A stretch of DNA of 64,000 nucleotides from Minutocellus sp. GHC0000111 (taxonomy: Eukaryota). The notes under the pieces are model-generated. The model was given only the letters and a program-made list of their open reading frames with translations, did no database searches and was not told where the DNA came from. Both the position numbers and the translations under genes were made by a program. The stretch lies in NCBI GenBank assembly GCA_977018835.1, contig OZ361256.1, positions 434,001 to 498,000 of the forward strand, written 5' to 3'. Every line of letters starts with the position of its first letter. Positions within the stretch are counted from its first letter, which is position 1. Positions 1-64,000 of the stretch are shown here, in pieces.

Positions 1-491
1 ACTATAAGATACCGGGTGAGGAGGGCCCGCGAGCCAACCTCGAGCAGTGGACGGCGTTGCATCAGTGTGTCAGAGAGGAAAAGTGCGACCTTCTTCGCAT
101 TCTTTGTGCCGCACCGGGAGTCAAGCTGGAAATTGCGGATGGCGACGGAGAAACCCCGTTGTTTGTGGCTGCTCAAAATAGCATTGATTCGCTGAAAGTG
201 CTCATTGAGGCAGGGGCCAATGTGAACCATGTGGCGAAGGATGGATGGACGGCTTTGATGATGGTGGCACGAGATGGGGATTACGACCACGCCGTGCTGC
301 TCCTCGAGGCCGGGGCCAATGTGCATCTGGGCTGTAATTCTTTCGGGCGAACGTGTATTGGCATGCTTGCAGACATGGCATCGGAGGAATGTGCCGCAGA
401 TTGGGGCATTCGTAAGTATGAAGGGGAGACTGATAAGGAGGCCATTGCCAGAAATAGGCGTATGCTGTCGTTGCTTGAGCGGTACGCATAA
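1..491 (+). CDS. Ankyrin-repeat protein, 3' part (starts upstream of the window)
   Basis: Ankyrin motifs WTALHQCV, DGETPLFVAA...LIEAGANVN, DGWTALMMVAR...LLLEAGANV; stop at 489-491. Confidence 0.85.
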   Translation, partial: YKIPGEEGPRANLEQWTALHQCVREEKCDLLRILCAAPGVKLEIADGDGETPLFVAAQNSIDSLKVLIEAGANVNHVAKDGWTALMMVARDGDYDHAVLLLEAGANVHLGCNSFGRTCIGMLADMASEECAADWGIRKYEGETDKEAIARNRRMLSLLERYA

Positions 492-893
492 GAGAAATTA
501 CTAAATGCTACACTGACACGACCCTAACCTCTACTCGCGTGGCGGGTTCCGATTCCGGGCCTCGGGCCTCGGGCCTCTCGGCCGTCTCGGCCGTGATTGG
601 TCCAGGTAGCCGAAGAGAAGGCTCCGGGTGCCTTGTTCGGAGCTCAAAGATGAGGCTCTTGCTGAGCAACGAGATTTGAGCTAGTCTAGATGCATCAATG
701 ACGCAAGAGTTGATAGACAAGGCACGATCAAGATCAAGAGAAAAGAGAGAGCAGAACGATAGGACGAACGGACTCACTCTTCTTGGTAAAGCAGGAGCTG
801 CATCGACTGAGAAGAGGATGTCGAGCATCGCTCGTCGATTCAAAAACACAGAGACGTTGGCTGCTGCTACATCTCTAGCTAGAAGCATTCATC

Positions 894-1557
894 ATGCCTA
901 GTAACGTTATCTCCCAGTGGAAGTACTACTTCAGCCCCCATCAGGACGATCCTCACTTTTCCGCGAACTACGTAAACAACCTTGTAATGGACAAGCTCAA
1001 GGACTTCTTTCCGGATGAACTTTTTTGCCACGGACGGAGGACTGTGCCAACGAGCTTGTCAAACGGCCCAACCTTCCCATCCTGTTCGTCGCGAAAAACA
1101 ACAGGCTCAAGGTCGCCTTTCTGCATCGTATCGTCTTAGAGAACGACGTTGATCCCAACCCAGCACTCGTGTCGATTGCCAACTCGGACCACAGAGCCAT
1201 TCCAGTCGAAATGGACCCTGAAGTGCTCTTTGCTCCAGTTGAAGACATTGACGTACCAACAGATTCGGCCCTCACAAAAGTCAAGTCAAGCTCGGACTTA
1301 GGAGGATTGCCCGTTTCGGCCACCACTAAGTTCAAAGGTCGCAATTGCATCGCTGTCCCCCCAGTCATGGCGTTTGCGGTGAGATGAATGCGCTGCTGAC
1401 GACAGCAACAAGCCAGATGAAGCCTTCCTTCCTAGATGTCGTGCATTTTCTCAAATCCTTTGATGATGCGAAGATCGATGAGATGCCAAAAGCGAAGAAG
1501 GCATGCATCCCCGCCCTCCGCTTCATCTGGGCTGCAAGCAAAGAGTTGATCCTGTAA
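894..1557 (+). pseudogene. Frameshifted ORF remnant, probably transposon-derived (possibly gag-like ORF of a YR retrotransposon)
   Basis: Three overlapping ORFs (894-1139, 1025-1387, 1345-1557) read as one protein-like sequence across frameshifts, at the edge of the TE island. The family guess is weak. Confidence 0.3.
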
Positions 1558-2234
1558 CTAAGTTCCCCGCTAGGGCCGAGTTGGTCCCATTTTAGGTTAG
1601 GCACTTCATGACATATGAGATTTCGCTAGCACTTTGCTCGCGTTGTCGGACGACGGAAAGACCGTCACTCATAAATTTTTTTCCCGAACGAAGCTCATCA
1701 TGGTGACCCCCGCTCCTGGCCGCTACACATTTGCAAGGTAAGATATGGGCATTTCCGAGGCTAGCCGATACCATTGCGCTACGTTTGCGAAAGTTTCATC
1801 TTGATTGGACTCTTATTGTATGAGAAAATATAATTCAAAACAATCAACCTGTGTTCGAGTACGCGAAAAAGGGCCGCGGATGAGAAGTGATACCGTGAGA
1901 GCCACAGCAGCCCGATCGACCCAGAATTGCAGAGACACACGTCCAAGACATACATGCAAATGTTTATGTGGTTGATTGTTGTATTTTTGATTCGTATCCG
2001 CCCCCGAATCGGCCGCCATTGAAAGCAAAATTTCATCCGGCGTCGTCGTTTTTGTGCGTGATTTTCTCCCCTCTTTTTCTCATCTTGCACTGCGAATTTT
2101 TGTGCCGGACCTTCTTGGTCACAAATCTCCATCAAGTGTAGATGTGTGACCCGCGCGCGGATGGCTTGCTCGCAGCAGCCTTTTCTCCATAATTCTGGGG
2201 AGAAAGTTGGTCCGGCGGTAACTTGTCATCACGT

Positions 2235-5200
2235 CACTTTCAAATCCTCTGAACTCGAAAGGTACAGAAAGGATGAGGCTAGACTATGCGAAGAATGCAT
2301 GATGCACACATGCAGTGGATATTGCATGAGACATCCAAAAGGAAAGAAGAAGAAGAAAAGATGCTGCCGTGCTGGGGCCGGAGAAGAAAAAACAAGAATA
2401 GAAACGACACTCCTGGTTTCCCAATGCGGGATGCTCCAGCTATTACTCACGACCACAGGGGATTTCTGAAACTCGAGATGCCACGGAATCATCCGCGTTT
2501 GGTCCAAGCTCCGCTAACAATTTTGAGAGGTTGGAGAGGTAATTGCGACTTTAAAATCCTGTTGTACAAATCCACGAATGGAAAACCACATCCCGAAGAA
2601 ATATCAACAGTGACCGACTATGTCGTCGCTTACCAATGCAAAGGAAATGAGAGAATCCAAGCTGAAATACAACTTCTCCGCGATTTTGCCTTAAAGTGAG
2701 TATGAATTAGTATTTGTATATTTTATGCTTCAATCTCAAACTAACAACGAGACTGCATGTTTTTATTATTATTTGAGAAAAGCGCTGAAACGATGACTGG
2801 GACAACAGCAGACGTCATCAGAGTGTCTCGACAAATGCTCAACCGATCAATTGCAAGCAGAACAATTCCAAAGCAAGAGTGTATGGTCGAACTAGCGGAA
2901 CTCCCGCTAGTCTTAAGTTCCGACACAACCGAAACAATGAACCTGTCAAGGAGTTACAAGATTAAATCGGATACTCACAGAGGCTTAGTGTCCCAATATC
3001 GAAAAATCGCAAAGAGCAATCCGACAATGTCACTACACGATTACGTTCGTAAGGCAATCAACGAGAAAAAGAGATCAGTGAAAAACGGAAAAAGGAAATA
3101 CAAAAACGTAATCCCGCATTACGTTGGGGCAAACGGTCAGCCGAAATACCCACCAACAAAAGAATACGCGATGGCAATTCTCATAGTACACAAACCATGG
3201 GAAGACAGCAAGCCAAAAAGAAGGAACGGAGCACAAGATTGGATCGACGAATTCAAAGAATTTGTCACATCAGAAGCGTGTCCAGAATTCGTGAAAATGG
3301 AATACGCACGAGTAAAAGAAAGAGCCGAGAGCAAGAGGCCATCCGAAGCGATATCATCAGAGGAGTGCTACGACTACGAGACACAAGCAGATGTTGACGA
3401 CTCAACCAAAGATCTTTTAAATATCATCACGACTCAAACACTGGCCACAGACCCGTTTTTAAATGTCCACGACCAAAAAATTAATAAAGGCCTACATTAC
3501 GACTGGTCCGAAAGAATGTCAGTAAGTCATTTATACCTGATTTATTTTCGTCGAATATTCAACAAACATAAATGACAAAAATACATCCAACAAGGGAAAT
3601 TTTTTGTTCGACACAACATCCGATATTTTTTTTAATTCTATCACGCATTTTTTTTTAAAAAAGACTAGGGATCCTTCATACCTAGGAGAGTCGTGGCTCG
3701 ATGAATTAACACAGGACTACCAAGCAGACCTCTCTGCCAAGCAGAGGGTAAGGCCTTTCACGATGACCCTCGACGGTGAAGTGACAAACATCACCATAGA
3801 CCACGTGAAAGATGACCAACTCGACGTGATTTTATTGGTAGTGGAAAACATAAAGAAATGGATAGAAAACGCAAAGGGAATCAACAAAAAGGATGCTAAA
3901 GAGTACAAGCCCCTTAGAATGACCGTAAGGGGAGCAGCAGGATCAGGTAAGAGTTTCTTCATTAAGGCCCTGGCAAATACGGTCAGAGAGATGTTTGGCG
4001 ATCAAAACGCAGTTCACATATCTGCGCCGACAGGAGCAGCAGCTCACAACGTCGGCGGCGAAACGATACACAGGAAATTCCAAGTAAATTCACACAGGCC
4101 AGAAAATGATATTGTTGGTAAGGAGGCGAAAGCTCGATTAAAGGAAACGAAAAGAAGAACAGTGGTCGAGATAATCGACGAGAGGAGCATGCTGACATGT
4201 AAAGTCGTGGGAGCAGCAGAAAGGCACACTGCAGAAGCAGCTCATGGAGGTTCCCACGCTAATGAAGACTGGGGTGGCACACCAGTGGTTGTATTTGTAG
4301 GCGACGACTACCAACTACCACCGCCAACAAATGTAGAGAAAGGAGCTTTCGATCTGATGGACAGCAAGACATCATTTTCACAACAAAAGCTAGGCGACGC
4401 ATCATTTGGATCACAACTCCTAATGAACATGTCAGAAAAATGCGTAGAGCTTAGGCGATCTCCACCCGCGCCGGTAAAGCTCCGGTAAAGAGAAAGGGGG
4501 ATTCCCTTTTCTTTCCCTCTCCGGCATAGCAGGTCCACCAATGCCTGTGTCGGTCAAAGTCGGTTTCGTCATAAACAGAATCTGTCCCATTGAAGTAGTC
4601 GGCAACTATGCGGCGATATGCACCTTCGAAGTCTAGATCCTTGTTTGGGGATCTGCCGGGACGAGAACCACCCCACACCGGTTCGTTGTGGTCTCACTTT
4701 CACTTTCATCGTCAATGTCATCACGCGCAGACCTCAACATGTCGCCAATAATTTGACCCATTGATGAGTTGGAGTGAGTGCTGGTCGCCAACTGATGGGC
4801 CAAGTCAAATTGTTCGTTTAGCATGTCATCCAATCCCGCGAGATGGTCGGTGTCGACGGTGCGATGAGAACCGGTGGGGCGAGCGAAAGAGCGGGAGGTA
4901 GACCGGGCCTCCGCCACATCTTGCCCTTGCATGTCATCACTACCAAAGGACTCCATGTTATTTGGCTGGCGCGTAATTATCCGATCAGTCCGATGCCGAA
5001 GTGATGGGATGCGCTGTTGTTGGAGACGAGATGTGCCGGTGTGCTCACGCAGGAGAGGGGTGCAAATAACGCGCGCAAAACGCTAACAAATCTTACCGTT
5101 TACCGGACGAATACAGACGCTGGTGGAGATCGCCTTAGTAGGTCAGTAAAACGTCAAAATGGAACACAGTCGAAGTTCAAGGAAGTGCTACAGAATCTAA

Positions 5201-5919
5201 GAACAGGAGACCCCACACACGACGATGCATCCTTTTTAATGAAGTTACATCTGGCAAACCTAACTCAAGCGGAGACAGAGGAAATGGAAAAGGACAAAGC
5301 AGCAATGCACATGTTCGCCACAAAAGCGCCACGAGACGAGCACAACGTGAGGAAGCTAAGTGAAAACGCATCCGACAGAAACCCCGCGGCACTAGTTAAA
5401 GCTTCATGGAAAACAAGCAGACGAGCAAACCTACAGTCCATCGCCCAGCACTTTGACAACCCACCAGATGCAGCAACTTTAATGTGCAGAGGGTCTGTGG
5501 TCAGAATCACAGGGAAAAATTTCGAGCCAGACTTTGGACTGTGTTCAACAACGCCATCGGAGCTGTAGAAGAAGTGGTGTTCAAACCAGGGAAAGACCCA
5601 AACAATGGGGACCAACCGAGTTATGTAGCTGTGAGGTTTGAAGGATGCAGCGGGCCAGCATGGGACGAGTCGGAACCAAAAATAGTCCCAATTCCAATGG
5701 TGACAAGAAGACGCAACAAAGGGTGCTGCGAAGTGACACATGCTGCCCCCACACTGAGCCTCTCATGCGGAGTGACAGCCCACACATTCCAGGGGCAATC
5801 AGCAGGACCAGTGGATGAAGGCCAACCAAAAAATGCAGTAGATTGTGTAGTGTTCTATCCAGGAAACAACAAATTCGAAGGAAACAACCCCGGCTTGTTG
5901 CACCTAGGTGCATGGGAAC
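2235..5919 (+). mobile_element. Helitron/Helentron-type Rep-Pif1 helicase gene, truncated and decayed, with probable introns (~2696-2780, ~3522-3663)
   Basis: Rep C-terminal region (WRGNCDFKILL, DYVVAYQCKG, IPKQECMVEL, IVHKPW). Pif1/SF1B motifs GAAGSGKS, APTGAAAHNVGGETIH, IIDERSM, VFVGDDYQLPP, VELSRSVKRQ (split by an insertion), TAHTFQGQS. Cut off by an LTR at 5920. Confidence 0.85.
4454..5134 (-). mobile_element. Non-autonomous PIF/Harbinger (Pong-like) element, 681 bp, inserted in the helicase
   Basis: TIR GGCGATCTCCACC(C/A)GCG (16/17 match); TTA target duplication at 4451-4453 and 5135-5137; subterminal CCGGTAAA repeats. Minus-strand fragment GGSRPGRSPNKDLDFEGAYRRIVADYFNGTDSVYDETDF resembles the N-terminus of Pong-type transposases. 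Removing the element restores VELSRSVKRQ. Confidence 0.9.
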
Positions 5920-6115
5920 TGTTGACACCGTGGGATACGTACGTACGTATACATACGTACGGTACGTACGGTGATCAGACCACTGACTCAGTGCCCTCTC
6001 CTGACCGTTGATCCATGGGCCAACGACATCTCCGATGGCCCATTTTTCATCTACGTAGGTCCTATTAACCTCTACTAGCTATATCTATCTAGCTTAGCTT
6101 TAGGACCTCTTAGCA
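5920..6115 (+). repeat. LTR copy 1 (196 bp, TG...CA)
   Basis: TGTTG...TAGCA; near-identical to 8407-8610 and 14421-14616. Confidence 0.95.
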
Positions 6116-7348
6116 GACCTACGTGATACATCTTTTCCACCCGTGCTCGCCCCATTTCGGTTCGCACCTCACCGGTTTGTCTTGGGTTCTCACTCGTCAC
6201 GCAAGAAAAACCGACACATCTTCAATCGGCCAAAACGACCGTTTCTTTCGACAACATTGGAACGACGATCCAATCCCTTCCCCGAAAGTCCTGACCAGAT
6301 CGACCCATCCAATCGATCACACTTCTCTGGATCGAACCTTCTGTCGATCACACGTCTCGCAGCAACACCGCCGTGCTGCCTGTCTTCTTCGCTGACTGAA
6401 ACACCAGCATGAATCCCGACGCAGTTTTTGGCCAACCTCTCGGCGCAGCGCCGATTCTCCCCAACAAGTTAATCACACGTGTGAATGACCCAGGACAACC
6501 TCCCCAACGCGAGCGTGTTGCCAAAGCGCTCAAGGAACTTCAACAAGCGGCGGCCAGCACTCCAGCAGGGTGCAATGACCATGACCTCGGCCATTTGGGC
6601 CTCGTCGTCAGCGATGCCGAACACACCACCAAAAGCAACGGCCGACCACATGTGCCTCCGGCAAATCCTGGCCCCAGCCCCACCATTCCCGCCGTGGCCA
6701 ATCTAGACCAACGCGATCGTGCAATCCGGGGACATTGCATCGAAAAGGGCCACTACAACTTGTGCGAGCAAGTCAACACGGCGCTCAAGAATCTCCTCCT
6801 CGACTCGATCGACGCCGTCCACATCAATCATCTCGAAGATGACATGCTCGGTTTCCAGCCAGTCACCATCCGCCAAATCATCGACAGCATTACCGATCGC
6901 TACTTGAAATTCAACGAGACTCAGAAGGAGGAATTAGAGAAGCAGCTCGAGAAGCAGCACGACGGGGGACCCATCGACACCCACATCGCCATGTTCAACA
7001 AAGTCTTCAAGGCGTTTGAAACGGCCGGCGAACCCTTCACCAACAAGCAAAAGGTCTCCAAGTTCTACCGCTCCGTGCGCAGGTTCTCATTGGCAAAGAA
7101 GGCATGCGAGGACTGGGACGACGACAGACCGGAGGCCGAACGCACGTGGGCCAACATGCAGTCGGACTTCCGCGATTGGTGTGATAAGAAGATGGCCAAC
7201 ACCACCACCGAAGCGGCAGGATGTCATGGCGCGAATTTGGCCTCATCGGCCTCGGACGATCCATTTCTTTCTCGAGCCGATCTCCTTTTGGCTGACACCA
7301 CCGAAGCCCTCAAGACCAACCAAGCCATGTTGGCGAACCTCGCAAAAT
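5920..7348 (+). mobile_element. 3'-truncated Ty1/copia element (LTR, 5' UTR and partial gag from 6409)
   Basis: Collinear and highly similar to 8407-~9838; similarity stops abruptly after ...ANLA. Confidence 0.92.
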
Positions 7349-7901
7349 TACATTTTGATTTGGTGCTTCCAAAAATGTGTGTTTTTTCCCGGGGTGAGGA
7401 ATGCATATGTCGAAAAAAATCATCACATAATGTACATTTATTGGTTCTGGTGCACAATATCTCTCGACTATATGTAGAAGTTGGTGACCATAACTTGGTT
7501 CTTGCCCCGACTTCCATCTTGGCCGTCATTTATTCCTCGGAGTTAGAAAAAGTGAGCTTGGATTTTTGGTCTGGTGTGGTCGTGGTATGAGGTAGCGCTT
7601 GTGCTGCTGTGTGAACTGTACGTTTCGGCCAGAGTCAACTTAGATCAGTGTATATTAGCACGACGATAGGACCTTCTCTCACGATGAAGTTTCATTCGGA
7701 TTGCTTCCTGCTGATGCCATGCTGCCTTGCTCGCGCTGCGATGCCGCAGAGTCATCGGCCGGCGACCGTCGTGCAAAATGTGGGTATCCAATGGCCCTTC
7801 TCAAAGCATACACAAAATGACGAATTGCCCGAGGTTTCCGAGGTTCGAGACAAATTGCTTTCCCGTCTTTTCTATTTTCAGAAATGCCAGCCTCTCAAAA
7901 G

Positions 7902-8406
7902 TCACGGCAGCATCAAACGAAACGGGGCAAGTGCACGGGATCTTTTTGTTGTAGCCAACAGCGGCATGCTTGCGACTTTTTGCCTGACCGTCGGATTTGT
8001 AGTCCTCGCATTGAAGTTCCAATCGCTCTCTGCAACAAACTCAGAAAGGCCGTAGATTTCGGCAATGTGGTCGCAAAGATGGCCGGCGGTCATGTCAGCA
8101 TTCTCGTCGTAAATGTCGCGCCAATCTTTGTCATTTTTTAGCGCATCGTTGACCTTAGCATCTGGAGAGAAATTCTGATTACGCGCAAGCTTTTCCACCT
8201 TCTGCTCCCTGGCGACTGACTCTCATGTTGATCATCATGATGCGCCCATTGAAATCAACGTCTTTGGTTTCATCCTTCATTGGTCGGCCAACAACTCCAA
8301 GATGCATAACTTTGACAGGGTGTCTTCTGGATCGAATTTTCGGGCTTGCCTCGGAAGCATGGACAGACGCGAGGTTCGGACTACTTAGTTCTTCGTCAGA
8401 AAGTGG
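7902..8406 (-). pseudogene. Fragment of a Tc1/mariner-like (plant-mariner/DD39D-type) transposase
   Basis: Minus-strand translation KIRSRRHPVKVMHLGVVGRP...DFNGRIMM...RVSR / KLARNQNFS resembles the K-V-M-F-L-x-x-V-A-R-P...F-D-G-K-I block of plant-type mariners. Frameshifted; cut by LTR2. Confidence 0.5.
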
Positions 8407-8610
8407 TGTTGATGCCGTGGGATACGTACGTACATATACATACGTACGGTACGTACGGTACGTACGGTGATCAGACCACTGACTCAGTGCCCTCTCCTGA
8501 CCCTTGATCCATGGGCCAACGACATCTCCGATGGCCCATTTTTCATCTACTAGGTCCTATTAACCTCTACTAGCTATATCTATCTAGCTTAGCTTTAGGA
8601 CCTCTTAGCA
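8407..8610 (+). repeat. LTR copy 2 (5' LTR, 204 bp; one extra GGTACGTAC unit)
   Basis: TGTTG...TAGCA; aligns to the other two LTRs. Confidence 0.95.
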
Positions 8611-8902
8611 GACCTACGTGATACATCTTTTCCACCCGTGCTCGCCCCCCATTTCGGTTCGCACCTCACCGGTTTGTCTTGGGTTCTCACTCGTCACGCA
8701 AGAAAAACCGACACATCTTCAATCGGCCAAAACGACCGTTTCTTTCGACAATATTGGAACGACGATCCAATCCCTTCCCCGAAAGTCCTGACCAGATCGA
8801 CCCATCCAATCGATCACACTTCTCTGGATCGAACCTTCTGTCGATCACACGTCTCGCAGCAACACCGCCGTGCTGCCTGTCTTCGCTGACTGAAACACCA
8901 GC

Positions 8903-10185
8903 ATGAATCCCGACGCAGTTTTTGGCCAACCTCTCGGCGCAGCGCCGATTCTCCCCACAAAGTTAATCACACGTATGAATGACCCAGGACAACCTCCCCA
9001 ACGCGAGCGTGTTGCCAAAGCGCTCAAGGAACTTCAACAAGCGGCGGCCAGCACTCCAGCAGGGTGCAATGACCATGTGACCTCGGCCATTTGGGCCTCG
9101 TCGTCAGCGATGCCGAACACACCACCAAAAGTAACGGCCGACCACATGTGCCTCCGGCAAATCCTGGCCCCAGCCCCACCATTCCCGCCGTGGCCAATCT
9201 AGACCAACGCGATCGTGCAATCCGGGGATGTCACATCGAAAAGGGCCACTGCAACTTGTGCGAGCAAGTCAACACGGCGCTCAAGAATCTCCTCCTCGAC
9301 TCGATCGACGCCGTCTGCATCAATCATCTCGAAGATTACATGCTCGGTTTCCAGCCAGTCACCATCCGCCAAATCATCGACAGCACTGCCGATCGCTACT
9401 TGAAATTCATCGAGACTCAGAAGGAGGAATTAGAGAAGCAGCTCGAGAAGCAGCACGACGGGGGACCCATCGACACCCACATCGCCACATTCAACAAAGT
9501 CTTCAAGGCGTTTGAAACGGCCGGCGAACCCTTCACCAACAAGCAAAAGGTCTCCAAGTTCTACCGCTCCGTGCGCAGGTTCTCATTGGCAAAGAAGGCA
9601 TGCGAGGACTGGGACGACAGACCGGAGGCCGAACGCACGTGGGCCAACATGCAGTCGGACTTCCGCGATTGGTGTGATGAGAAGATGGCCAACACCACCA
9701 CCGAAGCGGCAGGATGTCATGGCGCGAATTTGGCCTCATCGGCCTCGGACGATCCATTTCTTTCTCGAGCCGATCTCCTTTTGGCTGATGCCACCGAGGC
9801 CCTCAAGACCAACCAAGCCATGATGGCGAACCTCGCCAAAAAGAGCAACGAGAAGGATGATACCATTGCCAAACTTCGCCAAGAAACAGCTTCACTCAAG
9901 GCCGAGAACCGCGTTCTGCGTGAGGGACGCAACCATGCTGGTGGCAGTGGAGGCTACCGCGGCGGTGGCCAGCAGAACGGCGCCGGCCACTTCCCAGGCC
10001 AAGGTCCTAACCTCAACCGCCAGGAGAAGCGGGAACTGCAGTCGATCCTCCCCAGAGGCCATCATTGCCACACGTGCGGCTATTCGTCCAACCACCCCAG
10101 CTTTGAATGCACTTGCAAAGGGCCCAACCACGTTGATAACGCCACCAAGTGCAATCCTTGCGGTGGTAGCTCGCGTCGTAACTGA
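8903..10185 (+). pseudogene. Copia gag (frameshift near 9077), C-terminal Cys/His knuckle
   Basis: ORFs 8903-9202 and 9091-10185; knuckle CHTCGYSSNHPSFEC; ends in TGA in frame with pol. Confidence 0.85.
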
Positions 10186-13100
10186 GCGGGAGGGACGGTG
10201 GATATTAATCAGTGTAAAATAGAGGATGGCATGTCTGAATCCACCTCCTCCCCGCCTTCGTTAGCTTTTCTTACGTCAAAAAGCAAACCTCCAACTCAAG
10301 AGCCAATCGTCCTCGCAGCAGATACTGGAACGACGGGACATTTTGTCCAGAAGCCCCAATGCCTGTCGTGCGATGGCCCTATTTTCAACGTCCAACAGAC
10401 AGCAATTCCTATCAGCGTCACCCTTCCGGATAATAGCACAATGACGAACACCCACGAGGCCACGCTTCGCCTCCCTGGGGTTCCCCATCGGCTAGCAAGG
10501 CCTATATTTTCAATAACATAACATCATCGCTCCTATCGATTGGGCAGCTGTGTGACGATGGATGTGTTGCCACTTTCGATAAGGATTCGGTAGTCATCGC
10601 CAAGGACAATGCCGTCATTTTGCAAGGTAAACGAGACCCCTCAACGAAATTGTGGATGGTAGATCTTAATTGCTCGCCCACCATGTCGCCGCTCCCCGGC
10701 CCCAACGTCATCCAACATGCTGCCAACGCCGCAATTGCCCAGGAGACGGTTCCGGAACGTGTAGCCTTTTTACATTGGTGCGCTGGCAGTCCTCAGCTAT
10801 CTACCTGGTGCAAAGCAATCGATGGGGTTTTTTATTGATCTTGGCCAGGCCTCACATCAAAGCTTGTACGTAAGCACATGCCACAGTCGATACCGATGAT
10901 TAAAGGTCACTTAGACCAGCAGCGCAAGAACATCAGGTCGACCAAGCCCAAACGGTCGATGGCTACGCCAAAATCTCTCCCTGGGGTGGACGAAACCGAG
11001 CAGGATCTCCACCCGGCACAACACCAACAGCGCACCAACTATGTCTTTGCTGATTGTCATGACATAACGGGCCAGATCTTCTCAGATCAGCCCGGCCGTT
11101 TCTTGGTATCGTCTATTTCTGGCCACCAGTACATAATGGTCGTCTATGACTATGACTCCAACAGCATCTTGGCCGAACCAATGAAAAGCCGATCGGGAAC
11201 GGAAATGCGCCGAGCGTGCCAAACTATTTTCGAATACCTCTCCAAGCGAGGATTTCGCCCAAAATTGCAACGATTGGACAATGAAGTGAGTCGAGAGCTG
11301 AAGGAGTTCATGGAAGAAAAGGATGTAGATTTTCAATTGACCCCAACGCACTCCCACCGCCGAAATGCGGCCGAACGAGCCATTCAAACCTTTAAGAATC
11401 ATTTCATTGCGATTCTCTGTGGTACCGATCCCGACTTTCCCCTCATCTTGTGGGATAAATTGCTGGAGCAGGCGGTAATGACCCTCAATTTCCTGAGAGC
11501 ATCCCGAGTCAACCCTCGACTATCAGCGTACGAGCAACTCAATGGCGGCTTTGATTTCAATCGCACGCCTCTCGGCCCCCTCGGATGCAAGGTCATCTTT
11601 CACGAGATGCCCTCGGCACGCGGCTCTTGGTCCCCGCATGGCGTTGATGGGTGCTATGTCGGTCCAGCCATGGAACACTACCGGTGTTACAAGGTTTGGA
11701 TTGAGGAAACTCGGGCGGAACGCACTGGTAACACACTCGTCTGGCTCCCCAAAATGATTCCGGCACCCAAAACGTCGTCGGCCGATGCAGCAATAGTCGC
11801 AGCTCATGAACTCCTGCACGCTCTACAGAATCCACATCCAGCGGCACCCCTTGCTCCCCTTCGAGACGAGCATCGTCAAGCTTTAGAAAAGCTCTCCGAG
11901 ATTTTCAACAGCGTGACCCCAGCAGAATCTGCCACCTCCGCCTCTGATGAGACGATGCAGACAACCGCAGCTCCGAGGGTGCTGGAGAACGATGACGACT
12001 CCCAACGATTCCGCCACGGTGCCATCGTCGCCAAAGTGTTTGGAGATCGCAATTACAAGGGTAGAGTCGTTGCATTTGACAAGAAGTATAAGTACTACAA
12101 AATCAAATACGAGGACGACGACGTAGAAGAGATGAACGAGACTGAAGTAGGCCGTCACCTTGTCTCCAACCCCAACGCTCCGTTACCTCAGCCCCATCAA
12201 CCTCCGAGGGTGGCAAAATCCTCCACATATGATGCAGCCACCACTAAAAGCCGTCGATCACGTCGATCCAACGCGCCACCTCGCTCGTCAGTTTCTTCCA
12301 ACTACTACAATCCTTTGGCTGCAGTAGACGAGCCCAACGGCGACGATGATGATAATCATGACGACGATGCAACCGTCGTAACATCCAATCAAAGTTCCAA
12401 TGCCCCCACCTCCCGTCGGCAACGTAAACGCAAGTCTCCAACGATCGATACCACTCCAACATTACCAGCTCCAGCAAAATCGACAAGCAAGTCCAAACCA
12501 TCGACCGCCAAACCACCTCGACGACGATCATGCCGTCAGCGAGGGTACATTCCACATCAGAACCCTCCCCCACGGCCATCATCTCGTCGTGGTGCCCACC
12601 ACGTGGCCAACATGGCAGCGTTCTCGCCTTTACCAAACCTCCAACACTTTGCTAACGCCGTCGTCCATCCCGACACTGGTGCAATGCTTGAACACCGCGA
12701 CCTCCTCAAAACGAACATGAGGGACCAATTCATTCAAGCAAACATCGATGAAATTGGACGGCTAACGGACGGCCGAGTTGGAAACAGTGCTAGCATTCCC
12801 TCCAATGCAATGGCTTTCGTCCACTGGTCCGAACTGCCTCGGGGGGAAAAAGCCACATGCCTCCGCATTGTCGCCGACTGTCGCTCCCATAAACCAAATC
12901 CCAATCGAGTTCGATGGACTGCAGGAGGCGACAAAATTCATTGCCCTGGTGCAGTCTCGACCCCGACCGCTGAAATGTTGACTGCAAAGTTACTTTTCAA
13001 CAGCGTCATCTCTACAGACAACGCTCGTTTCATGGGAATTGATATCAGTGACTTCTATCTCAATAGCACCATGCCAGAGCCAGAATGGATGTGGGCGCCA

Positions 13101-14372
13101 GTAGCTCTCATCCCCGACGAAGTCATGGAAGCCTACGACCTCCACGACAAAGTAAAAAGAATGGTCGAGCATTGGTCAGAATCGATGGCGGAATGTATGG
13201 ATTGCCCCAGGCAGGGCGCCTAGCCTACGATAAACTTGTCAAGCATCTCAAACCCCATGGCTATTTCCCTTGCAAGCGTGCTGCAGGCCTTTGGAGGCAC
13301 AACACCCGCCCAATTACCTTTTGCCTAACCGTTGACGATTTTGGAGTGAAGTGTGTCGGGAAAGAGCATGCAGACCATCTCATTCAGGCCCTCAACTCCA
13401 AGTGTAAGATCACTACCGATTGGGAAGGCCGACTTTGTTGTGGTGTTCAACTCGAGTGGAACTACGAGGCCAAATGGGTGGATCTATCTATGCCTAACTA
13501 CGTCAAGGAGATGCGCCACAAGTTCCAACACGACCGCCCCTCACGGCCCGAGCATGCGCCATGTCGATGGAATCGTCCGACGTGTGGCCCGGGACCCCAG
13601 CTGCCAGAACCGGAAGACGACTCACCACCACTCGACGCCAAAGGCATCAACGAAATTCAACAGGTGGTGGGCAGCTCCTTGCACCATGGTCGAGCAATTG
13701 ATTCAACAATTTTACCGGCGCTCAACAGCATCTCAGCGGAACAATCCAAAGCTACCGAGCGCACTCAACAAGATGCCAAGAAGCTTCTAGATTACCTTGC
13801 AACCCATCCCGACGCAGTCATTCGATACGTCAAGTCAGACATGATCCCACATGTGCACAGCGACGCCTCCTGCTTGTCAGCCCCGAAATCAAGAAGCAAG
13901 CTCGGAGGGCACTTCTACCTAAGCTCCCGACCTAAGGACCCGCACCGCCAGCCTGACTCAAGTGATCCCATGCCACCAATGAATGGAGCCATCCTCGTCA
14001 ATGCCAATGTCATCAAGCATGCAATGTCCTCAGCCGCTGAAGCCGAATTGGGAGGATTATTTTTCAACATGAAAGATGCAGTGCCAATCCGGGCAGCACT
14101 AGAAGAAATGGGTCACCCGCAGCCCCCTACTGCTATCGTCGTTGACAACTCTACAGCATCTGGAATCGCCAATAAAACCGTCAAGCAAAGACGGTCTAAG
14201 GCTATGGACATGAGATTCTGCTGGGTCCAAGATCGCACAGAGCAACGACAATTCCATCCAGGTGCACTGGCGGAAAGGAGCGCAAAATTTGGCCGATTAT
14301 TTTACAAAGCACCATCCCGCCCGCTACCATGTCAACATGCGACCAGTCTACTTACATGTAGATTCCAATTAG
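10186..14372 (+). pseudogene. Copia pol (protease, integrase, Tudor-like domain, RT, RNase H) with frameshifts and a stop
   Basis: PR ADTGTTGHF; IN KGHLDQ, FSDQPGRF, RLDNE, RRNAAERAIQTFKNHF; RT GIDISDFYL, GMYGLPQAG, LTVDDFGVK; RH HSDAS, SSAAEAELGGLF, VDNSTA, RSKAMDMRF, NLADYFTKHH. Confidence 0.93.
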
Positions 14373-14420
14373 GACTCTACATGTAGATTCAATGGCACTA
14401 GTCATTGATCTGCGAGGGTG

Positions 14421-14616
14421 TGTTGATGCCGTGGGATACGTACGTACGCACACATACGTACGGTACGTACGGTGATCAGACCACTGACTCAGTGCCCTCT
14501 CCTGACCGTTGATCCATGGGCCAACGACATCTCCGATGGCCCATTTTTCATCTACGTAGGTCCTATTAACGTCTACTAGCTATATCTATCTAGCTTAGCT
14601 TTAGGACCTCTTAGCA
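14421..14616 (+). repeat. LTR copy 3 (3' LTR, 196 bp)
   Basis: TGTTG...TAGCA, preceded by the purine-rich tract. Confidence 0.95.
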
Positions 14617-15117
14617 TGTCTACCCGAGGAGACACCCACACCCGAATGGGTGTCGGGTGCCGGTTTTTGCCGGGTGGGTGGGGGCAGATGTTCTACCCAC
14701 CCGACCAACGCATGGCGATGGGTGACACCCACCCGACACCCATCGTTGCAGACGTGTGGATGGGTGGCTAGATGGGTGTGAAAATTGCCTCATCTCTAGG
14801 CCAAATTTGCATGCAACTTTGCACAACAGCCACCACGAACAACGCCAAAATCCCCCTAAAAGTGGCCACCAAGAGCTCAAGGTGCCCACCACAGTGAACT
14901 TTTAGCAGAAGAACTCGGCTTTGCCGAAGAAAAATCTGAGTTTGAGCCTCTCATGCACCCAAAATTAGACACCCATTGCCCATGCCCGATGCCCGCCACT
15001 TCAAGCAAGCATGCAAATGGGTGCCTGCCCGTCTACCCACACCCATCCAGAATTCTCTTCGGGTAACACCCGACACCCACCCACCCATGACAAAAAGTGG
15101 TCGGGTAGACAACCCTG
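14617..15117. mobile_element. hAT-like MITE whose left TIR is clipped by the LTR
   Basis: Right end TCGGGTAGACAACCCTG implies the TIR CAGGGTTGTCTACCCGA; the left end retains TGTCTACCCGA directly after LTR3. Many ACCC/GGGT subterminal repeats. Confidence 0.7.
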
Positions 15118-15885
15118 TTTTCGGGTCGAGCAGCTCACCTACATGTAAAGCTGGACCAACTCGGCCCCGGCCGGAAGTGGTCTCTGCAATGATCATTTTC
15201 GGGTCCTATGGGGAACATTAGACCGCCAAATTGTTGTTTTACTTGCAATTACAACACAATTTACTAGATCTACGAGGGTGGATGCCTGGGAGGGTCCATG
15301 CGATACGAGATAGATGAGGCGACTGGACTTGGTTCGAAGGCACTTCGGGGCCTCTGCTCTTCACCTCTTCATCCAAAATCCACAACCCCGAATATTCCCC
15401 AAAATGTTCACTCCCATCCCATTGTTACATGTAGCCCGGGAGTCCCCTCACCAGCAGGGCTGTTGTGCACCGCGCAGACAGTCACGCCCTCCGCCCAGCC
15501 ATCACATCTTGGGTTGTTTGGGGCCTGGCTGCACGGTTGCGTTGCATCTCAAAGGTCGATAGTGGCGGCGCATCCGCCTCGCCCGAGAAGATACGAAGCA
15601 AAGCCCTGCAAATTGGGAGCCCTTTAGATGAATGAGGCAGCGTACTACTAGCTAGTAGCCGGCTGACGCAGCAGTATTATATCCCATCAACGGTTCGTAA
15701 GAGGGAGCTGTTGGAAGAGGGGTGACCAATCGACCTCGCCCGACGACAATTATCCGCAAGAAGGCAGGGGAGCATCAGCCACTTGTACCAGCCCAATACA
15801 GCTACAGCCGCTTCGGAAGTGCACCGCAACTACCAACGGCCACGATACAAACGATACGATCCAAACGCTACAGAACCCAAATTAA

Positions 15886-18100
15886 ATGGCCGACACCGAC
15901 CCCACCACTCGCACCAGCAACCGCCGCCGCAAGGCCGGCACCGCCGCCACCACCCGGCACGTCGAATTCTCCGACTTACCGCCCGCCTCCCCGGTCCGTC
16001 CCCCGGCCTCCCTGATCGATTCCGACGAGGACGACTTTGACGCCTCCGGAGCGCACGCCTCCTTGTTGGATTTGGCCGACGGCAACGCCTCGGTGATGAC
16101 GGCCCATACCGAGGTGAGCGTCAGCGCCCGGAGCTTTGCGAGCGTTGACACCGAGATGACCGAGAAGGCGGGCAATCGCACCGCCTCTGGTGGTGGAGGG
16201 GGGGGGGTGGGCGAGGAACGTCCCCAGCCGCGTCGGTGTCAAAGGTGGAGGGGGGACGGTGAGCGCCACCCAAGCCAAGAAGAACGCCGAACTGGCCAAG
16301 CGGATCGCCGGATACGAGGAGCAGTACCATCAGCAGCGGGCCGAGAAGGGGAAGAAGCGGTGGAGGAATCGCAACCACTTGAACAGCGGTGGCAATGGTG
16401 GTGGCAGTGGTGGCGTGGGTGCGGGTGGACAGGGGCTGCTGCCCAGCGCGGGATTTCCGGCCCGGCCGCCGCGGCGGCCTCCCAGCAGGCCGGTGTGCCC
16501 GGCGGTACGCCCGGCAGTGCTTCCGGCAGCTCCCCGTCCAGCGGGACCGGCGACGGGGCCCAGCCGGAGGCCAAGGTGGTGGCCGAGGTCATGGCCGAGC
16601 TGGAGGCGGAGCTGGACGCGGAAGAGGACGAGGAGCGGGCCGCCGGCGTTGGCGTTGGGACCACGGAGCTGCGGAGGAGTCGGTCGTCGGGCGATCCCAT
16701 CTTTGCCGGTGGTGGAAGTGGTGGCAGCGGCAGCGGCGGCAGGAGAAGTCGGAGCAACAGCAACCAGCACGGCATCAGCGGTGCGGCCACCCCGCCCACC
16801 GAACTCCGCCGGTACAAGTCGGCGGGACCGGAGGGGCCGAACTGAGCAAGCGCTCGACGGCCAGCTCGGCGTCGGGCGCGTCGACCGCCGCGGTGGCCGG
16901 GTCCAATCCCAAGCTGGCCCGGAGCCGACGGAGGAGCTCGCACCTGACGAACAAGGAGGGGACCGCCGCGGCCGCGGCCGCCCGAAGACGGAGCAGCAAC
17001 GCCAGCGGCGATGGAAACGGCGGCCACAATCCCGCCGCGGCCGACGCCGCCATAACCATACCCGACGTGGCCGACAAGGACGTCGAGGCGGCCGCGGCGC
17101 TGTTCCAGATGGGGCAGATGGAGATGACCAACGGCAACTTCGAGGCGGCGGCCCGATGCCTGGAGCAGGCCCTCATCATGAACCAAACCACGCTGGGGAT
17201 GGACCATCCCATCGTCGGCGACGTCCAGCACAGCCTGGGACTCGTGCAGATCGAATATGGCAAGTACGAGACGGCCTGCATGACGCTGTGGGAGGCCCAG
17301 CGCATCCGCAAGCTCAACACGGATCTGGTGGGGGCGGCCGACTCCCTCCAGGAGATTGGCAAGGTCCATCGGCAGGGTGGGCGGACGGAATTGGCCTTGG
17401 ACTGCTACGGAGAATGCCTGCGGGTGCGCAGGGCGGAGCTGGGTGATGACAACTTGAAGGTGGCCGATGCCTACTGCGACCTGGGCCACACGGAGGGTGA
17501 TTTGGGACGGAACACCGATGCCCTCCAGCATTTCAAGAATGGTAAGCTTCAGATACATCCGACTGCGATTTGGCATAGTTGACATTGTTCTTGATGCTAA
17601 CTTATCTCTCCTCTTCCTTCATGGCAAACAAAGCCCTAACGATTCTGAAGCTGAACAGCATGAACGAATCTGGTCTGGACAGCCGCAGTCAGTTGAAGCA
17701 TGGCGACCAAATTTGCCATCTACTGCAAAAGATGAGCAAGATGGAGCTGGACTTTGGAGACGTCGATCATGCACTGGCACATCTGCAGGAGTTTGTGGAA
17801 ACCCGGCGGCTTATCGGCCGAACGTCGGACGTGGCATACGTGGAGGCCTTGGTGAATGTCGGTAGGATTAGCAAGGATCACAATGGTGACGAAGGGACGG
17901 CGTACGATGTGCTGGTGGAGGCGTTGGAGGTGTTCGATGCCAGTCGGCTGGGTGAGATCAACTACGGCAGTCACGCCCGGCTGGGACAGGAGGCGCGCGA
18001 CTTGCTCCGAGAGCTCGGCGGTAGTGCCGGCACTAGCCAGAAGTCCATCTTCAAGCGCTTCGGAGTTGGATTTGATTCCTTGTCGGATGAGATTGGATAG
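15886..18100 (+). CDS. TPR-repeat protein with a long low-complexity N-terminus (intron ~17542-17630; apparent frameshifts in GC-rich runs)
   Basis: TPR-like units AALFQMGQM...FEAAARCLEQALIM..LGMDHPIVGDVQHSLGLV, ADSLQEIGKVH...ALDCYGECLRVRRAELGDDNLKVADAY. Confidence 0.8.
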
Positions 18101-18267
18101 TTCTACCGGTAATGGAAGGCAAAGCTGCAATGTGATACAGCTAAGGTATTACTTGCGAATCAATACAAATAGACTCATAAATTCTACTTTCGCTACGGTA
18201 CTTGTAGATTACCCTGAATAGATCCACATGCACACGTGCTTAAAATTCAAGCGACAGCTGGGATTGC

Positions 18268-18600
18268 CTATTCAGCACCGCCATCATCACCTACCAACCT
18301 CAGGGCAAAGTTCTCTGCCTTTGCTTGCACGGCTATGCGCAGCAGGTACTGATCCTTGAAGTAATTCACCTGCGAGAGATGATGCACACCGTCCGACGAT
18401 TGAGCCTCGTCTGTGAAGTTGACCCAATCGATCATGACAACATTCTCAACTCCATTGCGACGGAGGATGTCTTCCATGTCTGCATTGAATGCCATAACGT
18501 TGGACTTTGCTTGGTGCGGAAACTTGCTATCCATCACTTGGGCCTGCAAACCAAGTGAATTCCAAAGCAGTGTCGTCTTGCCCATGTCTTGACAGGATCG
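18268..18600 (-). pseudogene. Isolated C-terminal fragment, possibly of an SGNH/GDSL-like hydrolase
   Basis: IDWVNFTDEAQSSDGVHHL resembles the DxxH block; no upstream coding part is visible. Confidence 0.35.
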
Positions 18601-18801
18601 ACTAGCTAGCATGTGACGTGTGGTGTACGTACCGGTGCGGTGGGCAGCAGCCGCAGTAGCGTTTTGAGAGAGAGGGCAGAGGGCAGTCGAGGAGAGTCGT
18701 AGTAGTTTGAGTCGAGTCTAAATCTAGGATTCCTGCGTGTTGTTACAATACACTCTTATTAGCGGCTCCTAGGATTCCTCGGTCTACGTAGCTACTAGAC
18801 T

Positions 18802-20691
18802 CTAAATTCGTTGCTGGCTGTTATTGTGGTGGGTAAGTTCGGCGAGATTGACACTCGGCGTTCGCCGAATGCCCATGAGCAGGCCCGCTTTTGTCACCTC
18901 GGCCAAGGACTTGGCATCCGAGGCCAATCCATCTACACCGTGGCGACGTATCTTCTTGAACAAAAAGCTCAGACGCTCCATGGCAATCTCGAGAACTTCT
19001 GGAGTGACGCAAGCATAACAGAGGCGAAAGTGCCCTGGCTTTCTTTCGCTCATGGATTCACCTGGAGTAAGAACCACTCTTGCTGCCTGCTCAATTAATC
19101 TGGCCAGTCTCCGTTCGCCTTCCCAGCTCTGTTCTGGTAAAAGAGACGATAGATCTACATAGACCGAAATACCGGCAGCTGCATTGACGTACGGCACCAC
19201 CATTTCTTCCAGCTTTTGGACGCAAATGGCGTGGCTCCAAAGCAGTGTGGCTCGGCAATCATCGAGGAAACCATCCAAAAAGTTATCATCGGCCAATATC
19301 TCGGCCAGTATCATTTGCATCGGATGACTTAGCCCGCTGAAAATATTCAAATTCGCCAGGGCAGCCAACAACAACGTATTCTGCGAATACAGCACGCCAA
19401 CGCGGAACCCGCTGGCACCAAAATCCTTGCTGAGACCATACAGCAGATGGACGTCGTCGCCAAGCTCATTGTTGAGAATTCGGACCACGGATTCAAATCC
19501 AGTTTCCCTGGGTCTGTGCACAGAAAGTGCATAGATTTCGTCCACAATGGTGTGCACTCCCCTTCCGCGAGACCATTCCACCGCATTCGTTATTGTCGTG
19601 GGTCTGTAGACAACCCCGAGCGGGTCGTTTGGGTTGGTGATCAGCAATGCTCTGACTGATAGACCCTCCCGCTCGGCCTGCAGAGCAGCTGCCTCTAATT
19701 CCACCACCGTGGGACCAAGATGTGGATTGGCCATGTGCACCGGCCAAGGCACGGTGGCAGCCAGAGCCTGCAGATCGTTCTCGAACGAGGAGTAGTACGG
19801 CGCTGGAATCAAAATGACATCACTCGGTTGTGATAGAATGAATAGCACATGACTGAGGAGAGATGCAACTCCAGCTCCTAGAGCGCAGTGATCGGGGTCG
19901 ATCCTATCAGGATCTGGACCAGGCGATGATGGACGAGCCTGTGGGACAATTGTGTCGCTACTCCTGAAACCATCGTCATCACCATCCACCTCCTCTTGGC
20001 CATGTCTGCTTGTGTTGGACATTCTTGCGGTCGCATCCAGGTCATCATCATCACGCACAGATGATGTAAAGTCACTACTTGCAGCCCGCCGCCTTCTCCC
20101 CTCCGCAAAGAGAAATCGCCTTTCGAGCAGGTACGCTACAGCCTCGCGTGCCGCCGGGAGGCCCAGGAACCCATTGTACCCGTACACTATGGGATTGCGG
20201 AAGGCACCGACCGCTGTGTCGGAATTCATCAGACGGTTGGCCAGCATCTCCTGCACGAGCTTGTTCTCCGCCAGACAGAGGGCGATATGTCCCTCTGGGT
20301 TGTGCAGCGCGTCACAGGGATCCTGAAGGCAAGAGATGAACCCCGCCCAGTGGGCAGGCGTCGGCGGTAGGGCGGCTCGCTGGCCGCGTCTGCTGAGAGA
20401 TTGAAGGGCCGATGCCAGCGAATTGTTTGAACTGGCAGCAGCAGCAATGACATCTGCGACGGCGTCATCGATTATTGCCAAATTATCTTCGTCGTTATCA
20501 TCGGGCAGTGGGAGATATCGATGATTGTGGCGGTGATGGTTCGTGCTCGGCGTTCCGCCCTTTGCATCATGCATGTATCTTCGCCTCTTGCACCGCCGCC
20601 GGGCTAATCGGGTGTAGTAAATGCTGGTGACTGCAAAAATCCCGGCCGGCAGAGTAACAAGAGATCCGACATGTGAAAAAGATTTTACCAT
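18802..20691 (-). CDS. ACC-synthase-like PLP-dependent class I/II aminotransferase
   Basis: LCLAENKL, PAPYY, TNPNDPLG, VDEIYALS, YGLSKDFGASGFRVGVLYS (PLP lysine), PGHFRLCYA; N-terminal hydrophobic segment. Confidence 0.88.
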   Translation of the reverse strand: MVKSFSHVGSLVTLPAGIFAVTSIYYTRLARRRCKRRRYMHDAKGGTPSTNHHRHNHRYLPLPDDNDEDNLAIIDDAVADVIAAAASSNNSLASALQSLSRRGQRAALPPTPAHWAGFISCLQDPCDALHNPEGHIALCLAENKLVQEMLANRLMNSDTAVGAFRNPIVYGYNGFLGLPAAREAVAYLLERRFLFAEGRRRRAASSDFTSSVRDDDDLDATARMSNTSRHGQEEVDGDDDGFRSSDTIVPQARPSSPGPDPDRIDPDHCALGAGVASLLSHVLFILSQPSDVILIPAPYYSSFENDLQALAATVPWPVHMANPHLGPTVVELEAAALQAEREGLSVRALLITNPNDPLGVVYRPTTITNAVEWSRGRGVHTIVDEIYALSVHRPRETGFESVVRILNNELGDDVHLLYGLSKDFGASGFRVGVLYSQNTLLLAALANLNIFSGLSHPMQMILAEILADDNFLDGFLDDCRATLLWSHAICVQKLEEMVVPYVNAAAGISVYVDLSSLLPEQSWEGERRLARLIEQAARVVLTPGESMSERKPGHFRLCYACVTPEVLEIAMERLSFLFKKIRRHGVDGLASDAKSLAEVTKAGLLMGIRRTPSVNLAELTHHNNSQQRI

Positions 20692-20950
20692 GCTGCCTAT
20701 TCACTCTGAGCTTGATTCGATTCGATTCTACGATTCGATTCATTCGTTCAGGCGCGTCATGGTGATGTGCCCGTATCTTTTGGTTGGCGGCGCGCGCGGC
20801 GCCGGGGGGCGGGGGCGGCCGGGGGGCGGGGGCGGCCGGGGGGTCGGCTTCGCTGCTTCCTCGAATGGGGCCTTCCGATTCCTTGTGCCATCACTTTCGA
20901 ATTTCCCCGATACTTAAAACCAGATCGCTCAGCCTCTCACAGCAAGCAAG

Positions 20951-23519
20951 ATGAAGGTCAAGGTATCGGTGTATCACGGCCCGAGCGGCAGCGGCCGGAC
21001 GGACCAAGACGTTCCCTTCGTGCCCGGCGAGACGACGGTCGGCCAGGCCCTAGAGGAAGCCGCGTCCCGGCTGGCAGCCAGCGCCGCGAAAGAGGAAAGT
21101 TGGACCGATAAGAAAGAACCGCCGATGGTTCCAAATCTTCATCTCACTTCGTTGCCTTCTCAGGTTACCGCCGTGACGGACGAGTACATCGGGCAGGATT
21201 GGATCAAGAACCGCGTCCTATCGACCCACAAGAATCACTGGATGCCGAACCAGAACTATCTGCCGGGCTGCGAGTGCTACAACGGAATTCTGCGCTACCA
21301 CGTCGTTCCTGCGTTGGTCGGCTCCGACGAGGAGGACAGCAGCGATGATGATGATGATGATGACTCCGCTTCCAAACCCGCCAGCGGTAGCCGTGCGGAC
21401 GCCTCGCAGCGGAGCGCTGTGCTTACCAGCCCTCTGTACGAGTACCATACTCGGGAGGTATTGGAGGTGTCAGACCTGACCAGGATCAGTAGCATTCGGG
21501 TCCCAATCGATGCCAAGGGGAGCTTGCTACGTATGGACCTGTCTTGCACCGGCAAGATTGAGTCGGTCTTTAGAGAAAAGAAGGGAAGTAGCAGCATGAC
21601 GTCGATTGAGGACGTTGACATTGACCTGCCCGAGAACACGGGGCTTGGAGGTGCGACCATTGGCGATGTCAAGGCCATCGGTGAGTGATCTCTGCATATA
21701 GTTCTCTTTAGGAATATTTCCATCTCCTTTGCACCTCGATAATCCTTTCAAGTAGCCTCATCAATCACCATCCAACGTTACTCCCCCCCCCTGTAGTTGA
21801 ACAGGTGATTGATGTTGATGATCTGGACTTGGGGGATTCCGCGATCAACTTTTTATCGGCGAGTCTCCGCCAGTCGGTCACCATGGAGGACAACTGTTTC
21901 GAGCTACGTCATGTCGAGCTAGAAGGCCCTATTCTCGATGCTGATTTCTCTCCCAAGATCGTTACTAGGCTTGAGCTTCTTGCAGAGCAGGAGCGCCGAC
22001 GAGGTTCCAACGAGAAGGAATTCATTTTCGTCAAGACCTTGACAGGGAAGACCATTTCGCTCGAGTATTCCCTATTCTTTGACGTCAATAGGGTGAAGTT
22101 CATGATTTCTCTGATAGAAGGGATCCCCGTTGATCAACAACGCCTCGTCTTTGCCGGCAACCAGCTTCAAGATAGCCGCCTTCTATCCGAATACAACATC
22201 TCGGCCAAGAGCACTCTGCACCTCATCCTCCGCCTTCGAGGTGGTATGTACCAAGCAACTTCCGGTCGGTACGTACAAGCCTCTATGCTGCGTTCACTCT
22301 TTTTATCAAGTCGTGTTATACCTTCGCTAATTTTGATCTTTCAATTCTCTCTTTTGCTCATTCTTTTTACTATTTACGGGCAATACTTTAGTGAAGATTT
22401 CCTCGAGCATTTTGGTACAAAAGATCGCCAGATCGAACTGATCTTTGCCGATAACTCAACTGGGACCATAACTGTGAATACTACTACCAAGGTCAGGTCT
22501 ATCGAAAAGAGCGCACTGGCTCTTGTCAACGACAGTTGTGCTGATGATACCGATAACGAAGAAGCCATTCTGGATAAGAGAATCTTGAGCCTCAAGGCCG
22601 AAGTCGAAAAAGGCCGAACAGTCCAAGAAGGCCATTCTTTCCAAGAAATTTGATCGTGAGCAGGCCCTTGTAGAGATGCTTCGCCGTGAAGATGGGCTCC
22701 GCCGATCGCCCGAGTACCAAAAGGAGATGGAGGCCGCCGAGGAATCAGCCAACACGGAGTGGATGGACGTCGTTGCCAGAATCCAGGACCGTGTGGTTGC
22801 GGAGGCCAACGACGATGACAAGCCCGAGCCCATCTATACGGTTGAGGAGCTCCGTGAGGCGGCATCTCGTCATCCCGACATTGCCCATTGGGCCAAATTC
22901 AATCGAGCCCGTCAGGGAGACCTGAAGGAAGGCGACGAGGCCCCTGACGTTGCAATGCGCGACCTCGACGAGTCTGAAACGACCCTCCTGGAAGGGCCTC
23001 GGAAGAAGGCCAAGGTCGAGTCCAACGAGGATGGTGATGCCAAGGCCAAGTCGAAGCCTACCGTAGTCGCCGCTGGGTCCCTCTCGTGACCACCATTCCG
23101 CTACCTTGGGCCGGCACTGGCGGAGCTTGCATTGGCCAACAAGGGAGTGCCGGATTGGAAGTTTGTCTACATCTCCGAAGCTCATGCCCAGGATGAATGG
23201 CCGATCCGTTCAGGTCGGTTCAACCATGGACGTGGAGCTGTGATTGTAGAGAAACAGCCGAAGAAGGCAGCCAAGCGGTGCGAGTTCGCTCGAAAGTTTG
23301 TGGAAGATTTTATGCCCAAGGTCAAAGATGCCGGCGGCGATATATCGATGCTGGTGGATGATCCGGAGCTTGGGGATCCATTTGAGAAGCATTATGCGCC
23401 CTGGCCGCTGCGCCTCTCTCATTCGCGATGGGGTCGTGGAGTGGATTGCGCAGCCCAAGGATTGTTCGTACGATGAGGCCGTGGTGGAGCTTTGCGGTAT
23501 TCTTGGAATCTCGTCATAA
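20951..23519 (+). CDS. Ubiquitin-like domain plus iodothyronine-deiodinase-like (thioredoxin-fold) selenoprotein; introns 21681-21796 and 22269-22391; in-frame UGA at 23087-23089
   Basis: Ubiquitin [11 protein letters not shown]...[17 protein letters not shown]...[12 protein letters not shown]; deiodinase motifs [37 protein letters not shown]. Splice phases are compatible; two small indels (~22610, ~23415) are needed for continuity. Confidence 0.8.
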
Positions 23520-23568
23520 GTCGCTAGTCAGGTGGTGGTGATTGAAATGAGTGTGTTGAAGACTTACT

Positions 23569-23651
23569 AAGAGGTGTTTTACTACGTAATGATGGCGCGA
23601 GGGGAACTTTCCTTTGTTTTCACGTGCTTGAGATTGTAGTTGGTGCCTCTT
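23569..23651 (+). promoter_or_regulatory. Candidate SECIS element in the 3' UTR
   Basis: Helix I AAGAGGTG/TGCCTCTT and ACTAC/GTAGT; core ATGAT (23589-93) opposite TGAG (23629-32); ~11-bp helix II with G-U pairs; apical AAC at 23605-07. Begins 50 nt after the stop. Confidence 0.75.
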
Positions 23652-23748
23652 TTACTATGCCTTCGATTTGGGACGATAGCACCACAAAAGTAGTTCAACT
23701 CTATAATATAATGCTCTATGTGCAGCATAGCTATCGTCATTGAATCCT

Positions 23749-24748
23749 TTATACATCAGGAATTTGCACTTTCAAGACATGACGCCAAAGCAAAATACGA
23801 TTATCGTCTTCATCCCAAATCTCGTAGTCTTCATCCTGCCAGTGCCGAAAATCCTCGCCTAAATCGTCGGGAGTTTCTTCGTTGATAGCAACTAGAGTTT
23901 GTTGCTCCCTCTTCCCGTCCGGGGCAGCCTTTTCGCCAAGTTTAGCCAAGAGAAATGGTTCGGTGACGAATTCTGCTTCCAGCTTGTCTTCCTCCGTGAG
24001 ATGGTGAACGAGTTTATCGCGAAATTTAGAGTTCGCCACTAAGTCGTAGATAAAGGTTCCGTCGCTCATCCGCTTTCCTGATGAAACTACTCTAGCCCCA
24101 GGGACAGCATTGTTCTCCTGGATAAAGTTCTTGTTGCTGCTGCATTCATCGAACACAAAATATGTGGTTCGCTCTGGATTATTGGCAATGCATCTGACCA
24201 AGTAATTTCTGATCGTTATAATCCTTTTCGCTTCAACAGGATACAGCTTAGATCGCAGATAAACTGCAGCTGGACCGTCGCTGGGTACATTCATCGTATC
24301 CATCGCATCATCACCCTGGGGAAAGATTCCATAATACCTGAGAAAGTGGTCGGCGTCCTCGAGGTCCATTCCATGTGGGAGCAACATTTCGTCCTCATCC
24401 GAAGCAGCATTGGCATACGCCTTCTGAACAAATGGGACGAGATCTGGCGCACGATGGCAGCATTTATCCCATATGGAACGAATGTTTGGGGGGCATGCAT
24501 CCACCGAAACAGAAAACGGTGACACTGCGGTACCACGATCGGTGCTGTTCCCAACCCACCGCTCGGAGGACATGGCCGAGAGGTACGAGCTGGGCAGACT
24601 CTCGAGATGCTTCTTTGGGATGGTCAGCCGGAAGGAGGGCAATCCTTTGCCATCGGTGTTTGTGACGAGGAAATGCACGAGATCGCCATCGCCGCCTGCT
24701 GAAGCCGCTTGCGCCTGCAGCAGCGTCAACGCTCATTGTTTCCGTCAT
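23749..24748 (-). CDS. Hypothetical protein, possibly BTB/POZ-like N-terminus; start uncertain
   Basis: 326-aa ORF; LESLPSSYLSAM...FLRYYGI weakly BTB-like. Confidence 0.55.
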
Positions 24749-24910
24749 GGTTGAATGTTCCGCCGCGCCGGTGGAACGGTGGAAAATGGTGGGCCGGCCG
24801 GCCGGCCCGCCAAAAGAAACCCGGAAAAAGCGGGGACACGCATGATGTGTCATTTTTCCAGATACGCATACGCACGCCGCTCTCGAGGAACACACGCGCT
24901 TGTAGTAGCC

Positions 24911-25990
24911 ATGCACCGTCTCCGCCCCCTGTTGGGGCTCCTCTGCCTCCCCGCGGCCGTCTCCGCATTTGGCTCCTTCCAGCTGCCCAAGATGCCCTGG
25001 GACCAGCAGGGCGGTAATGCAGGCAACTCTCCCTTTGGCGGCCCCACTGCGCAGATGGGTGGTCTGCAGCCCGGTGATACCGTTGCTGTTGTGGGTGCCA
25101 GTGGCAACGTGGGCAAGCTCGTCGCCCTCCGTCTATCCGACACCTACAAGGTCAAGGGCATCGTCCGTGACCGTACCAGTGTGGAATCCTTCTTCGGCGA
25201 CCGGATGGGCGACGGCATTGAGCTGTACGAGGCCGATCTCCTCGAGGAGATGAAAGTAACGGAATCTGGATGTCCCGACGCCCTTCGACCAGCTCTGGCT
25301 GATGCCAACGCCATTGTCATTTGCACCGGCACCACGGCCTTGCCCACCAAGGCCTGGTCGCGCAACGAGGAGAAGGAGGTCACCTTGGACGTACTGTCGG
25401 CGCTGTGGGAATCCAAATTCGATGTCCCCGAGGCGATTGCCACCCTCACAAATGCTGGACTCAACACCCCGCAAAACGTTGACGACAAGGCCAACCTGTT
25501 CTTATATGAGGCATGGAACGATGCCTGCAAGGTATCGCAGAAGCGTGCCATCATGCTGAGCTCGATTGGTGTACAGCGTCGGGATCAGATGCCCTTTCCC
25601 ATACTGAACGCGTGTGGGGTTCTGGATGCCAAGGCCAGCGCGGAGGCCGCCTTGATCGATACAGCGGCAAAGAATGGATATGCCTACACGATTGTGCGAC
25701 CTGGACAGCTGTTTGGTGGACCATACGACAACAACTACTATCTGGGGACATTGTTTCAATTGGACAAAGATGCCGCCACGCAGGATGTGCAGGTTGGACT
25801 CGGCGATGAGCTGCTCGGTGATACATTGCGAAGTACGCTGGCGGAGGTAACGGCGCAGATCTGCGAGGGGGATTGTGCGTTGAATGTCGACTTTGCAGTG
25901 GTGAACGTCAAGGGCGAAGCTCCGAGTGTTGAGGGTATTCAAGAACGACTTGGGGCAATGAAGACGGAGCCGGCAGCGGTGGCTCAATAG
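24911..25990 (+). CDS. Plastid-targeted NAD(P)-binding Rossmann-fold protein (atypical SDR, Tic62/NmrA-like)
   Basis: Signal peptide ending VSA-F; VAVVGASGNVGK, IVICTGTTA, LSSIGV, YTIVRPGQLFGGPY. Confidence 0.85.
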   Translation: MHRLRPLLGLLCLPAAVSAFGSFQLPKMPWDQQGGNAGNSPFGGPTAQMGGLQPGDTVAVVGASGNVGKLVALRLSDTYKVKGIVRDRTSVESFFGDRMGDGIELYEADLLEEMKVTESGCPDALRPALADANAIVICTGTTALPTKAWSRNEEKEVTLDVLSALWESKFDVPEAIATLTNAGLNTPQNVDDKANLFLYEAWNDACKVSQKRAIMLSSIGVQRRDQMPFPILNACGVLDAKASAEAALIDTAAKNGYAYTIVRPGQLFGGPYDNNYYLGTLFQLDKDAATQDVQVGLGDELLGDTLRSTLAEVTAQICEGDCALNVDFAVVNVKGEAPSVEGIQERLGAMKTEPAAVAQ

Positions 25991-26160
25991 CAGTCAGCGA
26001 GAAGAATGGCTTGTAAATGGATAGAATTAGCTCTGACTAGCTAGTGCAGCATCTTCATTTACAAATTATTGTCAAAATGCTATTAATGTAGCATTTGCAA
26101 AATAGATTAAAGTCTACGGTCGTATGCGGTGCCTCGGGATATCCAGTGCTGCAAATAAAA

Positions 26161-27075
26161 TCACCAATGGGAATCCCAAGTACCAGAGGAAGTAGGACGG
26201 AAGAAAGTCCTTGCAACAAACTCATATGTTATCATCCGGCTGCTTGTTACCAAGATCGCTCTACCTGTCGACGCAGCGCAGCCCCTGTAGAATGCTGTGA
26301 GATTGCCAGCATTTCCCCCATTAAAGTACAAGGTCCGAACAGCTTGTGAGATACTCAACCCAGGCTTTGAGGGCGCTTGTCCTTGCATGACACTTTTTAC
26401 CGTGTCGAAGGGATAACTCACAACCCAGGCCAGACCCCCGGTGATGGAACTTATCGCTGCAATCGAGGCCAAATTAGGATCCTGGGCGTGTGACATGGCA
26501 ACGTCGTAAATGCCGAGATACACGCATGTGAAGACCCCCTCTCTCCACAAATTCGCGACATGACCTCGAAACAATATCGAATGCGGACTTGGGAGCTGCA
26601 TGATTTCATGCAGTATAGCCCTGCTGGATATGCCGCCTCCAAGCTGCGCCTGAATCTTGATGTAATCAGTAGGAGTTGATACGAATGCCGATGCCACCCC
26701 AGATACAACACCTGCCACGAGTGATGCGCGATAGCTGTCGCTGCTGCTTCCACCAAATCCCTCTTTCACTCGATTGAAGACACCAAAGGTGAGGACGTTC
26801 ATAATCGCTGCGTTGGCAATCGGCGGTCCGACGCCTCGGAAGAAGACCGTGGGGGAGTAGCCATTGCTCCTCAGCAAGTGCTGGGCAGCTCGAACGGTGG
26901 GGTATTTGGAGGCGCCTGCATTTATTTTCGTTTTGGCGTTGGCTGATGCAAAAGCTGGATTGGTCTGAAGATGGACTTTGATGGTGCCAATCGGATGGCC
27001 GAGGAGCGTCGACGAGACGCCGGCTGCTGTAGACGCGACGATGGTCTGGTGCAGTGGGAGGTTCAGCATGGACAT
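26161..27075 (-). CDS. Mitochondrial carrier family protein (carnitine/basic amino acid carrier-like)
   Basis: Three repeats HPIGTIKVHLQ, TPTDYIKIQAQ, YPFDTVKSVMQ with FFRG/LFRG/FYRG. Confidence 0.9.
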   Translation of the reverse strand: MSMLNLPLHQTIVASTAAGVSSTLLGHPIGTIKVHLQTNPAFASANAKTKINAGASKYPTVRAAQHLLRSNGYSPTVFFRGVGPPIANAAIMNVLTFGVFNRVKEGFGGSSSDSYRASLVAGVVSGVASAFVSTPTDYIKIQAQLGGGISSRAILHEIMQLPSPHSILFRGHVANLWREGVFTCVYLGIYDVAMSHAQDPNLASIAAISSITGGLAWVVSYPFDTVKSVMQGQAPSKPGLSISQAVRTLYFNGGNAGNLTAFYRGCAASTGRAILVTSSRMITYEFVARTFFRPTSSGTWDSHW

Positions 27076-27344
27076 GGCAGGCAGATGCTGCTGCGCTGCT
27101 GCGATGGGAGAGATCTATGGCGGTGCCAATCTGAACATGCTGAAATATGCGGCACTAATGGAGCTGGCCTTCAACTACTAGTACGAAGTAGCGCACAGGT
27201 AGCGCACCGAATTGGTCCTCGAGCGGCAATGCAACACGCATGTGCCGCTTTTCGATTCCCTCTTGCAAAAGCTTTCTTTTTGATTCACCTGCAAGTTTGA
27301 TGATCGCATTCAGAAATACTTTGCTTCAGGTGGGTAATCCAACT

Positions 27345-27910
27345 GCACAGGGGTGCTGGTAATAAAACTTTCGTCTGTCTTTCTCTTCTTGCTGGACTTG
27401 GGCTCGGGCAATTTCGGCAAATTGAACATACTTCCCATCTTTTTTGAAAACTTCACAATTTCCTTCCGATCTTGTCGCTCGTCCTCAAGCAGAGTCTGGA
27501 GCAGAATGTTCTGTCTGCCTTGCCCAAATATTCGTTGAGGGTCGTGTACTTGAGGAATTTCGATGGGACGAGACTGGAATCGTTGAGATACTTTTCAAAA
27601 TTGAGTGGTATGTTAGTATCTGCGAGCCATGTGGCATATGCGCGGCCCAACTGCTCGATGCCGCCGTCCTCGAGATACGACGGGTCCAAATCGGAAGAAG
27701 CAACACCGCCAAACACTTCGATGAGAAAGTGATCGAAAAGTTTTATGCCGGACCCATCGGCGGCTTTTGTAGAATCGGCGCGGCCCATATCGCCTGCCAG
27801 CCTTGCCGCGCCGGCAGTACCTTGTTGTGGAGAAGGCTGCTGTACTGCGCTCTTCTTCTGCAGCGCCGCCGCAGCGGTCTGCTTTCCTTGCGCTCGCAGC
27901 ATATTCATGT
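27345..27910 (-). pseudogene. Truncated ORF resembling the N-terminal core-binding part of a Crypton-like tyrosine recombinase
   Basis: GIKLFDHFL...AYATWLADTNIP...LKYTTLNEYLGK parallels ALAIYDKW...GFSIWIVNEDI...LGSSSLMQYFGQ in the recombinase at 52382-54987; no catalytic domain. Confidence 0.4.
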
Positions 27911-28220
27911 CGAGGAATAATGAGGTGCTGCTGCTTTCGAGCGCAAATGAGCGATCGCTCACATGATGTGCAACCCGATCGCCAAACTCTGGCGATTGGT
28001 TTTGACCACTTGTTTTTCCGCAAGCCTGCCCAGCCTGTAAAACCACACCATGAATCGGGACATTGTTTCACACTTTCCAGCTTTCTGGCGCTTTCTGCAG
28101 AAAGTTCGTTTTTATCTCCCAAAAAAATGGTTCCCCCAGTGCTGGAGATCGGAGAGTTCGGAGCGTACTAGTTAGTAGCACGGCGTACAATAGCATAAGT
28201 ACACTGGCTCTGAAAGCAAA

Positions 28221-29225
28221 ATGCCTCCAGGCTGGTTCGGCAAGAAGGCGATTGACGAGGAGGGAAGCGCGAATCCTGGCTGGTTGAACGAAGAAGCCGA
28301 TGGTGAACATGTGGCAGCAGTTGCCGGAGCCGACGCAGGAGAGAATGCGACGAGTGCCCATGACCATGACGAGACATCCCCCCTAATCGCTGATGCAGAT
28401 GATGAGGAGGATGATTATGACGATGCCATGGAGTACGGCAATTCAGGGTACGGGACGGGGTCTGCCCACCCGGACGACGAGGAGTCCAGCACCAGTCTCA
28501 CGAGCAGCAACTGGCACGAGGACGATGCCATTGCATCGCCGAGCCTGTCCAGTAGTCGGCGGTCATCGTCATCCCGTCCCAAGCTTGGCACTGGGAAGAA
28601 GAAAGTATCAACACGTACGCGTATGAACGAGTACAAGGCCAAGCTCGAGGAACGGCGGCGAAAGATGCTATCCGGCTTGCCCCGGCGCAACTGCTGCCAC
28701 GGACTATTCATCATCATCAATATCATCGCGGTCGCTGCCTGCCTTCTATTGATACTGTCGCAGGTTCTTCCCATCTTCTTTGTGAAGGAAGTGCAGACGA
28801 TTCTGCAGCTCACTCTCCGAGGGTATCTGACCTTTTTCTGTCTCATTTTCATATGCGCCGAGATGGAATTGCCGCTCCCCTTCGTGAGATCGAGCCAAAG
28901 TCTTCACAATTTCATTTCCAAGGGGTTCAACTACACTTTCGTGGCCATAGTGGCCATGGAGCAGGCTCAGGCGGATCTCGTGGAAGAATCCATCAAGAAG
29001 AGGACAAACGATCCGATGGGCATGGATCTTTCGTGGTTCCACGCGCTTTTTGTTGAGATACCGGCGTGGGTTATGCTTGGAGTAGGTGTGTTGTACATGG
29101 TGATGGGCATTTTGTGCATGAGGCCCGTCCGCGATCGGTGCCGCGAGGATTATGCACGCAGGATGGAGGAATATTTTGAGACAAGAGAGGCGCTGCAGCG
29201 GTCACTCCCTCCATTTGAGGGTTAG
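28221..29225 (+). CDS. Multi-pass membrane protein, COPI-associated/TVP15-like
   Basis: 334-aa ORF; acidic N-terminus, four hydrophobic helices, RGYLTFFCLIFICAEME...FISKGFNYTF. Confidence 0.7.
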   Translation: MPPGWFGKKAIDEEGSANPGWLNEEADGEHVAAVAGADAGENATSAHDHDETSPLIADADDEEDDYDDAMEYGNSGYGTGSAHPDDEESSTSLTSSNWHEDDAIASPSLSSSRRSSSSRPKLGTGKKKVSTRTRMNEYKAKLEERRRKMLSGLPRRNCCHGLFIIINIIAVAACLLLILSQVLPIFFVKEVQTILQLTLRGYLTFFCLIFICAEMELPLPFVRSSQSLHNFISKGFNYTFVAIVAMEQAQADLVEESIKKRTNDPMGMDLSWFHALFVEIPAWVMLGVGVLYMVMGILCMRPVRDRCREDYARRMEEYFETREALQRSLPPFEG

Positions 29226-29524
29226 ATCCTACGTAGTGAGAAAAGCCAGAAGCAGTCTCGCTAGTTGGCATCGAATGTTTCACGAAAACGCCTTTTGTGG
29301 GACTAGGAATTCCCACGACCGGGTATTCTTTCGTTCTGTTACATGTAATTCATAGAGTCAAAGTATATACAAAAATGCGCTCATTATAATGTTTCATTAA
29401 GAATTTACCGTATGTAGATTTGCAATCACTTTCAACGGTATATATAGACTCTATAGCTACGTAGCTAGCCCGCATGGCAGGGAATTGGGTAAGATGTTAC
29501 TGGAAGGGAAGGGCCCTCCGTGTT

Positions 29525-30611
29525 TCATGATTGATCTTGCTGTTGCTGTTGCTGGAGTAGGGCCGGTAGAAGTTGGGCCAGGACATTGGCGTTGCCAATA
29601 TTTGCACCTGCGTTTGTGGTACCCTGAGCTACACTTGGAGAAGATAGTGCGGCATTAGCATTGGCGGTGGCGTTATTGGTGGTAGCAGTGGTAGCGCCGA
29701 CAAGGCCGACCTCTTAAGACGTAGGCAGAGCACCGGTGCCTCCGAGAAGGCCCAGATTCTGAAGGACGGTGGTCGCAGCGACGTTGTTGGGAAGCAGTTG
29801 TTGCAGGTTGATCTGTGCCGGAGGCACCATAGGTGCCATGCCCTGTGGAGACTGCTGTTGTTGCCGGCAAGCAGACAGAGCCAGCCGAAGTGGCGAGATC
29901 GGAGGGAGACGGGGCCTGCTGGAGGCTGGGTGTCGTGGCCGCGGCGGCGGAAGCGGGGCCACCCATGGCCGAGGATGGAAGAGCAATGGACCCAGGGACG
30001 GCAAAGTTGGTCGCGCCATTGGCCGGCCGACATGCCGGAAACTGCCGTTTGGACGGGCACCGGCGGCACCTGCAGGCCCAGGATTCGAAGAGCATTCTGC
30101 TGACGAAGCTGATCAATCTGAGCCTGGACGGCAGCGGGAACTGAGGCAGGATTGGCAGTCGAGGACGCTTGGAATATTTGCTGAAGGCCAGGAGAAGACA
30201 TCTGCTGCTGCTGCTGCTGCTGCAGCTGACGAATGAGCAAGGCGGCGGTGCTAGAGTCATCATTGTTATAAGGCTGGCGACACCCGAAGCAGAAACAGGC
30301 GCAGCACTTGGGCTTGGACTTGAGGACACGGCCATGCCTCGGCTACTGATGGAGCCAGTTGCATTGACGACGGCGTTAACGTTGGCGTTGGCAACCATGT
30401 TGCCGCTCGCTGCCTGACTGTTCTGTGCAGTCACAGCCTGCAGCTGTGCCCGGATGAGGGTGTTGTCCTGGCGGAGGGCCTCGTTGTGCCGGGTGAGCTC
30501 GTTGACCCTCTCCTGGAGCGTGTCGACCAAGACCTTGGCCTTGCGCCTCCGCTCGCGGGCGGTCATGCGATTCATCATCTCGAGGCGCTCCTCGCGGCTT
30601 CGCTTGACCAT
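29525..30611 (-). CDS. bZIP transcription factor with Q/A/S-rich tail (apparent frameshifts; true start may be upstream)
   Basis: ERLEMMNRMTARERRRKAKVLVDTLQERVNELTRHNEALRQDNTLIRAQL. Confidence 0.85.
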
Positions 30612-31233
30612 CTTGCGCTTCTTGGTGCCGGACGTTGTCTCGCCCTGGTTGTCGTCGCTGGCACCTTCGCATGTGTTGGAAGATCAGAAAAGAACAGAAA
30701 CGCGACGAAAGCGGAGAAAGTGGCTCCAGAGAGCTTCCAAGGGCTTCCTCAAAAAATTGAAAAGGTGTAGAATGGAAGTTGAACCAAGACGTCGCGAGGA
30801 AACCCGAGGAATAAGCATCTGATTTTTCTTCATCCAAAATTCAGAACAGGCGACAAATATCAGCCTTGATGACGATCATGCGTCAGGCCATTCCTTGGCG
30901 ACTTTCGGTGACCGAGTCCTGACTGACCAAGCCATGTCATTCCAGCAGAAGCGACGTGTCGGCAGAAATCTACTGTGCATTCGTGCCAAGAGCACGACAG
31001 TAAAGTGTAAAATTACGCGCCTACCTATCCGGCTCTCGGCGAGGGACAAATGAAGGACATGTGCCGGACTATCGCCTACGACCTCGTATGCTGCTATTTC
31101 GCCGGAATTTCACTTGGCAGCCTGACACGGGGTTCAGGTCACATGCGCATCGGACCATCGCATAGATGCTTGTATTCACTCAAAGCTCCAAACTACTCAA
31201 CCTTTCGATCTATTGATTCGTTCTTGACTCCAC

Positions 31234-32220
31234 ATGTCACCCATCAAGTCCCTCTACCGCCGCGCCATCGATGACCAGGCAGCTGTCGCCATGTGTGCTG
31301 CTACTGGTAATGCTACGCATGCCCCCTCGTCAATGCAACAGCCATTGCTAGTAGTGATGCCCCTCCACCCCCTTCCATTCTTCTCCCTTGCGGCTCTACT
31401 AGCCACTTCTACCGGCCAATCGACAACAGGCGCGTCGGCATCTACTCCCACTCCCACTCCAGTCGTCTCTCCGCCCACGACCACAGATGTTGACGTCGAC
31501 GTCGACTGCGTTTCCAGCATCAGCCGCAATACTTCTGAAAGTGCGCCAAGTGCTGGCGCCGTCTCGTCCACGACGGTGACGCCCCTTGTGTCCAAGAAGG
31601 AACGGCGCCTCATCATGAATCGCAACTCGGTCCGTCTTCGTCGCAAGCGTCACGCCGAGAAGATGGACGAGATGCAGGGCGTCGTCCGCGATCTAGAGAT
31701 CAGCAACAAGCGCATGCGCACCGAGAACGACGAGCTTCGCAAGGCCATCGCCGACCTCAAGGTGCTGGTGGAGGAAGCAAAGCCTGCAAGTAGTGTCACC
31801 ACCATCGCTCCTTCTGATGGTGCATCTGCTACAAAGGACACTAGATACGAGTCATTGGCGGCCACGGCACTGGCCAAGTACGCAAGAATCAGCGCCGCTC
31901 CAGAAAAGCAAGGGGAGGAAATCTCTCCGAAGACTACGCTTGTCAAGCCTACCATGCCACCCAAATACATGACTGTAGATGCCAACAATACCCTCTTTCG
32001 CTCCTACCTTCTCTGCCGTGCTGCCTCCCTGGGTCTGTTCACGAGAAATTCCTCTGCTGAAGATAAAACGTCCTTCGATGTTTCTACCAATGTCCCTTCC
32101 AGCAGCATTCAGCCCAGTACTTCTAGATCTACTGGAGTTGACATGACCTCAACCACCGACGAGATTGAAGCCACAAAGCTTGCTGCTCAGCAGCTCACTG
32201 CTCTGGCCTTCATGGGATAA
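31234..32220 (+). CDS. bZIP transcription factor
   Basis: KKERRLIMNRNSVRLRRKRHAEKMDEMQGVVRDLEISNKRMRTENDELRKAIADL. Confidence 0.88.
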   Translation: MSPIKSLYRRAIDDQAAVAMCAATGNATHAPSSMQQPLLVVMPLHPLPFFSLAALLATSTGQSTTGASASTPTPTPVVSPPTTTDVDVDVDCVSSISRNTSESAPSAGAVSSTTVTPLVSKKERRLIMNRNSVRLRRKRHAEKMDEMQGVVRDLEISNKRMRTENDELRKAIADLKVLVEEAKPASSVTTIAPSDGASATKDTRYESLAATALAKYARISAAPEKQGEEISPKTTLVKPTMPPKYMTVDANNTLFRSYLLCRAASLGLFTRNSSAEDKTSFDVSTNVPSSSIQPSTSRSTGVDMTSTTDEIEATKLAAQQLTALAFMG

Positions 32221-32344
32221 AAGTGTGTGTACTACAGTCAGATCGTATTTTTCTTCTTAGTAGGAGGCGAGGGTACGCATAAGATTGTGCAGTAATATGA
32301 ACTTAATTAATAGGTAGCGACGCACTACTGCTAATGCTGACTAG

Positions 32345-33685
32345 CTAGCTTTTCTTAAACAAATTGTTGAGTTTGTTCAAATCGTCGGCGCTTGGAAGGC
32401 CATCTCCGGCCCCACCCATGCCGCCAACGTAATCATCGTCGTCGTCATCCCCAGGAGTGGGTCGAATTGGCTTCCTTGGTCGTCTTCTTGGCGGTTCTGG
32501 CTCATCATCATCGTCGTCTTCATCATCACCTTCATCGTCGTTGTTCCCAACATCGTCGTCTTCACCTTCGGATGCGTCGGTAATATTGCGCAATTCGTCG
32601 GCAATCTCCTCGTCCGTTGCCGTGGCGTTGGTTTCCAACTTGAGCCCCAGCTCCTTTGCCTGTTCCCCTAGAATTTCAATGCTGGTCTCAACCTTCTTCA
32701 GCTCTTTGTTCCACTGCCATCCTTCGTATCCAAAGCAAGACACTGCGTAGCCACCTCCGGCAATAAGAATAACCTTCGCCTGGATGTTTGATTTAGCTTT
32801 GTCGCTCATACCGGTGGCGCCAGGAGGCCGGTTCATGTAGCCGCCCTGGGACGCACCCGGAGCGCCCATGCCAGGTGCCGCCGCCGCAGCTGCAGCAGCA
32901 CCTCCATCGGAAAGGACATTGCCATCCCCAGAGGCAAAGTCCTCGTCATCGTCTTCATCCTCGTCTCCATACTCCTCCCATTGCTTCTCCTTCTGACGCT
33001 GCTGCCTCCGAAGGGCCCGACGTTCCTTTCGACTTAGCTTCTTGGAGCTGGCGTTGGCATCGGTAGTATCAGCGACAGCATCATCTGATTCACCGCCAAA
33101 ATCATGCAGCAATGTTCCAGTTTCTCCCGTTTCCGGAGTAACGAACGTGCCGTCCTCCGCTTGAATCGCACCAGGCTTGATACTGCAGGGGACTACTCTT
33201 CGATCATCATCCAACATTCGAACAACTGACGCAGGATGCGCCCGAGGTGCCGGTGGAGCACTGGCAGTAACATCAGCCGCGACAGCCGATCCAGGTCGAA
33301 GGCGGAGGGCTGTAAAATGGAGAAGCGCCAGAGACGTAACCTTTGCGACCTTCCTCATCCTTTGACGAAATCTCAAACTGAGTCTCTTCTTGGATGGAGC
33401 TTCGATGCCATCGATTTCATCACGACCATCGTTACTGTCTCTCTCGGATGCCGAAAGTTTGCTCCCAAATTCAAGTGTGGGAGCTTTCACAATTGGGCTT
33501 GATGCGGTCTGCTGCCATCTTGATAGTGGTGGCATTTGACGACATCCGTTGGTTCGGAAGGCAATGCCAGCAGATGCAAAGCATGACGACCCATCATTAA
33601 TGCCTGCCGCATTCGCGAGAACAGCCGGCGCAAGGAACAACAAAAGGGCCGGAGAAGGGGCAAATCTAGACGTGATTGCCACCAT
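32345..33685 (-). CDS. Hypothetical signal-peptide (likely plastid) protein with acidic tracts
   Basis: 446-aa ORF; hydrophobic N-terminus, acidic low-complexity C-terminus. Confidence 0.7.
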   Translation of the reverse strand: MVAITSRFAPSPALLLFLAPAVLANAAGINDGSSCFASAGIAFRTNGCRQMPPLSRWQQTASSPIVKAPTLEFGSKLSASERDSNDGRDEIDGIEAPSKKRLSLRFRQRMRKVAKVTSLALLHFTALRLRPGSAVAADVTASAPPAPRAHPASVVRMLDDDRRVVPCSIKPGAIQAEDGTFVTPETGETGTLLHDFGGESDDAVADTTDANASSKKLSRKERRALRRQQRQKEKQWEEYGDEDEDDDEDFASGDGNVLSDGGAAAAAAAAPGMGAPGASQGGYMNRPPGATGMSDKAKSNIQAKVILIAGGGYAVSCFGYEGWQWNKELKKVETSIEILGEQAKELGLKLETNATATDEEIADELRNITDASEGEDDDVGNNDDEGDDEDDDDDEPEPPRRRPRKPIRPTPGDDDDDDYVGGMGGAGDGLPSADDLNKLNNLFKKS

Positions 33686-34526
33686 TGTGTGCTATTTTCT
33701 CTCAACCTATTCTGTGAGTTGATAGGACTGACAGACACCGAAAATCCAAAAGTAGGCAATGGGAACACGTGGAGCCGGCGGGAGTGTTGATCAAAGGTGC
33801 GAGCAAAATGCTACGAATGTGGCTGAGCGCAAAATTTGCGATGGCCATGTAAGCTCAATGAGAATAAATCTTTTTCTGGCTCGGTTCGAATAGCCCGGAG
33901 CTAATGCATGCAGAGCAGCGTTCCTCTCGCAAGAAGGGTCTCAATAGCCATGTTGAAGCCACTCGACGAGGGCGAGGGCCCAACCAAGCCAACCAAGTGC
34001 GTGTTTTCGATCCGCCGAACTCATTACCTTTTACATCATTATGACATCATCAAATATCCGTATACGCTATACGGGGCTCACCCAAAAGATCCCCAAAGGT
34101 AATTCCCCCTCACGATCAGCACATCATGTGTTTTGCTTCTTGGCACTTGGCGTATCCAAGCAAAGCAAGAGGGCATTACTACAATTGATTACTACCCAAC
34201 AGACGGCTCATCTCCGCGACCATACAACGTAGCGCACGAATTAAGTCTCTCTGCCATCCCCACCATACCAGCGTTCGTCTGCGCGCACGACAATTTAAAA
34301 TGACCACCGGCGTGCCCATCTCAACCGCGCGCGCCAGCCTTGCCACCCTCCTTCCGCCGGAATGCACGTACACAGCTTTGGACTTCCGACGTGCCCTCCG
34401 CCGCTATCGAAGGCATATCATTCGCCTTAGCATTGGGCGTATGGATGAGGATGGGGAATATGTCGACAATGCGTCGTCATCTCTAGTGTGCAGCACTACT
34501 ACTCGTAGTAGTGCTGCCGAGAATAC

Positions 34527-36991
34527 ATGACTGACGACACGGAAGCACAAGCACATCATGAACTGGAGGATGATGCCTCGCTCCATGATCCGATCCCACT
34601 GAATCTCCCCCTCCCCGCGTTGGCCCGGATTATTCACTACTTCTCCACGCCGTCGTCTTGGTCAATGGCATCCTGGATCAAACCAAACCTGGACGTCGTA
34701 TCCTCCGTTCTGGCGGAGGATGCCCAAGTAAAAACACGTGCCAATGCCAATGCCGATGCCGATTTTGCCGACGCCCTCCTTTGTGCCATGGATTTTCCTG
34801 GATTTGAACTTGGGCCTCTGGGTGCTGTCAGTCCCAGCAAAATGGGTGGCAAAACGGATCCAACGAGAAATGCCATGCCAGTGGGGACAGTAGCATCCGG
34901 TCATTTCTACGTCTGTTTGCTGCCGCTACCCTTGGCGGCGCCAATGACTCGGCAGTGATGACTCTCGATTCTCTCGTCGATCGGACCTGGGTTCATAGCC
35001 CGGGGGGTCAGCTCGATCTGCTCCTGGGTCTACTTCAGATGGAACGCCGTTGTACATGGACTGGGGACGGTCGAAATGATATTACCGATGCCCATATCGA
35101 TGGCATGTTCTGGGATCTGCTCAGCGATGAGGAGAGGGAGGATGTAAATCAAATTATCGCTGCGAATTCAAGTGATGCCAAAGAATACAATGGCCTTCCC
35201 AATCTGATCGGCCTGGCATCCACCAAAATTCTCCACCTAGTTCTTCAATTTCCGGATCATGTGGGCAATCCGTCTCTCGGTGAGAAAATTATGAAGTTCC
35301 TATTTGGAGCTCACGAAGGAGAGCTTGGCGTCGTCGCTCGATGTCCCGAGGCTTTGATTTGCAGCTTCACTCGTCTTGACAGGCAATTCATGGCAGGGGC
35401 CATCACCTTGGGAACTAGGGGCAGACGATTCATGATGGATGCCGTGGAACGGCTTCGAACGGCGTACTTTTGGCCATTTCAAGAAAGCACTAGTGCTCGA
35501 ATCGTACGGACTAGATCTGCGGTCTACCGCCGCCTTTGGGAGGTAGCGCCAGATGAAGTCGAAATTGCCTGTCTCAAGCTCTGGCATGCGGTCGTTGCCA
35601 GGGTTGGCGTCAGTATCCCTGCCGATCGCACGGTGCTGAGCATTGCCGTCTCCCAAATCGCTTCTATTGTTCAGCAATCTGCTGATGTTCCCGCTGCAAT
35701 TTCTACTATCATCGATGGGCAAAAAGATTTCGAGTATCAATTTACGGTTGGGATGTTTCTAGCCGATGCCCTAGTGTTGGATCTCTCGGAATGGCTTGTC
35801 AATTGCGCCAAGATTCCCAAATTTGGCCGAATCTTTGTCGAATCGATTCTCCGTTTCATGGAACGAGAATTTGTGGGATCCCGGCCGAGGAAAGCTGCAT
35901 GGAAGGATGGTCTTACCATCCTTAGCCTGGAGAATCTTGCTGCTTTGCTCCATTTCCTCCCCAAAAGTGATATTTGCGTCACATGTCCCCGCACCAAGAC
36001 GAATCTCAAGCGCCTACTGAAGAAGTGCCTCGACATGCATGGAAGAGATCGTCATTTTATTCGTGTATTCAAACGGCCCACTCTTCCTACCATTGAAGAA
36101 GGCGATGATAATGAGGATGAGGAAATGATGGAGGAGATCGATGCTACTAGTACGTGCCAGCTGAAAAACCCCCCTGTTTCGTTCCTATCTCATCCACTAG
36201 AATCAATCCCCGAAATAATGGAATTCGAACCCACTTGGGACACTAGATCTACAAAGAGCCCCGCGAAGAAGAAATGGTCTTCCCCTACGTCAGTCAAAGA
36301 TATTGCCAATATCAGCGCCAGCTGCTCCACCCCTGTGCTGATCAACGCTGAAAGTTCTTTAGATGCACACAATTTTCCGACAGCTAAGAAGAACAATGTC
36401 CCCATCAGTGCGCACACTTTGAAGGAGGCATTTCATTTGGCACCCTTGAAGGCAGGCGGCCCGACCATCGCCGAACCAATCGATTTACGCTTCGTCGGTT
36501 CAAAGGTGAAGACCACCTTAGATGGGATCCTAGCTCACATTGATACAGCCGCAGATCGCTTGATGGCTGCAAGCTTGGCTACAGCAGGTCCAGAAAAATC
36601 TAGGGGACTCTGCCTCGCGGAGATACCCCGAGATCACGCGATTAAAGGTCATCTCTTGGACGCAGCCCTCTATGTAGAGAAAGCGATGGCCGAGCTCGAT
36701 CCAAAAATTCTCGAGGCGACAGAACATGATATTGGTTTGTTCGCTAAGGCAATACTCGACAACCTTTACGAATGGCCAATGCATTCAGAGCCCTTCCGAC
36801 TAGAGGTCCATGTAGGACTCCTCGAGCTTATTCTAGCGCGCATGCCCAAGTTGAAGCCAAGCCTCATCGCTTGGACCAAGAGCAATCATACTGTTTCCAA
36901 TAACCAGAGCGACCATCATGTTCATGTCGTCTCATTGCTAGTTTGTGCTGGTCTCATCGAGGAAGAAGAGGAAGAAGGCTCAAATCTATAG
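34527..36991 (+). CDS. Hypothetical helical protein with possible divergent CNOT1/Not1-like segments
   Basis: ORFs 34527-34958 and 34955-36991; FTVGMFLAD..LDLSEWL and HVGLLELI...VVSLLVCAGLI recall Not1 HEAT regions. Junction unresolved. Confidence 0.5.
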
Positions 36992-37549
36992 CTGCCAACA
37001 GTGGAAGGGAAATAACCGTCGAAATAATTGAGTTTGGTACGGTATCTGCAAGAACGATTCCCAACTATGCCATGAGGAATACAACATTGTTATGTTGCAT
37101 CGGCATGAGAGTGAACTATCAAATACTCTAAATGCTAATGGCGACTCGTTTCGGCTCACATGAAATCAATACAAACATTGCGCTTGCTAGCTGTAAATAA
37201 TTCCCACTCTGTGTGGATAAAAGCTTGCATGAATGTCTCATTTTCGGAATAAAGGTTCTATCTACTCTAGACTAGCTAGTATGTAGAGACTAGCTACGTA
37301 GCTCATGATTGTTCAGGTCTAACGAAACGTATTAGAGCACAATTACCGGCGAAACCAATCTACACGCTCACCTACTTATGCCATCAGCTTGGCACAAAGC
37401 CAATTTGATTGACAAACAACCAGTCAACCAGTGTTCTTATGATCTAACCTAACTAATACTGCAAATATTCACATGTTCACCATCTCACCGCAAACCACGA
37501 CGCAGCCTTTTTGTTCCAGCACAAACATTCACCACTGAAAGTAAACACT

Positions 37550-38371
37550 CTACGAAAGCTTGGCGGCTGCGCGCTCGGCCTTGCGTTCGACATCGGTACC
37601 CACGTCCTCGTACTGCGCGGCCTGGACAATAGCCTCTGCGTAGCGGCAGTACTTGAAGGTGGCAAGATCGCCAACCGTGTGCACGTGAAGCTCGGCGAGA
37701 AGGCTTCCAGCAGCGTCGCTCACACCCTGCAGGGCGGCAACGGGCGCCTCGACGATTTCCTTCAAGCTCTTGGTCTCGTAGGCTTTGTCGACCATTTTGT
37801 TCACTTTCATCATCGAACCCTCGGGACGATCGCCTTCCACCTCAGTTTCGGCCAAGGTTGCAATGGCACGTGCCCACTTGAAGTACTTGTAGTTGGCCAG
37901 ATCCTCGACCGTATTGAGTTTGAGCTCAGCAGCAACCTCGGTCGCCTTGGGACCGATTCCCTGCATGGTGGAAACCTCGGCAGTGACCAGGTCCGTAAAA
38001 TGCTTGCCCTCGTCATCCTTCATGATCGCCGTGCTGATGTTGCGGGTGTGATCCTCAAAGCCAGTCTGTATGTATTGTTTCGAATGGGAGACAAGGTGGA
38101 AGGGGAGGGAAATGTGGGTCAGCGGACATATTCCTCCAAACACAAAAGGCTGTAGCCTGACGAGCAAGCACTTCAGGCGCTAATAATTCAAAATTGATCA
38201 ACAATCCATAAAAATAAATATTGGCTTGAAAATGCATTGGGAACGAATAATCGAACCCATCGAATCGAATCTCGAATGCGAAGCTCCGCCGCGAAACCGA
38301 AATGTGCTTTAGTGACTGGGGAAATATTGCACACGCACCTTGACCTTCTTGGGAGCAGGTTCGTCGGACAT
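37550..38371 (-). CDS. Small two-repeat helix-hairpin-helix-like protein (exons 38371-38339 and 38065-37550)
   Basis: Internal duplication VSTMQGIGPKATEVAAELKLNTVEDLANYKYF / VAALQGVSDAAGSLLAELHVHTVGDLATFKYC; phase-0 GT-AG intron. Confidence 0.75.
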
Positions 38372-38655
38372 GTTTGGTATTAGTGCGAATGGGTGGAAGG
38401 ATACTAGCATGATTGAAAGCAATACATACAAAGCGCAGGCAAGGAGGGGCATTAAATTAAAATCGAACCGGCGGAAGATCCAAGAAGAAGCTTCCAAGAT
38501 CCTCCAATTTTCGAATGCTAAAAAGGCGATCCGCAGATTTTGGAGATGCGATGTCAAACGCGGGTTCTCTTCGAGCATCCATTCCATCGCATCGGCCGAT
38601 GGCACGCAAAAGCTTCTCATAAATCAAACGAACCCCGAACGCAAACCTACCAAAC

Positions 38656-39512
38656 ATGAAGTCATCCCTCGCCTTCCTTGCCCGTCGAGCCGCAGTCGTT
38701 GCCAGCCGTCGCGGCGTTGCATCACCAGCTGTTGCCACGACCTTCGTCCGCGCAGCGTTCAGCACACAAGCAGCCCACGATTTCGAGTCCAACATGGTAA
38801 GCGTTGAATGAGAACCTCTGATGAAACATCAGTCAGCCAGTTAGGTACTAGCTAGCAACGAACCAACTCATGAGCTACGCAGAATGCTTGTTTTCTTGGG
38901 CGAATCATTGTGCTTCTTTCACTTTCTTAACTTGTAGGCACATGATTTTTACTCACGTATCACAATGTCTCGTGCTACTTTGTCGTTTTTTCAAGATATT
39001 ATTGACGACGTCAACCATTTGAACGACCCCAAGGTGGCAAGCCAATTCGCTGTCGAGTCGCCGGATGGAGACTACGATGGCCATCTCGCAGAGGAACTGG
39101 CTGAAGTTAAGCGGCTCATTGATGCTCAGGCTGCCTCGGCCGAAGATGCCTCTGCCATCCTTCGCGATCGCGCTGCCGTGGCAAAAACTCTCGCCGTCGA
39201 TGCACCCGATGGTGAAGACGATGCGCACTTCAGCGAGGAAATGTTGGAGATTGCCAAAATTATCGATGCTCAGGCCGCCTCCGCCGAGGATGCCTCTGCC
39301 ATCCTCGCTGATAGGGCCGCCGCTGCAAAGGTTATGGCTGTCGAGAGCCCGACGGTGAAGTCGATGGTCATATACTGGAAGAACTGGAGGAAGTGAATCA
39401 CATTATTGACGAAGCGGCCAAGTACGAGGACAAGGACGCGGTCGAAAAGAGGCACGATTGGGACAAGAAGGAAAGGATTGAAGCCGAAAAACACCCCGAG
39501 CATGACTGGTAG
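38656..39512 (+). CDS. Probable mitochondrion-targeted acidic repeat protein (three ~44-aa AV(E/D)xPDG repeats)
   Basis: Presequence MKSSLAFLARRAAVVASRRG...; intron ~38796-38995; repeats AVESPDGDYDGHLAEEL / AVDAPDGEDDAHFSEEM / AVESP(D)GEVDGHILEEL. Confidence 0.7.
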
Positions 39513-39668
39513 GCGTTCATGTTGGCAACAAAAATTGCTAGTACTGGAAAATCCGCATTTCAGCAAAGATTAGATATACACCTCGGCGAAAATATACGAA
39601 ATTATTTTAGCATAGCATTTATTAGAAGTATTCAGGAGTATTTCTTTTTCTCTCCAATTCATCGACAA

Positions 39669-41564
39669 CTACTCATTGTTCCGCTTCAAGCAAGCAAGCT
39701 TGGGAACTGTGAGCTCAATTTTTGTCCTCTTTGGCTGCTTGGCCAGGTACGAGAGCTGTTCACGAACATGTGTTGCTGCGAGAGATCGAAGCATGCGTCG
39801 AGTCTTCTCATTGACGATACTAGAATTCGATAAGGCCATGGCTTTGGCATAAATTCGAGCATCCCAAAGCATTCTCCGCTGGCTGAAAGTAGTGTCTTGA
39901 GAGAGTCCGTGGGATGTCTCTTCCGTGAACATTGTAGAGGAATCAGAAGGTAAGAACGAGGGTCTCAAGACAATGCCTGGTCGGTATGGAAGTCTATGCA
40001 AAATGCCGTCACTTGTATTGGATGGAGTTTCAACTTCGGCTTCGATTTCGGCACCACTGTCATAATTATATTCTCGAAGTACGCCCTCGAGATCGATTGC
40101 GCAACCGCTGCCACGAAGAGCGACCTCAAAATTTGGCGACAGCACTCCAAATGGCTGAAAGCAGGCAGATCCATTTTGCCTGGCTTCGATCCATTGGACC
40201 ACATTGTTTGGTGCCTCTATAGAGTCATCATCGTGCAAGAAATCCAAGCCTTTCCGGTTGACATCTATGTCTGAAGGCTTATCCAAGAAATCAAGTCCTC
40301 GTTTATCGATCGGCCAAGATGTGAAGCTTTCGCCCGTGACATTCTCTTGTTCCGGCCCATCCTGACGAAATATATTGACTTGGTATTTCTCTGATTTTTT
40401 TTCAATATCATCAGCATTGATCGATGCGTTATCGCTCGAGTCTGCTGGTGCTATTTCGTCACGAATGGAGGAATCCAATCCTTTCCTCTGGACATAATAT
40501 GCTTCTCGATCGAAACGTGAAGGTTCGATTCTTTGCCAAACTTCCGCATCTCCGGCATCGGCTCCTCCCTGCCCATGGATGTCAACCATGATCACTTGCC
40601 TTGGCAAATGCGCCATGAGACTGGAAGAGATGGCCACCAGCAAATACAATGTCACAGCAATCTTGAGATTAGTGGTCGTCCAACCACCATTGGCGTTTCG
40701 CTCCGTCCTTTGTGTTGACGTGTTGTCGTCCACTGCAACAGGGCTGAAGTTGAGTTCGCTCACGATTCTGTCTACATCATCCAGCATGTCATCCACAGCC
40801 TTGTCCTCTGGACTCATGTTGACAATGCTCCCAGTGACCGTCGTCAGCACACGAACATGCGTGGACTGCAAGTCAAACGGGATTTCTGACACCAATGACG
40901 CCGAATCTCGGTCGCATTCGAATGACAATGGAAGGTCAGCCTGGTCAGCACCGCCATTCTCTGAACGGATGGGACTTGCCATCTGTCCCTCGTTGACGCC
41001 CAAAGTGGTTTGGATGCTACGAATCTCCTCGATGAGCTCGCACTCGATTCTGCTGGCCTGTTCGACGAGCCGGTCAAGAGAAGGGAGATTGTGATTCGCA
41101 TCGCTTCCTGGAAGATGTTTGATCGTCGACAGATATTTCTCGGTGGTAGGATGGATGTAAAGATCCTGTCGGAACGAAGGAATGATGGCAGAAGGAGAAG
41201 TCGATGGATTGGTCGTTTCCCTGGTCGCCGCGTTATCAAACGTAGTTTTGCTCTGGTCATCCTTTTTCAGATTTGCATGAGTGCTCTTTGCGTTGCCAGC
41301 ATTGAGATCCTTCAAAGCAAGCCCACTTGGCGCAGAGACTGCTGCCATCTTGGCATGCGCATTTGATGGTTCAATATCAGTAGACAATACCTTTTTGTTC
41401 TTTTTTTTGTTCTTCCTTCTTCGCCTCTTTGATTTCTGCTGCTGGTTGGGTGATGCATCATCGTCGTCACCGTTTTCTTTCGATGGTCTTCTGGACGCCA
41501 CAGGAGTGTCCACGCCGTCCTGCAAAATCTCCCACCTACTGCTTTTACTGCTCGCCCACATCAC
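39669..41564 (-). CDS. Hypothetical single-pass membrane protein
   Basis: 631-aa uninterrupted ORF; basic cluster KRRRRKNKKKNKK and one TM segment. Confidence 0.7.
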   Translation of the reverse strand: MMWASSKSSRWEILQDGVDTPVASRRPSKENGDDDDASPNQQQKSKRRRRKNKKKNKKVLSTDIEPSNAHAKMAAVSAPSGLALKDLNAGNAKSTHANLKKDDQSKTTFDNAATRETTNPSTSPSAIIPSFRQDLYIHPTTEKYLSTIKHLPGSDANHNLPSLDRLVEQASRIECELIEEIRSIQTTLGVNEGQMASPIRSENGGADQADLPLSFECDRDSASLVSEIPFDLQSTHVRVLTTVTGSIVNMSPEDKAVDDMLDDVDRIVSELNFSPVAVDDNTSTQRTERNANGGWTTTNLKIAVTLYLLVAISSSLMAHLPRQVIMVDIHGQGGADAGDAEVWQRIEPSRFDREAYYVQRKGLDSSIRDEIAPADSSDNASINADDIEKKSEKYQVNIFRQDGPEQENVTGESFTSWPIDKRGLDFLDKPSDIDVNRKGLDFLHDDDSIEAPNNVVQWIEARQNGSACFQPFGVLSPNFEVALRGSGCAIDLEGVLREYNYDSGAEIEAEVETPSNTSDGILHRLPYRPGIVLRPSFLPSDSSTMFTEETSHGLSQDTTFSQRRMLWDARIYAKAMALSNSSIVNEKTRRMLRSLAATHVREQLSYLAKQPKRTKIELTVPKLACLKRNNE

Positions 41565-42720
41565 TGCAGTACTGGCAATCTGGTGCTAGGTCCACTCAGC
41601 TACAGTTGCTGTATCTATCCCTTGAAGAAGAGAACATGCAAACGACAAAAGGATGTCAGTTCGAACGACTAGCGACTGTGATGAATGGCCGTTGCTTTTC
41701 CGTCATTTGAGTCGAACGAGTCCAACAAAACAGGATTTTGCGTCCAGTTTGCGTCAGGTTTTCGCCTGTTTTTTGCGTCGCGATCGCGCAGGCTAGCAGG
41801 AGACTACGTAGATCTAGATCTTGAAATCTACGTACCTAGGTACATGTAGCTACATGTGTAGGAGATTTCATCTGAAAGCACCTTGAGTTGTTGAGTGTCC
41901 AGGCCAACACCAACGGAGTGAAGGCAATGGTGAGTAATGATGCAGCACCGGCCGTGCGGTGGTGGGATATTGGGGGGTCACAAGAGATACATGTAGGTGC
42001 ATCTGGCCGTCGGCATTTGCAAAAGGCTTTGGGTCAATTTGACTGATGATAAAGTTGATACCTTTTCTGTATTTTCATTTTATTTCTAAGACAAAAGCAT
42101 CGGATGGAGATGATGTCTCTTGCGATATATTACGCTGCTTTGCTTTCCATATTCAGTAAGATTGGCTCCAACCGCACAATGACACAATGCTCGTCTTCCC
42201 TTATGATGCCGGTACCATTGGGAAAAGTTAAACGCGACGATTACATCTCGCTCTTCTTTTTTGGTACTGTACCATGGTATGAGTAACGATTCTAATGACG
42301 ACCACATGTTATTCCCAAAGATCTTTTCATTCACATCCTGCTCTGCCTGTGAACTCCCAGCTTGCTTTTTCACAATCGCCACCCGATTCTCTTTTAATAC
42401 CCCCCCACCAACCTCTCAACATAATAACCCTACATGTACTGACAGTATAATCTGACCTACATGTATGTGAACACGTGTTCATTGTATCTTCTGTCTCTTT
42501 TTTGTTTATTTGTTTTTCTCCCCTTTAGATATGCCAACCAAATGCCCTGCAGAATTTCCAGCCACGCAATGGAACGGAACTTACAAACCGGTACAATGCA
42601 AATTTACGAACCACGCGAACGACAATATATATATAATGATATTGGCTGCATTGGCTACACGTACAAAATAAATTGCTGCAAATGGCAGATCTGAATCCCC
42701 GACGCGGTAAATCTACGTAG

Positions 42721-43587
42721 CTAGTCGGACTTGTTGTTGGTGGCGGCGTAGCACGCGTCGATCTGCTTCTGGAACTCGACGGCGCTGGACTCCCTCTCAA
42801 GTCTCTCCCGGCGAAGGTCCTCGGAGCACTTGCGTGCCTCGGCGGCGGACCGCTTGTCGGCCAGGCGGGACTTCTCGCTCTCGGCCAGCTTGGTCTTGTA
42901 CGTTTCGACCTCGGCCTGGAGGAAGCGAAGCTCCTGGCTGAGGTTGGTCTCGGTGAGGATGCGGAGGGAGCGCTCGTGGGAGTAGAGGGTGGCCAGGCCC
43001 AAGGTGGAGAGAACGAGGAAGGAGAGGGTCACCAGGCGGGTGAGGATGATGGCCTTGCTCTTGGGAGGGGCGGTGGCGGAGGTATCGGCGGTCGCGGTGG
43101 CGGTGGCCTTGGGAGCTGGAGCGCCCACCCCGGCGGCCTCGTCGTCGTCGGAATCCTCGGGGGCAGGGGCGGCGGCCTCCTTCTTGTCCCCCTTCTTGGC
43201 CTTGCGCTTCTCTGCCCACTCCTTGGCACGTCGCTCGGCCTCGGCGCGCTTTTGGGCCTTGGTCTTCTTGGCGGCGGGAGAGGTGGCAGCGGTGGCAGCG
43301 CGGAAGGCGGCAGCTCCGGACTGACCTCCGCCGCCGGCAGGAGCAGGTGGGTCCGACGATGCGGCAGCACCTCCGCGGCCCGAGCCCCAGCGGAAGAAAC
43401 CGCCGACTCCGCCTCCATTGGCAGCTGGTGCGGGGGCCGGCGCGGCGGCGGCAGCGGCCGGAGGGGCGGCGACGTCCTCGGCCTCGACGGCAGAAGTCTT
43501 CTGGGCCTTGTTCGGCGTCGTGCTCTTGCCGTCCGTCTTGCGGGTGCGCTTCCGCCCGGGGGAGGGAGAGGTTACCTTGGCCACCAT
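42721..43587 (-). CDS. Hypothetical protein: basic/Ala-rich N-terminus, one TM helix, C-terminal coiled coil
   Basis: 288-aa ORF with strong GC3 codon bias. Confidence 0.75.
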   Translation of the reverse strand: MVAKVTSPSPGRKRTRKTDGKSTTPNKAQKTSAVEAEDVAAPPAAAAAAPAPAPAANGGGVGGFFRWGSGRGGAAASSDPPAPAGGGGQSGAAAFRAATAATSPAAKKTKAQKRAEAERRAKEWAEKRKAKKGDKKEAAAPAPEDSDDDEAAGVGAPAPKATATATADTSATAPPKSKAIILTRLVTLSFLVLSTLGLATLYSHERSLRILTETNLSQELRFLQAEVETYKTKLAESEKSRLADKRSAAEARKCSEDLRRERLERESSAVEFQKQIDACYAATNNKSD

Positions 43588-43781
43588 GGTTGCGGTACTG
43601 ATGAGATTTCAAGATGCAAAAAAATGACTTTGCAACTTCTTGAGCTCGCGAGCCTACCGCGCCAAAATCCGTTGGTCGGGGAGGACAAAAAGATGATGAG
43701 TGAAGAATGCATCAGCTGCGTATCGTCGTATCGTCGCGTCACATGCTGCTGTACCAAGACCAACATTCTCCTACCAGCAGC

Positions 43782-44834
43782 ATGAAATTCGACAACCGTC
43801 CCACCCTCTCCCGTTCCGCGGCGGTATCAGTTTACAATGGCTTCGCAGAAGTCGACCACACTGGTGGGAAGGACGTAGGGAGCGGCTATGGCGGACCTGC
43901 CATCAGTGCTCTGCTGGACATGGCCAACTTTCCCCGTCTACTAGTATCAGATAATTGTGCTGGTGCAACCTGCAATGTGGTCGATTATGGGGTTGGGCAG
44001 GGCAAACTGGCCGAGTTGGTGCTATCGGCATCCTCCACCGACATGCATGCATCTCCCCAGCAGTCTTCCATGACAGATGCACGGCAACAACAGCAGCAGC
44101 ATCCGATACGATGGAGGGGCATCGATCAGTCACCTCTCATGGTGGAGGCGGCTCGTAGACGTTTGCGGCAGTACATTGGCGATGCCAATGGCACGAAAGA
44201 TGACTGCGAAGAAGAAAACTCACCAGATGGCATTGTTTCCATTGAACTGCTCGAGAGTGGCAACCCAACCGACATCATCCCCTCTATCGAGCGGCATTCG
44301 GTGCAGCGATTCGTCTCGACATATTGCTTGGATCTACTGTCGGAAGACGACATGTACAAGGTATTGGATGTGGCCGAGCACTGTCTCGATCCAGAGGAGG
44401 GATTGCTACTATTGGCGGGCATTACGTGGGGATACAAGGATTCGATCAAGACATTCATCATGACATTGGTGTGGGAGATACTGTACATGGTCGCAAGAAA
44501 GAAGGTGGGTGGATGCAGACCACAGCATTTGGAACCATATCTCAAGGCCAAGGGGTGGAGAGTTGTCCAACAACGTCGAACGATGCCCAATGGATTTCCC
44601 TGGATGGTGAGCGAGGTCCTTGCAGCTCGTCCTCCTCTGGATTTGAACTGTTATAGGCCTAGGAATTCCTGGCACGAGAGAATTTTTTATCAAAAGCCCA
44701 AGAGAGGGAACTTCCCTAACTCAAAATCCCCTCTATGTCCTTGTGCTCTTGCATGCGATCTTTCCGCCGCCTTTCAATCTCACAATTCGAGAGATGATAA
44801 TGAGAAGCGAACCATATCGTATAATATCCAATAG
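43782..44834 (+). CDS. Class I SAM-dependent methyltransferase
   Basis: VVDYGVGQGKLA, GIDQSPLMVEAARRRL, RFVSTYCLDLL; both termini uncertain. Confidence 0.8.
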   Translation: MKFDNRPTLSRSAAVSVYNGFAEVDHTGGKDVGSGYGGPAISALLDMANFPRLLVSDNCAGATCNVVDYGVGQGKLAELVLSASSTDMHASPQQSSMTDARQQQQQHPIRWRGIDQSPLMVEAARRRLRQYIGDANGTKDDCEEENSPDGIVSIELLESGNPTDIIPSIERHSVQRFVSTYCLDLLSEDDMYKVLDVAEHCLDPEEGLLLLAGITWGYKDSIKTFIMTLVWEILYMVARKKVGGCRPQHLEPYLKAKGWRVVQQRRTMPNGFPWMVSEVLAARPPLDLNCYRPRNSWHERIFYQKPKRGNFPNSKSPLCPCALACDLSAAFQSHNSRDDNEKRTISYNIQ

Positions 44835-44851
44835 AAGGCTACCGACGCAGA

Positions 44852-46851
44852 ATGAACAGTAGTGGCAAGCAAACAATTCCAAAAGTCGTCAATTATGGCG
44901 CTACCGACGACGATGATGACGAACCATCCTTCGCTGATGGCGGCAAATCTCGTCGCAGATCCACAATGTCCAACATTCGGCAGTCCATGGTCAACATTGC
45001 CGAACAGACTCGAGAGGCCCTCCATTCTCACACCATGAGTTCCCTGGCACTTTGCAGTTCCGTACTCTCCATGATGTACCTGCTCATGAGCGCGTTTCCC
45101 TATTCGGGATTCATGGCGATGCAGCTGATTCCAGGTCTTACGCATGAATCAGCCGGTACATACGCCGGCATCCTATCTGGTTCCTTCATGATCGGCCGTC
45201 TCTTCTCCGCCTACCCGTGGGGAGTAATTTGTGATCGGTACGGACGCAAGTTTGTTCTCCTCTTCTCAACGGCAAGTAGCGCCATCCTAATGGTCGCCTT
45301 CGGCTTTTCCTATTCGTTTCCATACGCTGTCTGCGTCCGATTCTTCACAGGCATGTGCAATGGCACCATGATTGCAGCCAGGGTCAGTGTGGTGAGTGAA
45401 AGATGTAGCCGCTGTTTCTATGTTCGGCTATATTGCAACGTGGCTTTACATATGTGCTCGGCTACATGACTGCATACTTCTATCTCATCTTTGTGGCTTT
45501 TCATCCCAATCATTGATTTGTTATTGCGGTAGACGGAATTGGCAAAGGGCAACCATGACCTCGAAGCACGTGGAATGGGATTGGTAATGAGCATGGTAGG
45601 GTTTGGTATGCTGATAGGTCCGGCGATCGGTGGTGTGCTGAGTGAGCCTGTTACTCAGCATCCAGATGTTGACTTTGGTGCCTTTGAGGGCGTGCTTCTT
45701 AAATTCCCATTCTTGTTACCAAACTTAATTGGAGCTCTATTGAGCGCCTTGGCGACAATGCAAATCATATTCTCAGTGGAAGAGACCTTGCCAGAAGACA
45801 AGTTACGCAGCCCAAAGCATTTTGTTCCAGATGCCATGCGATGGCTTGGAGGCCTTCCATCCAAGGCGTGGAAAAGTTTGACATCAGGGCGGAATTCTGA
45901 GAATGAAAGCGGTGGCGAGTATGATGCAGTTGATACTACTGATGATGAAGACAGCGAAAGTGCAAGTATTGCAGAAGATTTGAAAATCATCGAAAGTCAT
46001 CACTTTGGAGAAGTGGGCGATGCGGTGGCCATGTCCACCCGATCATCCAGAGCTTCGTTCAGTGCTGCGCTCCATCGGCCTTCGAGAGCACGATCATCCC
46101 TGCTCAGCACGCTTGCTACCTTGGAAGAAGGCGCGAAAAAGTCCTTCCGAGACAGTGTCAAAAGCAGCAAACCCATGCATCAGCAAATATCTCTTCGCTC
46201 ATGGCCAATGAGAGAGTACGCGAGTGCTTTACATCGTATTGGTGCATGACTTTTGCCAGTACAGCTGCAGGGGAAGTCTTCCCTCTCTTCGCGATGGCAA
46301 GAAGTCCTGGTGGTCTAGGAGTGGAGGAAACAGCCATCGGTGTCATAGGCGCTGGTTCTGGCCTTCTCTTTTGCGTTTGTCAGTACTTTATATTTGCTGC
46401 CTCCATGAAACGACTTGGTTTGCACAAAACCATGGTGTACTCGGGCTTTCTATCTGTCACCCCTGCAATTTTTATTCCTCTGTCGCTGCTCTTCAATACG
46501 AAGGCCGGCGTTATGACGTACCTATCGATATTGAATGGAATCATGCTAATCTTCTTCTCGAACTGGAATGCAGCTTTAACAATTACACAGAATAGGGCCG
46601 TAGATCCTTCAGAAAGAGCAAAGCTTAACGGCTTAGCGGCTGTGGGAGCAAGTGTTGGTAGAGGCGGAGGGCCATTGTTTGCAGGTATTCTCGTGACACT
46701 TTCGTATACGAGCGGAATTGTTCCTACGGCTTTCGGGTCCATTCTAATTTACTTCGTGATTTCAGCAATGGGCTTTGGCGCCTTCGTTCTCACATCCAAG
46801 CTTGAGGACGATGAGGTCATAACGGAAGATGGTAGTGCTCAGGAAAAGTAA
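44852..46851 (+). CDS. MFS transporter (ZIF1/ZIFL-like); intron ~45383-45532, indel near 46175
   Basis: WGVICDRYGRKFVLL, RFFTGMCNG, GPAIGGVLSEP, FPFLLPNL, GGLG, GPLFAG. Confidence 0.88.
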
Positions 46852-48309
46852 TTAAGAACTCCATTTTTGTCCACCTTCAAGCTGATACAACCCTGCAGGA
46901 TTTCCCTCTTGGACGGGCCTTGCCCATTTCAATTTTACCCCACGTTCAAAAGCCTTCATTTCCGCAGTTCTACGCAAATGTAGACTATGCTGGTAGCTTC
47001 CAGGCTCTGCTGTTGCATCTCCTTGGTCCTTATGGACTGACACGATCTCGGCAAATGTAGATTTGTCATTCTCATCATTATTATTTGTCACGCGAAATGC
47101 GACTCGTAGGGCACAGAAAGTGATATCAAATGTTGTTGAATTTGCATTTCCCCGACCTTCATGAATCGAACGAGGATCCTGGCTAACAATCTCTGCAATT
47201 GCTTGAATTACCTCATCGTCAGTGTTCGACTCTTGAGATCGTTTTCTAGCTCTTTTCGACAGAGGAGGATAAAGTGGCATCAATTCTCCATCTTGTCGAG
47301 CGTCCAGGGCAGCTATCTTGGCATCAGGCGACCACAGAACTTCTGATAGCTGGTCATCTTTCTCAACCCACGCAGGCACATGCAGTGTTTCTCCGATAGC
47401 ATCCCACGGAACATACGGCTTGAGGTCGTAAACAGGAGTTTGGTCGACGAGATCAAGTCCCAAGAGGCGAATAACAACCCGCCTTCGTTTCTTGCCGCTG
47501 CCACTTTCATATGGTTCTGTTCTAATATCCTCGATGCAAGCAAGAGATAAACCAATCTCGTTTGGTCTGTGTGGTGATCGCGTTGCAAGACAGCCTGTCT
47601 TTGTACCACCGGCACGCGGCGGCCGGATTTTTGTTGGGAATGCCGGTCGATGAGAGCTGCAGATGCAATCCCGACCACACTGAGGACAGCCCGTCGAGTC
47701 GCTGCCATTCACATCGCCAACACTCGATTGGGTCAGTGCCCGTCGAGCCCTTGCGTCTTTTCCTTCGCCAATGGGATTCAAATGGAAGCGCTGTTTCGTA
47801 AAGAAGGAATTCAAGAATTCAACGAATCAAATTAGAATCAAAGGTAACCACGACATAATCCAATGCGCCCCAGCTCTAGCCGTATATAATTTACTCACGA
47901 AAACGACCCAAACATGACTGTACTCCTTCAATCCATCAACAACGTCGAAGGGCATGCCCTCTTCCAGTATGAGGAGAGATCGAGCATGTGGGGCAAGCAG
48001 GCCCTGTCGAGGAGTTCCCGCTCTCTGCGGAAAAGGACTTCTGATTGTACCAATGGGATGTATCAATACCGGCTCAGATCGGTTTGTGGGCCTTTCTCTC
48101 TTCGGTGCGCTGCTGTTCTCGATAATATTTCTTTTGCCAGCATTGTCGCTACTAGTACATGTAATTTGCTCATTCTTGTGACGGCGAAGGAGATCAAGCT
48201 CCCGGCGAAGATGCCAGGCATATCCCAGCGAAATCAATGCACCAGCAAATGCGACTACTGCGGCACCGACGAGCGGCGTCCCATTCTTGCTGTCCATTGG
48301 AGATATCAC
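46852..48309 (-). CDS. trmO: tRNA m6t6A37 methyltransferase TrmO/TsaA-like (intron ~47800-47897)
   Basis: IGTIRSPFPQRAGTPRQG, GLKEYSHVWVVF, ATRSPHRPNEIGLS, GLDLVDQTPVYDLKPY. Confidence 0.9.
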
Positions 48310-48696
48310 CTAATCCAATTGGTATGGGGTTCTCGCGCCCATCCGGCCTCCTGCAGTCCTGCAGCCATCCATTTTCCTGCCCAGCTACCGTGTCATTGGT
48401 ACTTGTGCGTAACGGTAACGCTCCACTCGCAAAACTGGCGTTTGGCGTACCCGCCACTGCCGAGATCATTCGCGTCTGGTCTCCCTTTTAGCTTTCAGCT
48501 CGAGGCAAGAGTATCCCCTGTTGCGTTTTAACTTGCTTTGATTGGCGCACTGGATTGTCTCTTTTTGCGGACATATTCTTGTGCTGGATCCATAAGATTG
48601 TAGCACGGAACTTCGAACCGAAAGACATTAATATAGAAGACCTGCTCTTCTGGCCTCTCAACAGTCCCGCCGATCAACTCCAACAACGAATCAACA

Positions 48697-51106
48697 ATGC
48701 GACGCCCCAATAATACATCTACAGCGCTACTCCTGGCGCTTGCGTTGTCCCCCTCTTTATGCAACCTGGCATCGGCGCAGGCACAGCCCACCGGAGGAAC
48801 TGATCTGGGTGGCGGCATCGTAACGCAGACGAACGTGGAGCACTTTGCCAAGATCTCGCTCGATGCCGAGGAGATGTTCACCCTCACCCAGTCCAATTCG
48901 TACAACGATGCATCCAACATATACCTGGCCGGCAAAAACTCCATCCAGTACGACCGGAATGGCAATGCTCTTCCCACCAAACGCAGCCTTTCGTCGCTGT
49001 CCACCGGCGCTTCCGACGGCAAGTTCGATGGGGAGGTCCCGTTTGTCTTTCAGATGTATGGGCTGGCGGGCGGTGCTGGCCACACATATGAGACCTATGA
49101 AAGCTTCGCTACGTATGCCGATGCTTTTGTCAACGATTCCCTCAAGGAACAGAAGGGTGCGCTGGGACCAGAAGCGGCGGTCGCACTCAACGTTTGGATG
49201 TATGCCGCTCACGTTCTCACCATTGCCGTGGAAGATTGCGCATTGGAATCGTCCGGGGTCAATCTGGACATTATTGGGCGCGACGAAGCCCTCGGTGGCA
49301 GCGAGGATGCGCTTGACATTTTCATAGCATTTTGGATTGGATACAACCAAGCTCCTGGAAGTGACGATGGAAGCTCTCCTTATGCCATGGCCGAGCGTGC
49401 CGCTACCCTCTTCGGCACTTCCGGTCCTAATGGCGAAGCCAAGGCCAATGTTGCAATCAAAGCACTCTTTAATAAAGCGCAGCAAATCCTGTCCTTCCCT
49501 AATGCCTGCCGTCCTGGATCTGATACCGTTGGTCAGCTTTGGGGCATCCTCCATCGCACCGTCAGTCAGATGCAGGTCCCTCTTGTTCAGCAGCTGATTG
49601 ATGCTCTGGTCCGCGAGGACCAAGACCGCATCAGCCTGTATGCCAAGGCCGTCGTCCCACAAATGTCCAGTTGCGCTGCATCAACGTATCGTCGTCTGAA
49701 GGAGAACTTGCTAGATCGTACCTATGATCCCACCAAGTTTGTAGATGTTCTTGGAGACTTACAATCAAGCTATGACTGCCTCGGCTTTAGTTGTGACGAC
49801 ATCGGCGCCTACAAGACGGACCGAGTGGCGCAGTGTGCTGAGTTGCCAATCAATTTCCCTATGGCTGAATACAGTCCAACTAGTCATGTTCATTTGGTGA
49901 GTTGCTGAAGAATTCAAGAGCTTTATGAAATGTGTTGCTGTGCATTTTAGAATTACAAATTTCTCACTTTTATTTCCACCACGACCTCTTCATGGTTTGT
50001 TTTGGCTTTGGCTTCAGCATTCAAAAATCGATCTGGATGTTAATGCAATCAAGGCTTTGTTGAGTTTCGACAGTGACGAATCCTGGGCCGCAGCGAAGGA
50101 TATTTACATGTATGGCAAAAATTCGGAAATCTACCGTAAATCTCCTGAAAGCGATCCGTACACGGTCCGTTCCCTGCAAAGTCTGGCAACGTCAGCTCTC
50201 CGAAAGAAATCCCCTTGGTACAAACTGTTTGAAGAATATCACCAAGATCCCAACTATGCTGATAAGATTATCATGGATGTCTTTGAGGGACGAGGGAAAT
50301 GGGGCAATGCCGCCCGAGAACAGAGAGCAGAGATGCTAACAAAGACCATCCAATACCAGGTTCTTTACATGTACCTGCTCGCCGAGGCAGCTGATGCTGA
50401 AGCCGATTGCCGATCCGGAGACAAGAATGATAATATCGGTGGAGCACATTCCTGGGACGAGGTCGCTGCTTTCTACATTGGCTCTCTTGAGGGCACTACT
50501 CGAGGCGGATCAAATGACTTTTCCGATGGACAGCTTCAATGGAATCTCGCCAACAAGCGCTCGACTCAGTTCAACACCCAAGTTCCTGACGGATATGCGT
50601 TGGTCAATTCGGAGATTGAAGATGATCTCTATGCCGGTAAGGGCGAGTTGGATGCCTACGCCTGTGATAGCCTGTCCAAGACGATCAAACGTATTGAACG
50701 CAATTCGATCGTGCCCATGATTCAAAGCGTTATTCGATACGCCCTCAAGGTGGAGGATTTATCGTACAGCTCAAGCAGCAAGGATATTGCCGAGGCAGAA
50801 GCTTTTGCAATGGCAATACTGCCCATTGTAAAATCGGTGGATATGCCCGGCGCAATAGTTTTGGAGAACAACATGATCATTCAGGAAGGAGTCCAACCAG
50901 TATCCGAAGGAGCGCAACGAGTCGCAGACGCCTTTTACAAGACCATGGTAGAATTTGAGCTGGAATGTGAACTTGTGGGCCAGGCCGATGGCGTAGGAGC
51001 CTGTGAAATGTTTAGAAAGATGTCCAGTCCGGCCAGCTCCATGTGGTCGTCAGCAGCACCCTTGCTTTCCATTATGCTTGCTGGAGCCCTATCTGCGCTG
51101 CTCTGA
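48697..51106 (+). CDS. Secreted protein with two FEA (low-iron-inducible periplasmic protein)-like domains and hydrophobic C-terminus; intron ~49897-50017
   Basis: Signal peptide; repeated blocks HFAKISLD/HSKIDLD, IYLAGKNS/IYMYGKNS, ALDIFIAFWIG/SWDEVAAFYIGSLEG, VPLVQ/VPMIQSVIRYA. Confidence 0.8.
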
Positions 51107-51255
51107 TGATGCTTTCTTACATGTAAAAGGCATGCATTTTTATGATCTTCTAGCTACCGGTAGATCTACCAGTAGGATTCCGACTACACTGTAGCTAGAT
51201 GATACATAGATCTACCTTGTCTATTGGTGTGATAAAATAGTAGACATGTATGGTA

Positions 51256-51692
51256 CCCTGATTATCATAGAAAACCTATGACCGTTTTGAAAACCTATGC
51301 CCTCATTTTGAGCCAGTTAAAAACATATGCTCTCATTTTGGGGGAAACCTAAACCTATGCCCCATGCAATTGGTGCAGTTGTCTGTTCTCTACGATGAAG
51401 AGTTTGTTGAGTCAGCATGTAGACGGAAAGCGTGGATTCATACATGTAGAAGATCTTAACTGTGAGGAATGCGAAGGAAAAGATCTCGAGGAAGAGAGGG
51501 AAGATGAGTAGTCTAGGTGTATTGCAAGATTGATTGGCATCAGTGCTGGTGCCGGTAAGGTAGTAAAAACCTGTGCCGAATAGAAAATCTATGCCAATTA
51601 GAAAACCTATGCCTTCATTTTAGCCTTAGGGCAAAACCTATGCCTTCGTCAGACCTCAAATCTATGGCATAGGTTTTCTATGATAATCAGGG
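51256..51692. mobile_element. MITE with perfect 25-bp TIRs and TA duplication (Tc1/mariner-type), 437 bp
   Basis: CCCTGATTATCATAGAAAACCTATG ... CATAGGTTTTCTATGATAATCAGGG; TA at 51254-55 and 51693-94; subterminal AAAACCTATGC repeats. Confidence 0.9.
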
Positions 51693-52381
51693 TACTGGTA
51701 GGGGTTTGTACTGGTGCAGACTTGAATCATCGAATCGAATGATGAATCATCGAATCGAATGAATCGGCCAGCACTAACAGAGAGACGACTCTACGTCCAG
51801 GTCAACTTTTTTCTTGTACCAGGAGGGGATCAAAAAACTCATTTCCCGGGGGAAAACCCCCTGTTGACAGCATCGCGCGGAGGAGACGACTGAACCAACA
51901 CAACAGCGGCACTCGCTCGCTACCATCCCCAAAGGAGACGACATAGAGTCGACTCTTTTGCAACTGGGCGTGGCGCCGAAGGCGCCGGTAGCAGGCGGCG
52001 GACGATCAGCGTGGCACCGCGGTCGGTGCCGCAGCTCAGAGGGCTTCCGCCCCTCCACGTCGAATATTGTTACGGTCCCGGTGCTGTCTGCTGACGGAGA
52101 ATGCCGGCATCCTGGCTATTCCTGATTGGTTTGGTGCTATTTGATCGGCTTCGCTGTTGGCTCGCTTTTTGGTGCCCGCCGCTATCGTTGAACTGCTGCA
52201 GGCTGATCAACCCTGTCGAGGGGGGCTCCCGATATTGGCTGCCGACAACATCTACGCATAGATCTAGCTACCAGGTACATGTACGTAGATCTAGGTACCA
52301 GCGGTATACAAAAACATGCTTTGCCATGGTTGTGGCATTGGTGTGTACATGTGTGGGTTAATTGCTTTTATTTTTATGTGT

Positions 52382-54987
52382 TTACGTGCTGCTGCTGTTG
52401 AGAATGGTCTTGCCTCCGCAGCTAGGATTGTCTTTGAGGTATTTCTCGTAAGCACGAATTCTGCCCCCCAATCCAGTATACTTGGCACTGCCCTTTGTTT
52501 TGGGTTCCATGCCTGCACTTTTTTCATATTCAATCATTTCTGATAGGCATCTCTTCTGAATTGCATCTGCTGCTATCATCAACTCTTCTTTCTTGATCAT
52601 GTCTGTACCAACCGGAGGACGGTAGATAATGTTCTTTTCCTCTTCAGTCCAAACCTTTTTCACTAGGCGAAGGCAGTTATTCATCAACTTGCCATTTTTG
52701 GATACATCGATGAACGGAACGGTCGGTCCTTTGCGTGCGCAGAACATTGATATGTCTTGGACGTTTTGGAGCAAGCCTCGTTTACTCATTTCCTGGAGAG
52801 CATAGGATATGGTAATGTTGGCATCGCTGGATCTGGTGTCAGTGGCTGTGCGGTCCGTCCATCGCAAGGACAAATTTAGGGATCCAGTGGCAGCGGTAGC
52901 AGTGGCAGCAGCGGCGGCAGCAGAGAGATGGGCAGTTGTTGTGCCACGTGTAGGAGCAGTGCTGGTGGTGCTGGTGCCGGTACTAGGAGAAGTGGTGCGT
53001 GCTGGGGCTGAGGGAGGCCGATCCGCACTTGAAGACTCTCTAGTGGGGGCGGTAACATTGTTTGGAGGCGGCAAGGAAAGTCGACGTCGTTTGTTTGCGT
53101 CTACCTGTGGCCCCGGTGGGATAGACGGAGGTGGTGCCGGCAAATCGATACCTTGGCTCCGAAGTAGCGCCTCCAGCATGGCTCGCTGGTGCTGTATTTG
53201 GGCGTCACGGTGGGCATCGGCTTCGTCACGGCAACGGTGCTCACGTCGAAGACGATCTACCTCCTCAGAGAGAAGATTATTCTTCGCCTCCGACTCCCGT
53301 CTTGCAATCCGATCCTGCATCAGCATTCTCTCCAGGCCAGTTTGCTTCTTCAGGAGAGTCTCGATGTCTGCCTTCTCTTGTCCATTCCTTGGCGAAGGTG
53401 GATAGTTCTTACTGATAAAGTCGTCTTTTATTGCTTTAGACCACAACTGTAAAGTAGAAATAAACGAACATACATGTACTTGTGAGATTGTTTCGACCGC
53501 CGTATAAAACACATGTGCAGTAGCAGATGCACAATACAACACATACGCACCAGAAGACCTTCATCTCCAACACCAACATCTTTAGCTGCATTGCGCAACG
53601 TCTCCACCACCAGATTTCCGTTTGGATATCTTTTCGATACTTCTGGGTGATACATAATTAAAGATGCCACCATCGTCTTCGTCATTGACTCCAACCTCCC
53701 TCCAGGCTTGAGTTCCGGCACAGACACAACAAATAATTTCTCTGCAAATTTCGCAACAGTGTCGGCATCGACCTGCAGAGCAAGAAGTGCATTTAGGCTT
53801 GGCGGGTACACTCGCTCTTGGGTGTTTGGCCAATTGGCAAGGGCCCTAGCAGGAGGAAGGATCAAGGCCGGTAGATCCATGGTGTATTTTTCACTGTTGT
53901 CTGCCCGCGCGAAGCCACCGAGTGACCGTTGCATGTCTTCGTGGATGTTCAAGTGGGCAGCTAGAAAGGAATTGAATCCACGCCGTATGCCTCTTGACGA
54001 GGTAAGATCCTTAAGCTTCTCATCGGTCAGCTTCTTCATGAGGGTAGTAATCTTGCTCGCAACAGAATCGGCCCCTACGTCTACAAACTGTCTGAACATG
54101 TAAGCATTCTTCACATCCGTCGGATCGCTCCGGTAGAATCCGCCTTCAATGCCGTAGCACCCCATGGCATGGTAGAAGTCAAATGCCCAGCTATCGTGAT
54201 CGCTGACAAAAGGCACATCCTTCTGATTCAACACCTTGATCTGTGTCCACAGACCCATGGCACACTGATAAAAATCATCCCACCAGACAGTATTCCATTT
54301 GAGGAACTTTGCCTCACTACCACGGGCACCAGCGAGGTAGAGCGCAATCAGGACGGCCCGATACTCACATGGCGCTTCAATGCCCAAAGGAAAAGCAAGA
54401 AGCTGCTCACACATGTTCTCAAGGTCCCTCCCCTTGCAATTCGCCCACACTCCTTCCCAATCTCCTGTCTCCAGACGCTGCCGAAGGCAACAGAGGTCTT
54501 GTTCGAGGCGCCGAACCATGGGGCGGACCTTAATGCTCGTCGTGTCGTCATCAGACCGATGAAGCCGCCGAATAACACCAGTACTGGTTGACTGTCTGAG
54601 GATATTGTACCATTGGCCTGCTTCGTCGTGGTCTTTCCAAATCGGAAGGTCCGGGAACGAATCCCTCATTACCTCCTTCACCTGCCCGAAGTATTGCATC
54701 AGAGAAGAGCTGCCGAGATCCTTGTCCGTGTTACCTCTCTGCTTGATGTCCTCGTTGACGATCCATATACTGAATCCCAAAAGTTCTCGCTTGATAAAAT
54801 CGCCAATCTGTTCTTTGCCATCAGAGAGACTGCGATAGGTGTCATACTCCGCCTTCAACGACGCCCAACTTTCGTCGATGTGTGACTTCCACTTATCATA
54901 AATGGCAAGAGCGCTGGTCCTGCCGCTGACGGTGCTCGCAGCAAGGCCAAGCCCTCGAGACGCGGACGTAACGCTCGCGCCGCTCAT
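52382..54987 (-). mobile_element. Crypton-like tyrosine recombinase gene (833 aa after splicing intron 53550-53447)
   Basis: YR pattern: AGARGSEAKFLKW (R), TQIKV (K), TSSRGIRRG (HxxR position), SLGGFARADNSEKY (Y). The phase-0 GT-AG intron joins a coiled-coil/low-complexity C-terminal exon. Confidence 0.75.
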
Positions 54988-55306
54988 GGTTGTATATCGC
55001 TGCTAAATGGGGCCCGACGAACAAAATGGCAATGCTCTATCGAACGAACGACGGAAAGACGAAATACTCATTTTTTCGTTCGAAGCTCTGCCCCGCTCAA
55101 GCTCTCTCCCGCAAACCGCCGCGTGGCATCAACCACCAGCACAAAGACCAAGTCATCAATTCCATCGATATCGGCGCATCGTATTGCGCAAAAGGGGAAA
55201 AGGTGGGAGCTCTTTCTCCGCCCTTCGGCCAAGGATCCGCTCTCGAAGTAAGTGCGACCAGGTGCAACGAGACCTCATTCTTGCTCAGCCCATTCCAAAT
55301 CCCAAC

Positions 55307-58300
55307 ATGGCGGCTGCATCCTCCAAGGCCGAGGACAAGGAGGACTCCTCATCCCCCAAGAAGCAGGCAAAGGAGACGACCAAAACAAAGATCAAATCGT
55401 CGTCGTCCTCCTCCTCGTCTTCCACCAAATCATCATCGTCGGATGGATTCCTCGAGTCCTACTTCGGTACCACCACCCTCCGCTTCGTCTACGCCAGCCT
55501 TTGGTCCATCGTCTCCCTCCAGATCTTCCTCAAAGTCGTCCACGAGGCCTACGACATCCGCCTCCACGCCATCAAGGAGTACGGGATGATCATCCACGAG
55601 TTCGACCCGTGGTTCAACTACCGCGCGACGGAGTACCTGTACGAGCACGGGTGGTATGCCTTCAAGACTTGGTTCGATTACAAGGTCTGGTATCCCCTCG
55701 GCCGGCCCGTCGGCACGACCATCTACCCCGGCATGCAGGTGAGCAGCGTCCTCATCAAGAAGGTGCTGGGTGATCGCATGTCCCTGAATGATGTTTGCTG
55801 CCTCGTCCCCGCCTGGTTCGGTGCCGTTGCCACAATATTCACCGGACTCATGGCCTACGAGGCATGCGTGGGAATCAAGCAGCAGCCCCGGCAGCAGCAA
55901 CAAAAGGGAGCTAAGGGACAGACTGCCAGCATAAAGCCCAAGCCATCCGATCCAGAGGTATTTAGTTCCATCCTGGCCACCGTCCCCGTCGTCAATATCT
56001 TGCACCGTCGTCTCGTCCTGCCGATTGCCGAACTGCTCGTACGGGTCATCACGTCCATGTTTGGTTCCGACCTGGGCCTGGTCGACGTCCCCCCACCCGG
56101 CACTCCTCCCACCCTGTCGTCTCCGTCGATCGAATCCTTCCTCTCGGCGGCGGCCATCATGGCCGTCGTACCGGCCCATCTCATGCGGTCCGTCGGGGGC
56201 GGGTACGACAACGAATCCGTCGCCATGACGTCCATGACCATGACGTTCTATCTGTGGATGAGGGCCCTGCGCGGCGGCAGGGACAATTCCCGCAGCGGGC
56301 TGATCTGGGGCATCCTCGCCGGTCTGGCCTACTTTTACATGGTCGCTGTTTGGGGCGGGTACATCTTTGTGATCAACATCATTGGCGTCCACGCCGGCGT
56401 TTTGGTCCTGCTGGGCAGGTACTCCACCAAGCTCCATCGGGCCTACACGGCATTTTACATCGTCGGTACGACTCTTGCCATCCAGGTCCCCGTGGTGGGA
56501 TGGACGCCGATCCGATCTTTGGAGCAGTTGGGGCCGATGGCGGTGTTTGTTGGCTTTCAGATGATTGAATACTGCGAAGTGATGAAGCGGAAGAACAATC
56601 TCAGTCGCAAGGACACATGGATCCTCCGCATCAAGGTGTTTGGCGCAGCTCTGTTGGTGGCCGTTGCCGTCGTGGCGGCGTTGGTTCCCACCGGGTACTT
56701 TGGTCCCATCAGTGCACGTGTCCGTGGATTGTTCGTCAAGCATACCAAGACGGGCAACCCCCTCGTGGACTCCGTGGCGGAACACCAGCCGGCATCGGCC
56801 GAGGCATACTTTCAGTACCTGCACGATGTGTGCTACATTGCCCCGATTGGATTTGTCATTGTCGCTCTCTTTTACTTCCATGATAGCAGTTCCTTCCTCT
56901 TGGTGTATGGCGTCGCGGCATATTTCTTCAGTCATCGGATGGTTCGTCTCATTCTTCTCACGGCGCCCATTGCCTCGGCTCTTGGTGGTATTGCCATGGG
57001 CAGCATCATTGGTTGGTGCCTTCGTGGCATCTCTCCGTACAGACCAAGCGTGTCGGATTTGTTCAAGGTTTTCTGGTCGGACGAGGAACCTGCTGCTGAT
57101 TCGAAGGACAAGACGAACACGTCCAGAAAGGGCGGCGACAAGGAGTCCTCCTCTTCGTCCCAGGACGGTCGAAGCTCCATGGTGCAGATTTCTCGCCTGG
57201 TTGTTGGCTACATGCTTTTGAACACGGCCCTTCCTTTCGGCGAAGAGTTTTATCACCGGTGCAGAGAAATGGCCAAACACATGTCGCACCCGACCATTGT
57301 CTACAAGGCCAATGGTCACATGGGAGAGGAAGTTTTGGTGGACGATTACCGCGAGGCGTACTGGTGGTGCCGAGACAACACGCCGGAGGATGCTCGCATC
57401 ATGGCTTGGTGGGACTATGGCTACCAAATCACTGGTATCGGCAACCGAACGACAATTGCGGATGGCAACACGTGGAACCACGAGCACATTGCTCTTCTTG
57501 GTAAGACCTTGACCAGCTCCGAGAAGGAGGGGCACCGCATTGCTCGTCATCTTGCCGATTACGTCTTGGTATGGGCTGGTGGAGGAGGCGACGACTTGGC
57601 CAAGAGTCCGCACTTGGCACGCATTGCCAACAGTGTCTACCGTGATCATTGTCCGAACGACCCCACCTGCCGAACCTTTGGCTTCTCCAACCAGGGCATG
57701 CCCACTCCTAAAATGGCCGGATCTCTCCTTTACAAGCTCCACAGCCACGATCTGGTCCCGGGTGTTCAGGTCGACAAGAATCGTTTCAAGGAAGTCTTCA
57801 AGAGCAAATATGGCAAGGTTCGCATCTTCAAGGTGTTGAGCGTGGCCAAGGATAGCAAGGAATGGGTCGCCGACCCGAAGAATCGCATCTGCGACGCTCC
57901 GGGAAGCTGGTTCTGCCGTGGCCAGTATCCACCGGCATTGAAGAAGGTTCTGGACCAGAAGCGAGACTTTGGTCAGCTCGAGGATTTCAACAAAAAGCAG
58001 GTCGACGAGGAATACCAAAAGCAGTACATGGAGCATTTGAACGATCCCAGCATAGCCAAGAAGGTGGCTAATCAGGGCGCGTCGTCCTTTGTTCGACCGC
58101 CGCAGGAGGAGGTTGACGAGCTTCAGAAGCGCGAAAACTGGCAAGATACTCCGTACACCAGCATTTTGTGGACCCTCATCAATGATAACAACATCCCCGA
58201 GCTGAAGGAATACCTCATTGCCAACCCACTCGTTGCGCACATGCGAAGTGCCGATGGCCGTGGGCCAATGTTTTGGGCACACGAGTATGGTCGGGAGAAG

Positions 58301-58387
58301 ATTGTCAAGATCCTCCGTAAGGTTGGCGTGAGCGAGAAGCTTCCTGACAAGGAGGGCCTAACCCCATTGGATGATAGCGAAATTTAA
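55307..58387 (+). CDS. STT3: Oligosaccharyltransferase catalytic subunit STT3 with C-terminal ankyrin-like extension
   Basis: IIHEFDPWFNYR, WYPLGRPVGTTIYPG, GGYDNE, SVAEHQP, WWDYGYQI, DGNTWNHEHI. Confidence 0.97.
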   Translation: MAAASSKAEDKEDSSSPKKQAKETTKTKIKSSSSSSSSSTKSSSSDGFLESYFGTTTLRFVYASLWSIVSLQIFLKVVHEAYDIRLHAIKEYGMIIHEFDPWFNYRATEYLYEHGWYAFKTWFDYKVWYPLGRPVGTTIYPGMQVSSVLIKKVLGDRMSLNDVCCLVPAWFGAVATIFTGLMAYEACVGIKQQPRQQQQKGAKGQTASIKPKPSDPEVFSSILATVPVVNILHRRLVLPIAELLVRVITSMFGSDLGLVDVPPPGTPPTLSSPSIESFLSAAAIMAVVPAHLMRSVGGGYDNESVAMTSMTMTFYLWMRALRGGRDNSRSGLIWGILAGLAYFYMVAVWGGYIFVINIIGVHAGVLVLLGRYSTKLHRAYTAFYIVGTTLAIQVPVVGWTPIRSLEQLGPMAVFVGFQMIEYCEVMKRKNNLSRKDTWILRIKVFGAALLVAVAVVAALVPTGYFGPISARVRGLFVKHTKTGNPLVDSVAEHQPASAEAYFQYLHDVCYIAPIGFVIVALFYFHDSSSFLLVYGVAAYFFSHRMVRLILLTAPIASALGGIAMGSIIGWCLRGISPYRPSVSDLFKVFWSDEEPAADSKDKTNTSRKGGDKESSSSSQDGRSSMVQISRLVVGYMLLNTALPFGEEFYHRCREMAKHMSHPTIVYKANGHMGEEVLVDDYREAYWWCRDNTPEDARIMAWWDYGYQITGIGNRTTIADGNTWNHEHIALLGKTLTSSEKEGHRIARHLADYVLVWAGGGGDDLAKSPHLARIANSVYRDHCPNDPTCRTFGFSNQGMPTPKMAGSLLYKLHSHDLVPGVQVDKNRFKEVFKSKYGKVRIFKVLSVAKDSKEWVADPKNRICDAPGSWFCRGQYPPALKKVLDQKRDFGQLEDFNKKQVDEEYQKQYMEHLNDPSIAKKVANQGASSFVRPPQEEVDELQKRENWQDTPYTSILWTLINDNNIPELKEYLIANPLVAHMRSADGRGPMFWAHEYGREKIVKILRKVGVSEKLPDKEGLTPLDDSEI

Positions 58388-58590
58388 ATACAAGAACCGT
58401 ATATATTATAAAAAATAAAATAAGCTAAGAGCTAGGGTATTGCAGCTACCAAATGGTACATGCGATTATTGGAACAATTAACTATTTCAATATATTTTAA
58501 AGGCAGATAGTCGCTATCACTTGTCACCACGAAAAGGAATTCTCTGAAGTTCACTGCCCTTTCTAGCGAGCTCGAAGCTAGCGTACCAAG

Positions 58591-60422
58591 TTACTCATCT
58601 AGATCCTCCGGCTCCACCGGGGTGCCCCACGTAAGCCAGTACTCGGGGTGGATCTTATCCTCATGGCCACGGTCCCATGGCTTGTTGGGGCCAGACCAGT
58701 GCATCAGACACATCCAGTCCTTCTTCTCCGGCCGATTTCCACCCGTATCATTGCGGTCCAGATCGACCATCTTCACATTCCAGCTCTGCGGGAGGTGCTC
58801 AAAGTTTTCACCGACTACCAGCGCCAGCGGTGGCTGCGATCCCTTGAGGTACAGACCATACTGCCGATTGACCGCCGCTATCCTTTTTCCATCTCCGTCA
58901 TGTGTTGCTCCCTCCAACGGTCAAGGTTGATGATGTACATCCCAGCGTTGAAACTAACGGTAACGTCCGATGAATACTTGCGCCCCCGTCGCGTCAGGCC
59001 GTTGATGACACCCTCCCGCGGTACGGCTGCAATTGTATTCTTCGGCTCATCGGGGTTGGTTAAGGCATTTTTCATCAACTCGATGACGTCGCACTCAACG
59101 ATGGTATCCGCATCGATCCACATTGCTTTTGACTGCTTGGGCAATAGTTTATGAATGACAAATCGGACGTAATTGGCATGGTTGGTATTGAGACCGGTGT
59201 TCTTGCCATGTCGTTGAAATCTATCATTCTCAAATTCGTGCAGGTGGTATTGCTCGGCCACCTCCGATAATTGACGGAAGTGAACTCTAATGTTGTCGGG
59301 CAGATCTTGCAAAGGTTCATCTCCTACAAAAAGAAATTCCACCGGACCAGACGCATGTGCCTGGACGGAGCGGATGGACGCCACGACGCCCGGACGGGAT
59401 TGTTCATCGCTGGCGTACACAAGGTAGTAGGGTTGGGGTCCCTCGGATATGCCGGGGGTGTTGGTCGTTTCTTTTACGTTCTTGCGTCTCGGAGCATGGC
59501 TTTCATCAGAACTTGCTTCATCTTGTGCTTGGTTTGAATTTTCCTGCGTTTCTCGTTGTTGAGCACTATCATTATCCATCCCAATGTCCTTTTGGAGCTG
59601 GGCTACCAACTGTTCGTGCGTAATGCCCGGTTTCTCTTCCTTCTTTTCATTTATTTCTTCTCCATCCCCGCCATCATTATCGGCACCATCGCCATTGTCA
59701 TCCTCACCAATGCTAGTATCCTCATCATCGGAATCGCTGGTTTCGTCGACGCTCCTCTCCGTGAAGTCGTCATCGTCGTAGGTGGTCATGCGCGTCTCTC
59801 GTTCCTTGATTTCATTTCGCATTGACTCCATCTTGGCATTCAGTCGCTTCTTCCTACCGTTGGCGCCGCTCGCGCTCTCCCCGCGGCTGCTGCTGTTTCT
59901 GCCTCTGCCTCCACTTGTGCCATTGGAATCCGACAGCATGCCGTTCATGATGCCCTCCTCCCCGAGGAAGCACACATACGCCAGCAGGCCAAGCAAGGCC
60001 GAGAGGACGGCACATCTCCTCCACGGGGATTTGAATGCCGACGCAATCGGGCCACCGCTGGCACAACCTGTCGATTGGAACGACGCGTCCAACGACCGCC
60101 GGAGAGTCGGGGAGGTATCCGCCAGGATGGATGGGGAGACCGGAGCACTGCTCCGAGAGCGGGCCGTGCCAGCCGAGGACAAGGACGAGGCCGCCAACGA
60201 GGACGCATATGTGCTGGTGGAAGCAGGGGTGCGGTCATTTCGTGCTGGGCGGTGTGACGTCGTCGCCGTTGCAGTAATGATACTGCTCGGCGGCGCTGAC
60301 GGCGCTGGCAAAAGAGCACCGCACTCTCTTGAGAGGCGTCGGCGTTGCTGGTGCCGACATCTCGCCGTCACCGGTGGCGGCGGTGGAGGACGTCTCCATG
60401 GTTGCCTGAGATACTCTGTCAC
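58591..60422 (-). CDS. Glycosyltransferase family 8, type II membrane protein (indel near 58885)
   Basis: NYVRF, MWIDADTIV (DxD), SFNAGMYIINLDRWR, GSQPPL, HWSGPNKPW. Confidence 0.88.
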
Positions 60423-60621
60423 ATGTCACAGGTTTCGTTCTTGTTGGCGGCAGCAGCAAATCCGTTGGCTGTAATTTTTGGCCCGATTTGAATTGTTTAG
60501 CTAAGACCTCGAGGCACTAAGTTTTACCAAAAATGCGTAAACACTAAATCCTAACAGCTGATTTCTTGGCGGGCCGAACTCGCCATTGTTCAAGCCATTC
60601 GAACCGTTTGTCTACTACGCA

Positions 60622-61924
60622 ATGATGATGATGGCCGCTCAGAATAAGCGGCCCCCGAAGCCTCATCAGAGACGTACGGCAACCCAATTGCACATTCTCA
60701 TCCTCCTCCTGGCCATAATTGAACCAGCTCGGCCATTTTTCACCTCCAACAAACTCTCGGTACGTCGGTATCTTTCGCCATTCCCACCTCTACAATCGTC
60801 GACGTCATCGTCACCAAGTGAGAATAACAATGACGACAGCGACATGATGGCCGAACTGTCCCGTCGCATTTCCGACCTGTCGGAATCCGAACGACAAACT
60901 TCCGAAACCTTTGAACAAGGACTTCAGCGGCGGGTGGCATCGGTCGCGGCATCAGAACAGCTGGAGGCCAAGGCGCTCAGCAGTGGCACCACCAACCTAC
61001 CCGCCATCGTGTTTGACCAGTTGCTGCCCAATCAGCGCCTTACGGGCCGAACGACCGACCCAACCTTTGGCAAGCTCCTGCGAGATTTGGGCCTCGGCGG
61101 TCTCTTCGTCATGGTATCGCTCGACGCCCGGGCGCGCAAGGTGCGGCGATGCGGCGTCATCGCCCGCATCGAGTACGTCGACGTCGATGCGCCCGAAACG
61201 TCGAGCTGGGGAGGCGTCGGTCCCGGTGGGGAGGCACCGACGGCCGTGGACTTTCGCATCGTGGGACGGACGCGTTGTCACATCCTGGGCCCAACGACTG
61301 ATATGGAAGCCAGGGTGGGACGGTGGCGACGTGGCCATGACCCAGATGGTGAGGAATCGCTACTGGGATTTGCCAAGGAACGATTCTTGGATTCAACATT
61401 GGGGATCGATGATGGCACCACGGTATTCAATGGTGGGGCCGACTTTGAATTTGTGCTGAGTGAGTGGACGCCCGTCAAGATCGATGTGGCACTGGAGAAT
61501 GAAGATACAGAAGAGATAACTCCTGATATCGTCGACAAGGCTCAGAGTAGTATTGTCCCAATGCTGCAAGAGTGGATCGAGTTGGCGTCCAGCTCGAATA
61601 CCTACGACAATATTGACGTTGTGGCATCGGCAAGGATAAAGAAGGGAGAGCCAGGTCTCTTGACTGATCCGCAAAAGCATATTAATTCAGTTCTAAAGGA
61701 CCTCGGGCCCATGCCAGAACCATCTACTGACAGTACCAGCAAGGATTTACTCGATTTTTTGTTTCTGGGGCGCGGCGCTTATCAACCCATTACCTCCGCT
61801 GGGAGTATCGCTCGAAGTTCGAGGTCGAATGCTTGAAGCCACATCTATCGAGGAGCGTTTGGATTTGCTGGAAAAGACTGTATCTAGATCGATACAAAAC
61901 TTGGACGGCTCCAGGCCTCTTTGA
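60622..61924 (+). CDS. Probably plastid-targeted protein with LON substrate-binding/PUA-like domain (indel near 61760)
   Basis: Signal-like N-terminus; DQLLPNQRL, CGVIARIE, VGRTRC; shifted C-terminus WGAALINPLPPLGVSLEVR...SIEERL. Confidence 0.65.
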
Positions 61925-62095
61925 ACTGCTTTGCCTGCATCTTGCATGTTTACGACCGACTTCATAGAGTACATAGAATACTAGTAGATTGTACATATTG
62001 CACGTTTATATTCTGCAAAATTTACTCAGCTATTTGAAGCTATTGAAAATTGTTTGTCAACTCCTACGAAAAGTTCTGTACCAGTATGTCTCTTA

Positions 62096-62998
62096 TCACC
62101 ACTGGCCTGGAGTACACCCATCGGCATTGTCTCTAATGGGCGAATGTTCGCCACCAGCATCCTCCACCGGGCCACCGCCGATATCACCTCCTGCATGATC
62201 AATCCCAGTGGCCGACGTTAGCCACGCCATGAATTCCTTCGAATTGAGCTCGTGGTCCTCTCCCCGAGCCTTTAGCCTGGCGAATGCTGCAGCATCTACA
62301 CCCTTGGCACCGACTGAGTCGATAAAGTACGAGATTTCATCAACACTGATTCGATTATTGCGATTGAGATCGATCATCTTGAACAGATCTGGGCCATGTT
62401 CGCCAGTCGAGAGAAATGCATCCCAAACCAAAACCTGCAAACCTCGACGAGCATCGACTATCTTGTCGCCGCCGGTCGCAGATGAAGATCCCTCTTCGTC
62501 ATCGGAGGAATCCGAAGACGACGAATCGTCAAGATTGTCCAGAATTCCTTCCAAAGCCAGGTTGACACGACGAAGTTCGGTCCCCATGCACAGCCATCGC
62601 TCGAATTCTTCGGCGTCGAGGGGATGGTCCTCACCGAGTTTCTGAAGCAGGCTCAATGCCTCATCAGACACATTGGCCTTGTCGACACTTTCCATAAAGT
62701 AGTTGATCTCCTCCACGTTGATGGTACCGCTCTTGTTCAGATCGAGAGATTGGAAGACCGATTCTGACGAGATGCTACCGAGGAGGTAGGCGTCCCAGAT
62801 GTTTCGCTGTTCGTCACGTCGGATGTCGACAATCTTTTTGTTTTCACAGGCGCTACCGGTGGAGAAGTTGCGGGCAATTGGTGCAGCCACACCCGTCGAT
62901 CGAGAGCAGCTGGTCGCTGCGAGATTTTGGCCACACGTGCTGACTCGGGAGGTCGTCTTCGAAAGGATGTTGCGGAGCATTTGTCGGCGTGCGTTCAT
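62096..62998 (-). CDS. EF-hand protein with internal duplication and mitochondrial-type presequence
   Basis: DLNKSGTINVEE and DLNRNNRISVDE within two ~90-aa repeats. Confidence 0.8.
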   Translation of the reverse strand: MNARRQMLRNILSKTTSRVSTCGQNLAATSCSRSTGVAAPIARNFSTGSACENKKIVDIRRDEQRNIWDAYLLGSISSESVFQSLDLNKSGTINVEEINYFMESVDKANVSDEALSLLQKLGEDHPLDAEEFERWLCMGTELRRVNLALEGILDNLDDSSSSDSSDDEEGSSSATGGDKIVDARRGLQVLVWDAFLSTGEHGPDLFKMIDLNRNNRISVDEISYFIDSVGAKGVDAAAFARLKARGEDHELNSKEFMAWLTSATGIDHAGGDIGGGPVEDAGGEHSPIRDNADGCTPGQW

Positions 62999-63513
62999 CT
63001 TACCAACCAGTTGGTTTCACCAGCTCATAGTCCGGCGAATACCGGTACTACCCAGTAGCTACGTAGTAGATGAGGTGCAGCAGTTCGAGTTCACGCCGGT
63101 GCGGTGCGGCCGCATGCGGTTTTCGCATCGCGTGGGCGCGCGCTGCTTAGCCCCCGTCGCGAGCAGTCAGAGTCGAGTCAGTCTCAAAGCAGCGACAGAA
63201 TGACATGAAAAGGAAACCAACTGCCTTTCCAAGTGGCGTACCTACTAGCTACTAGTACGTAGCTAGTAGCTACGTACGTAGAGGTACGAACTCGTACGCG
63301 CTATGGTACTACGTACGTAGTAATAGTCTAGCTACTACTACGTAGGCCTACTAGAGTAGTGCCTAGGTAGTAGCAGTACGCACAATTTGCAAATTAGATC
63401 TTTGGGTGGATCTTTGGCAAAAGGAACCTCTCGAAAAAAAGCGAAGCGCCTCTCTTCAATCTTTGCATATCTTCGCCATTTTGCATCAAATTCACCAATC
63501 AAATTCAAAGACA

Positions 63514-64000
63514 ATGTCGTCCGATAACGGTCCTCTCGAAACCGAAGCCTACGTCTGTGGTGGTAAAGGCGAGAAGCTCGTTCTCAAGACCATTACGCTG
63601 CCCGCCCTCAAGGCCACGCAGGTGGAAGTCGACGTGACTTACTGCGGCCTTTGCCACACCGACATCCACATGCGCGACAACGATTGGGGAATACCCAACT
63701 ACCCTCTTGTTCTTGGCCACGAGGGCATTGCCACTGTGCGGAAGGTCGGCGATTCCGTCCGCGTCCTCAAGGTCGGTGACACCGTCGGCATCTTTTGGTG
63801 CCGCGACTCTTGCCTCGGGTGCGACCAATGCTTCGCCGGTCGTGAAAACATCTGCCAGAAGGGACACCAAGGCACTTACCTTGGACCTGCCGCCGGATGC
63901 TGGGGTAAGAATCCCCACAACGAGCATGGGGGGTGCTTCTCCAAGGTGATGCGCCTTGAGGAGCGTTTCGCCATTAAGCTACCCGATAATCTCCCTCCCG
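63514..64000 (+). CDS. Zinc-dependent alcohol dehydrogenase (CAD/MDR family), 5' part; absent from the ORF track
   Basis: Manual translation: YCGLCHTDIH, YPLVLGHEG, LKVGDTVG, CLGCDQCFAGRENIC. Confidence 0.93.
   Translation, partial: MSSDNGPLETEAYVCGGKGEKLVLKTITLPALKATQVEVDVTYCGLCHTDIHMRDNDWGIPNYPLVLGHEGIATVRKVGDSVRVLKVGDTVGIFWCRDSCLGCDQCFAGRENICQKGHQGTYLGPAAGCWGKNPHNEHGGCFSKVMRLEERFAIKLPDNLPP

Follow-up and report, generated by a model that had tools for sequence, protein, structure and literature searches.

Evidence for A-to-G hypermutation at TpA on both strands of transposon DNA in the diatom Minutocellus sp.

Hypermutation of TpA to TpG or CpA has been described in the rhizarian Bigelowiella natans, where it affects integrated NCLDV and virophage DNA (Mettrop et al., bioRxiv 10.64898/2026.01.13.699255). 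According to this preprint, such changes appear de novo during mutation accumulation, at a rate raised about 1000-fold and in some lines only; RT and DDE domains are over-represented among TA-poor coding sequences, and an ADAT2-like deaminase is proposed as the still unproven agent. Its main text does not mention diatoms. RIP in ascomycete fungi consists of C:G>T:A transitions, mostly at CpA, and generates TA (PMC2621366). E. coli TadA edits UACG and TadA derivatives favour TA, the native substrate being tRNA and the DNA activity of the derivatives laboratory-evolved (PMC12265680, in the text available). The CoDi Ty1/copia elements of diatoms are reported to have TG...CA LTRs, an RVT_2-type RT and recombined loci without matching target-site duplications, and the available text of that paper mentions neither RIP nor point mutation (PMC2806351).

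Here we analysed a 64-kb window of the Minutocellus sp. genome (64,000 nucleotides; all positions refer to this window), which comprises the following features.

2745–4452, plus strand: 5' part of a PIF1-helicase gene (Pfam PIF1, E 5e-15), probably Helitron-like
4455–5133: non-coding, putatively MITE-like insertion with terminal inverted repeats, which splits the helicase gene
5140–5919, plus strand: 3' part of the PIF1-helicase gene, carrying TA>TG/CA changes (homologue comparison) and cut by LTR1
5920–6115, plus strand: LTR1, with TG...CA ends and 22 TA remaining (repeat comparison)
6116–7347, plus strand: leader and truncated gag of copy 1, gag TA O/E 0.19 (alignment, dinucleotide ratios)
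7348–8406: spacer, a piece of low contig depth between two repeat pieces of very high depth
8407–8610, plus strand: LTR2, the 5' LTR of a near full-length element (repeat comparison)
8904–10185, plus strand: gag of copy 2, TA O/E 0.27 (comparison with L001, dinucleotide ratios)
10198–14405, plus strand: Copia-type pol with protease-like, integrase-like, Tudor, RT and RNase H-like domains (tblastn with P0001 and P0002; Pfam on relatives)
14421–14616, plus strand: LTR3, with two TA>CA changes relative to LTR1 (LTR alignment)
14617–15111: small element bounded by inverted ends, probably truncated on the left by LTR3 (sequence; TA O/E 0.41, CG O/E 0.56)
53428–55002, minus strand: intact tyrosine-recombinase-like gene (Atlas neighbours NDC10 and phage integrase), which we take to be Crypton-like; control
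55307–58387, plus strand: host STT3 gene (Pfam STT3); control

The element shows the hallmarks of Ty1/copia, with TG...CA LTRs, gag preceding pol and the integrase upstream of an RVT_2-type RT. In its relative P0001, Pfam placed RVT_2 at 914-1107 with an E value of 2.5e-5, which is under the curated cut-off, and weak SH3_retrovirus/DDE matches upstream of it; a PDB search with P0001 gave no match. Compared by description, the family resembles the CoDi elements in its LTR ends, its RVT_2-type RT and the lack of a matching target-site duplication, and is set apart from them by the Tudor domain between integrase and RT. No target-site duplication was found around the Copia element, whose flanks GGAAC, AGTGG and TGTCT differ, and the locus is likely rearranged. 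The MITE-like insertion is flanked by a TTA triplet on each side, and helicase homologues run continuously from 4452-4455 to 5140-5143 without it. By contig depth, all TA-altered parts are multi-copy, which is compatible with a pairing trigger but is no test of pairing.

To the first-pass annotation, tyrosines conserved in pol had appeared as Cys or His in the motifs LEHRDL, VKCVG, RLCCG, LHHGRAID, DASCLS and RFCW. P0001, an intact relative 86% identical to the window pol, has Tyr in every one of them. Of the 57 Tyr of P0001, 32 are retained in the window, while 16 correspond to Cys, 7 to His, 2 to Phe and none to Arg; no Tyr of the window pol corresponds to Cys or His in P0001. Tyr occupies 25 alignment columns in no fewer than 80% of 120 homologues. 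In these columns the window shows 8 Cys and 2 His, whereas the homologues as a set show 1 Cys and 31 His over 2928 cells, with three or more in none of them. P0124, a sister copy sharing 96% identity with the window, carries His at three Tyr sites; the window has Cys at all three. Neither the 80 metagenomic loci nor the 120 homologous pol proteins yielded a second hypermutated copy, and the 80 metagenomic relatives have at most two Cys or His at conserved Tyr; since these sequences are mostly intact or collapsed, the negative result says little about the range of the signature. According to tblastn with P0001 and P0002, the window pol is broken by three frameshifts and by one or more stops, so that the inactivation of this copy is not necessarily due to the TA changes.

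Comparison with intact relatives revealed that 33 of the 147 testable TA sites in pol are changed, 22 to TG (sense) and 11 to CA (antisense), as against 1 of the 709 non-TA A/T sites in the same polarised spectrum; an earlier version of the count gave 32/146 TA and 2/707 other A/T sites (Fisher p 6e-24). With about 22% of its testable TA altered, pol represents a partly affected copy. CpG transitions are not raised (7/247 vs 14/747 at other C/G), none of the 205 AA sites is changed, and C>T at CA occurred at 2 of 253 nonsynonymous chances. As the first-pass annotation had asked of a chromosomal process, both strands are hit within one copy: TG and CA outcomes are interleaved in pol in random strand order (16 runs, 15.7 expected), with no significant strand clustering (p 0.62) and no significant strand bias (sense A>G 22/82 vs antisense 10/64, p 0.11). 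The base 3' of TA has a strong effect, with TAY changed at 31/93 and TAR at 2/54 sites (p 1e-5), including TAG at 2/32. TAY also accounts for 24 of 27 read-set events and 17 of 20 copy-pair events, two sets with a few sites in common, against a background of about 50-57%. The changes are unevenly distributed, with 9/72 in the 5' half of pol and 24/75 in the 3' half (p 0.006) and just 1/20 TA changed in the Tudor/linker part. With L001 as DNA outgroup, 39 of its 105 TA are TG or CA in the window and, in reverse, 15 of 84 window TA are TG or CA in L001. TA is the ancestral state, from which one and the same site has become TG in some copies and CA in others. Dinucleotide ratios alone reveal the TA loss in gag only (TA O/E 0.19 and 0.27) and not in pol (0.55; host block 0.60, STT3 0.49), and in 1-kb and 250-bp bins they did not delimit the altered region, gag excepted. 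Gag and pol have a CG O/E of 0.95-1.05.

The signature had originally been read from two Copia copies. A global alignment of 5918-7350 with 8405-9843 recovered all sites, but the 5' 'copy' comprises one LTR and a gag fragment only. Six CA/TG doublets (5926/8413, 6733/9229, 6736/9232, 6820/9316, 6992/9488, 7296/9789) and six sites with TA in one copy and TG or CA in the other (6255/8752, 6481/8975, 6636/9132, 6755/9251, 6892/9388, 7186/9679) are all present. From 5920 to 7347, 18 of the 28 differing bases belong to the TA/TG/CA class, which thus outnumbers the rest as claimed; the remainder amounts to ten changes instead of about eight. Compared with the gag of L001, copy 1 has Cys at two Tyr positions and copy 2 has Cys or His at four of five. 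Two of the gag Cys are common to both copies, and LTR2 and LTR3 share the derived allele at 8413/14427; in both cases inheritance and repeated change are indistinguishable.

In the helicase tail, the suspected tyrosine losses were confirmed by homologues: FEGC (5646) has Tyr in 12 of 12 and LLHLG (5901) in 9 of 9, where the window has Cys and His, respectively. All 13 listed differences from other copies have G/C in the window and A/T elsewhere; eight lie in TA context, and the other five (3 AA, 1 GA, 1 TG) argue against a strict motif. The restriction of transitions almost entirely to TpA reported for B. natans is thus found in pol and is looser in the tail. In the helicase 5' part, 4/29 TA are changed (TA O/E 0.64), but other classes are raised too in this comparison with distant homologues; this part thus gives little or no clear sign of TA loss, and a gradient of changes outward from LTR1 is at most suggested.

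Illumina contigs from other studies also carry TA, TG and CA alleles of the element. Window G alleles occur in RNA-seq contigs of three studies, at 13437 and 13872 (X10), 12951 (X7), and 10151 and 10214 (X14), and at the window TA sites 6064, 6083, 6755, 9861, 10204, 10220 and 10324 contigs have TG or CA. The same comparison places such alleles in the spacer (7381, 8009, 8033, 8303, 8304). No allele frequencies were derived from the contig depth of individual sites, and the absence of the window allele from contigs at 5300-5355 was given no weight because contigs drop rare variants. When the element was compared with contigs from four runs, 31 of 40 listed differences fell into the TA/TG/CA class, as opposed to 3 of the 40 listed among 293 differences in a 20-kb host-gene block. 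In run X2, transitions and transversions numbered 136/13 in the element and 99/72 in the host block, where 3 of 18 listed transitions belong to the TA class, intergenic and silent sites included. STT3 showed no excess (TA 2/99 changed) and retains its Tyr motif WWDYGY, as previously noted; in the recombinase-like gene, TA is changed at 1/49 sites and all 13 Tyr common to P0220 and P0221 are retained. Selection acts on these two genes, which hence cannot serve as a neutral reference; that role falls to the 40 listed differences of the single host block. On this one 20-kb control, the TA changes are confined to mobile DNA. The direction from TA to TG/CA, the action on both strands, the context specificity and the restriction to mobile DNA, all proposed in the first-pass annotation, are supported by the pol spectrum, the homologues, the contigs and the host controls.

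These data very probably reflect a mutational process that converts A to G at 5'-TA, mostly 5'-TAC and 5'-TAT, on both strands of the transposon DNA at 5140-14616. It leaves CpG and other A contexts in pol and neighbouring genes unaffected and extends to a DNA-type element and to spacer repeats. Both strands of one copy and the non-retroelement helicase are altered, which points to action at the DNA level. We lean slightly towards adenine-deaminase chemistry: a host TadA/ADAT-type enzyme may act on silenced or repeated chromosomal DNA, yielding inosine that would be read as G on copying. Like TadA and the editors derived from it, the process has an A>G outcome and prefers T (or U) before A, and the native UACG substrate fits TAC. 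Once TG or CA has formed, the site would be lost as a target on either strand, which would account for the absence of Tyr-to-Arg changes. Chromatin state, small RNA or the pairing of copies could direct such an activity to mobile DNA, and the erosion of Tyr codons would serve as defence. No deaminase was found among the 41 window ORFs scanned.

As in B. natans, the changes are TpA>TpG/CpA, chromosomal, limited to foreign or mobile DNA and on both strands, as seen in the interleaving in pol and in CA versus TG in sister copies. The B. natans targets are mostly single-copy viral inserts, followed in de novo lines, whereas the window holds a multi-copy diatom Copia and a helicase element, studied by copy comparison; the window prefers TAY, whereas the B. 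natans main text is silent on trinucleotide context, although its Table S2 may hold the 3' base. The view that the signature was undescribed does not stand in the light of that preprint, but for the diatom and transposon case we found no report: the B. natans preprint was the sole match of a literature search with limited coverage of subscription papers. The process shares with RIP dinucleotide-specific transitions concentrated in repeats and on both strands, but RIP creates TA by C:G>T:A while the window process removes it by A:T>G:C; 'reverse RIP' is a resemblance of outcome.

Since TA is self-complementary, a change at T is indistinguishable from one at A. It is therefore conceivable, though rather unlikely, that the target is T, with TET/JBP-type oxidation of thymine in 5'-RTA to 5hmU and then 5fU causing mispairing and fixed T>C, read as A>G on the other strand. 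A dinoflagellate TET/JBP does make repeat-enriched 5hmU that silences transposons, but the available text reports neither T>C hypermutation nor a TA motif for 5hmU (PMC11572971). Our literature search found no 5hmU in diatoms, and the TAY context agrees with the UAC of TadA. We consider it unlikely that no deaminase is involved and that a base mark at TA, e.g., methyl-adenine, or an error-prone polymerase in silenced chromatin generates the A>G errors. The five A/T>G/C changes outside TA in the helicase tail would fit patch repair, and the changes are patchy along the element; however, polymerase eta errs at both TA and AA, and AA is untouched in pol. A genome-wide hypermutability of TA, with selection purging genes and leaving dead transposons, appears improbable. 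It would draw on the selected controls and on pol being a pseudogene, and is countered by the transition/transversion ratio and few TA-class transitions of the host block, by its TA O/E, which far exceeds that of gag, and by the mutation bias measured in P. tricornutum, which according to the available text is GC>AT (PMC6604790).

Editing of element RNA or cDNA by an ADAR-like enzyme before integration is very improbable. U 5' of A is typical for ADAR (cited in bioRxiv 10.64898/2026.01.13.699255), and sense A>G does exceed antisense. However, one third of the changes in a single copy are sense-strand T>C interleaved with A>G, TAG is disfavoured, and the helicase gene and spacer repeats, which lack reverse transcriptase, are also affected; the two-strand changes in one copy largely refute this reading, and a one-strand, retroelement-only action of ADAR or APOBEC type does not match them either. 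The first-pass annotation had itself raised CpG decay and base-calling errors as caveats, and the CpG counts and the Illumina alleles dispose of both. Decay of methylated CG can produce CA/TG pairs, and low CG O/E values occur in the helicase tail (0.59) and over 14617-15115 (0.56), but for gag and pol this origin, and equally ordinary RIP (CA/TG>TA) in other copies, is refuted: CpG transitions are not raised, CG O/E is near unity, the sites are Tyr, not Arg, Cys or His, in 120 homologues, P0001 has neither Cys nor His at any window Tyr, and the direction is the reverse of fungal C:G>T:A at CpA. A long-read artefact, to which the several small indels in the element (copy alignment, tblastn) might point, is extremely improbable, given that Illumina contigs carry window G alleles and also show TG or CA at window TA sites, and that host genes are identical to run X2 over kilobases.

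If the adenine-directed reading is correct, a natural chromosomal A>G enzyme aimed at mobile elements would constitute a second mutational-defence chemistry beside RIP/APOBEC and a natural counterpart to laboratory adenine base editors. The diatom case extends the signature, previously found in one rhizarian preprint on viral inserts, to another SAR branch and to transposons. More tentatively, diatoms and chlorarachniophytes might share an ancient SAR-wide defence, a 5'-TAY DNA adenine deaminase guided to transposons and integrated viruses that mutates the chromosome independently of CpG methylation decay, the window then representing a young Copia family caught part-way. The partial alteration of pol without CpG excess indicates that the TA process is uncoupled from any CpG process in this copy. 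TAY provides a motif for screening candidate enzymes, for which diatoms offer genetic tools. In diatoms, age estimates from LTRs and the construction of transposon consensus sequences would also be biased by a mutation class that does not follow a clock. Within the window, TATA in LTR1 corresponds to CACA in LTR3, as had been noted before, and the LTRs are TA-rich, each retaining 20-24 TA.

The annotated features are listed below. GT-AG introns spanned by RNA contigs identify the window as eukaryotic. Judging by its gene content, it is probably diatom DNA: it has two Fea1-domain genes, which we take to be iron-uptake ISIP2a-like, STT3, bZIP genes and ORF 24755, which presumably has an ASAF-like plastid-targeting start.

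2745-5919: PIF1-helicase gene, interrupted by a small inverted-repeat insertion
4455-5133: MITE-like insertion within the helicase gene, with inverted ends and a TTA triplet at each side; presumably PIF/Harbinger-like
5920-7347: LTR1 and gag fragment, truncating the helicase gene at 5920
7348-8406: repeat spacer between the gag fragment and LTR2
8407-14616: near full-length Copia element, with LTR2 from 8407, gag, pol (10198-14405) and LTR3
14617-15111: element with inverted ends, its left end about 6 bases short where it adjoins LTR3; CG observed/expected 0.56
48637-51106: tandem pair of Fea1-domain genes
53428-55002, minus strand: intact recombinase-type gene, 519 aa, no Pfam match; Atlas neighbours NDC10/phage-integrase/DUF3504; 7 homologues

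No matching target-site duplication was found around the Copia block, which is therefore likely rearranged. The unmatched target sites, together with the shortened left end of the 14617-15111 element, suggest recombination between two insertions. Compared with its intact relative P0001 (1399 aa, 86% identical), the Copia pol is broken by three frameshifts as well as stops. Between integrase and RT it encodes a PTM/DIR17-like Tudor domain (window 12018-12153, corresponding to P0001 608-652; Pfam E 6e-12), which is present in P0001 and in P0002, a second intact homologue, and listed for none of the other 118 homologues. Chromoviruses carry a chromodomain and, by analogy, the Tudor domain may be a chromatin-reading targeting module.

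The first-pass annotation had reported six CA/TG doublets and six sites with TA in one Copia piece and TG or CA in the other, and all were recovered (6/6 of each kind). This TA/TG/CA class makes up 18 of the 28 differing bases between the two pieces. Chance would place two differences of whatever kind side by side about 0.5 times; we found the six CA/TG doublets plus one AC/CA pair. The claimed loss of Tyr codons was likewise borne out, since the 57 Tyr of P0001 read in the window as 16 Cys, 7 His, 2 Phe, 32 Tyr and no Arg, while no window Tyr reads as Cys or His in P0001. Twenty-five columns are Tyr in 80% or more of 120 homologues. In the window, 8 of these read Cys and 2 read His; across the homologues, 2928 cells contain 1 Cys and 31 His. 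Of ten cluster mates of P0001, eight reach 99% identity or more and carry no Tyr change. The other two, P0124 and P0128, share 94-97% identity with the window copy and read Tyr as Cys or His at 5/17 and 3/8 positions, respectively. Three Tyr sites are His in P0124 and Cys in the window. Where intact copies have TA, one copy can thus have TG and another CA, a combination that rules out both a CG ancestor and ordinary RIP, described as C>T at CpA (PMC2621366).

To obtain the substitution spectrum, we used the 972 pol codons at which P0001 and P0002 agree and classed single-transition changes by context against unchanged chances, leaving 21 transversions and 4 multi-step changes unclassed. TA sites had changed in 33/147 cases (22 A>G, 11 T>C) and other A/T sites in 1/709, with 7/247 at CpG and 14/747 at other C/G sites. 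Dropping the frameshift edges differently gave 32/146, 2/707, 6/240 and 15/745. The C/G-class changes and the transversions are divergence between subfamilies. The DNA outgroup L001, with 77% identity across 2.9 kb, gives the same picture: 39 of its 105 TA are TG or CA in the window, compared with 15/84 in the reverse direction. The changes depend on the base 3' of the changed A on its own strand (C 19/63, T 12/30, G 2/32, A 0/22; p 1e-5). TA followed by a pyrimidine (TAY) also accounts for 24/27 read-set and 17/20 copy-pair events against a background of 50-57%, a few sites being common to the sets.

To 5100-14700 we aligned contigs from four public runs (X2, plus the Illumina RNA runs X7, X10 and X14 of three studies). 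The Illumina contigs share the derived G of the window at several sites; at seven sites with TA in the window, they have TG or CA instead. The changes are therefore no base-calling artefact. The TA/TG/CA class represents 31 of the 40 differences listed (of 201 places), and X2 shows 136 transitions to 13 transversions. Both strands are hit within one copy, as TG and CA changes are interleaved (16 runs, 15.7 expected). In the helicase tail, Tyr is replaced by Cys at a column with Tyr in 12/12 homologues and by His at one with Tyr in 9/9, and the spacer repeats (7348-8406) show TA/TG/CA alleles in contigs too. Together, these three observations rule out editing of retroelement RNA and point to changes made in DNA.

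The changes are confined to repeats, as had been proposed: in host genes and intergenic DNA (18300-38200), the TA class represents 3 of the 40 differences listed (of 293) and 3/18 transitions, with 99 transitions to 72 transversions in X2. In X2, contig depth sums to about 14 on 18300-38200, against 70-130 for the helicase tail and 700-15000 for the Copia block, a contrast that marks the hit parts as repeated, although summed depth is not copy number. TA changes number 2/99 in STT3 and 1/49 in the recombinase-type gene, which looks like a Crypton-type tyrosine recombinase and is not hypermutated. The latter retains all 13 Tyr common to its two closest relatives, P0220 and P0221; two Tyr of P0220 that P0221 does not share are His in the window. 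Both genes are under selection, so the weight rests on the read control (18300-38200). Outcome, strands, motif and restriction of the TA>TG/CA process were thus observed, and hypermutation of the window transposons is well supported as real.

Enzyme, chemistry, guide and function we infer. Most likely, a host adenine deaminase would act on silenced or repeated sequences in the chromosome and convert the A of 5'-TA(Y) to inosine; replication would fix this as G, after which the site would cease to be a target on either strand. TadA, with its UACG substrate and TA preference, is compatible with this motif (PMC12265680). A TET/JBP enzyme that oxidizes T, rather than a deaminated A, would give the same letters, and such oxidation marks dinoflagellate transposons (PMC11572971). 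For the signature there is a close parallel in Bigelowiella natans, where TpA>TpG/CpA accounted for 230 of the 231 de novo mutations seen in two viral inserts, at a rate about 1000 times background, and an ADAT2-like enzyme was proposed (Mettrop et al., bioRxiv 10.64898/2026.01.13.699255). The main text of that preprint mentions neither diatoms nor wider sequence context, whereas the window case has a TAY bias. Mutation accumulation in P. tricornutum showed a GC>AT bias (PMC6604790). Our literature search found no report of the signature in diatoms. As far as we found, the window case is a hitherto unreported variant of the just-described TpA hypermutation.

Several results complicate this picture. 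Among the helicase-tail differences, 5/13 are A/T>G/C outside TA. TA changes in pol are patchy (9/72 in the 5' half, 24/75 in the 3' half), the Tudor/linker part being least hit (1/20), and the LTRs retain 20-24 TA each. None of 80 metagenomic relatives has the signature. Defence is a putative role, because the pol copy is also broken by indels.

Two related Copia loci (L005, L016) combine strong CG loss (observed/expected 0.24) with intact Tyr columns; in this other host, CpG has decayed and TA has been kept. Two repeat pieces of the spacer (7348-7584 and 7939-8406) have the top contig depth of the block (10000-15000, X2) and flank a low-depth piece. In run X1, 905 window letters at 23507-24413 are replaced by 940 others, an allele-specific replacement. 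A degraded coding-like stretch at 900-1560, without a Pfam match, is scarce in TA (2 and 4 per 250 bases) and is perhaps a further hit relic.

What the first reader, a model, noticed from the sequence alone, without database searches (positions are those of the whole stretch)
12006..12162. Tudor-like domain downstream of integrase in a Copia element
Seen: between the integrase core and RT, within low-complexity linker, sits a compact module RFRHGAIVAKVFGDRNYKGRVVAFDKKYKYYKIKYEDDDVEEMNETEVGRHL. Established: the pattern V-A-K-x-F...G-x-V...Y-x-I-x-Y-E-D-x-D-x-E-E matches Tudor-like (PTM/DIR17-type) domains, and Gypsy chromoviruses use an integrase C-terminal chromodomain for heterochromatin targeting. 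Inference: this Copia lineage may have captured a methyl-lysine reader independently for site selection, consistent with all three of its external LTR junctions here lying in other TEs.
Basis: partly seen in the sequence, partly recalled or inferred. Interest (0 to 1): 0.7.

Follow-up and report, generated by a model that had tools for sequence, protein, structure and literature searches.

The report
Tudor reader in diatom Copia retrotransposon
A copia-type jumping gene, probably from a diatom, carries a conserved Tudor domain between its integrase and reverse transcriptase; this domain likely reads a methylated histone and may steer where new copies land, but no target or insertion bias has been shown.

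Summary
Confirmed. Window 12006-12161 is a true PTM/DIR17-type Tudor domain (Pfam E=1.6e-13, above cut-off; five-strand barrel; top PDB hits are Tudors), in frame in the integrase-RT linker of a broken copy of a multi-copy Copia element. Protease and Gag markers match CoDi-B (CoDi5), not the chromodomain-bearing CoDi-A. The Tudor is in 4 of the 120 nearest Pol clusters, which form one clade, as a clean insertion under purifying selection (pN/pS 0.15). More distant CoDi-B-like fragments carry the same Tudor type, so capture was repeated or old. The pocket (F, Y, Y, D, D) copies the spacing of the RDM15 monomethyl-lysine site, so a low-methyl reader is likelier than an H3K9/K27 trimethyl reader; heterochromatin homing is not shown, and three junctions without a target-site duplication are weak evidence. 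Precedents: CoDi-A chromodomain (2009), Ectocarpus Gypsy Tudor (2025). I found no Copia Tudor in print, but this scan noted a Copia PHD-Tudor cassette on other DNA. New variant of a known kind.

The parts
12006..12161 (+). PTM/DIR17-type Tudor domain in the integrase-RT linker of Pol; pocket residues F (12039), Y (12054), Y (12108), D (12114), D (12120), E (12126)
   Evidence: Pfam PF21743 E=1.6e-13; AF2 model and fold searches; pocket residues invariant in four families except the last E
11971..11981 (+). PRV motif 1, coded CTCCGAGGGTG; candidate central plus-strand primer (copy of the 3' PPT), upstream edge of the insertion
   Evidence: 11-nt exact repeat with 12202-12212; same codons in the related family L001 while 53-77% of synonymous sites differ
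12202..12212 (+). PRV motif 2, same 11-mer; downstream edge of the insertion
14413..14420 (+). PPT position directly before the 3' LTR, CGAGGGTG, the same 8-mer as in both PRV motifs
10839..13223 (+). Longest open stretch of pol: integrase (zinc-binding region, DDE core, SH3-like part, C-terminal helices), linker with Tudor and basic patches, RT start
13067..14386 (+). Rest of RT and RNase H, in another frame (this copy is broken)
   Evidence: RVT_2 E=0.0012; alignment with full-length relatives
10186..10838 (+). Protease region of pol (ADTGTTGHF, LPDN, LLS motifs), broken in this copy
   Evidence: markers compared with Llorens 2009 supplement rows
8903..10185 (+). gag with one C-terminal Cys/His zinc knuckle, frameshifted in this copy
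8407..8610 (+). 5' LTR (LTR2), TG...CA
   Evidence: 5 differences in 195 aligned bases from LTR3
14421..14616 (+). 3' LTR (LTR3), TG...CA; abuts a MITE six bases inside its terminal repeat
5920..7345 (+). Second, truncated copy of the same family (LTR1 5920-6115 plus part of gag), inside a PIF1-helicase frame and cut by another repeat

Best explanation
This CoDi-B-type Copia lineage carries a conserved Tudor domain inserted behind its integrase, which likely stays on the mature integrase and is predicted to bind a lowly methylated lysine on histones, so that it would tether the integration complex to marked chromatin and bias insertion. Shown: the domain, its position, its restriction to one clade among the nearest relatives, purifying selection, and an intact pocket. 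Inferred: that protease cuts downstream of it (an H-x-A-N motif pair near the RT start resembles the one before integrase), that it binds methyl-lysine (by spacing to RDM15), and that binding steers insertion (by analogy to chromoviruses). The mark itself is unknown; the pocket points to mono- or dimethyl-lysine rather than trimethyl.
For: PF21743 above cut-off and Tudor fold. 4 of 120 nearest Pol clusters carry it; they are one clade with FastTree support 1.0 in integrase (121 rows) and RT (112 rows) trees, nested among Tudor-less relatives; the alignment shows a clean insertion of about 60 residues. Window versus L001: Tudor pN 0.118, pS 0.77 (ratio 0.15), integrase core 0.062/0.53 (0.12), linker just upstream 0.40/0.58 (0.69). 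Across families the Tudor is 65-81% identical, flanking linkers 29-63%, integrase core 84-92%. F14, Y19, Y37, D39, D41 are invariant in 4 of 4 families; RDM15 uses W616, Y623, Y641, D643, D645, E647 for H3K4me1 (PMC8184781, passages): the Y-to-Y distance (18) and +2/+4/+6 acidic spacing are the same. Close relatives of the domain sit in bromodomain, RCC1, RdRP and zf-PARP proteins, and next to CoDi-B integrase or RT pieces in at least 4 other fragments. Chromodomains at this place are reported to direct integration in Gypsy elements (cited in PMC12477816 and PMC5348765, passages).
Against: No binding and no insertion-site bias was measured; no genome was held for the window. The pocket residues are as conserved in the wider family (e.g. 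D39 in 147 of 148, Y37 in 141 of 148), so their conservation may be structural. The first pocket residue is F, not W, and its loop is two residues shorter than in RDM15; RDM15 is only Foldseek rank 40 and VIA Z 5.8, below PHF19 and LBR, and I could not superpose residues. 113 of 117 complete linkers of relatives do without any such domain, so it is dispensable for the wider lineage. The protease cut sites are inferred from motif likeness only.
Confidence: 0.5

Rival explanations
1. The Tudor is functional but not a targeting device: it binds a methylated non-histone protein, nucleic acid or a silencing factor, and serves nuclear retention, particle assembly or escape from silencing.
For: Purifying selection says nothing about the ligand. 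The best Foldseek and profile hit is the lamin-B receptor Tudor, and related domains occur on an RdRP protein and a resolvase. Tudors also read methyl-arginine (PMC9998398, passages).
Against: Position on the integrase tail repeats that of chromodomains in three unrelated lineages and of the Ectocarpus Gypsy Tudor; the acidic-aromatic pocket matches a histone-binding Tudor.
Confidence: 0.25
2. One reading: the Tudor reads repressive marks (H3K9me2/3, H3K27me3) and homes the element into TE-rich heterochromatin, as chromoviruses do.
For: All three outer junctions here lie in other repeats. Diatom TEs carry H3K27me3 and H3K9me2/3 (PMC9998398, passages). Best VIA match PHF19 is a trimethyl reader. 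A three-aromatic pocket with an acid could still take a dimethyl mark.
Against: Three junctions from one nested island, without target-site duplication and without a baseline; purifying selection against genic insertions gives the same picture. A TPR gene starts about 1.3 kb past the 3' LTR and the next 48 kb hold many genes. The fourth cage position is Asp, as in the monomethyl reader RDM15, not aromatic as in PHF1.
Confidence: 0.17
3. A neutral passenger: a host fragment captured into a tolerant linker and kept only because it folds and does no harm.
For: The linker is long, low in complexity and very variable (36-263 residues in the rows shown, median 160); most relatives lack the domain.
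Against: pN/pS 0.15 with near-saturated synonymous sites, against 0.69 and 0.38 in flanking linker; kept intact in four families up to 35% apart, and in more distant lineages.
Confidence: 0.06

Closest known systems
CoDi-A (CoDi-I) Ty1/Copia elements of diatoms with a putative integrase C-terminal chromodomain (Llorens et al. 2009, PMC2774666; passages and supplement rows seen, the alignment figure not seen)
   Same: Diatom-type Copia, a Royal-family reader module between integrase and RT, proposed independent capture.
   Different: Here the module is a five-strand PF21743 Tudor, not a chromodomain; the element shows CoDi-B markers (one zinc knuckle, LPD-type protease flap, LLS), a group scored 'Chromo No' in that paper.
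Gypsy-10_Ec32 of Ectocarpus and its Tribonema homologue (PMC12477816, 2025; passages and supplement rows seen), called there the first reported TE with a Tudor domain
   Same: A Tudor domain at the integrase C-terminus of a stramenopile LTR retrotransposon; function untested there too.
   Different: Gypsy, domain at the end of Pol; here Copia, domain inside Pol between integrase and RT. I could not compare the two Tudor sequences.
Chromoviruses and oomycete Chronos elements (PMC5348765, passages)
   Same: Reader domain fused to integrase, thought to steer insertion.
   Different: Gypsy, chromodomain, heterochromatin targeting tested in some members; nothing tested here.
Arabidopsis RDM15/PDS5C Tudor (PDB 7DE9; PMC8184781, passages) and the similar MSH6 Tudor (bioRxiv 10.1101/2025.05.08.652912, passages)
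   Same: Spacing of aromatic-Tyr-Tyr plus two Asp and a Glu.
   Different: F for W, shorter first loop, no Gln at the RDM15 654 position; host proteins, not mobile; not the best fold match.
CoDi-B / CoDi5 / CoDiII Copia elements (Maumus et al. 2009, PMC2806351; passages and one section seen, supplements not readable)
   Same: Marker motifs; nearest named integrases are Phaeodactylum (58-59%) and Fragilaria (55%) proteins.
   Different: Described members have no reader domain in the linker.

Membership tests
Tudor domain, PTM/DIR17 type (PF21743) | Score above Pfam gathering cut-off | tested here: met
   50.7 bits against 27.2; 43-45 bits in three full-length relatives
Tudor domain, PTM/DIR17 type (PF21743) | Five-strand SH3-like barrel | tested here: met
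   Five strands plus helix, pLDDT 76; Tudor chains lead Foldseek (E 0.015-0.04) and VIA (Z 7.4) lists
RDM15/MSH6-type monomethyl-lysine reader | Three aromatic cage residues plus two Asp at the RDM15 spacing | tested here: inconclusive
   Sequence spacing matches for Y-Y-D-D-E; first residue F with a loop two shorter; no residue-level superposition possible
RDM15/MSH6-type monomethyl-lysine reader | Binds H3K4me1 peptide | not testable with these tools
   needs ITC or peptide array
Ty1/Copia | LTRs and Pol order PR-IN-RT-RH | tested here: met
CoDi-B (CoDi5, CoDiII) | One CCHC-type array, LPDG-type protease pattern, LLS motif, per Llorens 2009 table | tested here: met
   One Cys/His knuckle in Gag, LPDN and SLLSIG in Pol against supplement rows 80-85
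CoDi-B (CoDi5, CoDiII) | RT groups with named CoDi5 references in a tree | not tested
CoDi-A (chromodomain-bearing Copia) | Chromodomain at the integrase C-terminus | tested here: not met
   No chromodomain family in Pfam at E<=1; the module is PF21743
CoDi-A (chromodomain-bearing Copia) | No CCHC array, mostly LPIV protease pattern | tested here: not met
Chromatin-targeted retrotransposon (works like a chromovirus) | Insertion bias that depends on the reader domain | not testable with these tools
   No genome held; contig loose ends gave only a few unclassifiable flanks

The most novel reading that the evidence does not exclude
Diatom CoDi-B Copia elements have repeatedly fitted one host Tudor family, a monomethyl-lysine reader of the RDM15/MSH6 kind, into a slot between duplicated central plus-strand primers, and use it to aim integration at a low-methyl mark such as H3K4me1: a retrotransposon targeting code different from the heterochromatin homing of chromoviruses, and the first Tudor-guided Copia.
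Probability: 0.27. Interest if true: 0.75.

Novelty: new variant of a known kind. Interest (0 to 1): 0.5.

Why it matters
It adds a Tudor-Copia pairing to the growing list of independent reader captures by stramenopile retrotransposons and gives a natural control: close sister families with and without the domain. A 52-residue soluble domain with a predictable pocket makes it cheap to ask which mark a diatom retrotransposon reads and whether reader capture really changes insertion sites, which has been assumed for CoDi-A since 2009 without a test that I could find. If the mark is monomethyl-lysine, reader-guided elements are not only heterochromatin seekers.

Tried and rejected
No genome is held for the window, so insertion sites could not be surveyed. 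Viral contigs held no relative of the Pol; the metagenome scan gave 1 locus from 325 pattern matches. phmmer against PDB gave only a chance hit at E=1.5; the 4-sequence profile gave LBR Tudor at E=0.054. The Atlas first hit was a PF21743 cluster at 0.91 but under the recognition threshold; it did not place P0170. A tree of 152 Tudor domains (57 columns, quick search only, 98 of 149 inner branches open) kept our four together (support 85) but could not tell one capture from several, nor name a donor. Contig loose ends gave too few LTR flanks to classify. RNA runs hold the stretch as contigs and one metatranscriptome contig spans the Tudor (X8, 11848-12805), but contigs do not show transcription, and in X9 the listed pieces stop either side of it. 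One search compared two frames of the 7350-8406 repeat to no purpose; its likeness to Tc1/mariner transposases is from recall, and Pfam gave no hit on the frame tested. The CoDi-A chromodomain alignment is a figure and could not be read; Maumus supplements were not readable, so these may bear on the claim that no CoDi Tudor is described. Literature searches for a Copia Tudor: (25 papers, 23 listed, one opened for this point); none shows one; bioRxiv 10.64898/2026.05.21.726589 has no occurrence of Tudor or Copia. Rejected: chance or low-complexity artefact; misassigned chromodomain; one-off insertion in this copy.

Full report
Observation. Pfam gives PF21743 PTM_DIR17_Tudor at E=1.6e-13, 50.7 bits against a cut-off of 27.2, and no chromodomain family at E<=1. 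A single-sequence AlphaFold2 model has five strands and a short helix, pLDDT 76 in the best model and 40-56 in the other four. Foldseek finds nothing at E<=0.001, but its ten best rows are Tudor-containing chains; VIA-align ranks PHF19 Tudor first (Z 7.4), with unrelated SH3-like barrels close behind. The domain call therefore rests mainly on Pfam, with the fold in agreement.

The element. LTRs of about 200 bp (8407-8610, 14421-14616; 5 differences in 195 bases) bound gag and a pol in the order PR-IN-RT-RH. This copy is broken by frameshifts and a stop; full-length relatives exist (P0023, P0028, P0029). The family is multi-copy: its cluster has 113 members, and in run X2 single contigs of the element have depth 4,300-4,800 against about 100 for the neighbouring genes, roughly 45-fold, a figure the tool says is not a true copy number. 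The host is probably a diatom: the nearest named integrases are from Phaeodactylum (58-59%) and Fragilaria (55%) and the window holds an Fea1-family gene; this is inference. One Cys/His knuckle in Gag, LPDN and LLS in the protease match the markers tabulated for CoDi-B (CoDi5), scored 'Chromo No', and not CoDi-A.

Distribution. Of 676 Pol clusters found with the integrase, the best 120 were listed; 4 carry PF21743 (81-100% identical to the query integrase) and 116 (53-63%) do not. Two rescans with my own profiles gave the same 4 of 120; 117 of the 120 had a complete linker. The carriers form one clade, support 1.0 in integrase and RT trees, nested among non-carriers, and the alignment shows a clean insertion of about 60 residues. 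Among the 15 listed members of the window's own cluster, 9 cover the region and show the domain; the others are fragments or frame-broken. The deeper search found 818 proteins at E<=0.001 (150 listed). Most are multi-Tudor or chromatin-type eukaryotic proteins (of 51 scanned, some add bromodomain, RCC1, RdRP or zf-PARP domains). But four fragments join the same Tudor type to a CoDi-B integrase end (P0267, P0305) or RT start (P0284, P0285) at only 32-70% identity to the nearest of my Pols, and P0281 and P0299 look the same by eye. So the domain is not unique to this clade: either several captures or an old one with many losses; the 57-column tree cannot decide.

Selection. Window against L001 (a relative of P0023): Tudor 52 codons, pN 0.118, pS 0.77; integrase core 0.062 and 0.53; linker before 0.40 and 0.58; far linker 0.26 and 0.70. 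Synonymous sites in the Tudor are saturated, so I give pN/pS (0.15), not dN/dS. Among three intact families the Tudor is 65-81% identical, linkers 29-63%, RT 74-90%. The domain is maintained as protein.

Likely ligand. F14, Y19, Y37, D39 and D41 (numbering of alignment A1) are invariant in the four families; position 43 is E in three and Q in one. RDM15 binds H3K4me1 with W616, Y623, Y641, D643, D645 and uses E647 for H3R2, whereas PHF1 has a four-residue aromatic cage for a trimethyl mark (PMC8184781, passages). The Y-to-Y distance of 18 and the +2, +4, +6 acids are the same here; the first loop is two shorter. This is a sequence comparison, not a superposition; RDM15 is not the top fold hit, and the same residues are near-invariant in 148 other domains. 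It makes a low-methyl reader the better guess and weakens, without excluding, a K9/K27 trimethyl reader.

Junctions. LTR1 (5920) sits in a PIF1-helicase frame, LTR2 in a repeat of depth 19,275 in X2 whose empty site shows in X1 and X8, and LTR3 six bases inside the terminal repeat of a MITE. The 5-base flanks GGAAC, AGTGG and TGTCT do not match, so these are not two ends of one insertion. One nested island next to a gene-dense region cannot separate targeting from survival.

An added clue. The Tudor lies between two PRV motifs coded by the same 11-mer, CTCCGAGGGTG, whose last 8 bases equal those just before the 3' LTR. Both motifs keep identical codons in L001 over 15 or more bases although over half of synonymous sites differ. 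A [P/L]RV motif occurs in 114 of 117 linkers (RV 264 times, 88.5 expected). I infer these are central plus-strand primers; the domain may have entered by template switching at such a site. DNA was seen for two families only, L001 does not reach its own 3' end, and the 8-mer is not rare window-wide (4 seen, 2.2 expected), though three of the four are in this element on one strand.

Known and new. CoDi-A Copia elements were reported with a putative chromodomain and independent capture was proposed (PMC2774666); chromodomain capture recurs in oomycete Chronos (PMC5348765); a Gypsy of Ectocarpus was called the first TE with a Tudor (PMC12477816). Five searches showed no Copia Tudor; the library lacks most subscription papers and some supplements were not readable. 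Earlier notes of this scan report a PHD-Tudor cassette in another Copia and Tudors on BEL/Pao integrases (unchecked), and nothing like this sequence. That Ty1 and Ty5 target through the integrase tail is recalled, not checked.

Verdict. A real, selected Tudor domain in a CoDi-B Copia: a new pairing within a known theme. Reader-guided insertion is the most likely role (0.5) and is untested. Interest 0.5.

Noticed in passing
window 8364-12846 against run contigs; cluster members P0003, P0005-P0018: Copies of this family carry TpA to TpG/CpA changes: 17 of 19 A>G or T>C changes among 29 listed differences are at TpA (11 of the 40 shown rows, in frameshift clusters, left out; 112 not shown). At sites invariant in three intact families, 164 of 374 Tyr positions are changed in the 15 copies (94 to Cys, 67 to His) against 6 of 249 Phe. 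The truncated gag copy has TA obs/exp 0.17. The scan has noted this signature many times; one paper search found nothing.
   Followed up: partly
window 11971-11981, 12202-12212, 14413-14420; L001: PRV motifs of the CoDi-B linker use the same 8-mer as the 3' PPT position: candidate multiple central plus-strand primers for the whole lineage.
   Followed up: partly
P0215: The best-scoring domain outside this clade (67 bits) ends a protein that by eye resembles a Polinton/giant-virus-type integrase; Pfam found only the Tudor, so the integrase call is from recall.
   Followed up: no
P0263; P0273, P0261, P0307: Same Tudor type fused to a serine resolvase/recombinase, and after a segment that looks PDZ-like by eye in what may be another Copia linker (not confirmed by Pfam).
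   Followed up: no
P0070: A CoDi-B-like Pol with a CCCH zinc finger between protease and integrase: another passenger domain.
   Followed up: no
window 14617-15117: MITE with terminal repeat ending TCGGGTAGACA; its left end lacks six bases at the LTR3 junction; several-fold depth in X2.
   Followed up: partly
window about 1500-5919, interrupted near 4490-5000: Degenerate Helitron-like element with PIF1 helicase (E=5.4e-15), itself carrying another insert.
   Followed up: no
window 7346-8406, minus strand: High-copy repeat with a broken frame resembling Tc1/mariner-type transposases (recalled motif, no Pfam hit); it cuts the first gag copy and is cut by LTR2.
   Followed up: partly
window 49901-51106: Fea1 (low-iron-inducible) family gene, E=7e-11, a hint of an algal host.
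   Followed up: no

What the first reader, a model, noticed from the sequence alone, without database searches (positions are those of the whole stretch)
20951..23651. Ubiquitin-domain/deiodinase-like fusion selenoprotein with UGA-Sec and SECIS
Seen: the ORF ending ...[11 protein letters not shown] at TGA 23087-89 continues in the same frame as PPFRYL...[15 protein letters not shown] hairpin with ATGA...AA...GA geometry lies 50-130 nt after the real stop. Established: iodothyronine deiodinases have FGS(C/A)T-U-PPF followed by YIxEAHxxDGW, and eukaryotic Sec insertion needs a 3' UTR SECIS. Inference: the TGA is Sec in an SxxU motif. With two phase-compatible introns and one extra A removed in the run at ~22610 (giving [30 protein letters not shown]), the domain is fused behind an uncharacterised N-terminal region and an internal ubiquitin-like domain ending LRLRGG, a possible DUB cleavage or turnover signal. 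Deiodinase-like selenoproteins are known from algae; I do not know this fusion. Ordinary gene callers would fragment it.
Basis: partly seen in the sequence, partly recalled or inferred. Interest (0 to 1): 0.8.

Follow-up and report, generated by a model that had tools for sequence, protein, structure and literature searches.

The report
Ubiquitin-fused deiodinase-like selenoprotein, frameshifted allele
A diatom gene joins a ubiquitin-like domain to a deiodinase-like enzyme domain whose in-frame TGA is likely read as selenocysteine, and the copy in this window carries two frameshifts that most other DNA and RNA data sets of the same gene lack.

Summary
Window 20951-23519 (+) is one three-exon gene of a diatom. 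RNA contigs from two or more studies splice out 21681-21796 and 22269-22391. It encodes a lineage-specific N-terminal region, a domain 65% identical to ubiquitin ending LRLRGG, a helical linker and a deiodinase-family (PF00837) thioredoxin-fold domain.

The in-frame TGA at 23087-89 sits at the catalytic S-x-x-U-P-P-F position. All 80 related metagenome loci have TGA there, and other homologues have Cys. A SECIS-shaped hairpin (AUGA 23589, AA 23605, GA 23630) lies 70 nt after the stop. It is supported by my own scanner and by a weak, sub-threshold Rfam SECIS_1 match. The same scanner finds such hairpins just after the stop in 22 of 30 homologous loci.

One A fewer at 22607 appears in 6 of 8 runs (a seventh shows both forms). 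An extra TA after 23416 appears in 5 of 6 covering runs, including every RNA run that covers it. The window therefore holds a doubly frameshifted, probably null allele of an otherwise intact, transcribed gene.

The ubiquitin-deiodinase fusion recurs in green algae and glomeromycote fungi. Four literature searches did not find it described. Cleavage at GG|M is predicted, not tested.

The parts
20951..21680 (+). Exon 1: ATG and lineage-specific N-terminal region (243 codons + 1 nt)
   Evidence: ORF and first ATG. RNA contig X6 record 23 runs 20908-21679 and joins to 21796. Only 10 relatives were found, all unnamed, 38-88% identical. There is no Pfam family above cutoff. The AF2 model is unusable, pLDDT 48.
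21681..21796 (+). Intron 1 (116 nt, GTGAGT..TGTAG)
   Evidence: Skipped in RNA contigs of X6 and X12. Boundaries.
21797..22268 (+). Exon 2
   Evidence: RNA contigs X6 record 23 and X12 record 12. Translation.
22024..22245 (+). Ubiquitin-like domain, IFVKTLTGK...[10 protein letters not shown]
   Evidence: Pfam PF00240, E 2.7e-17. Aligns end to end with ubiquitin residues 3-76, E about 1e-24; 48 of 74 identical by my count of the printed alignment.
22246..22268 (+). Conserved motif after [10 protein letters not shown] (last codon completed by base 22392)
   Evidence: RGG-M-[FYL]-[HQ]-x-[TS]-[SN]-[GA] is found in the window and 9 library homologues. RGGM is invariant in all 11 units seen. The stretch has low pLDDT in the AF2 model of P0142.
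22269..22391 (+). Intron 2 (123 nt, GTACGT..TTTAG)
   Evidence: Skipped in RNA contigs of X6, X12 and X7, X10.
22392..23519 (+). Exon 3 coding part: linker, helical region MLRRE..., deiodinase-like domain. In the window it is read in three frames because of two indels.
22607..22611 (+). A5 run: frameshift of the window allele (A4 elsewhere). As written, the frame stops at TGA 22651-53.
   Evidence: One A is left out at full depth in X1, X4, X6, X7, X10, X12. X3 shows both forms (74 of 170). X5 shows the window form. P0151 and P0002 are in frame.
22883..23516 (+). Deiodinase-family thioredoxin-fold domain
   Evidence: Pfam PF00837, 34.7 bits, cutoff 27. PDB by sequence: Dio2 9h48 E 3.1e-7, Dio3 4tr3 E 0.0024. 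The model of homologue P0142 matches 9h48 (TM 0.83 on the target) and 4tr3 (0.75).
23087..23089 (+). In-frame TGA, predicted Sec codon (residue 633 of the in-frame form)
   Evidence: TGA at this column in 80 of 80 related metagenome loci. Of 148 library homologues, 71 end exactly before it. Nine read W there by a Trp-reading code (inferred to be TGA; DNA not seen) and six have Cys. It is unchanged in all laid runs that cover it.
23177..23185 (+). E-A-H of the VYISEAH motif
   Evidence: Invariant E168, A169, H170 in alignment A2. Aligned to YIDEAH/YIEEAH of Dio2/Dio3.
23416..23417 (+). Site of the missing TA: second frameshift of the window allele, inside a Tyr codon
   Evidence: TA is put in behind 23416 in X3, X4, X7, X10 and X12. 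The window form appears in X1 record 7. Homologues have WP[IL]RFY here.
23517..23519 (+). TAA stop of the frame that carries [33 protein letters not shown]
23581..23640 (+). SECIS-like hairpin: helix I ACUACG/UGUAGU, AUGA 23589-92, helix II GGCGCG/CGUGCU, AA 23605-06, UGAG 23629-32
   Evidence: Fold. My scanner gives 1 of only 6 hits in 128 kb, and 30 of 1000 shuffles of the UTR give a hit. Rfam SECIS_1 is the only family matched in 23540-23680, at 12.7 bits, E 8.6 over 4227 families, below the gathering score of 35. RNA contigs cover 23478-23590 (X7) and 23536-23820 (X10).

Best explanation
This is one three-exon diatom gene (20951-23519, + strand) that encodes an N-terminal region, a ubiquitin-like domain ending LRLRGG and a deiodinase-family thioredoxin-fold domain, whose in-frame TGA at 23087-89 is likely decoded as selenocysteine with the help of a predicted SECIS hairpin at 23581-23640.

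Shown directly:
- the exon structure and the joined transcript contigs;
- both domains;
- conservation of TGA or Cys at the catalytic S-x-x-U-P-P-F position;
- recurrence of the ubiquitin + deiodinase-like architecture in other eukaryotes;
- the fact that the window's copy differs from most other data sets by one extra A (22607-11) and a missing TA (after 23416), each of which breaks the frame.

Inferred:
- The window's copy is a real, probably null allele in a heterozygous diploid. The intact form (776 codons, Sec at 633) is the one seen in RNA.
- The enzyme would work like deiodinases and peroxiredoxin-like selenoenzymes. Sec at the N-terminus of helix alpha-1 would attack a halogen or another oxidised substrate, with the conserved Glu/His of the EAH motif assisting, and a thiol would then regenerate it. 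The substrate is unknown.
- The ubiquitin-like unit is predicted to act as a natural ubiquitin fusion. Cellular deubiquitinases would cut after the invariant RGG and release the enzyme moiety, which would begin with the conserved M-[FY]-[HQ]-x-[TS]-S-G-R.
For: Transcript and frame:
- RNA contig X6 record 23 (1890 nt) covers 20908-23047 with both introns removed and the A4 form.
- X12 record 12, X7 record 18 and X10 record 1 run spliced through TGA 23087-89 to 23149.

Domains:
- Pfam ubiquitin and T4_deiodinase both score above cutoff.
- Homologues score T4_deiodinase at E 1e-16 to 1e-30.
- Dio2 and Dio3 are the best solved relatives by sequence, and by fold for homologue P0142.

Sec:
- 80 of 80 metagenome loci have TGA at the column, never TAA or TAG.
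- 71 of 148 library representatives end exactly before it and 47 begin after it. Nine read W and six read C.
- Between the two haplotypes, 10 of 18 variable codons downstream of the TGA are synonymous.

SECIS. The same scanner finds a hairpin within 350 nt after the stop in 22 of 30 homologous loci. That is 2.58 hits per kb against 0.20 per kb elsewhere.

Fusion:
- RGGM plus the downstream deiodinase-like domain occurs in P0002, P0004, P0047, P0061, P0063, P0065, P0073, P0081 and P0142.
- Named sources are Chlamydomonas sp. UWO 241, Edaphochlamys, Cetraspora, Ambispora and Acaulospora.

Allele:
- Two haplotypes occur at about 1:1 depth over 23120-23368 in X1, X3 and X4.
- A5 is seen again in X5 and X3. 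The no-TA form is seen again in X1.
Against: - The SECIS is below Rfam's gathering score (12.7 against 35 bits) and was invisible in a 5-kb search.
- My scanner was written after I had seen the hairpin. Several of the 22 positive loci are near-duplicates (L002/L003/L012, L007/L008, L041/L075, L037/L038). Eight loci with enough downstream sequence gave no hit.
- No genome is held, so Sec-tRNA, SBP2 and eEFSec could not be checked.
- All read evidence comes from assembled contigs, mostly of metatranscriptomes. Contigs cannot show strand, level or phase, and they drop minor variants. The phase of the two frameshifts and the heterozygosity are therefore inferred.
- No RNA run from a clonal culture was available.
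- The other haplotype leaves the window after 23507, so its 3'UTR and SECIS were not seen.
- The ubiquitin fusion is absent upstream of most related metagenome loci: only 2 of 30 with at least 1100 nt upstream carry the motif there.
- Nothing here tests cleavage or enzyme activity.
Confidence: 0.8

Rival explanations
1. The two frameshifts are errors or a mosaic of the assembly, and the organism carries only intact copies. The window would then simply misreport an ordinary functional gene.
For: All four RNA runs that cover 22607 show A4. All three RNA runs that cover 23416 show +TA. Another public assembly gives the in-frame text (P0151). Both sites are simple runs (A5, CTCTCTC), which are prone to indel errors.
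Against: A5 is also the only form in X5, and one of two forms in X3 (96 against 74 by depth). The no-TA form is the contig kept in X1 at depth 130.6, while X3 from the same sample keeps +TA. Short-read contigs would not be expected to repeat an assembler's error, unless these runs are the assembly's own reads. In that case the variants are still in the DNA.
Confidence: 0.2
2. TGA 23087-89 is a true stop. The protein ends at ...AAGSLS and the downstream deiodinase-like text is an untranslated relic.
For: Gene callers end there (P0001, P0002 and 71 of 148 homologues). The SECIS is sub-threshold in Rfam.
Against: The stop would cut the thioredoxin fold exactly at its catalytic residue. The downstream text keeps the family's invariant residues. 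The codon is TGA in 80 of 80 loci and Cys in other members. Changes between haplotypes downstream are biased towards synonymous.
Confidence: 0.03
3. The ubiquitin-like part and the deiodinase-like part are two neighbouring genes, and the A5 form with its stop at 22651-53 is the native state. The enzyme would start at ATG 22676 (MLRRE...), where stand-alone family members also start.
For: Stand-alone homologues begin at this very helix (P0009, P0033). In the window form an ATG follows the stop by 22 nt. Most related metagenome loci show no ubiquitin unit upstream.
Against: Contigs from four RNA runs cross 22600-22700 in the A4 form, in one open frame. The closest relative P0002 (86% identical) and eight more distant homologues are fused in frame. 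No contig break or alternative 5' end is seen there.
Confidence: 0.03
4. The A5 run is a programmed +1 ribosomal frameshift site.
For: A homopolymer lies at the frame junction.
Against: RNA and most DNA runs simply have one A fewer. Homologues are in frame without any run.
Confidence: 0.01

Closest known systems
Vertebrate iodothyronine deiodinases Dio1-3 (Pfam PF00837; structures 9h48, 4tr3)
   Same: The thioredoxin/peroxiredoxin-like fold. Sec in G-S-x-[ST]-U-P-P-F at the start of helix alpha-1. The [VI]Y-I-x-E-A-H-x-x-D-x-W motif. A UGA recoded through a 3'UTR SECIS.
   Different: Sequence identity is only about 23% in the fold match of homologue P0142. In place of the vertebrate N-terminal segment there is a conserved helical extension (MLRRE...) and, upstream of it, a ubiquitin-like domain. 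No thyroid hormones are known in diatoms (my own knowledge), so the substrate is unknown.
DI-like selenoproteins of protists, algae, early fungi and bacteria
   Same: A Sec-containing deiodinase homologue outside vertebrates. Such proteins are reported in Dictyostelium (PMC2375036, passages read), as the DIO family in algae with about 80% Sec forms (PMC7539508, passages read), and in Gonapodya (bioRxiv 10.1101/314781, passage read).
   Different: None of the passages I read mentions a ubiquitin domain. The algal paper lists other fusions (SELENOM-pVHL, SELENOM-ShKT, GST-MSRA) but not this one. Its supplement could not be read and its Fig. 4c domain matrix is not held, so the domain may be listed there.
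Natural ubiquitin fusion precursors (polyubiquitin, Ub-eL40, Ub-eS31)
   Same: A ubiquitin unit 65% identical to ubiquitin, with the intact LRLRGG tail followed directly by the partner protein. The best PDB sequence hits include Ub-eL40 fusion proteins.
   Different: The partner is a selenoenzyme rather than a ribosomal protein. In the diatom, the ubiquitin unit is internal, behind about 320 residues. K48 and K63 are replaced (N and A, read from the alignment). Processing is not shown.

Membership tests
Iodothyronine deiodinase family (Pfam PF00837) | Profile score above Pfam's gathering cutoff | tested here: met
   The window piece read with TGA=U scores 34.7 bits against a cutoff of 27, E 1.5e-8. 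It lacks the C-terminal 33 residues because of the frameshift. Homologues score 61-106 bits.
Iodothyronine deiodinase family (Pfam PF00837) | Sec or Cys in the G-S-x-[ST]-U/C-P-P-F active-site motif | tested here: met
   AAGSLS-TGA-PPFRY at 23069-23101. It aligns to GSATCPPF of Dio2 and GSCTCPPF of Dio3.
Iodothyronine deiodinase family (Pfam PF00837) | Y-I-x-E-A-H-x-x-D-x-W motif after strand beta-2 | tested here: met
   [17 protein letters not shown] and W are invariant in A2 and aligned to YIDEAHPSDGW.
Iodothyronine deiodinase family (Pfam PF00837) | Fold like the solved Dio catalytic cores | tested here: met
   Tested on homologue P0142 (Cetraspora; Cys form; 26% identical to the window piece), not on the window's own broken text. 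AF2 gives pLDDT 88.7. Foldseek's best hits are 9h48 (E 4.2e-13, TM 0.83 on the target) and 4tr3 (E 1.2e-11, TM 0.75).
Iodothyronine deiodinase family (Pfam PF00837) | Reductive dehalogenation of iodinated aromatics | not testable with these tools
   This needs an enzyme assay.
Eukaryotic selenoprotein | In-frame UGA aligned with Sec or Cys in homologues | tested here: met
   TGA in 80 of 80 loci. Cys in P0015, P0060, P0063, P0073, P0081 and P0142. W, which I infer to be a TGA read by another code, in nine others.
Eukaryotic selenoprotein | SECIS element in the 3'UTR | tested here: inconclusive
   Canonical geometry at 23581-23640. My scanner's chance estimates are 0.01-0.03. Rfam SECIS_1 scores 12.7 bits, below the gathering score of 35; it is the only family matched in 141 nt, E 8.6 over 4227 families. 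Rfam also misses 13 of 14 homologous loci that carry the TGA, so its silence weighs little.
Eukaryotic selenoprotein | Sec machinery in the genome (tRNA-Sec, SBP2, eEFSec, SPS, SecS) | not testable with these tools
   No whole genome is held for this window. Diatoms are reported to have 20-44 selenoprotein genes (PMC7539508, passage read).
Eukaryotic selenoprotein | Selenium in the protein | not testable with these tools
   This needs 75Se labelling or mass spectrometry.
Ubiquitin family (Pfam PF00240) / natural ubiquitin fusion | Ubiquitin fold profile above cutoff | tested here: met
   62.7 bits against a cutoff of 25.4. Aligned to ubiquitin residues 3-76.
Ubiquitin family (Pfam PF00240) / natural ubiquitin fusion | C-terminal LRLRGG followed directly by the partner | tested here: met
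   LRLRGG at 22228-22245, then M at 22246. RGGM is invariant in 11 of 11 units seen.
Ubiquitin family (Pfam PF00240) / natural ubiquitin fusion | Processing by deubiquitinases after GG | not testable with these tools
   Predicted only. The tail is disordered in the model of P0142 (pLDDT below 50 at residues 73-75).

The most novel reading that the evidence does not exclude
The gene is a natural ubiquitin-fusion precursor for a selenoenzyme, a third kind beside polyubiquitin and the ubiquitin-ribosomal-protein fusions. Deubiquitinases cut after the invariant RGG. This releases a ubiquitin-tailed N-terminal protein and a deiodinase-like selenoenzyme. The enzyme's new, strictly conserved N-terminus, Met-Phe/Tyr-His/Gln-x-Thr-Ser-Gly-Arg, acts as a Met-hydrophobic N-degron or docking motif. 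In this way enzyme level would be tied to the ubiquitin system. The arrangement has been kept in diatoms, chlorophyte algae and arbuscular mycorrhizal fungi.
Probability: 0.3. Interest if true: 0.7.

Novelty: new variant of a known kind. Interest (0 to 1): 0.5.

Why it matters
Deiodinase-like selenoproteins outside animals have no known substrate. A conserved fusion to a near-canonical ubiquitin, with an invariant RGG-M junction and a conserved motif behind it, gives a concrete and testable handle on how such an enzyme is made or turned over.

The fusion spans three distant eukaryotic groups, so it is either old or repeatedly selected.

Practically, the locus shows how standard gene callers break this family. 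They stop at the Sec TGA (71 of 148 library representatives) or build false introns around it. A reference haplotype can also carry a null allele that would be mistaken for the species' gene.

For diatom biology, the gene adds a candidate to iodine and halogen metabolism.

Tried and rejected
- **Rfam over 20000-25000.** No SECIS among 4 chance-level hits. This weighs little, because Rfam found a SECIS in only 1 of 14 homologous loci that carry the TGA.
- **Covariance model of homologous SECIS elements.** MAFFT could not align the 3' halves (A3, A4). A seed from one AT-rich clade (A7, which held a wrong row, and A8) was judged too narrow, so no model was built.
- **N-terminal region.** No longer relatives were found. 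Only 10 relatives of similar length were found. The AF2 model has pLDDT 48 and is unusable. The Pfam SH3-A_UBE2O match, E 0.013, is below cutoff.
- **Scanner hit at 43601 (+).** It overlaps the start of a minus-strand ORF and no plus-strand TGA-containing gene lies upstream, so I treat it as a false positive.
- **The other haplotype's 3' end.** It has no match in the window, so its SECIS is unseen.
- **Earlier findings of this scan.** None were on record.
- **Supplement of PMC7539508.** It could not be read.
- **Cover gaps in RNA contigs.** X6 lacks 23392-23416, and X7 has no cover beyond 23624. I take these as no evidence either way.
- **Programmed frameshifting at the A run.** Rejected, because RNA and most DNA runs simply have A4.
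Full report
**What is in the window**

The plus strand from 20951 to 23519 holds open frames that fit together only through two introns and two frame changes. Pfam finds a ubiquitin domain (E 2.7e-17, 62.7 bits, cutoff 25.4) in the middle piece. When TGA is read through, it finds an iodothyronine-deiodinase domain (PF00837, E 1.5e-8, 34.7 bits, cutoff 27) in the last piece. Exon 1 has no family above cutoff.

The window is from a diatom. Its STT3 gene (55007-58384) has only diatoms among its named best relatives, at 56-66% identity: Attheya, Chaetoceros, Amphora, Phaeodactylum, Thalassiosira, Cyclotella and Epithemia. No whole genome is held for it.

**Transcript structure**

One search for public runs gave 24 runs. 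Twenty hold at least part of the stretch and eight are recorded as RNA. I laid eight runs, all as assembled contigs.

- RNA contigs remove 21681-21796 (116 nt). This is seen in X6 and X12, which are from two studies.
- RNA contigs remove 22269-22391 (123 nt). This is seen in X6, X12, X7 and X10.
- Both introns are GT..AG, and the spliced frame is continuous...[22 protein letters not shown]....
- X6 record 23 (1890 nt) covers 20908-23047, that is, exon 1 through most of exon 3.
- X12 record 12, X7 record 18 and X10 record 1 run spliced through TGA 23087-89 to 23149.
- Contigs of X1, X3, X4 and X5 keep the introns, so I take these runs to be DNA. Their library type is not on record.

**The two frame changes**

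At the A run 22607-11:

- One A is missing at full depth in X1, X4, X6, X7, X10 and X12.
- X3 shows both forms (74 of 170 by depth).
- X5 shows only the window's A5.
- P0151 (another public assembly, same species by identity) and P0002 (86% identical relative) read the same way.

After 23416:

- A TA is present in X3, X4, X7, X10 and X12, and absent only in X1. X5 and X6 do not cover the place.
- With the TA the text reads [32 protein letters not shown], which matches the WP(I/L)RFY(I/V) of the family.
- The window lacks two bases of that Tyr codon.

X1 and X3 come from one sample yet keep opposite forms at 23416. Over 23120-23368 two haplotypes, 18 differences apart, lie at nearly equal depth: 87.8/91.9 in X1, 54.6/52.1 in X3 and 110/91.6 in X4.

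I therefore read the organism as a heterozygous diploid. The window would be a haplotype that carries both frameshifts, with the first ending the frame at TGA 22651-53 after 487 codons. Phase is inferred from the window alone, because contigs cannot phase sites 800 nt apart. The in-frame form would have 776 codons with Sec at 633.

**Selenocysteine**

A full HMMER search of 1.84 billion representatives gave 428 relatives at E <= 1e-3. Among the best 148 that are not the window's own:

| Behaviour at the Sec column | Count |
|---|---|
| End exactly at ...G-S-x-[ST], just before the column | 71 |
| Begin shortly after it | 47 |
| Read W there; I infer a TGA translated by a Trp-reading code (eight by regular expression plus P0047 by eye) | 9 |
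| Read Cys there (five plus P0060) | 6 |

One regular-expression match (R) was spurious. The rest are fragments or gene models that skip the site.

A scan of JGI metagenome contigs with the motif [FTI]VYI[LTS]EAH[AG] returned 107 relatives, of which 80 loci were kept. The codon at the Sec column is TGA in 80 of 80: 62 and the remaining 18. It is never TAA or TAG. These loci were selected by that motif, so they sample only part of the family.

TGA 23087-89 is unchanged in every laid run that covers it. Between the two haplotypes, 10 of 18 variable codons downstream of the TGA are synonymous. That is weak support for translation past it.

**SECIS**

The 3'UTR folds into a hairpin with these parts:

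- helix I: ACUACG/UGUAGU;
- an internal loop with AUGA (23589-92) opposite UGAG (23629-32);
- helix II: GGCGCG/CGUGCU;
- AA (23605-06), 12 nt after the quartet.

It starts 70 nt after the stop and 502 nt after the TGA.

A scanner I wrote for this geometry, after I had seen the hairpin, gave these results:

- It finds 6 hits on both strands of the 64-kb window, this one included.
- 30 of 1000 dinucleotide shuffles of the 229-nt UTR give a hit.
- In 30 homologous loci with at least 100 nt after their stop, it finds a hairpin within 350 nt in 22. That is 23 hits in 8,912 nt, or 2.58 per kb, against 26 hits in 127,494 nt, or 0.20 per kb, elsewhere on both strands.
- Several of these loci are near-duplicates, and eight gave nothing.

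Rfam results:

- Over 5 kb it lists no SECIS.
- Restricted to 23540-23680, its only match among 4227 families is SECIS_1 at 23581-23640 on the plus strand, across the full model length. The score is 12.7 bits (gathering score 35), with E 8.6 for all families. That corresponds to roughly 0.002 for this one family.
- It detects a SECIS in only 1 of 14 homologous loci, so its threshold is not a fair test for this family.

RNA contigs cover 23478-23590 (X7) and 23536-23820 (X10). The latter could also belong to the convergent neighbour, whose ORF ends at 23749.

**The fusion**

The ubiquitin-like unit (22024-22245) aligns with ubiquitin residues 3-76 at E about 1e-24. I count 48 of 74 identical residues. 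The LRLRGG tail is intact, but K48 and K63 are replaced.

The same order recurs in P0002, P0004 (twice), P0047, P0061, P0063, P0065, P0073, P0081 and P0142: ubiquitin unit, invariant RGG-M, the motif [FYL]-[HQ]-x-[TS]-[SN]-[GA], a linker, the helix MLRRE..LR.S, and then the deiodinase-like domain.

Named sources are Chlamydomonas sp. UWO 241, Edaphochlamys debaryana, Cetraspora pellucida, Ambispora gerdemannii and Acaulospora morrowiae. Their records are labelled hypothetical or 'Ubiquitin-like domain-containing protein'.

Many family members are not fused. Only 2 of 30 metagenome loci with at least 1100 nt upstream carry the motif upstream, and stand-alone proteins begin at the MLRRE helix.

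An AF2 model of P0142 with a 150-row alignment has pLDDT 88.7 and pTM 0.78. The RGG tail and the following motif have low confidence. Its best solved fold matches are mouse Dio2 (9h48, E 4.2e-13, TM 0.83 on the target) and Dio3 (4tr3, TM 0.75), followed by ubiquitin. By sequence, the window's own piece also finds Dio2 (E 3.1e-7) and Dio3 (E 0.0024) first.

**Mechanism**

Shown: the active-site motif, the EAH motif and the fold are those of deiodinases.

Inferred:

- Sec at the start of helix alpha-1 would attack a halogen, or another oxidised atom, on a substrate.
- A thiol would then reduce it, as in deiodinases and peroxiredoxins.

The substrate is unknown.

The strictly kept RGG-M junction behind a near-canonical ubiquitin predicts cleavage by deubiquitinases, as in polyubiquitin and the ubiquitin-ribosomal-protein fusions. 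That comparison is established knowledge about those precursors. Cleavage was not tested for this protein.

**Literature**

- Four full-text searches found no paper that links a deiodinase-like selenoprotein with a ubiquitin domain.
- Passages of PMC2375036 describe a Sec deiodinase homologue in Dictyostelium.
- Passages of PMC7539508 list DIO among algal selenoprotein families, give 20-44 selenoprotein genes in diatoms, and name other domain fusions but not this one. Its supplement could not be read and its figures are not held.
- A passage of bioRxiv 10.1101/314781 names a DI-like selenoprotein in the fungus Gonapodya.

**Verdict**

- Known kind: a deiodinase-like selenoprotein.
- Apparently undescribed, though widespread: the ubiquitin fusion with its conserved junction.
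- New to this locus: the finding that the window's copy is a doubly frameshifted allele.

Noticed in passing
window 21398-21399: In-frame indel polymorphism in exon 1. The window lacks about 25 codons (...VSSGTGITSGCQLRMVRDWSFGKMM...) that P0154 from another public assembly has and that all other relatives keep in part. X5 has a loose end at 21399 that encodes ...RDWSFGKMM. Short-read contigs of X1, X5 and X12 break at this place, but RNA contig X6 record 23 crosses it in the window's form.
   Followed up: partly
window 23507-23519 and beyond: A second haplotype leaves the window's sequence after 23507 in X1, X3, X4, X7 and X10. By my reading of the 30-letter loose end, it would end ...CGILGVSIGDD* instead of ...CGILGISS*. 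Its 3'UTR, and therefore its SECIS, could not be read. The 30 letters have no match in the window.
   Followed up: partly
window 20790-20850: A G+C-rich direct repeat (GGGGGGCGGGGGCGGCC twice) lies about 100 nt upstream of the ATG. Contigs of several runs break or diverge here, with loose ends at 20806, 20836 and 20838.
   Followed up: no
window 43585-43667 (+): The best-scoring other hit of my SECIS scanner (AUGA 43601, -22.7 kcal/mol). It overlaps the start of a minus-strand ORF (42721-43653) and has no plus-strand TGA-containing gene upstream. It is probably a false positive.
   Followed up: partly
loci L037, L038, L043, L048, L051-L055, L059-L063, L065, L067-L069, L071-L074, L076-L078, L080: A tight group of soil and peat metagenome loci with FGSYT-TGA-PPFRREVPA...IVYILEAHASDVWQ. 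They match only the catalytic domain (query residues about 78-247), and some lie on contigs of 50-140 kb. They look like bacterial-type deiodinase-like selenoproteins. Only L037 and L038 gave a eukaryote-type SECIS scanner hit after the stop.
   Followed up: no
P0004; loci L023 (4117) and L046 (2818): The Chlamydomonas sp. UWO 241 protein holds two tandem ubiquitin + deiodinase-like units in one gene model, and both skip the Sec site. In L023 and L046 the RGGM[YF]HETSG motif lies downstream of the deiodinase-like ORF, as if units were arranged in tandem.
   Followed up: no
window 22651-22678: In the window's A5 form the upstream frame stops at TGA 22651-53. The next ATG in the enzyme's frame (22676) is exactly where stand-alone family members begin (MLRRE...). 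Reinitiation there is conceivable but untested, and the second frameshift would still truncate the domain.
   Followed up: no
window 23749-24732 (-): A convergent neighbouring ORF of 327 codons has no Pfam family. Its 3' end faces the selenoprotein gene's 3'UTR, so unstranded RNA cover of the SECIS region cannot be assigned to either gene.
   Followed up: no
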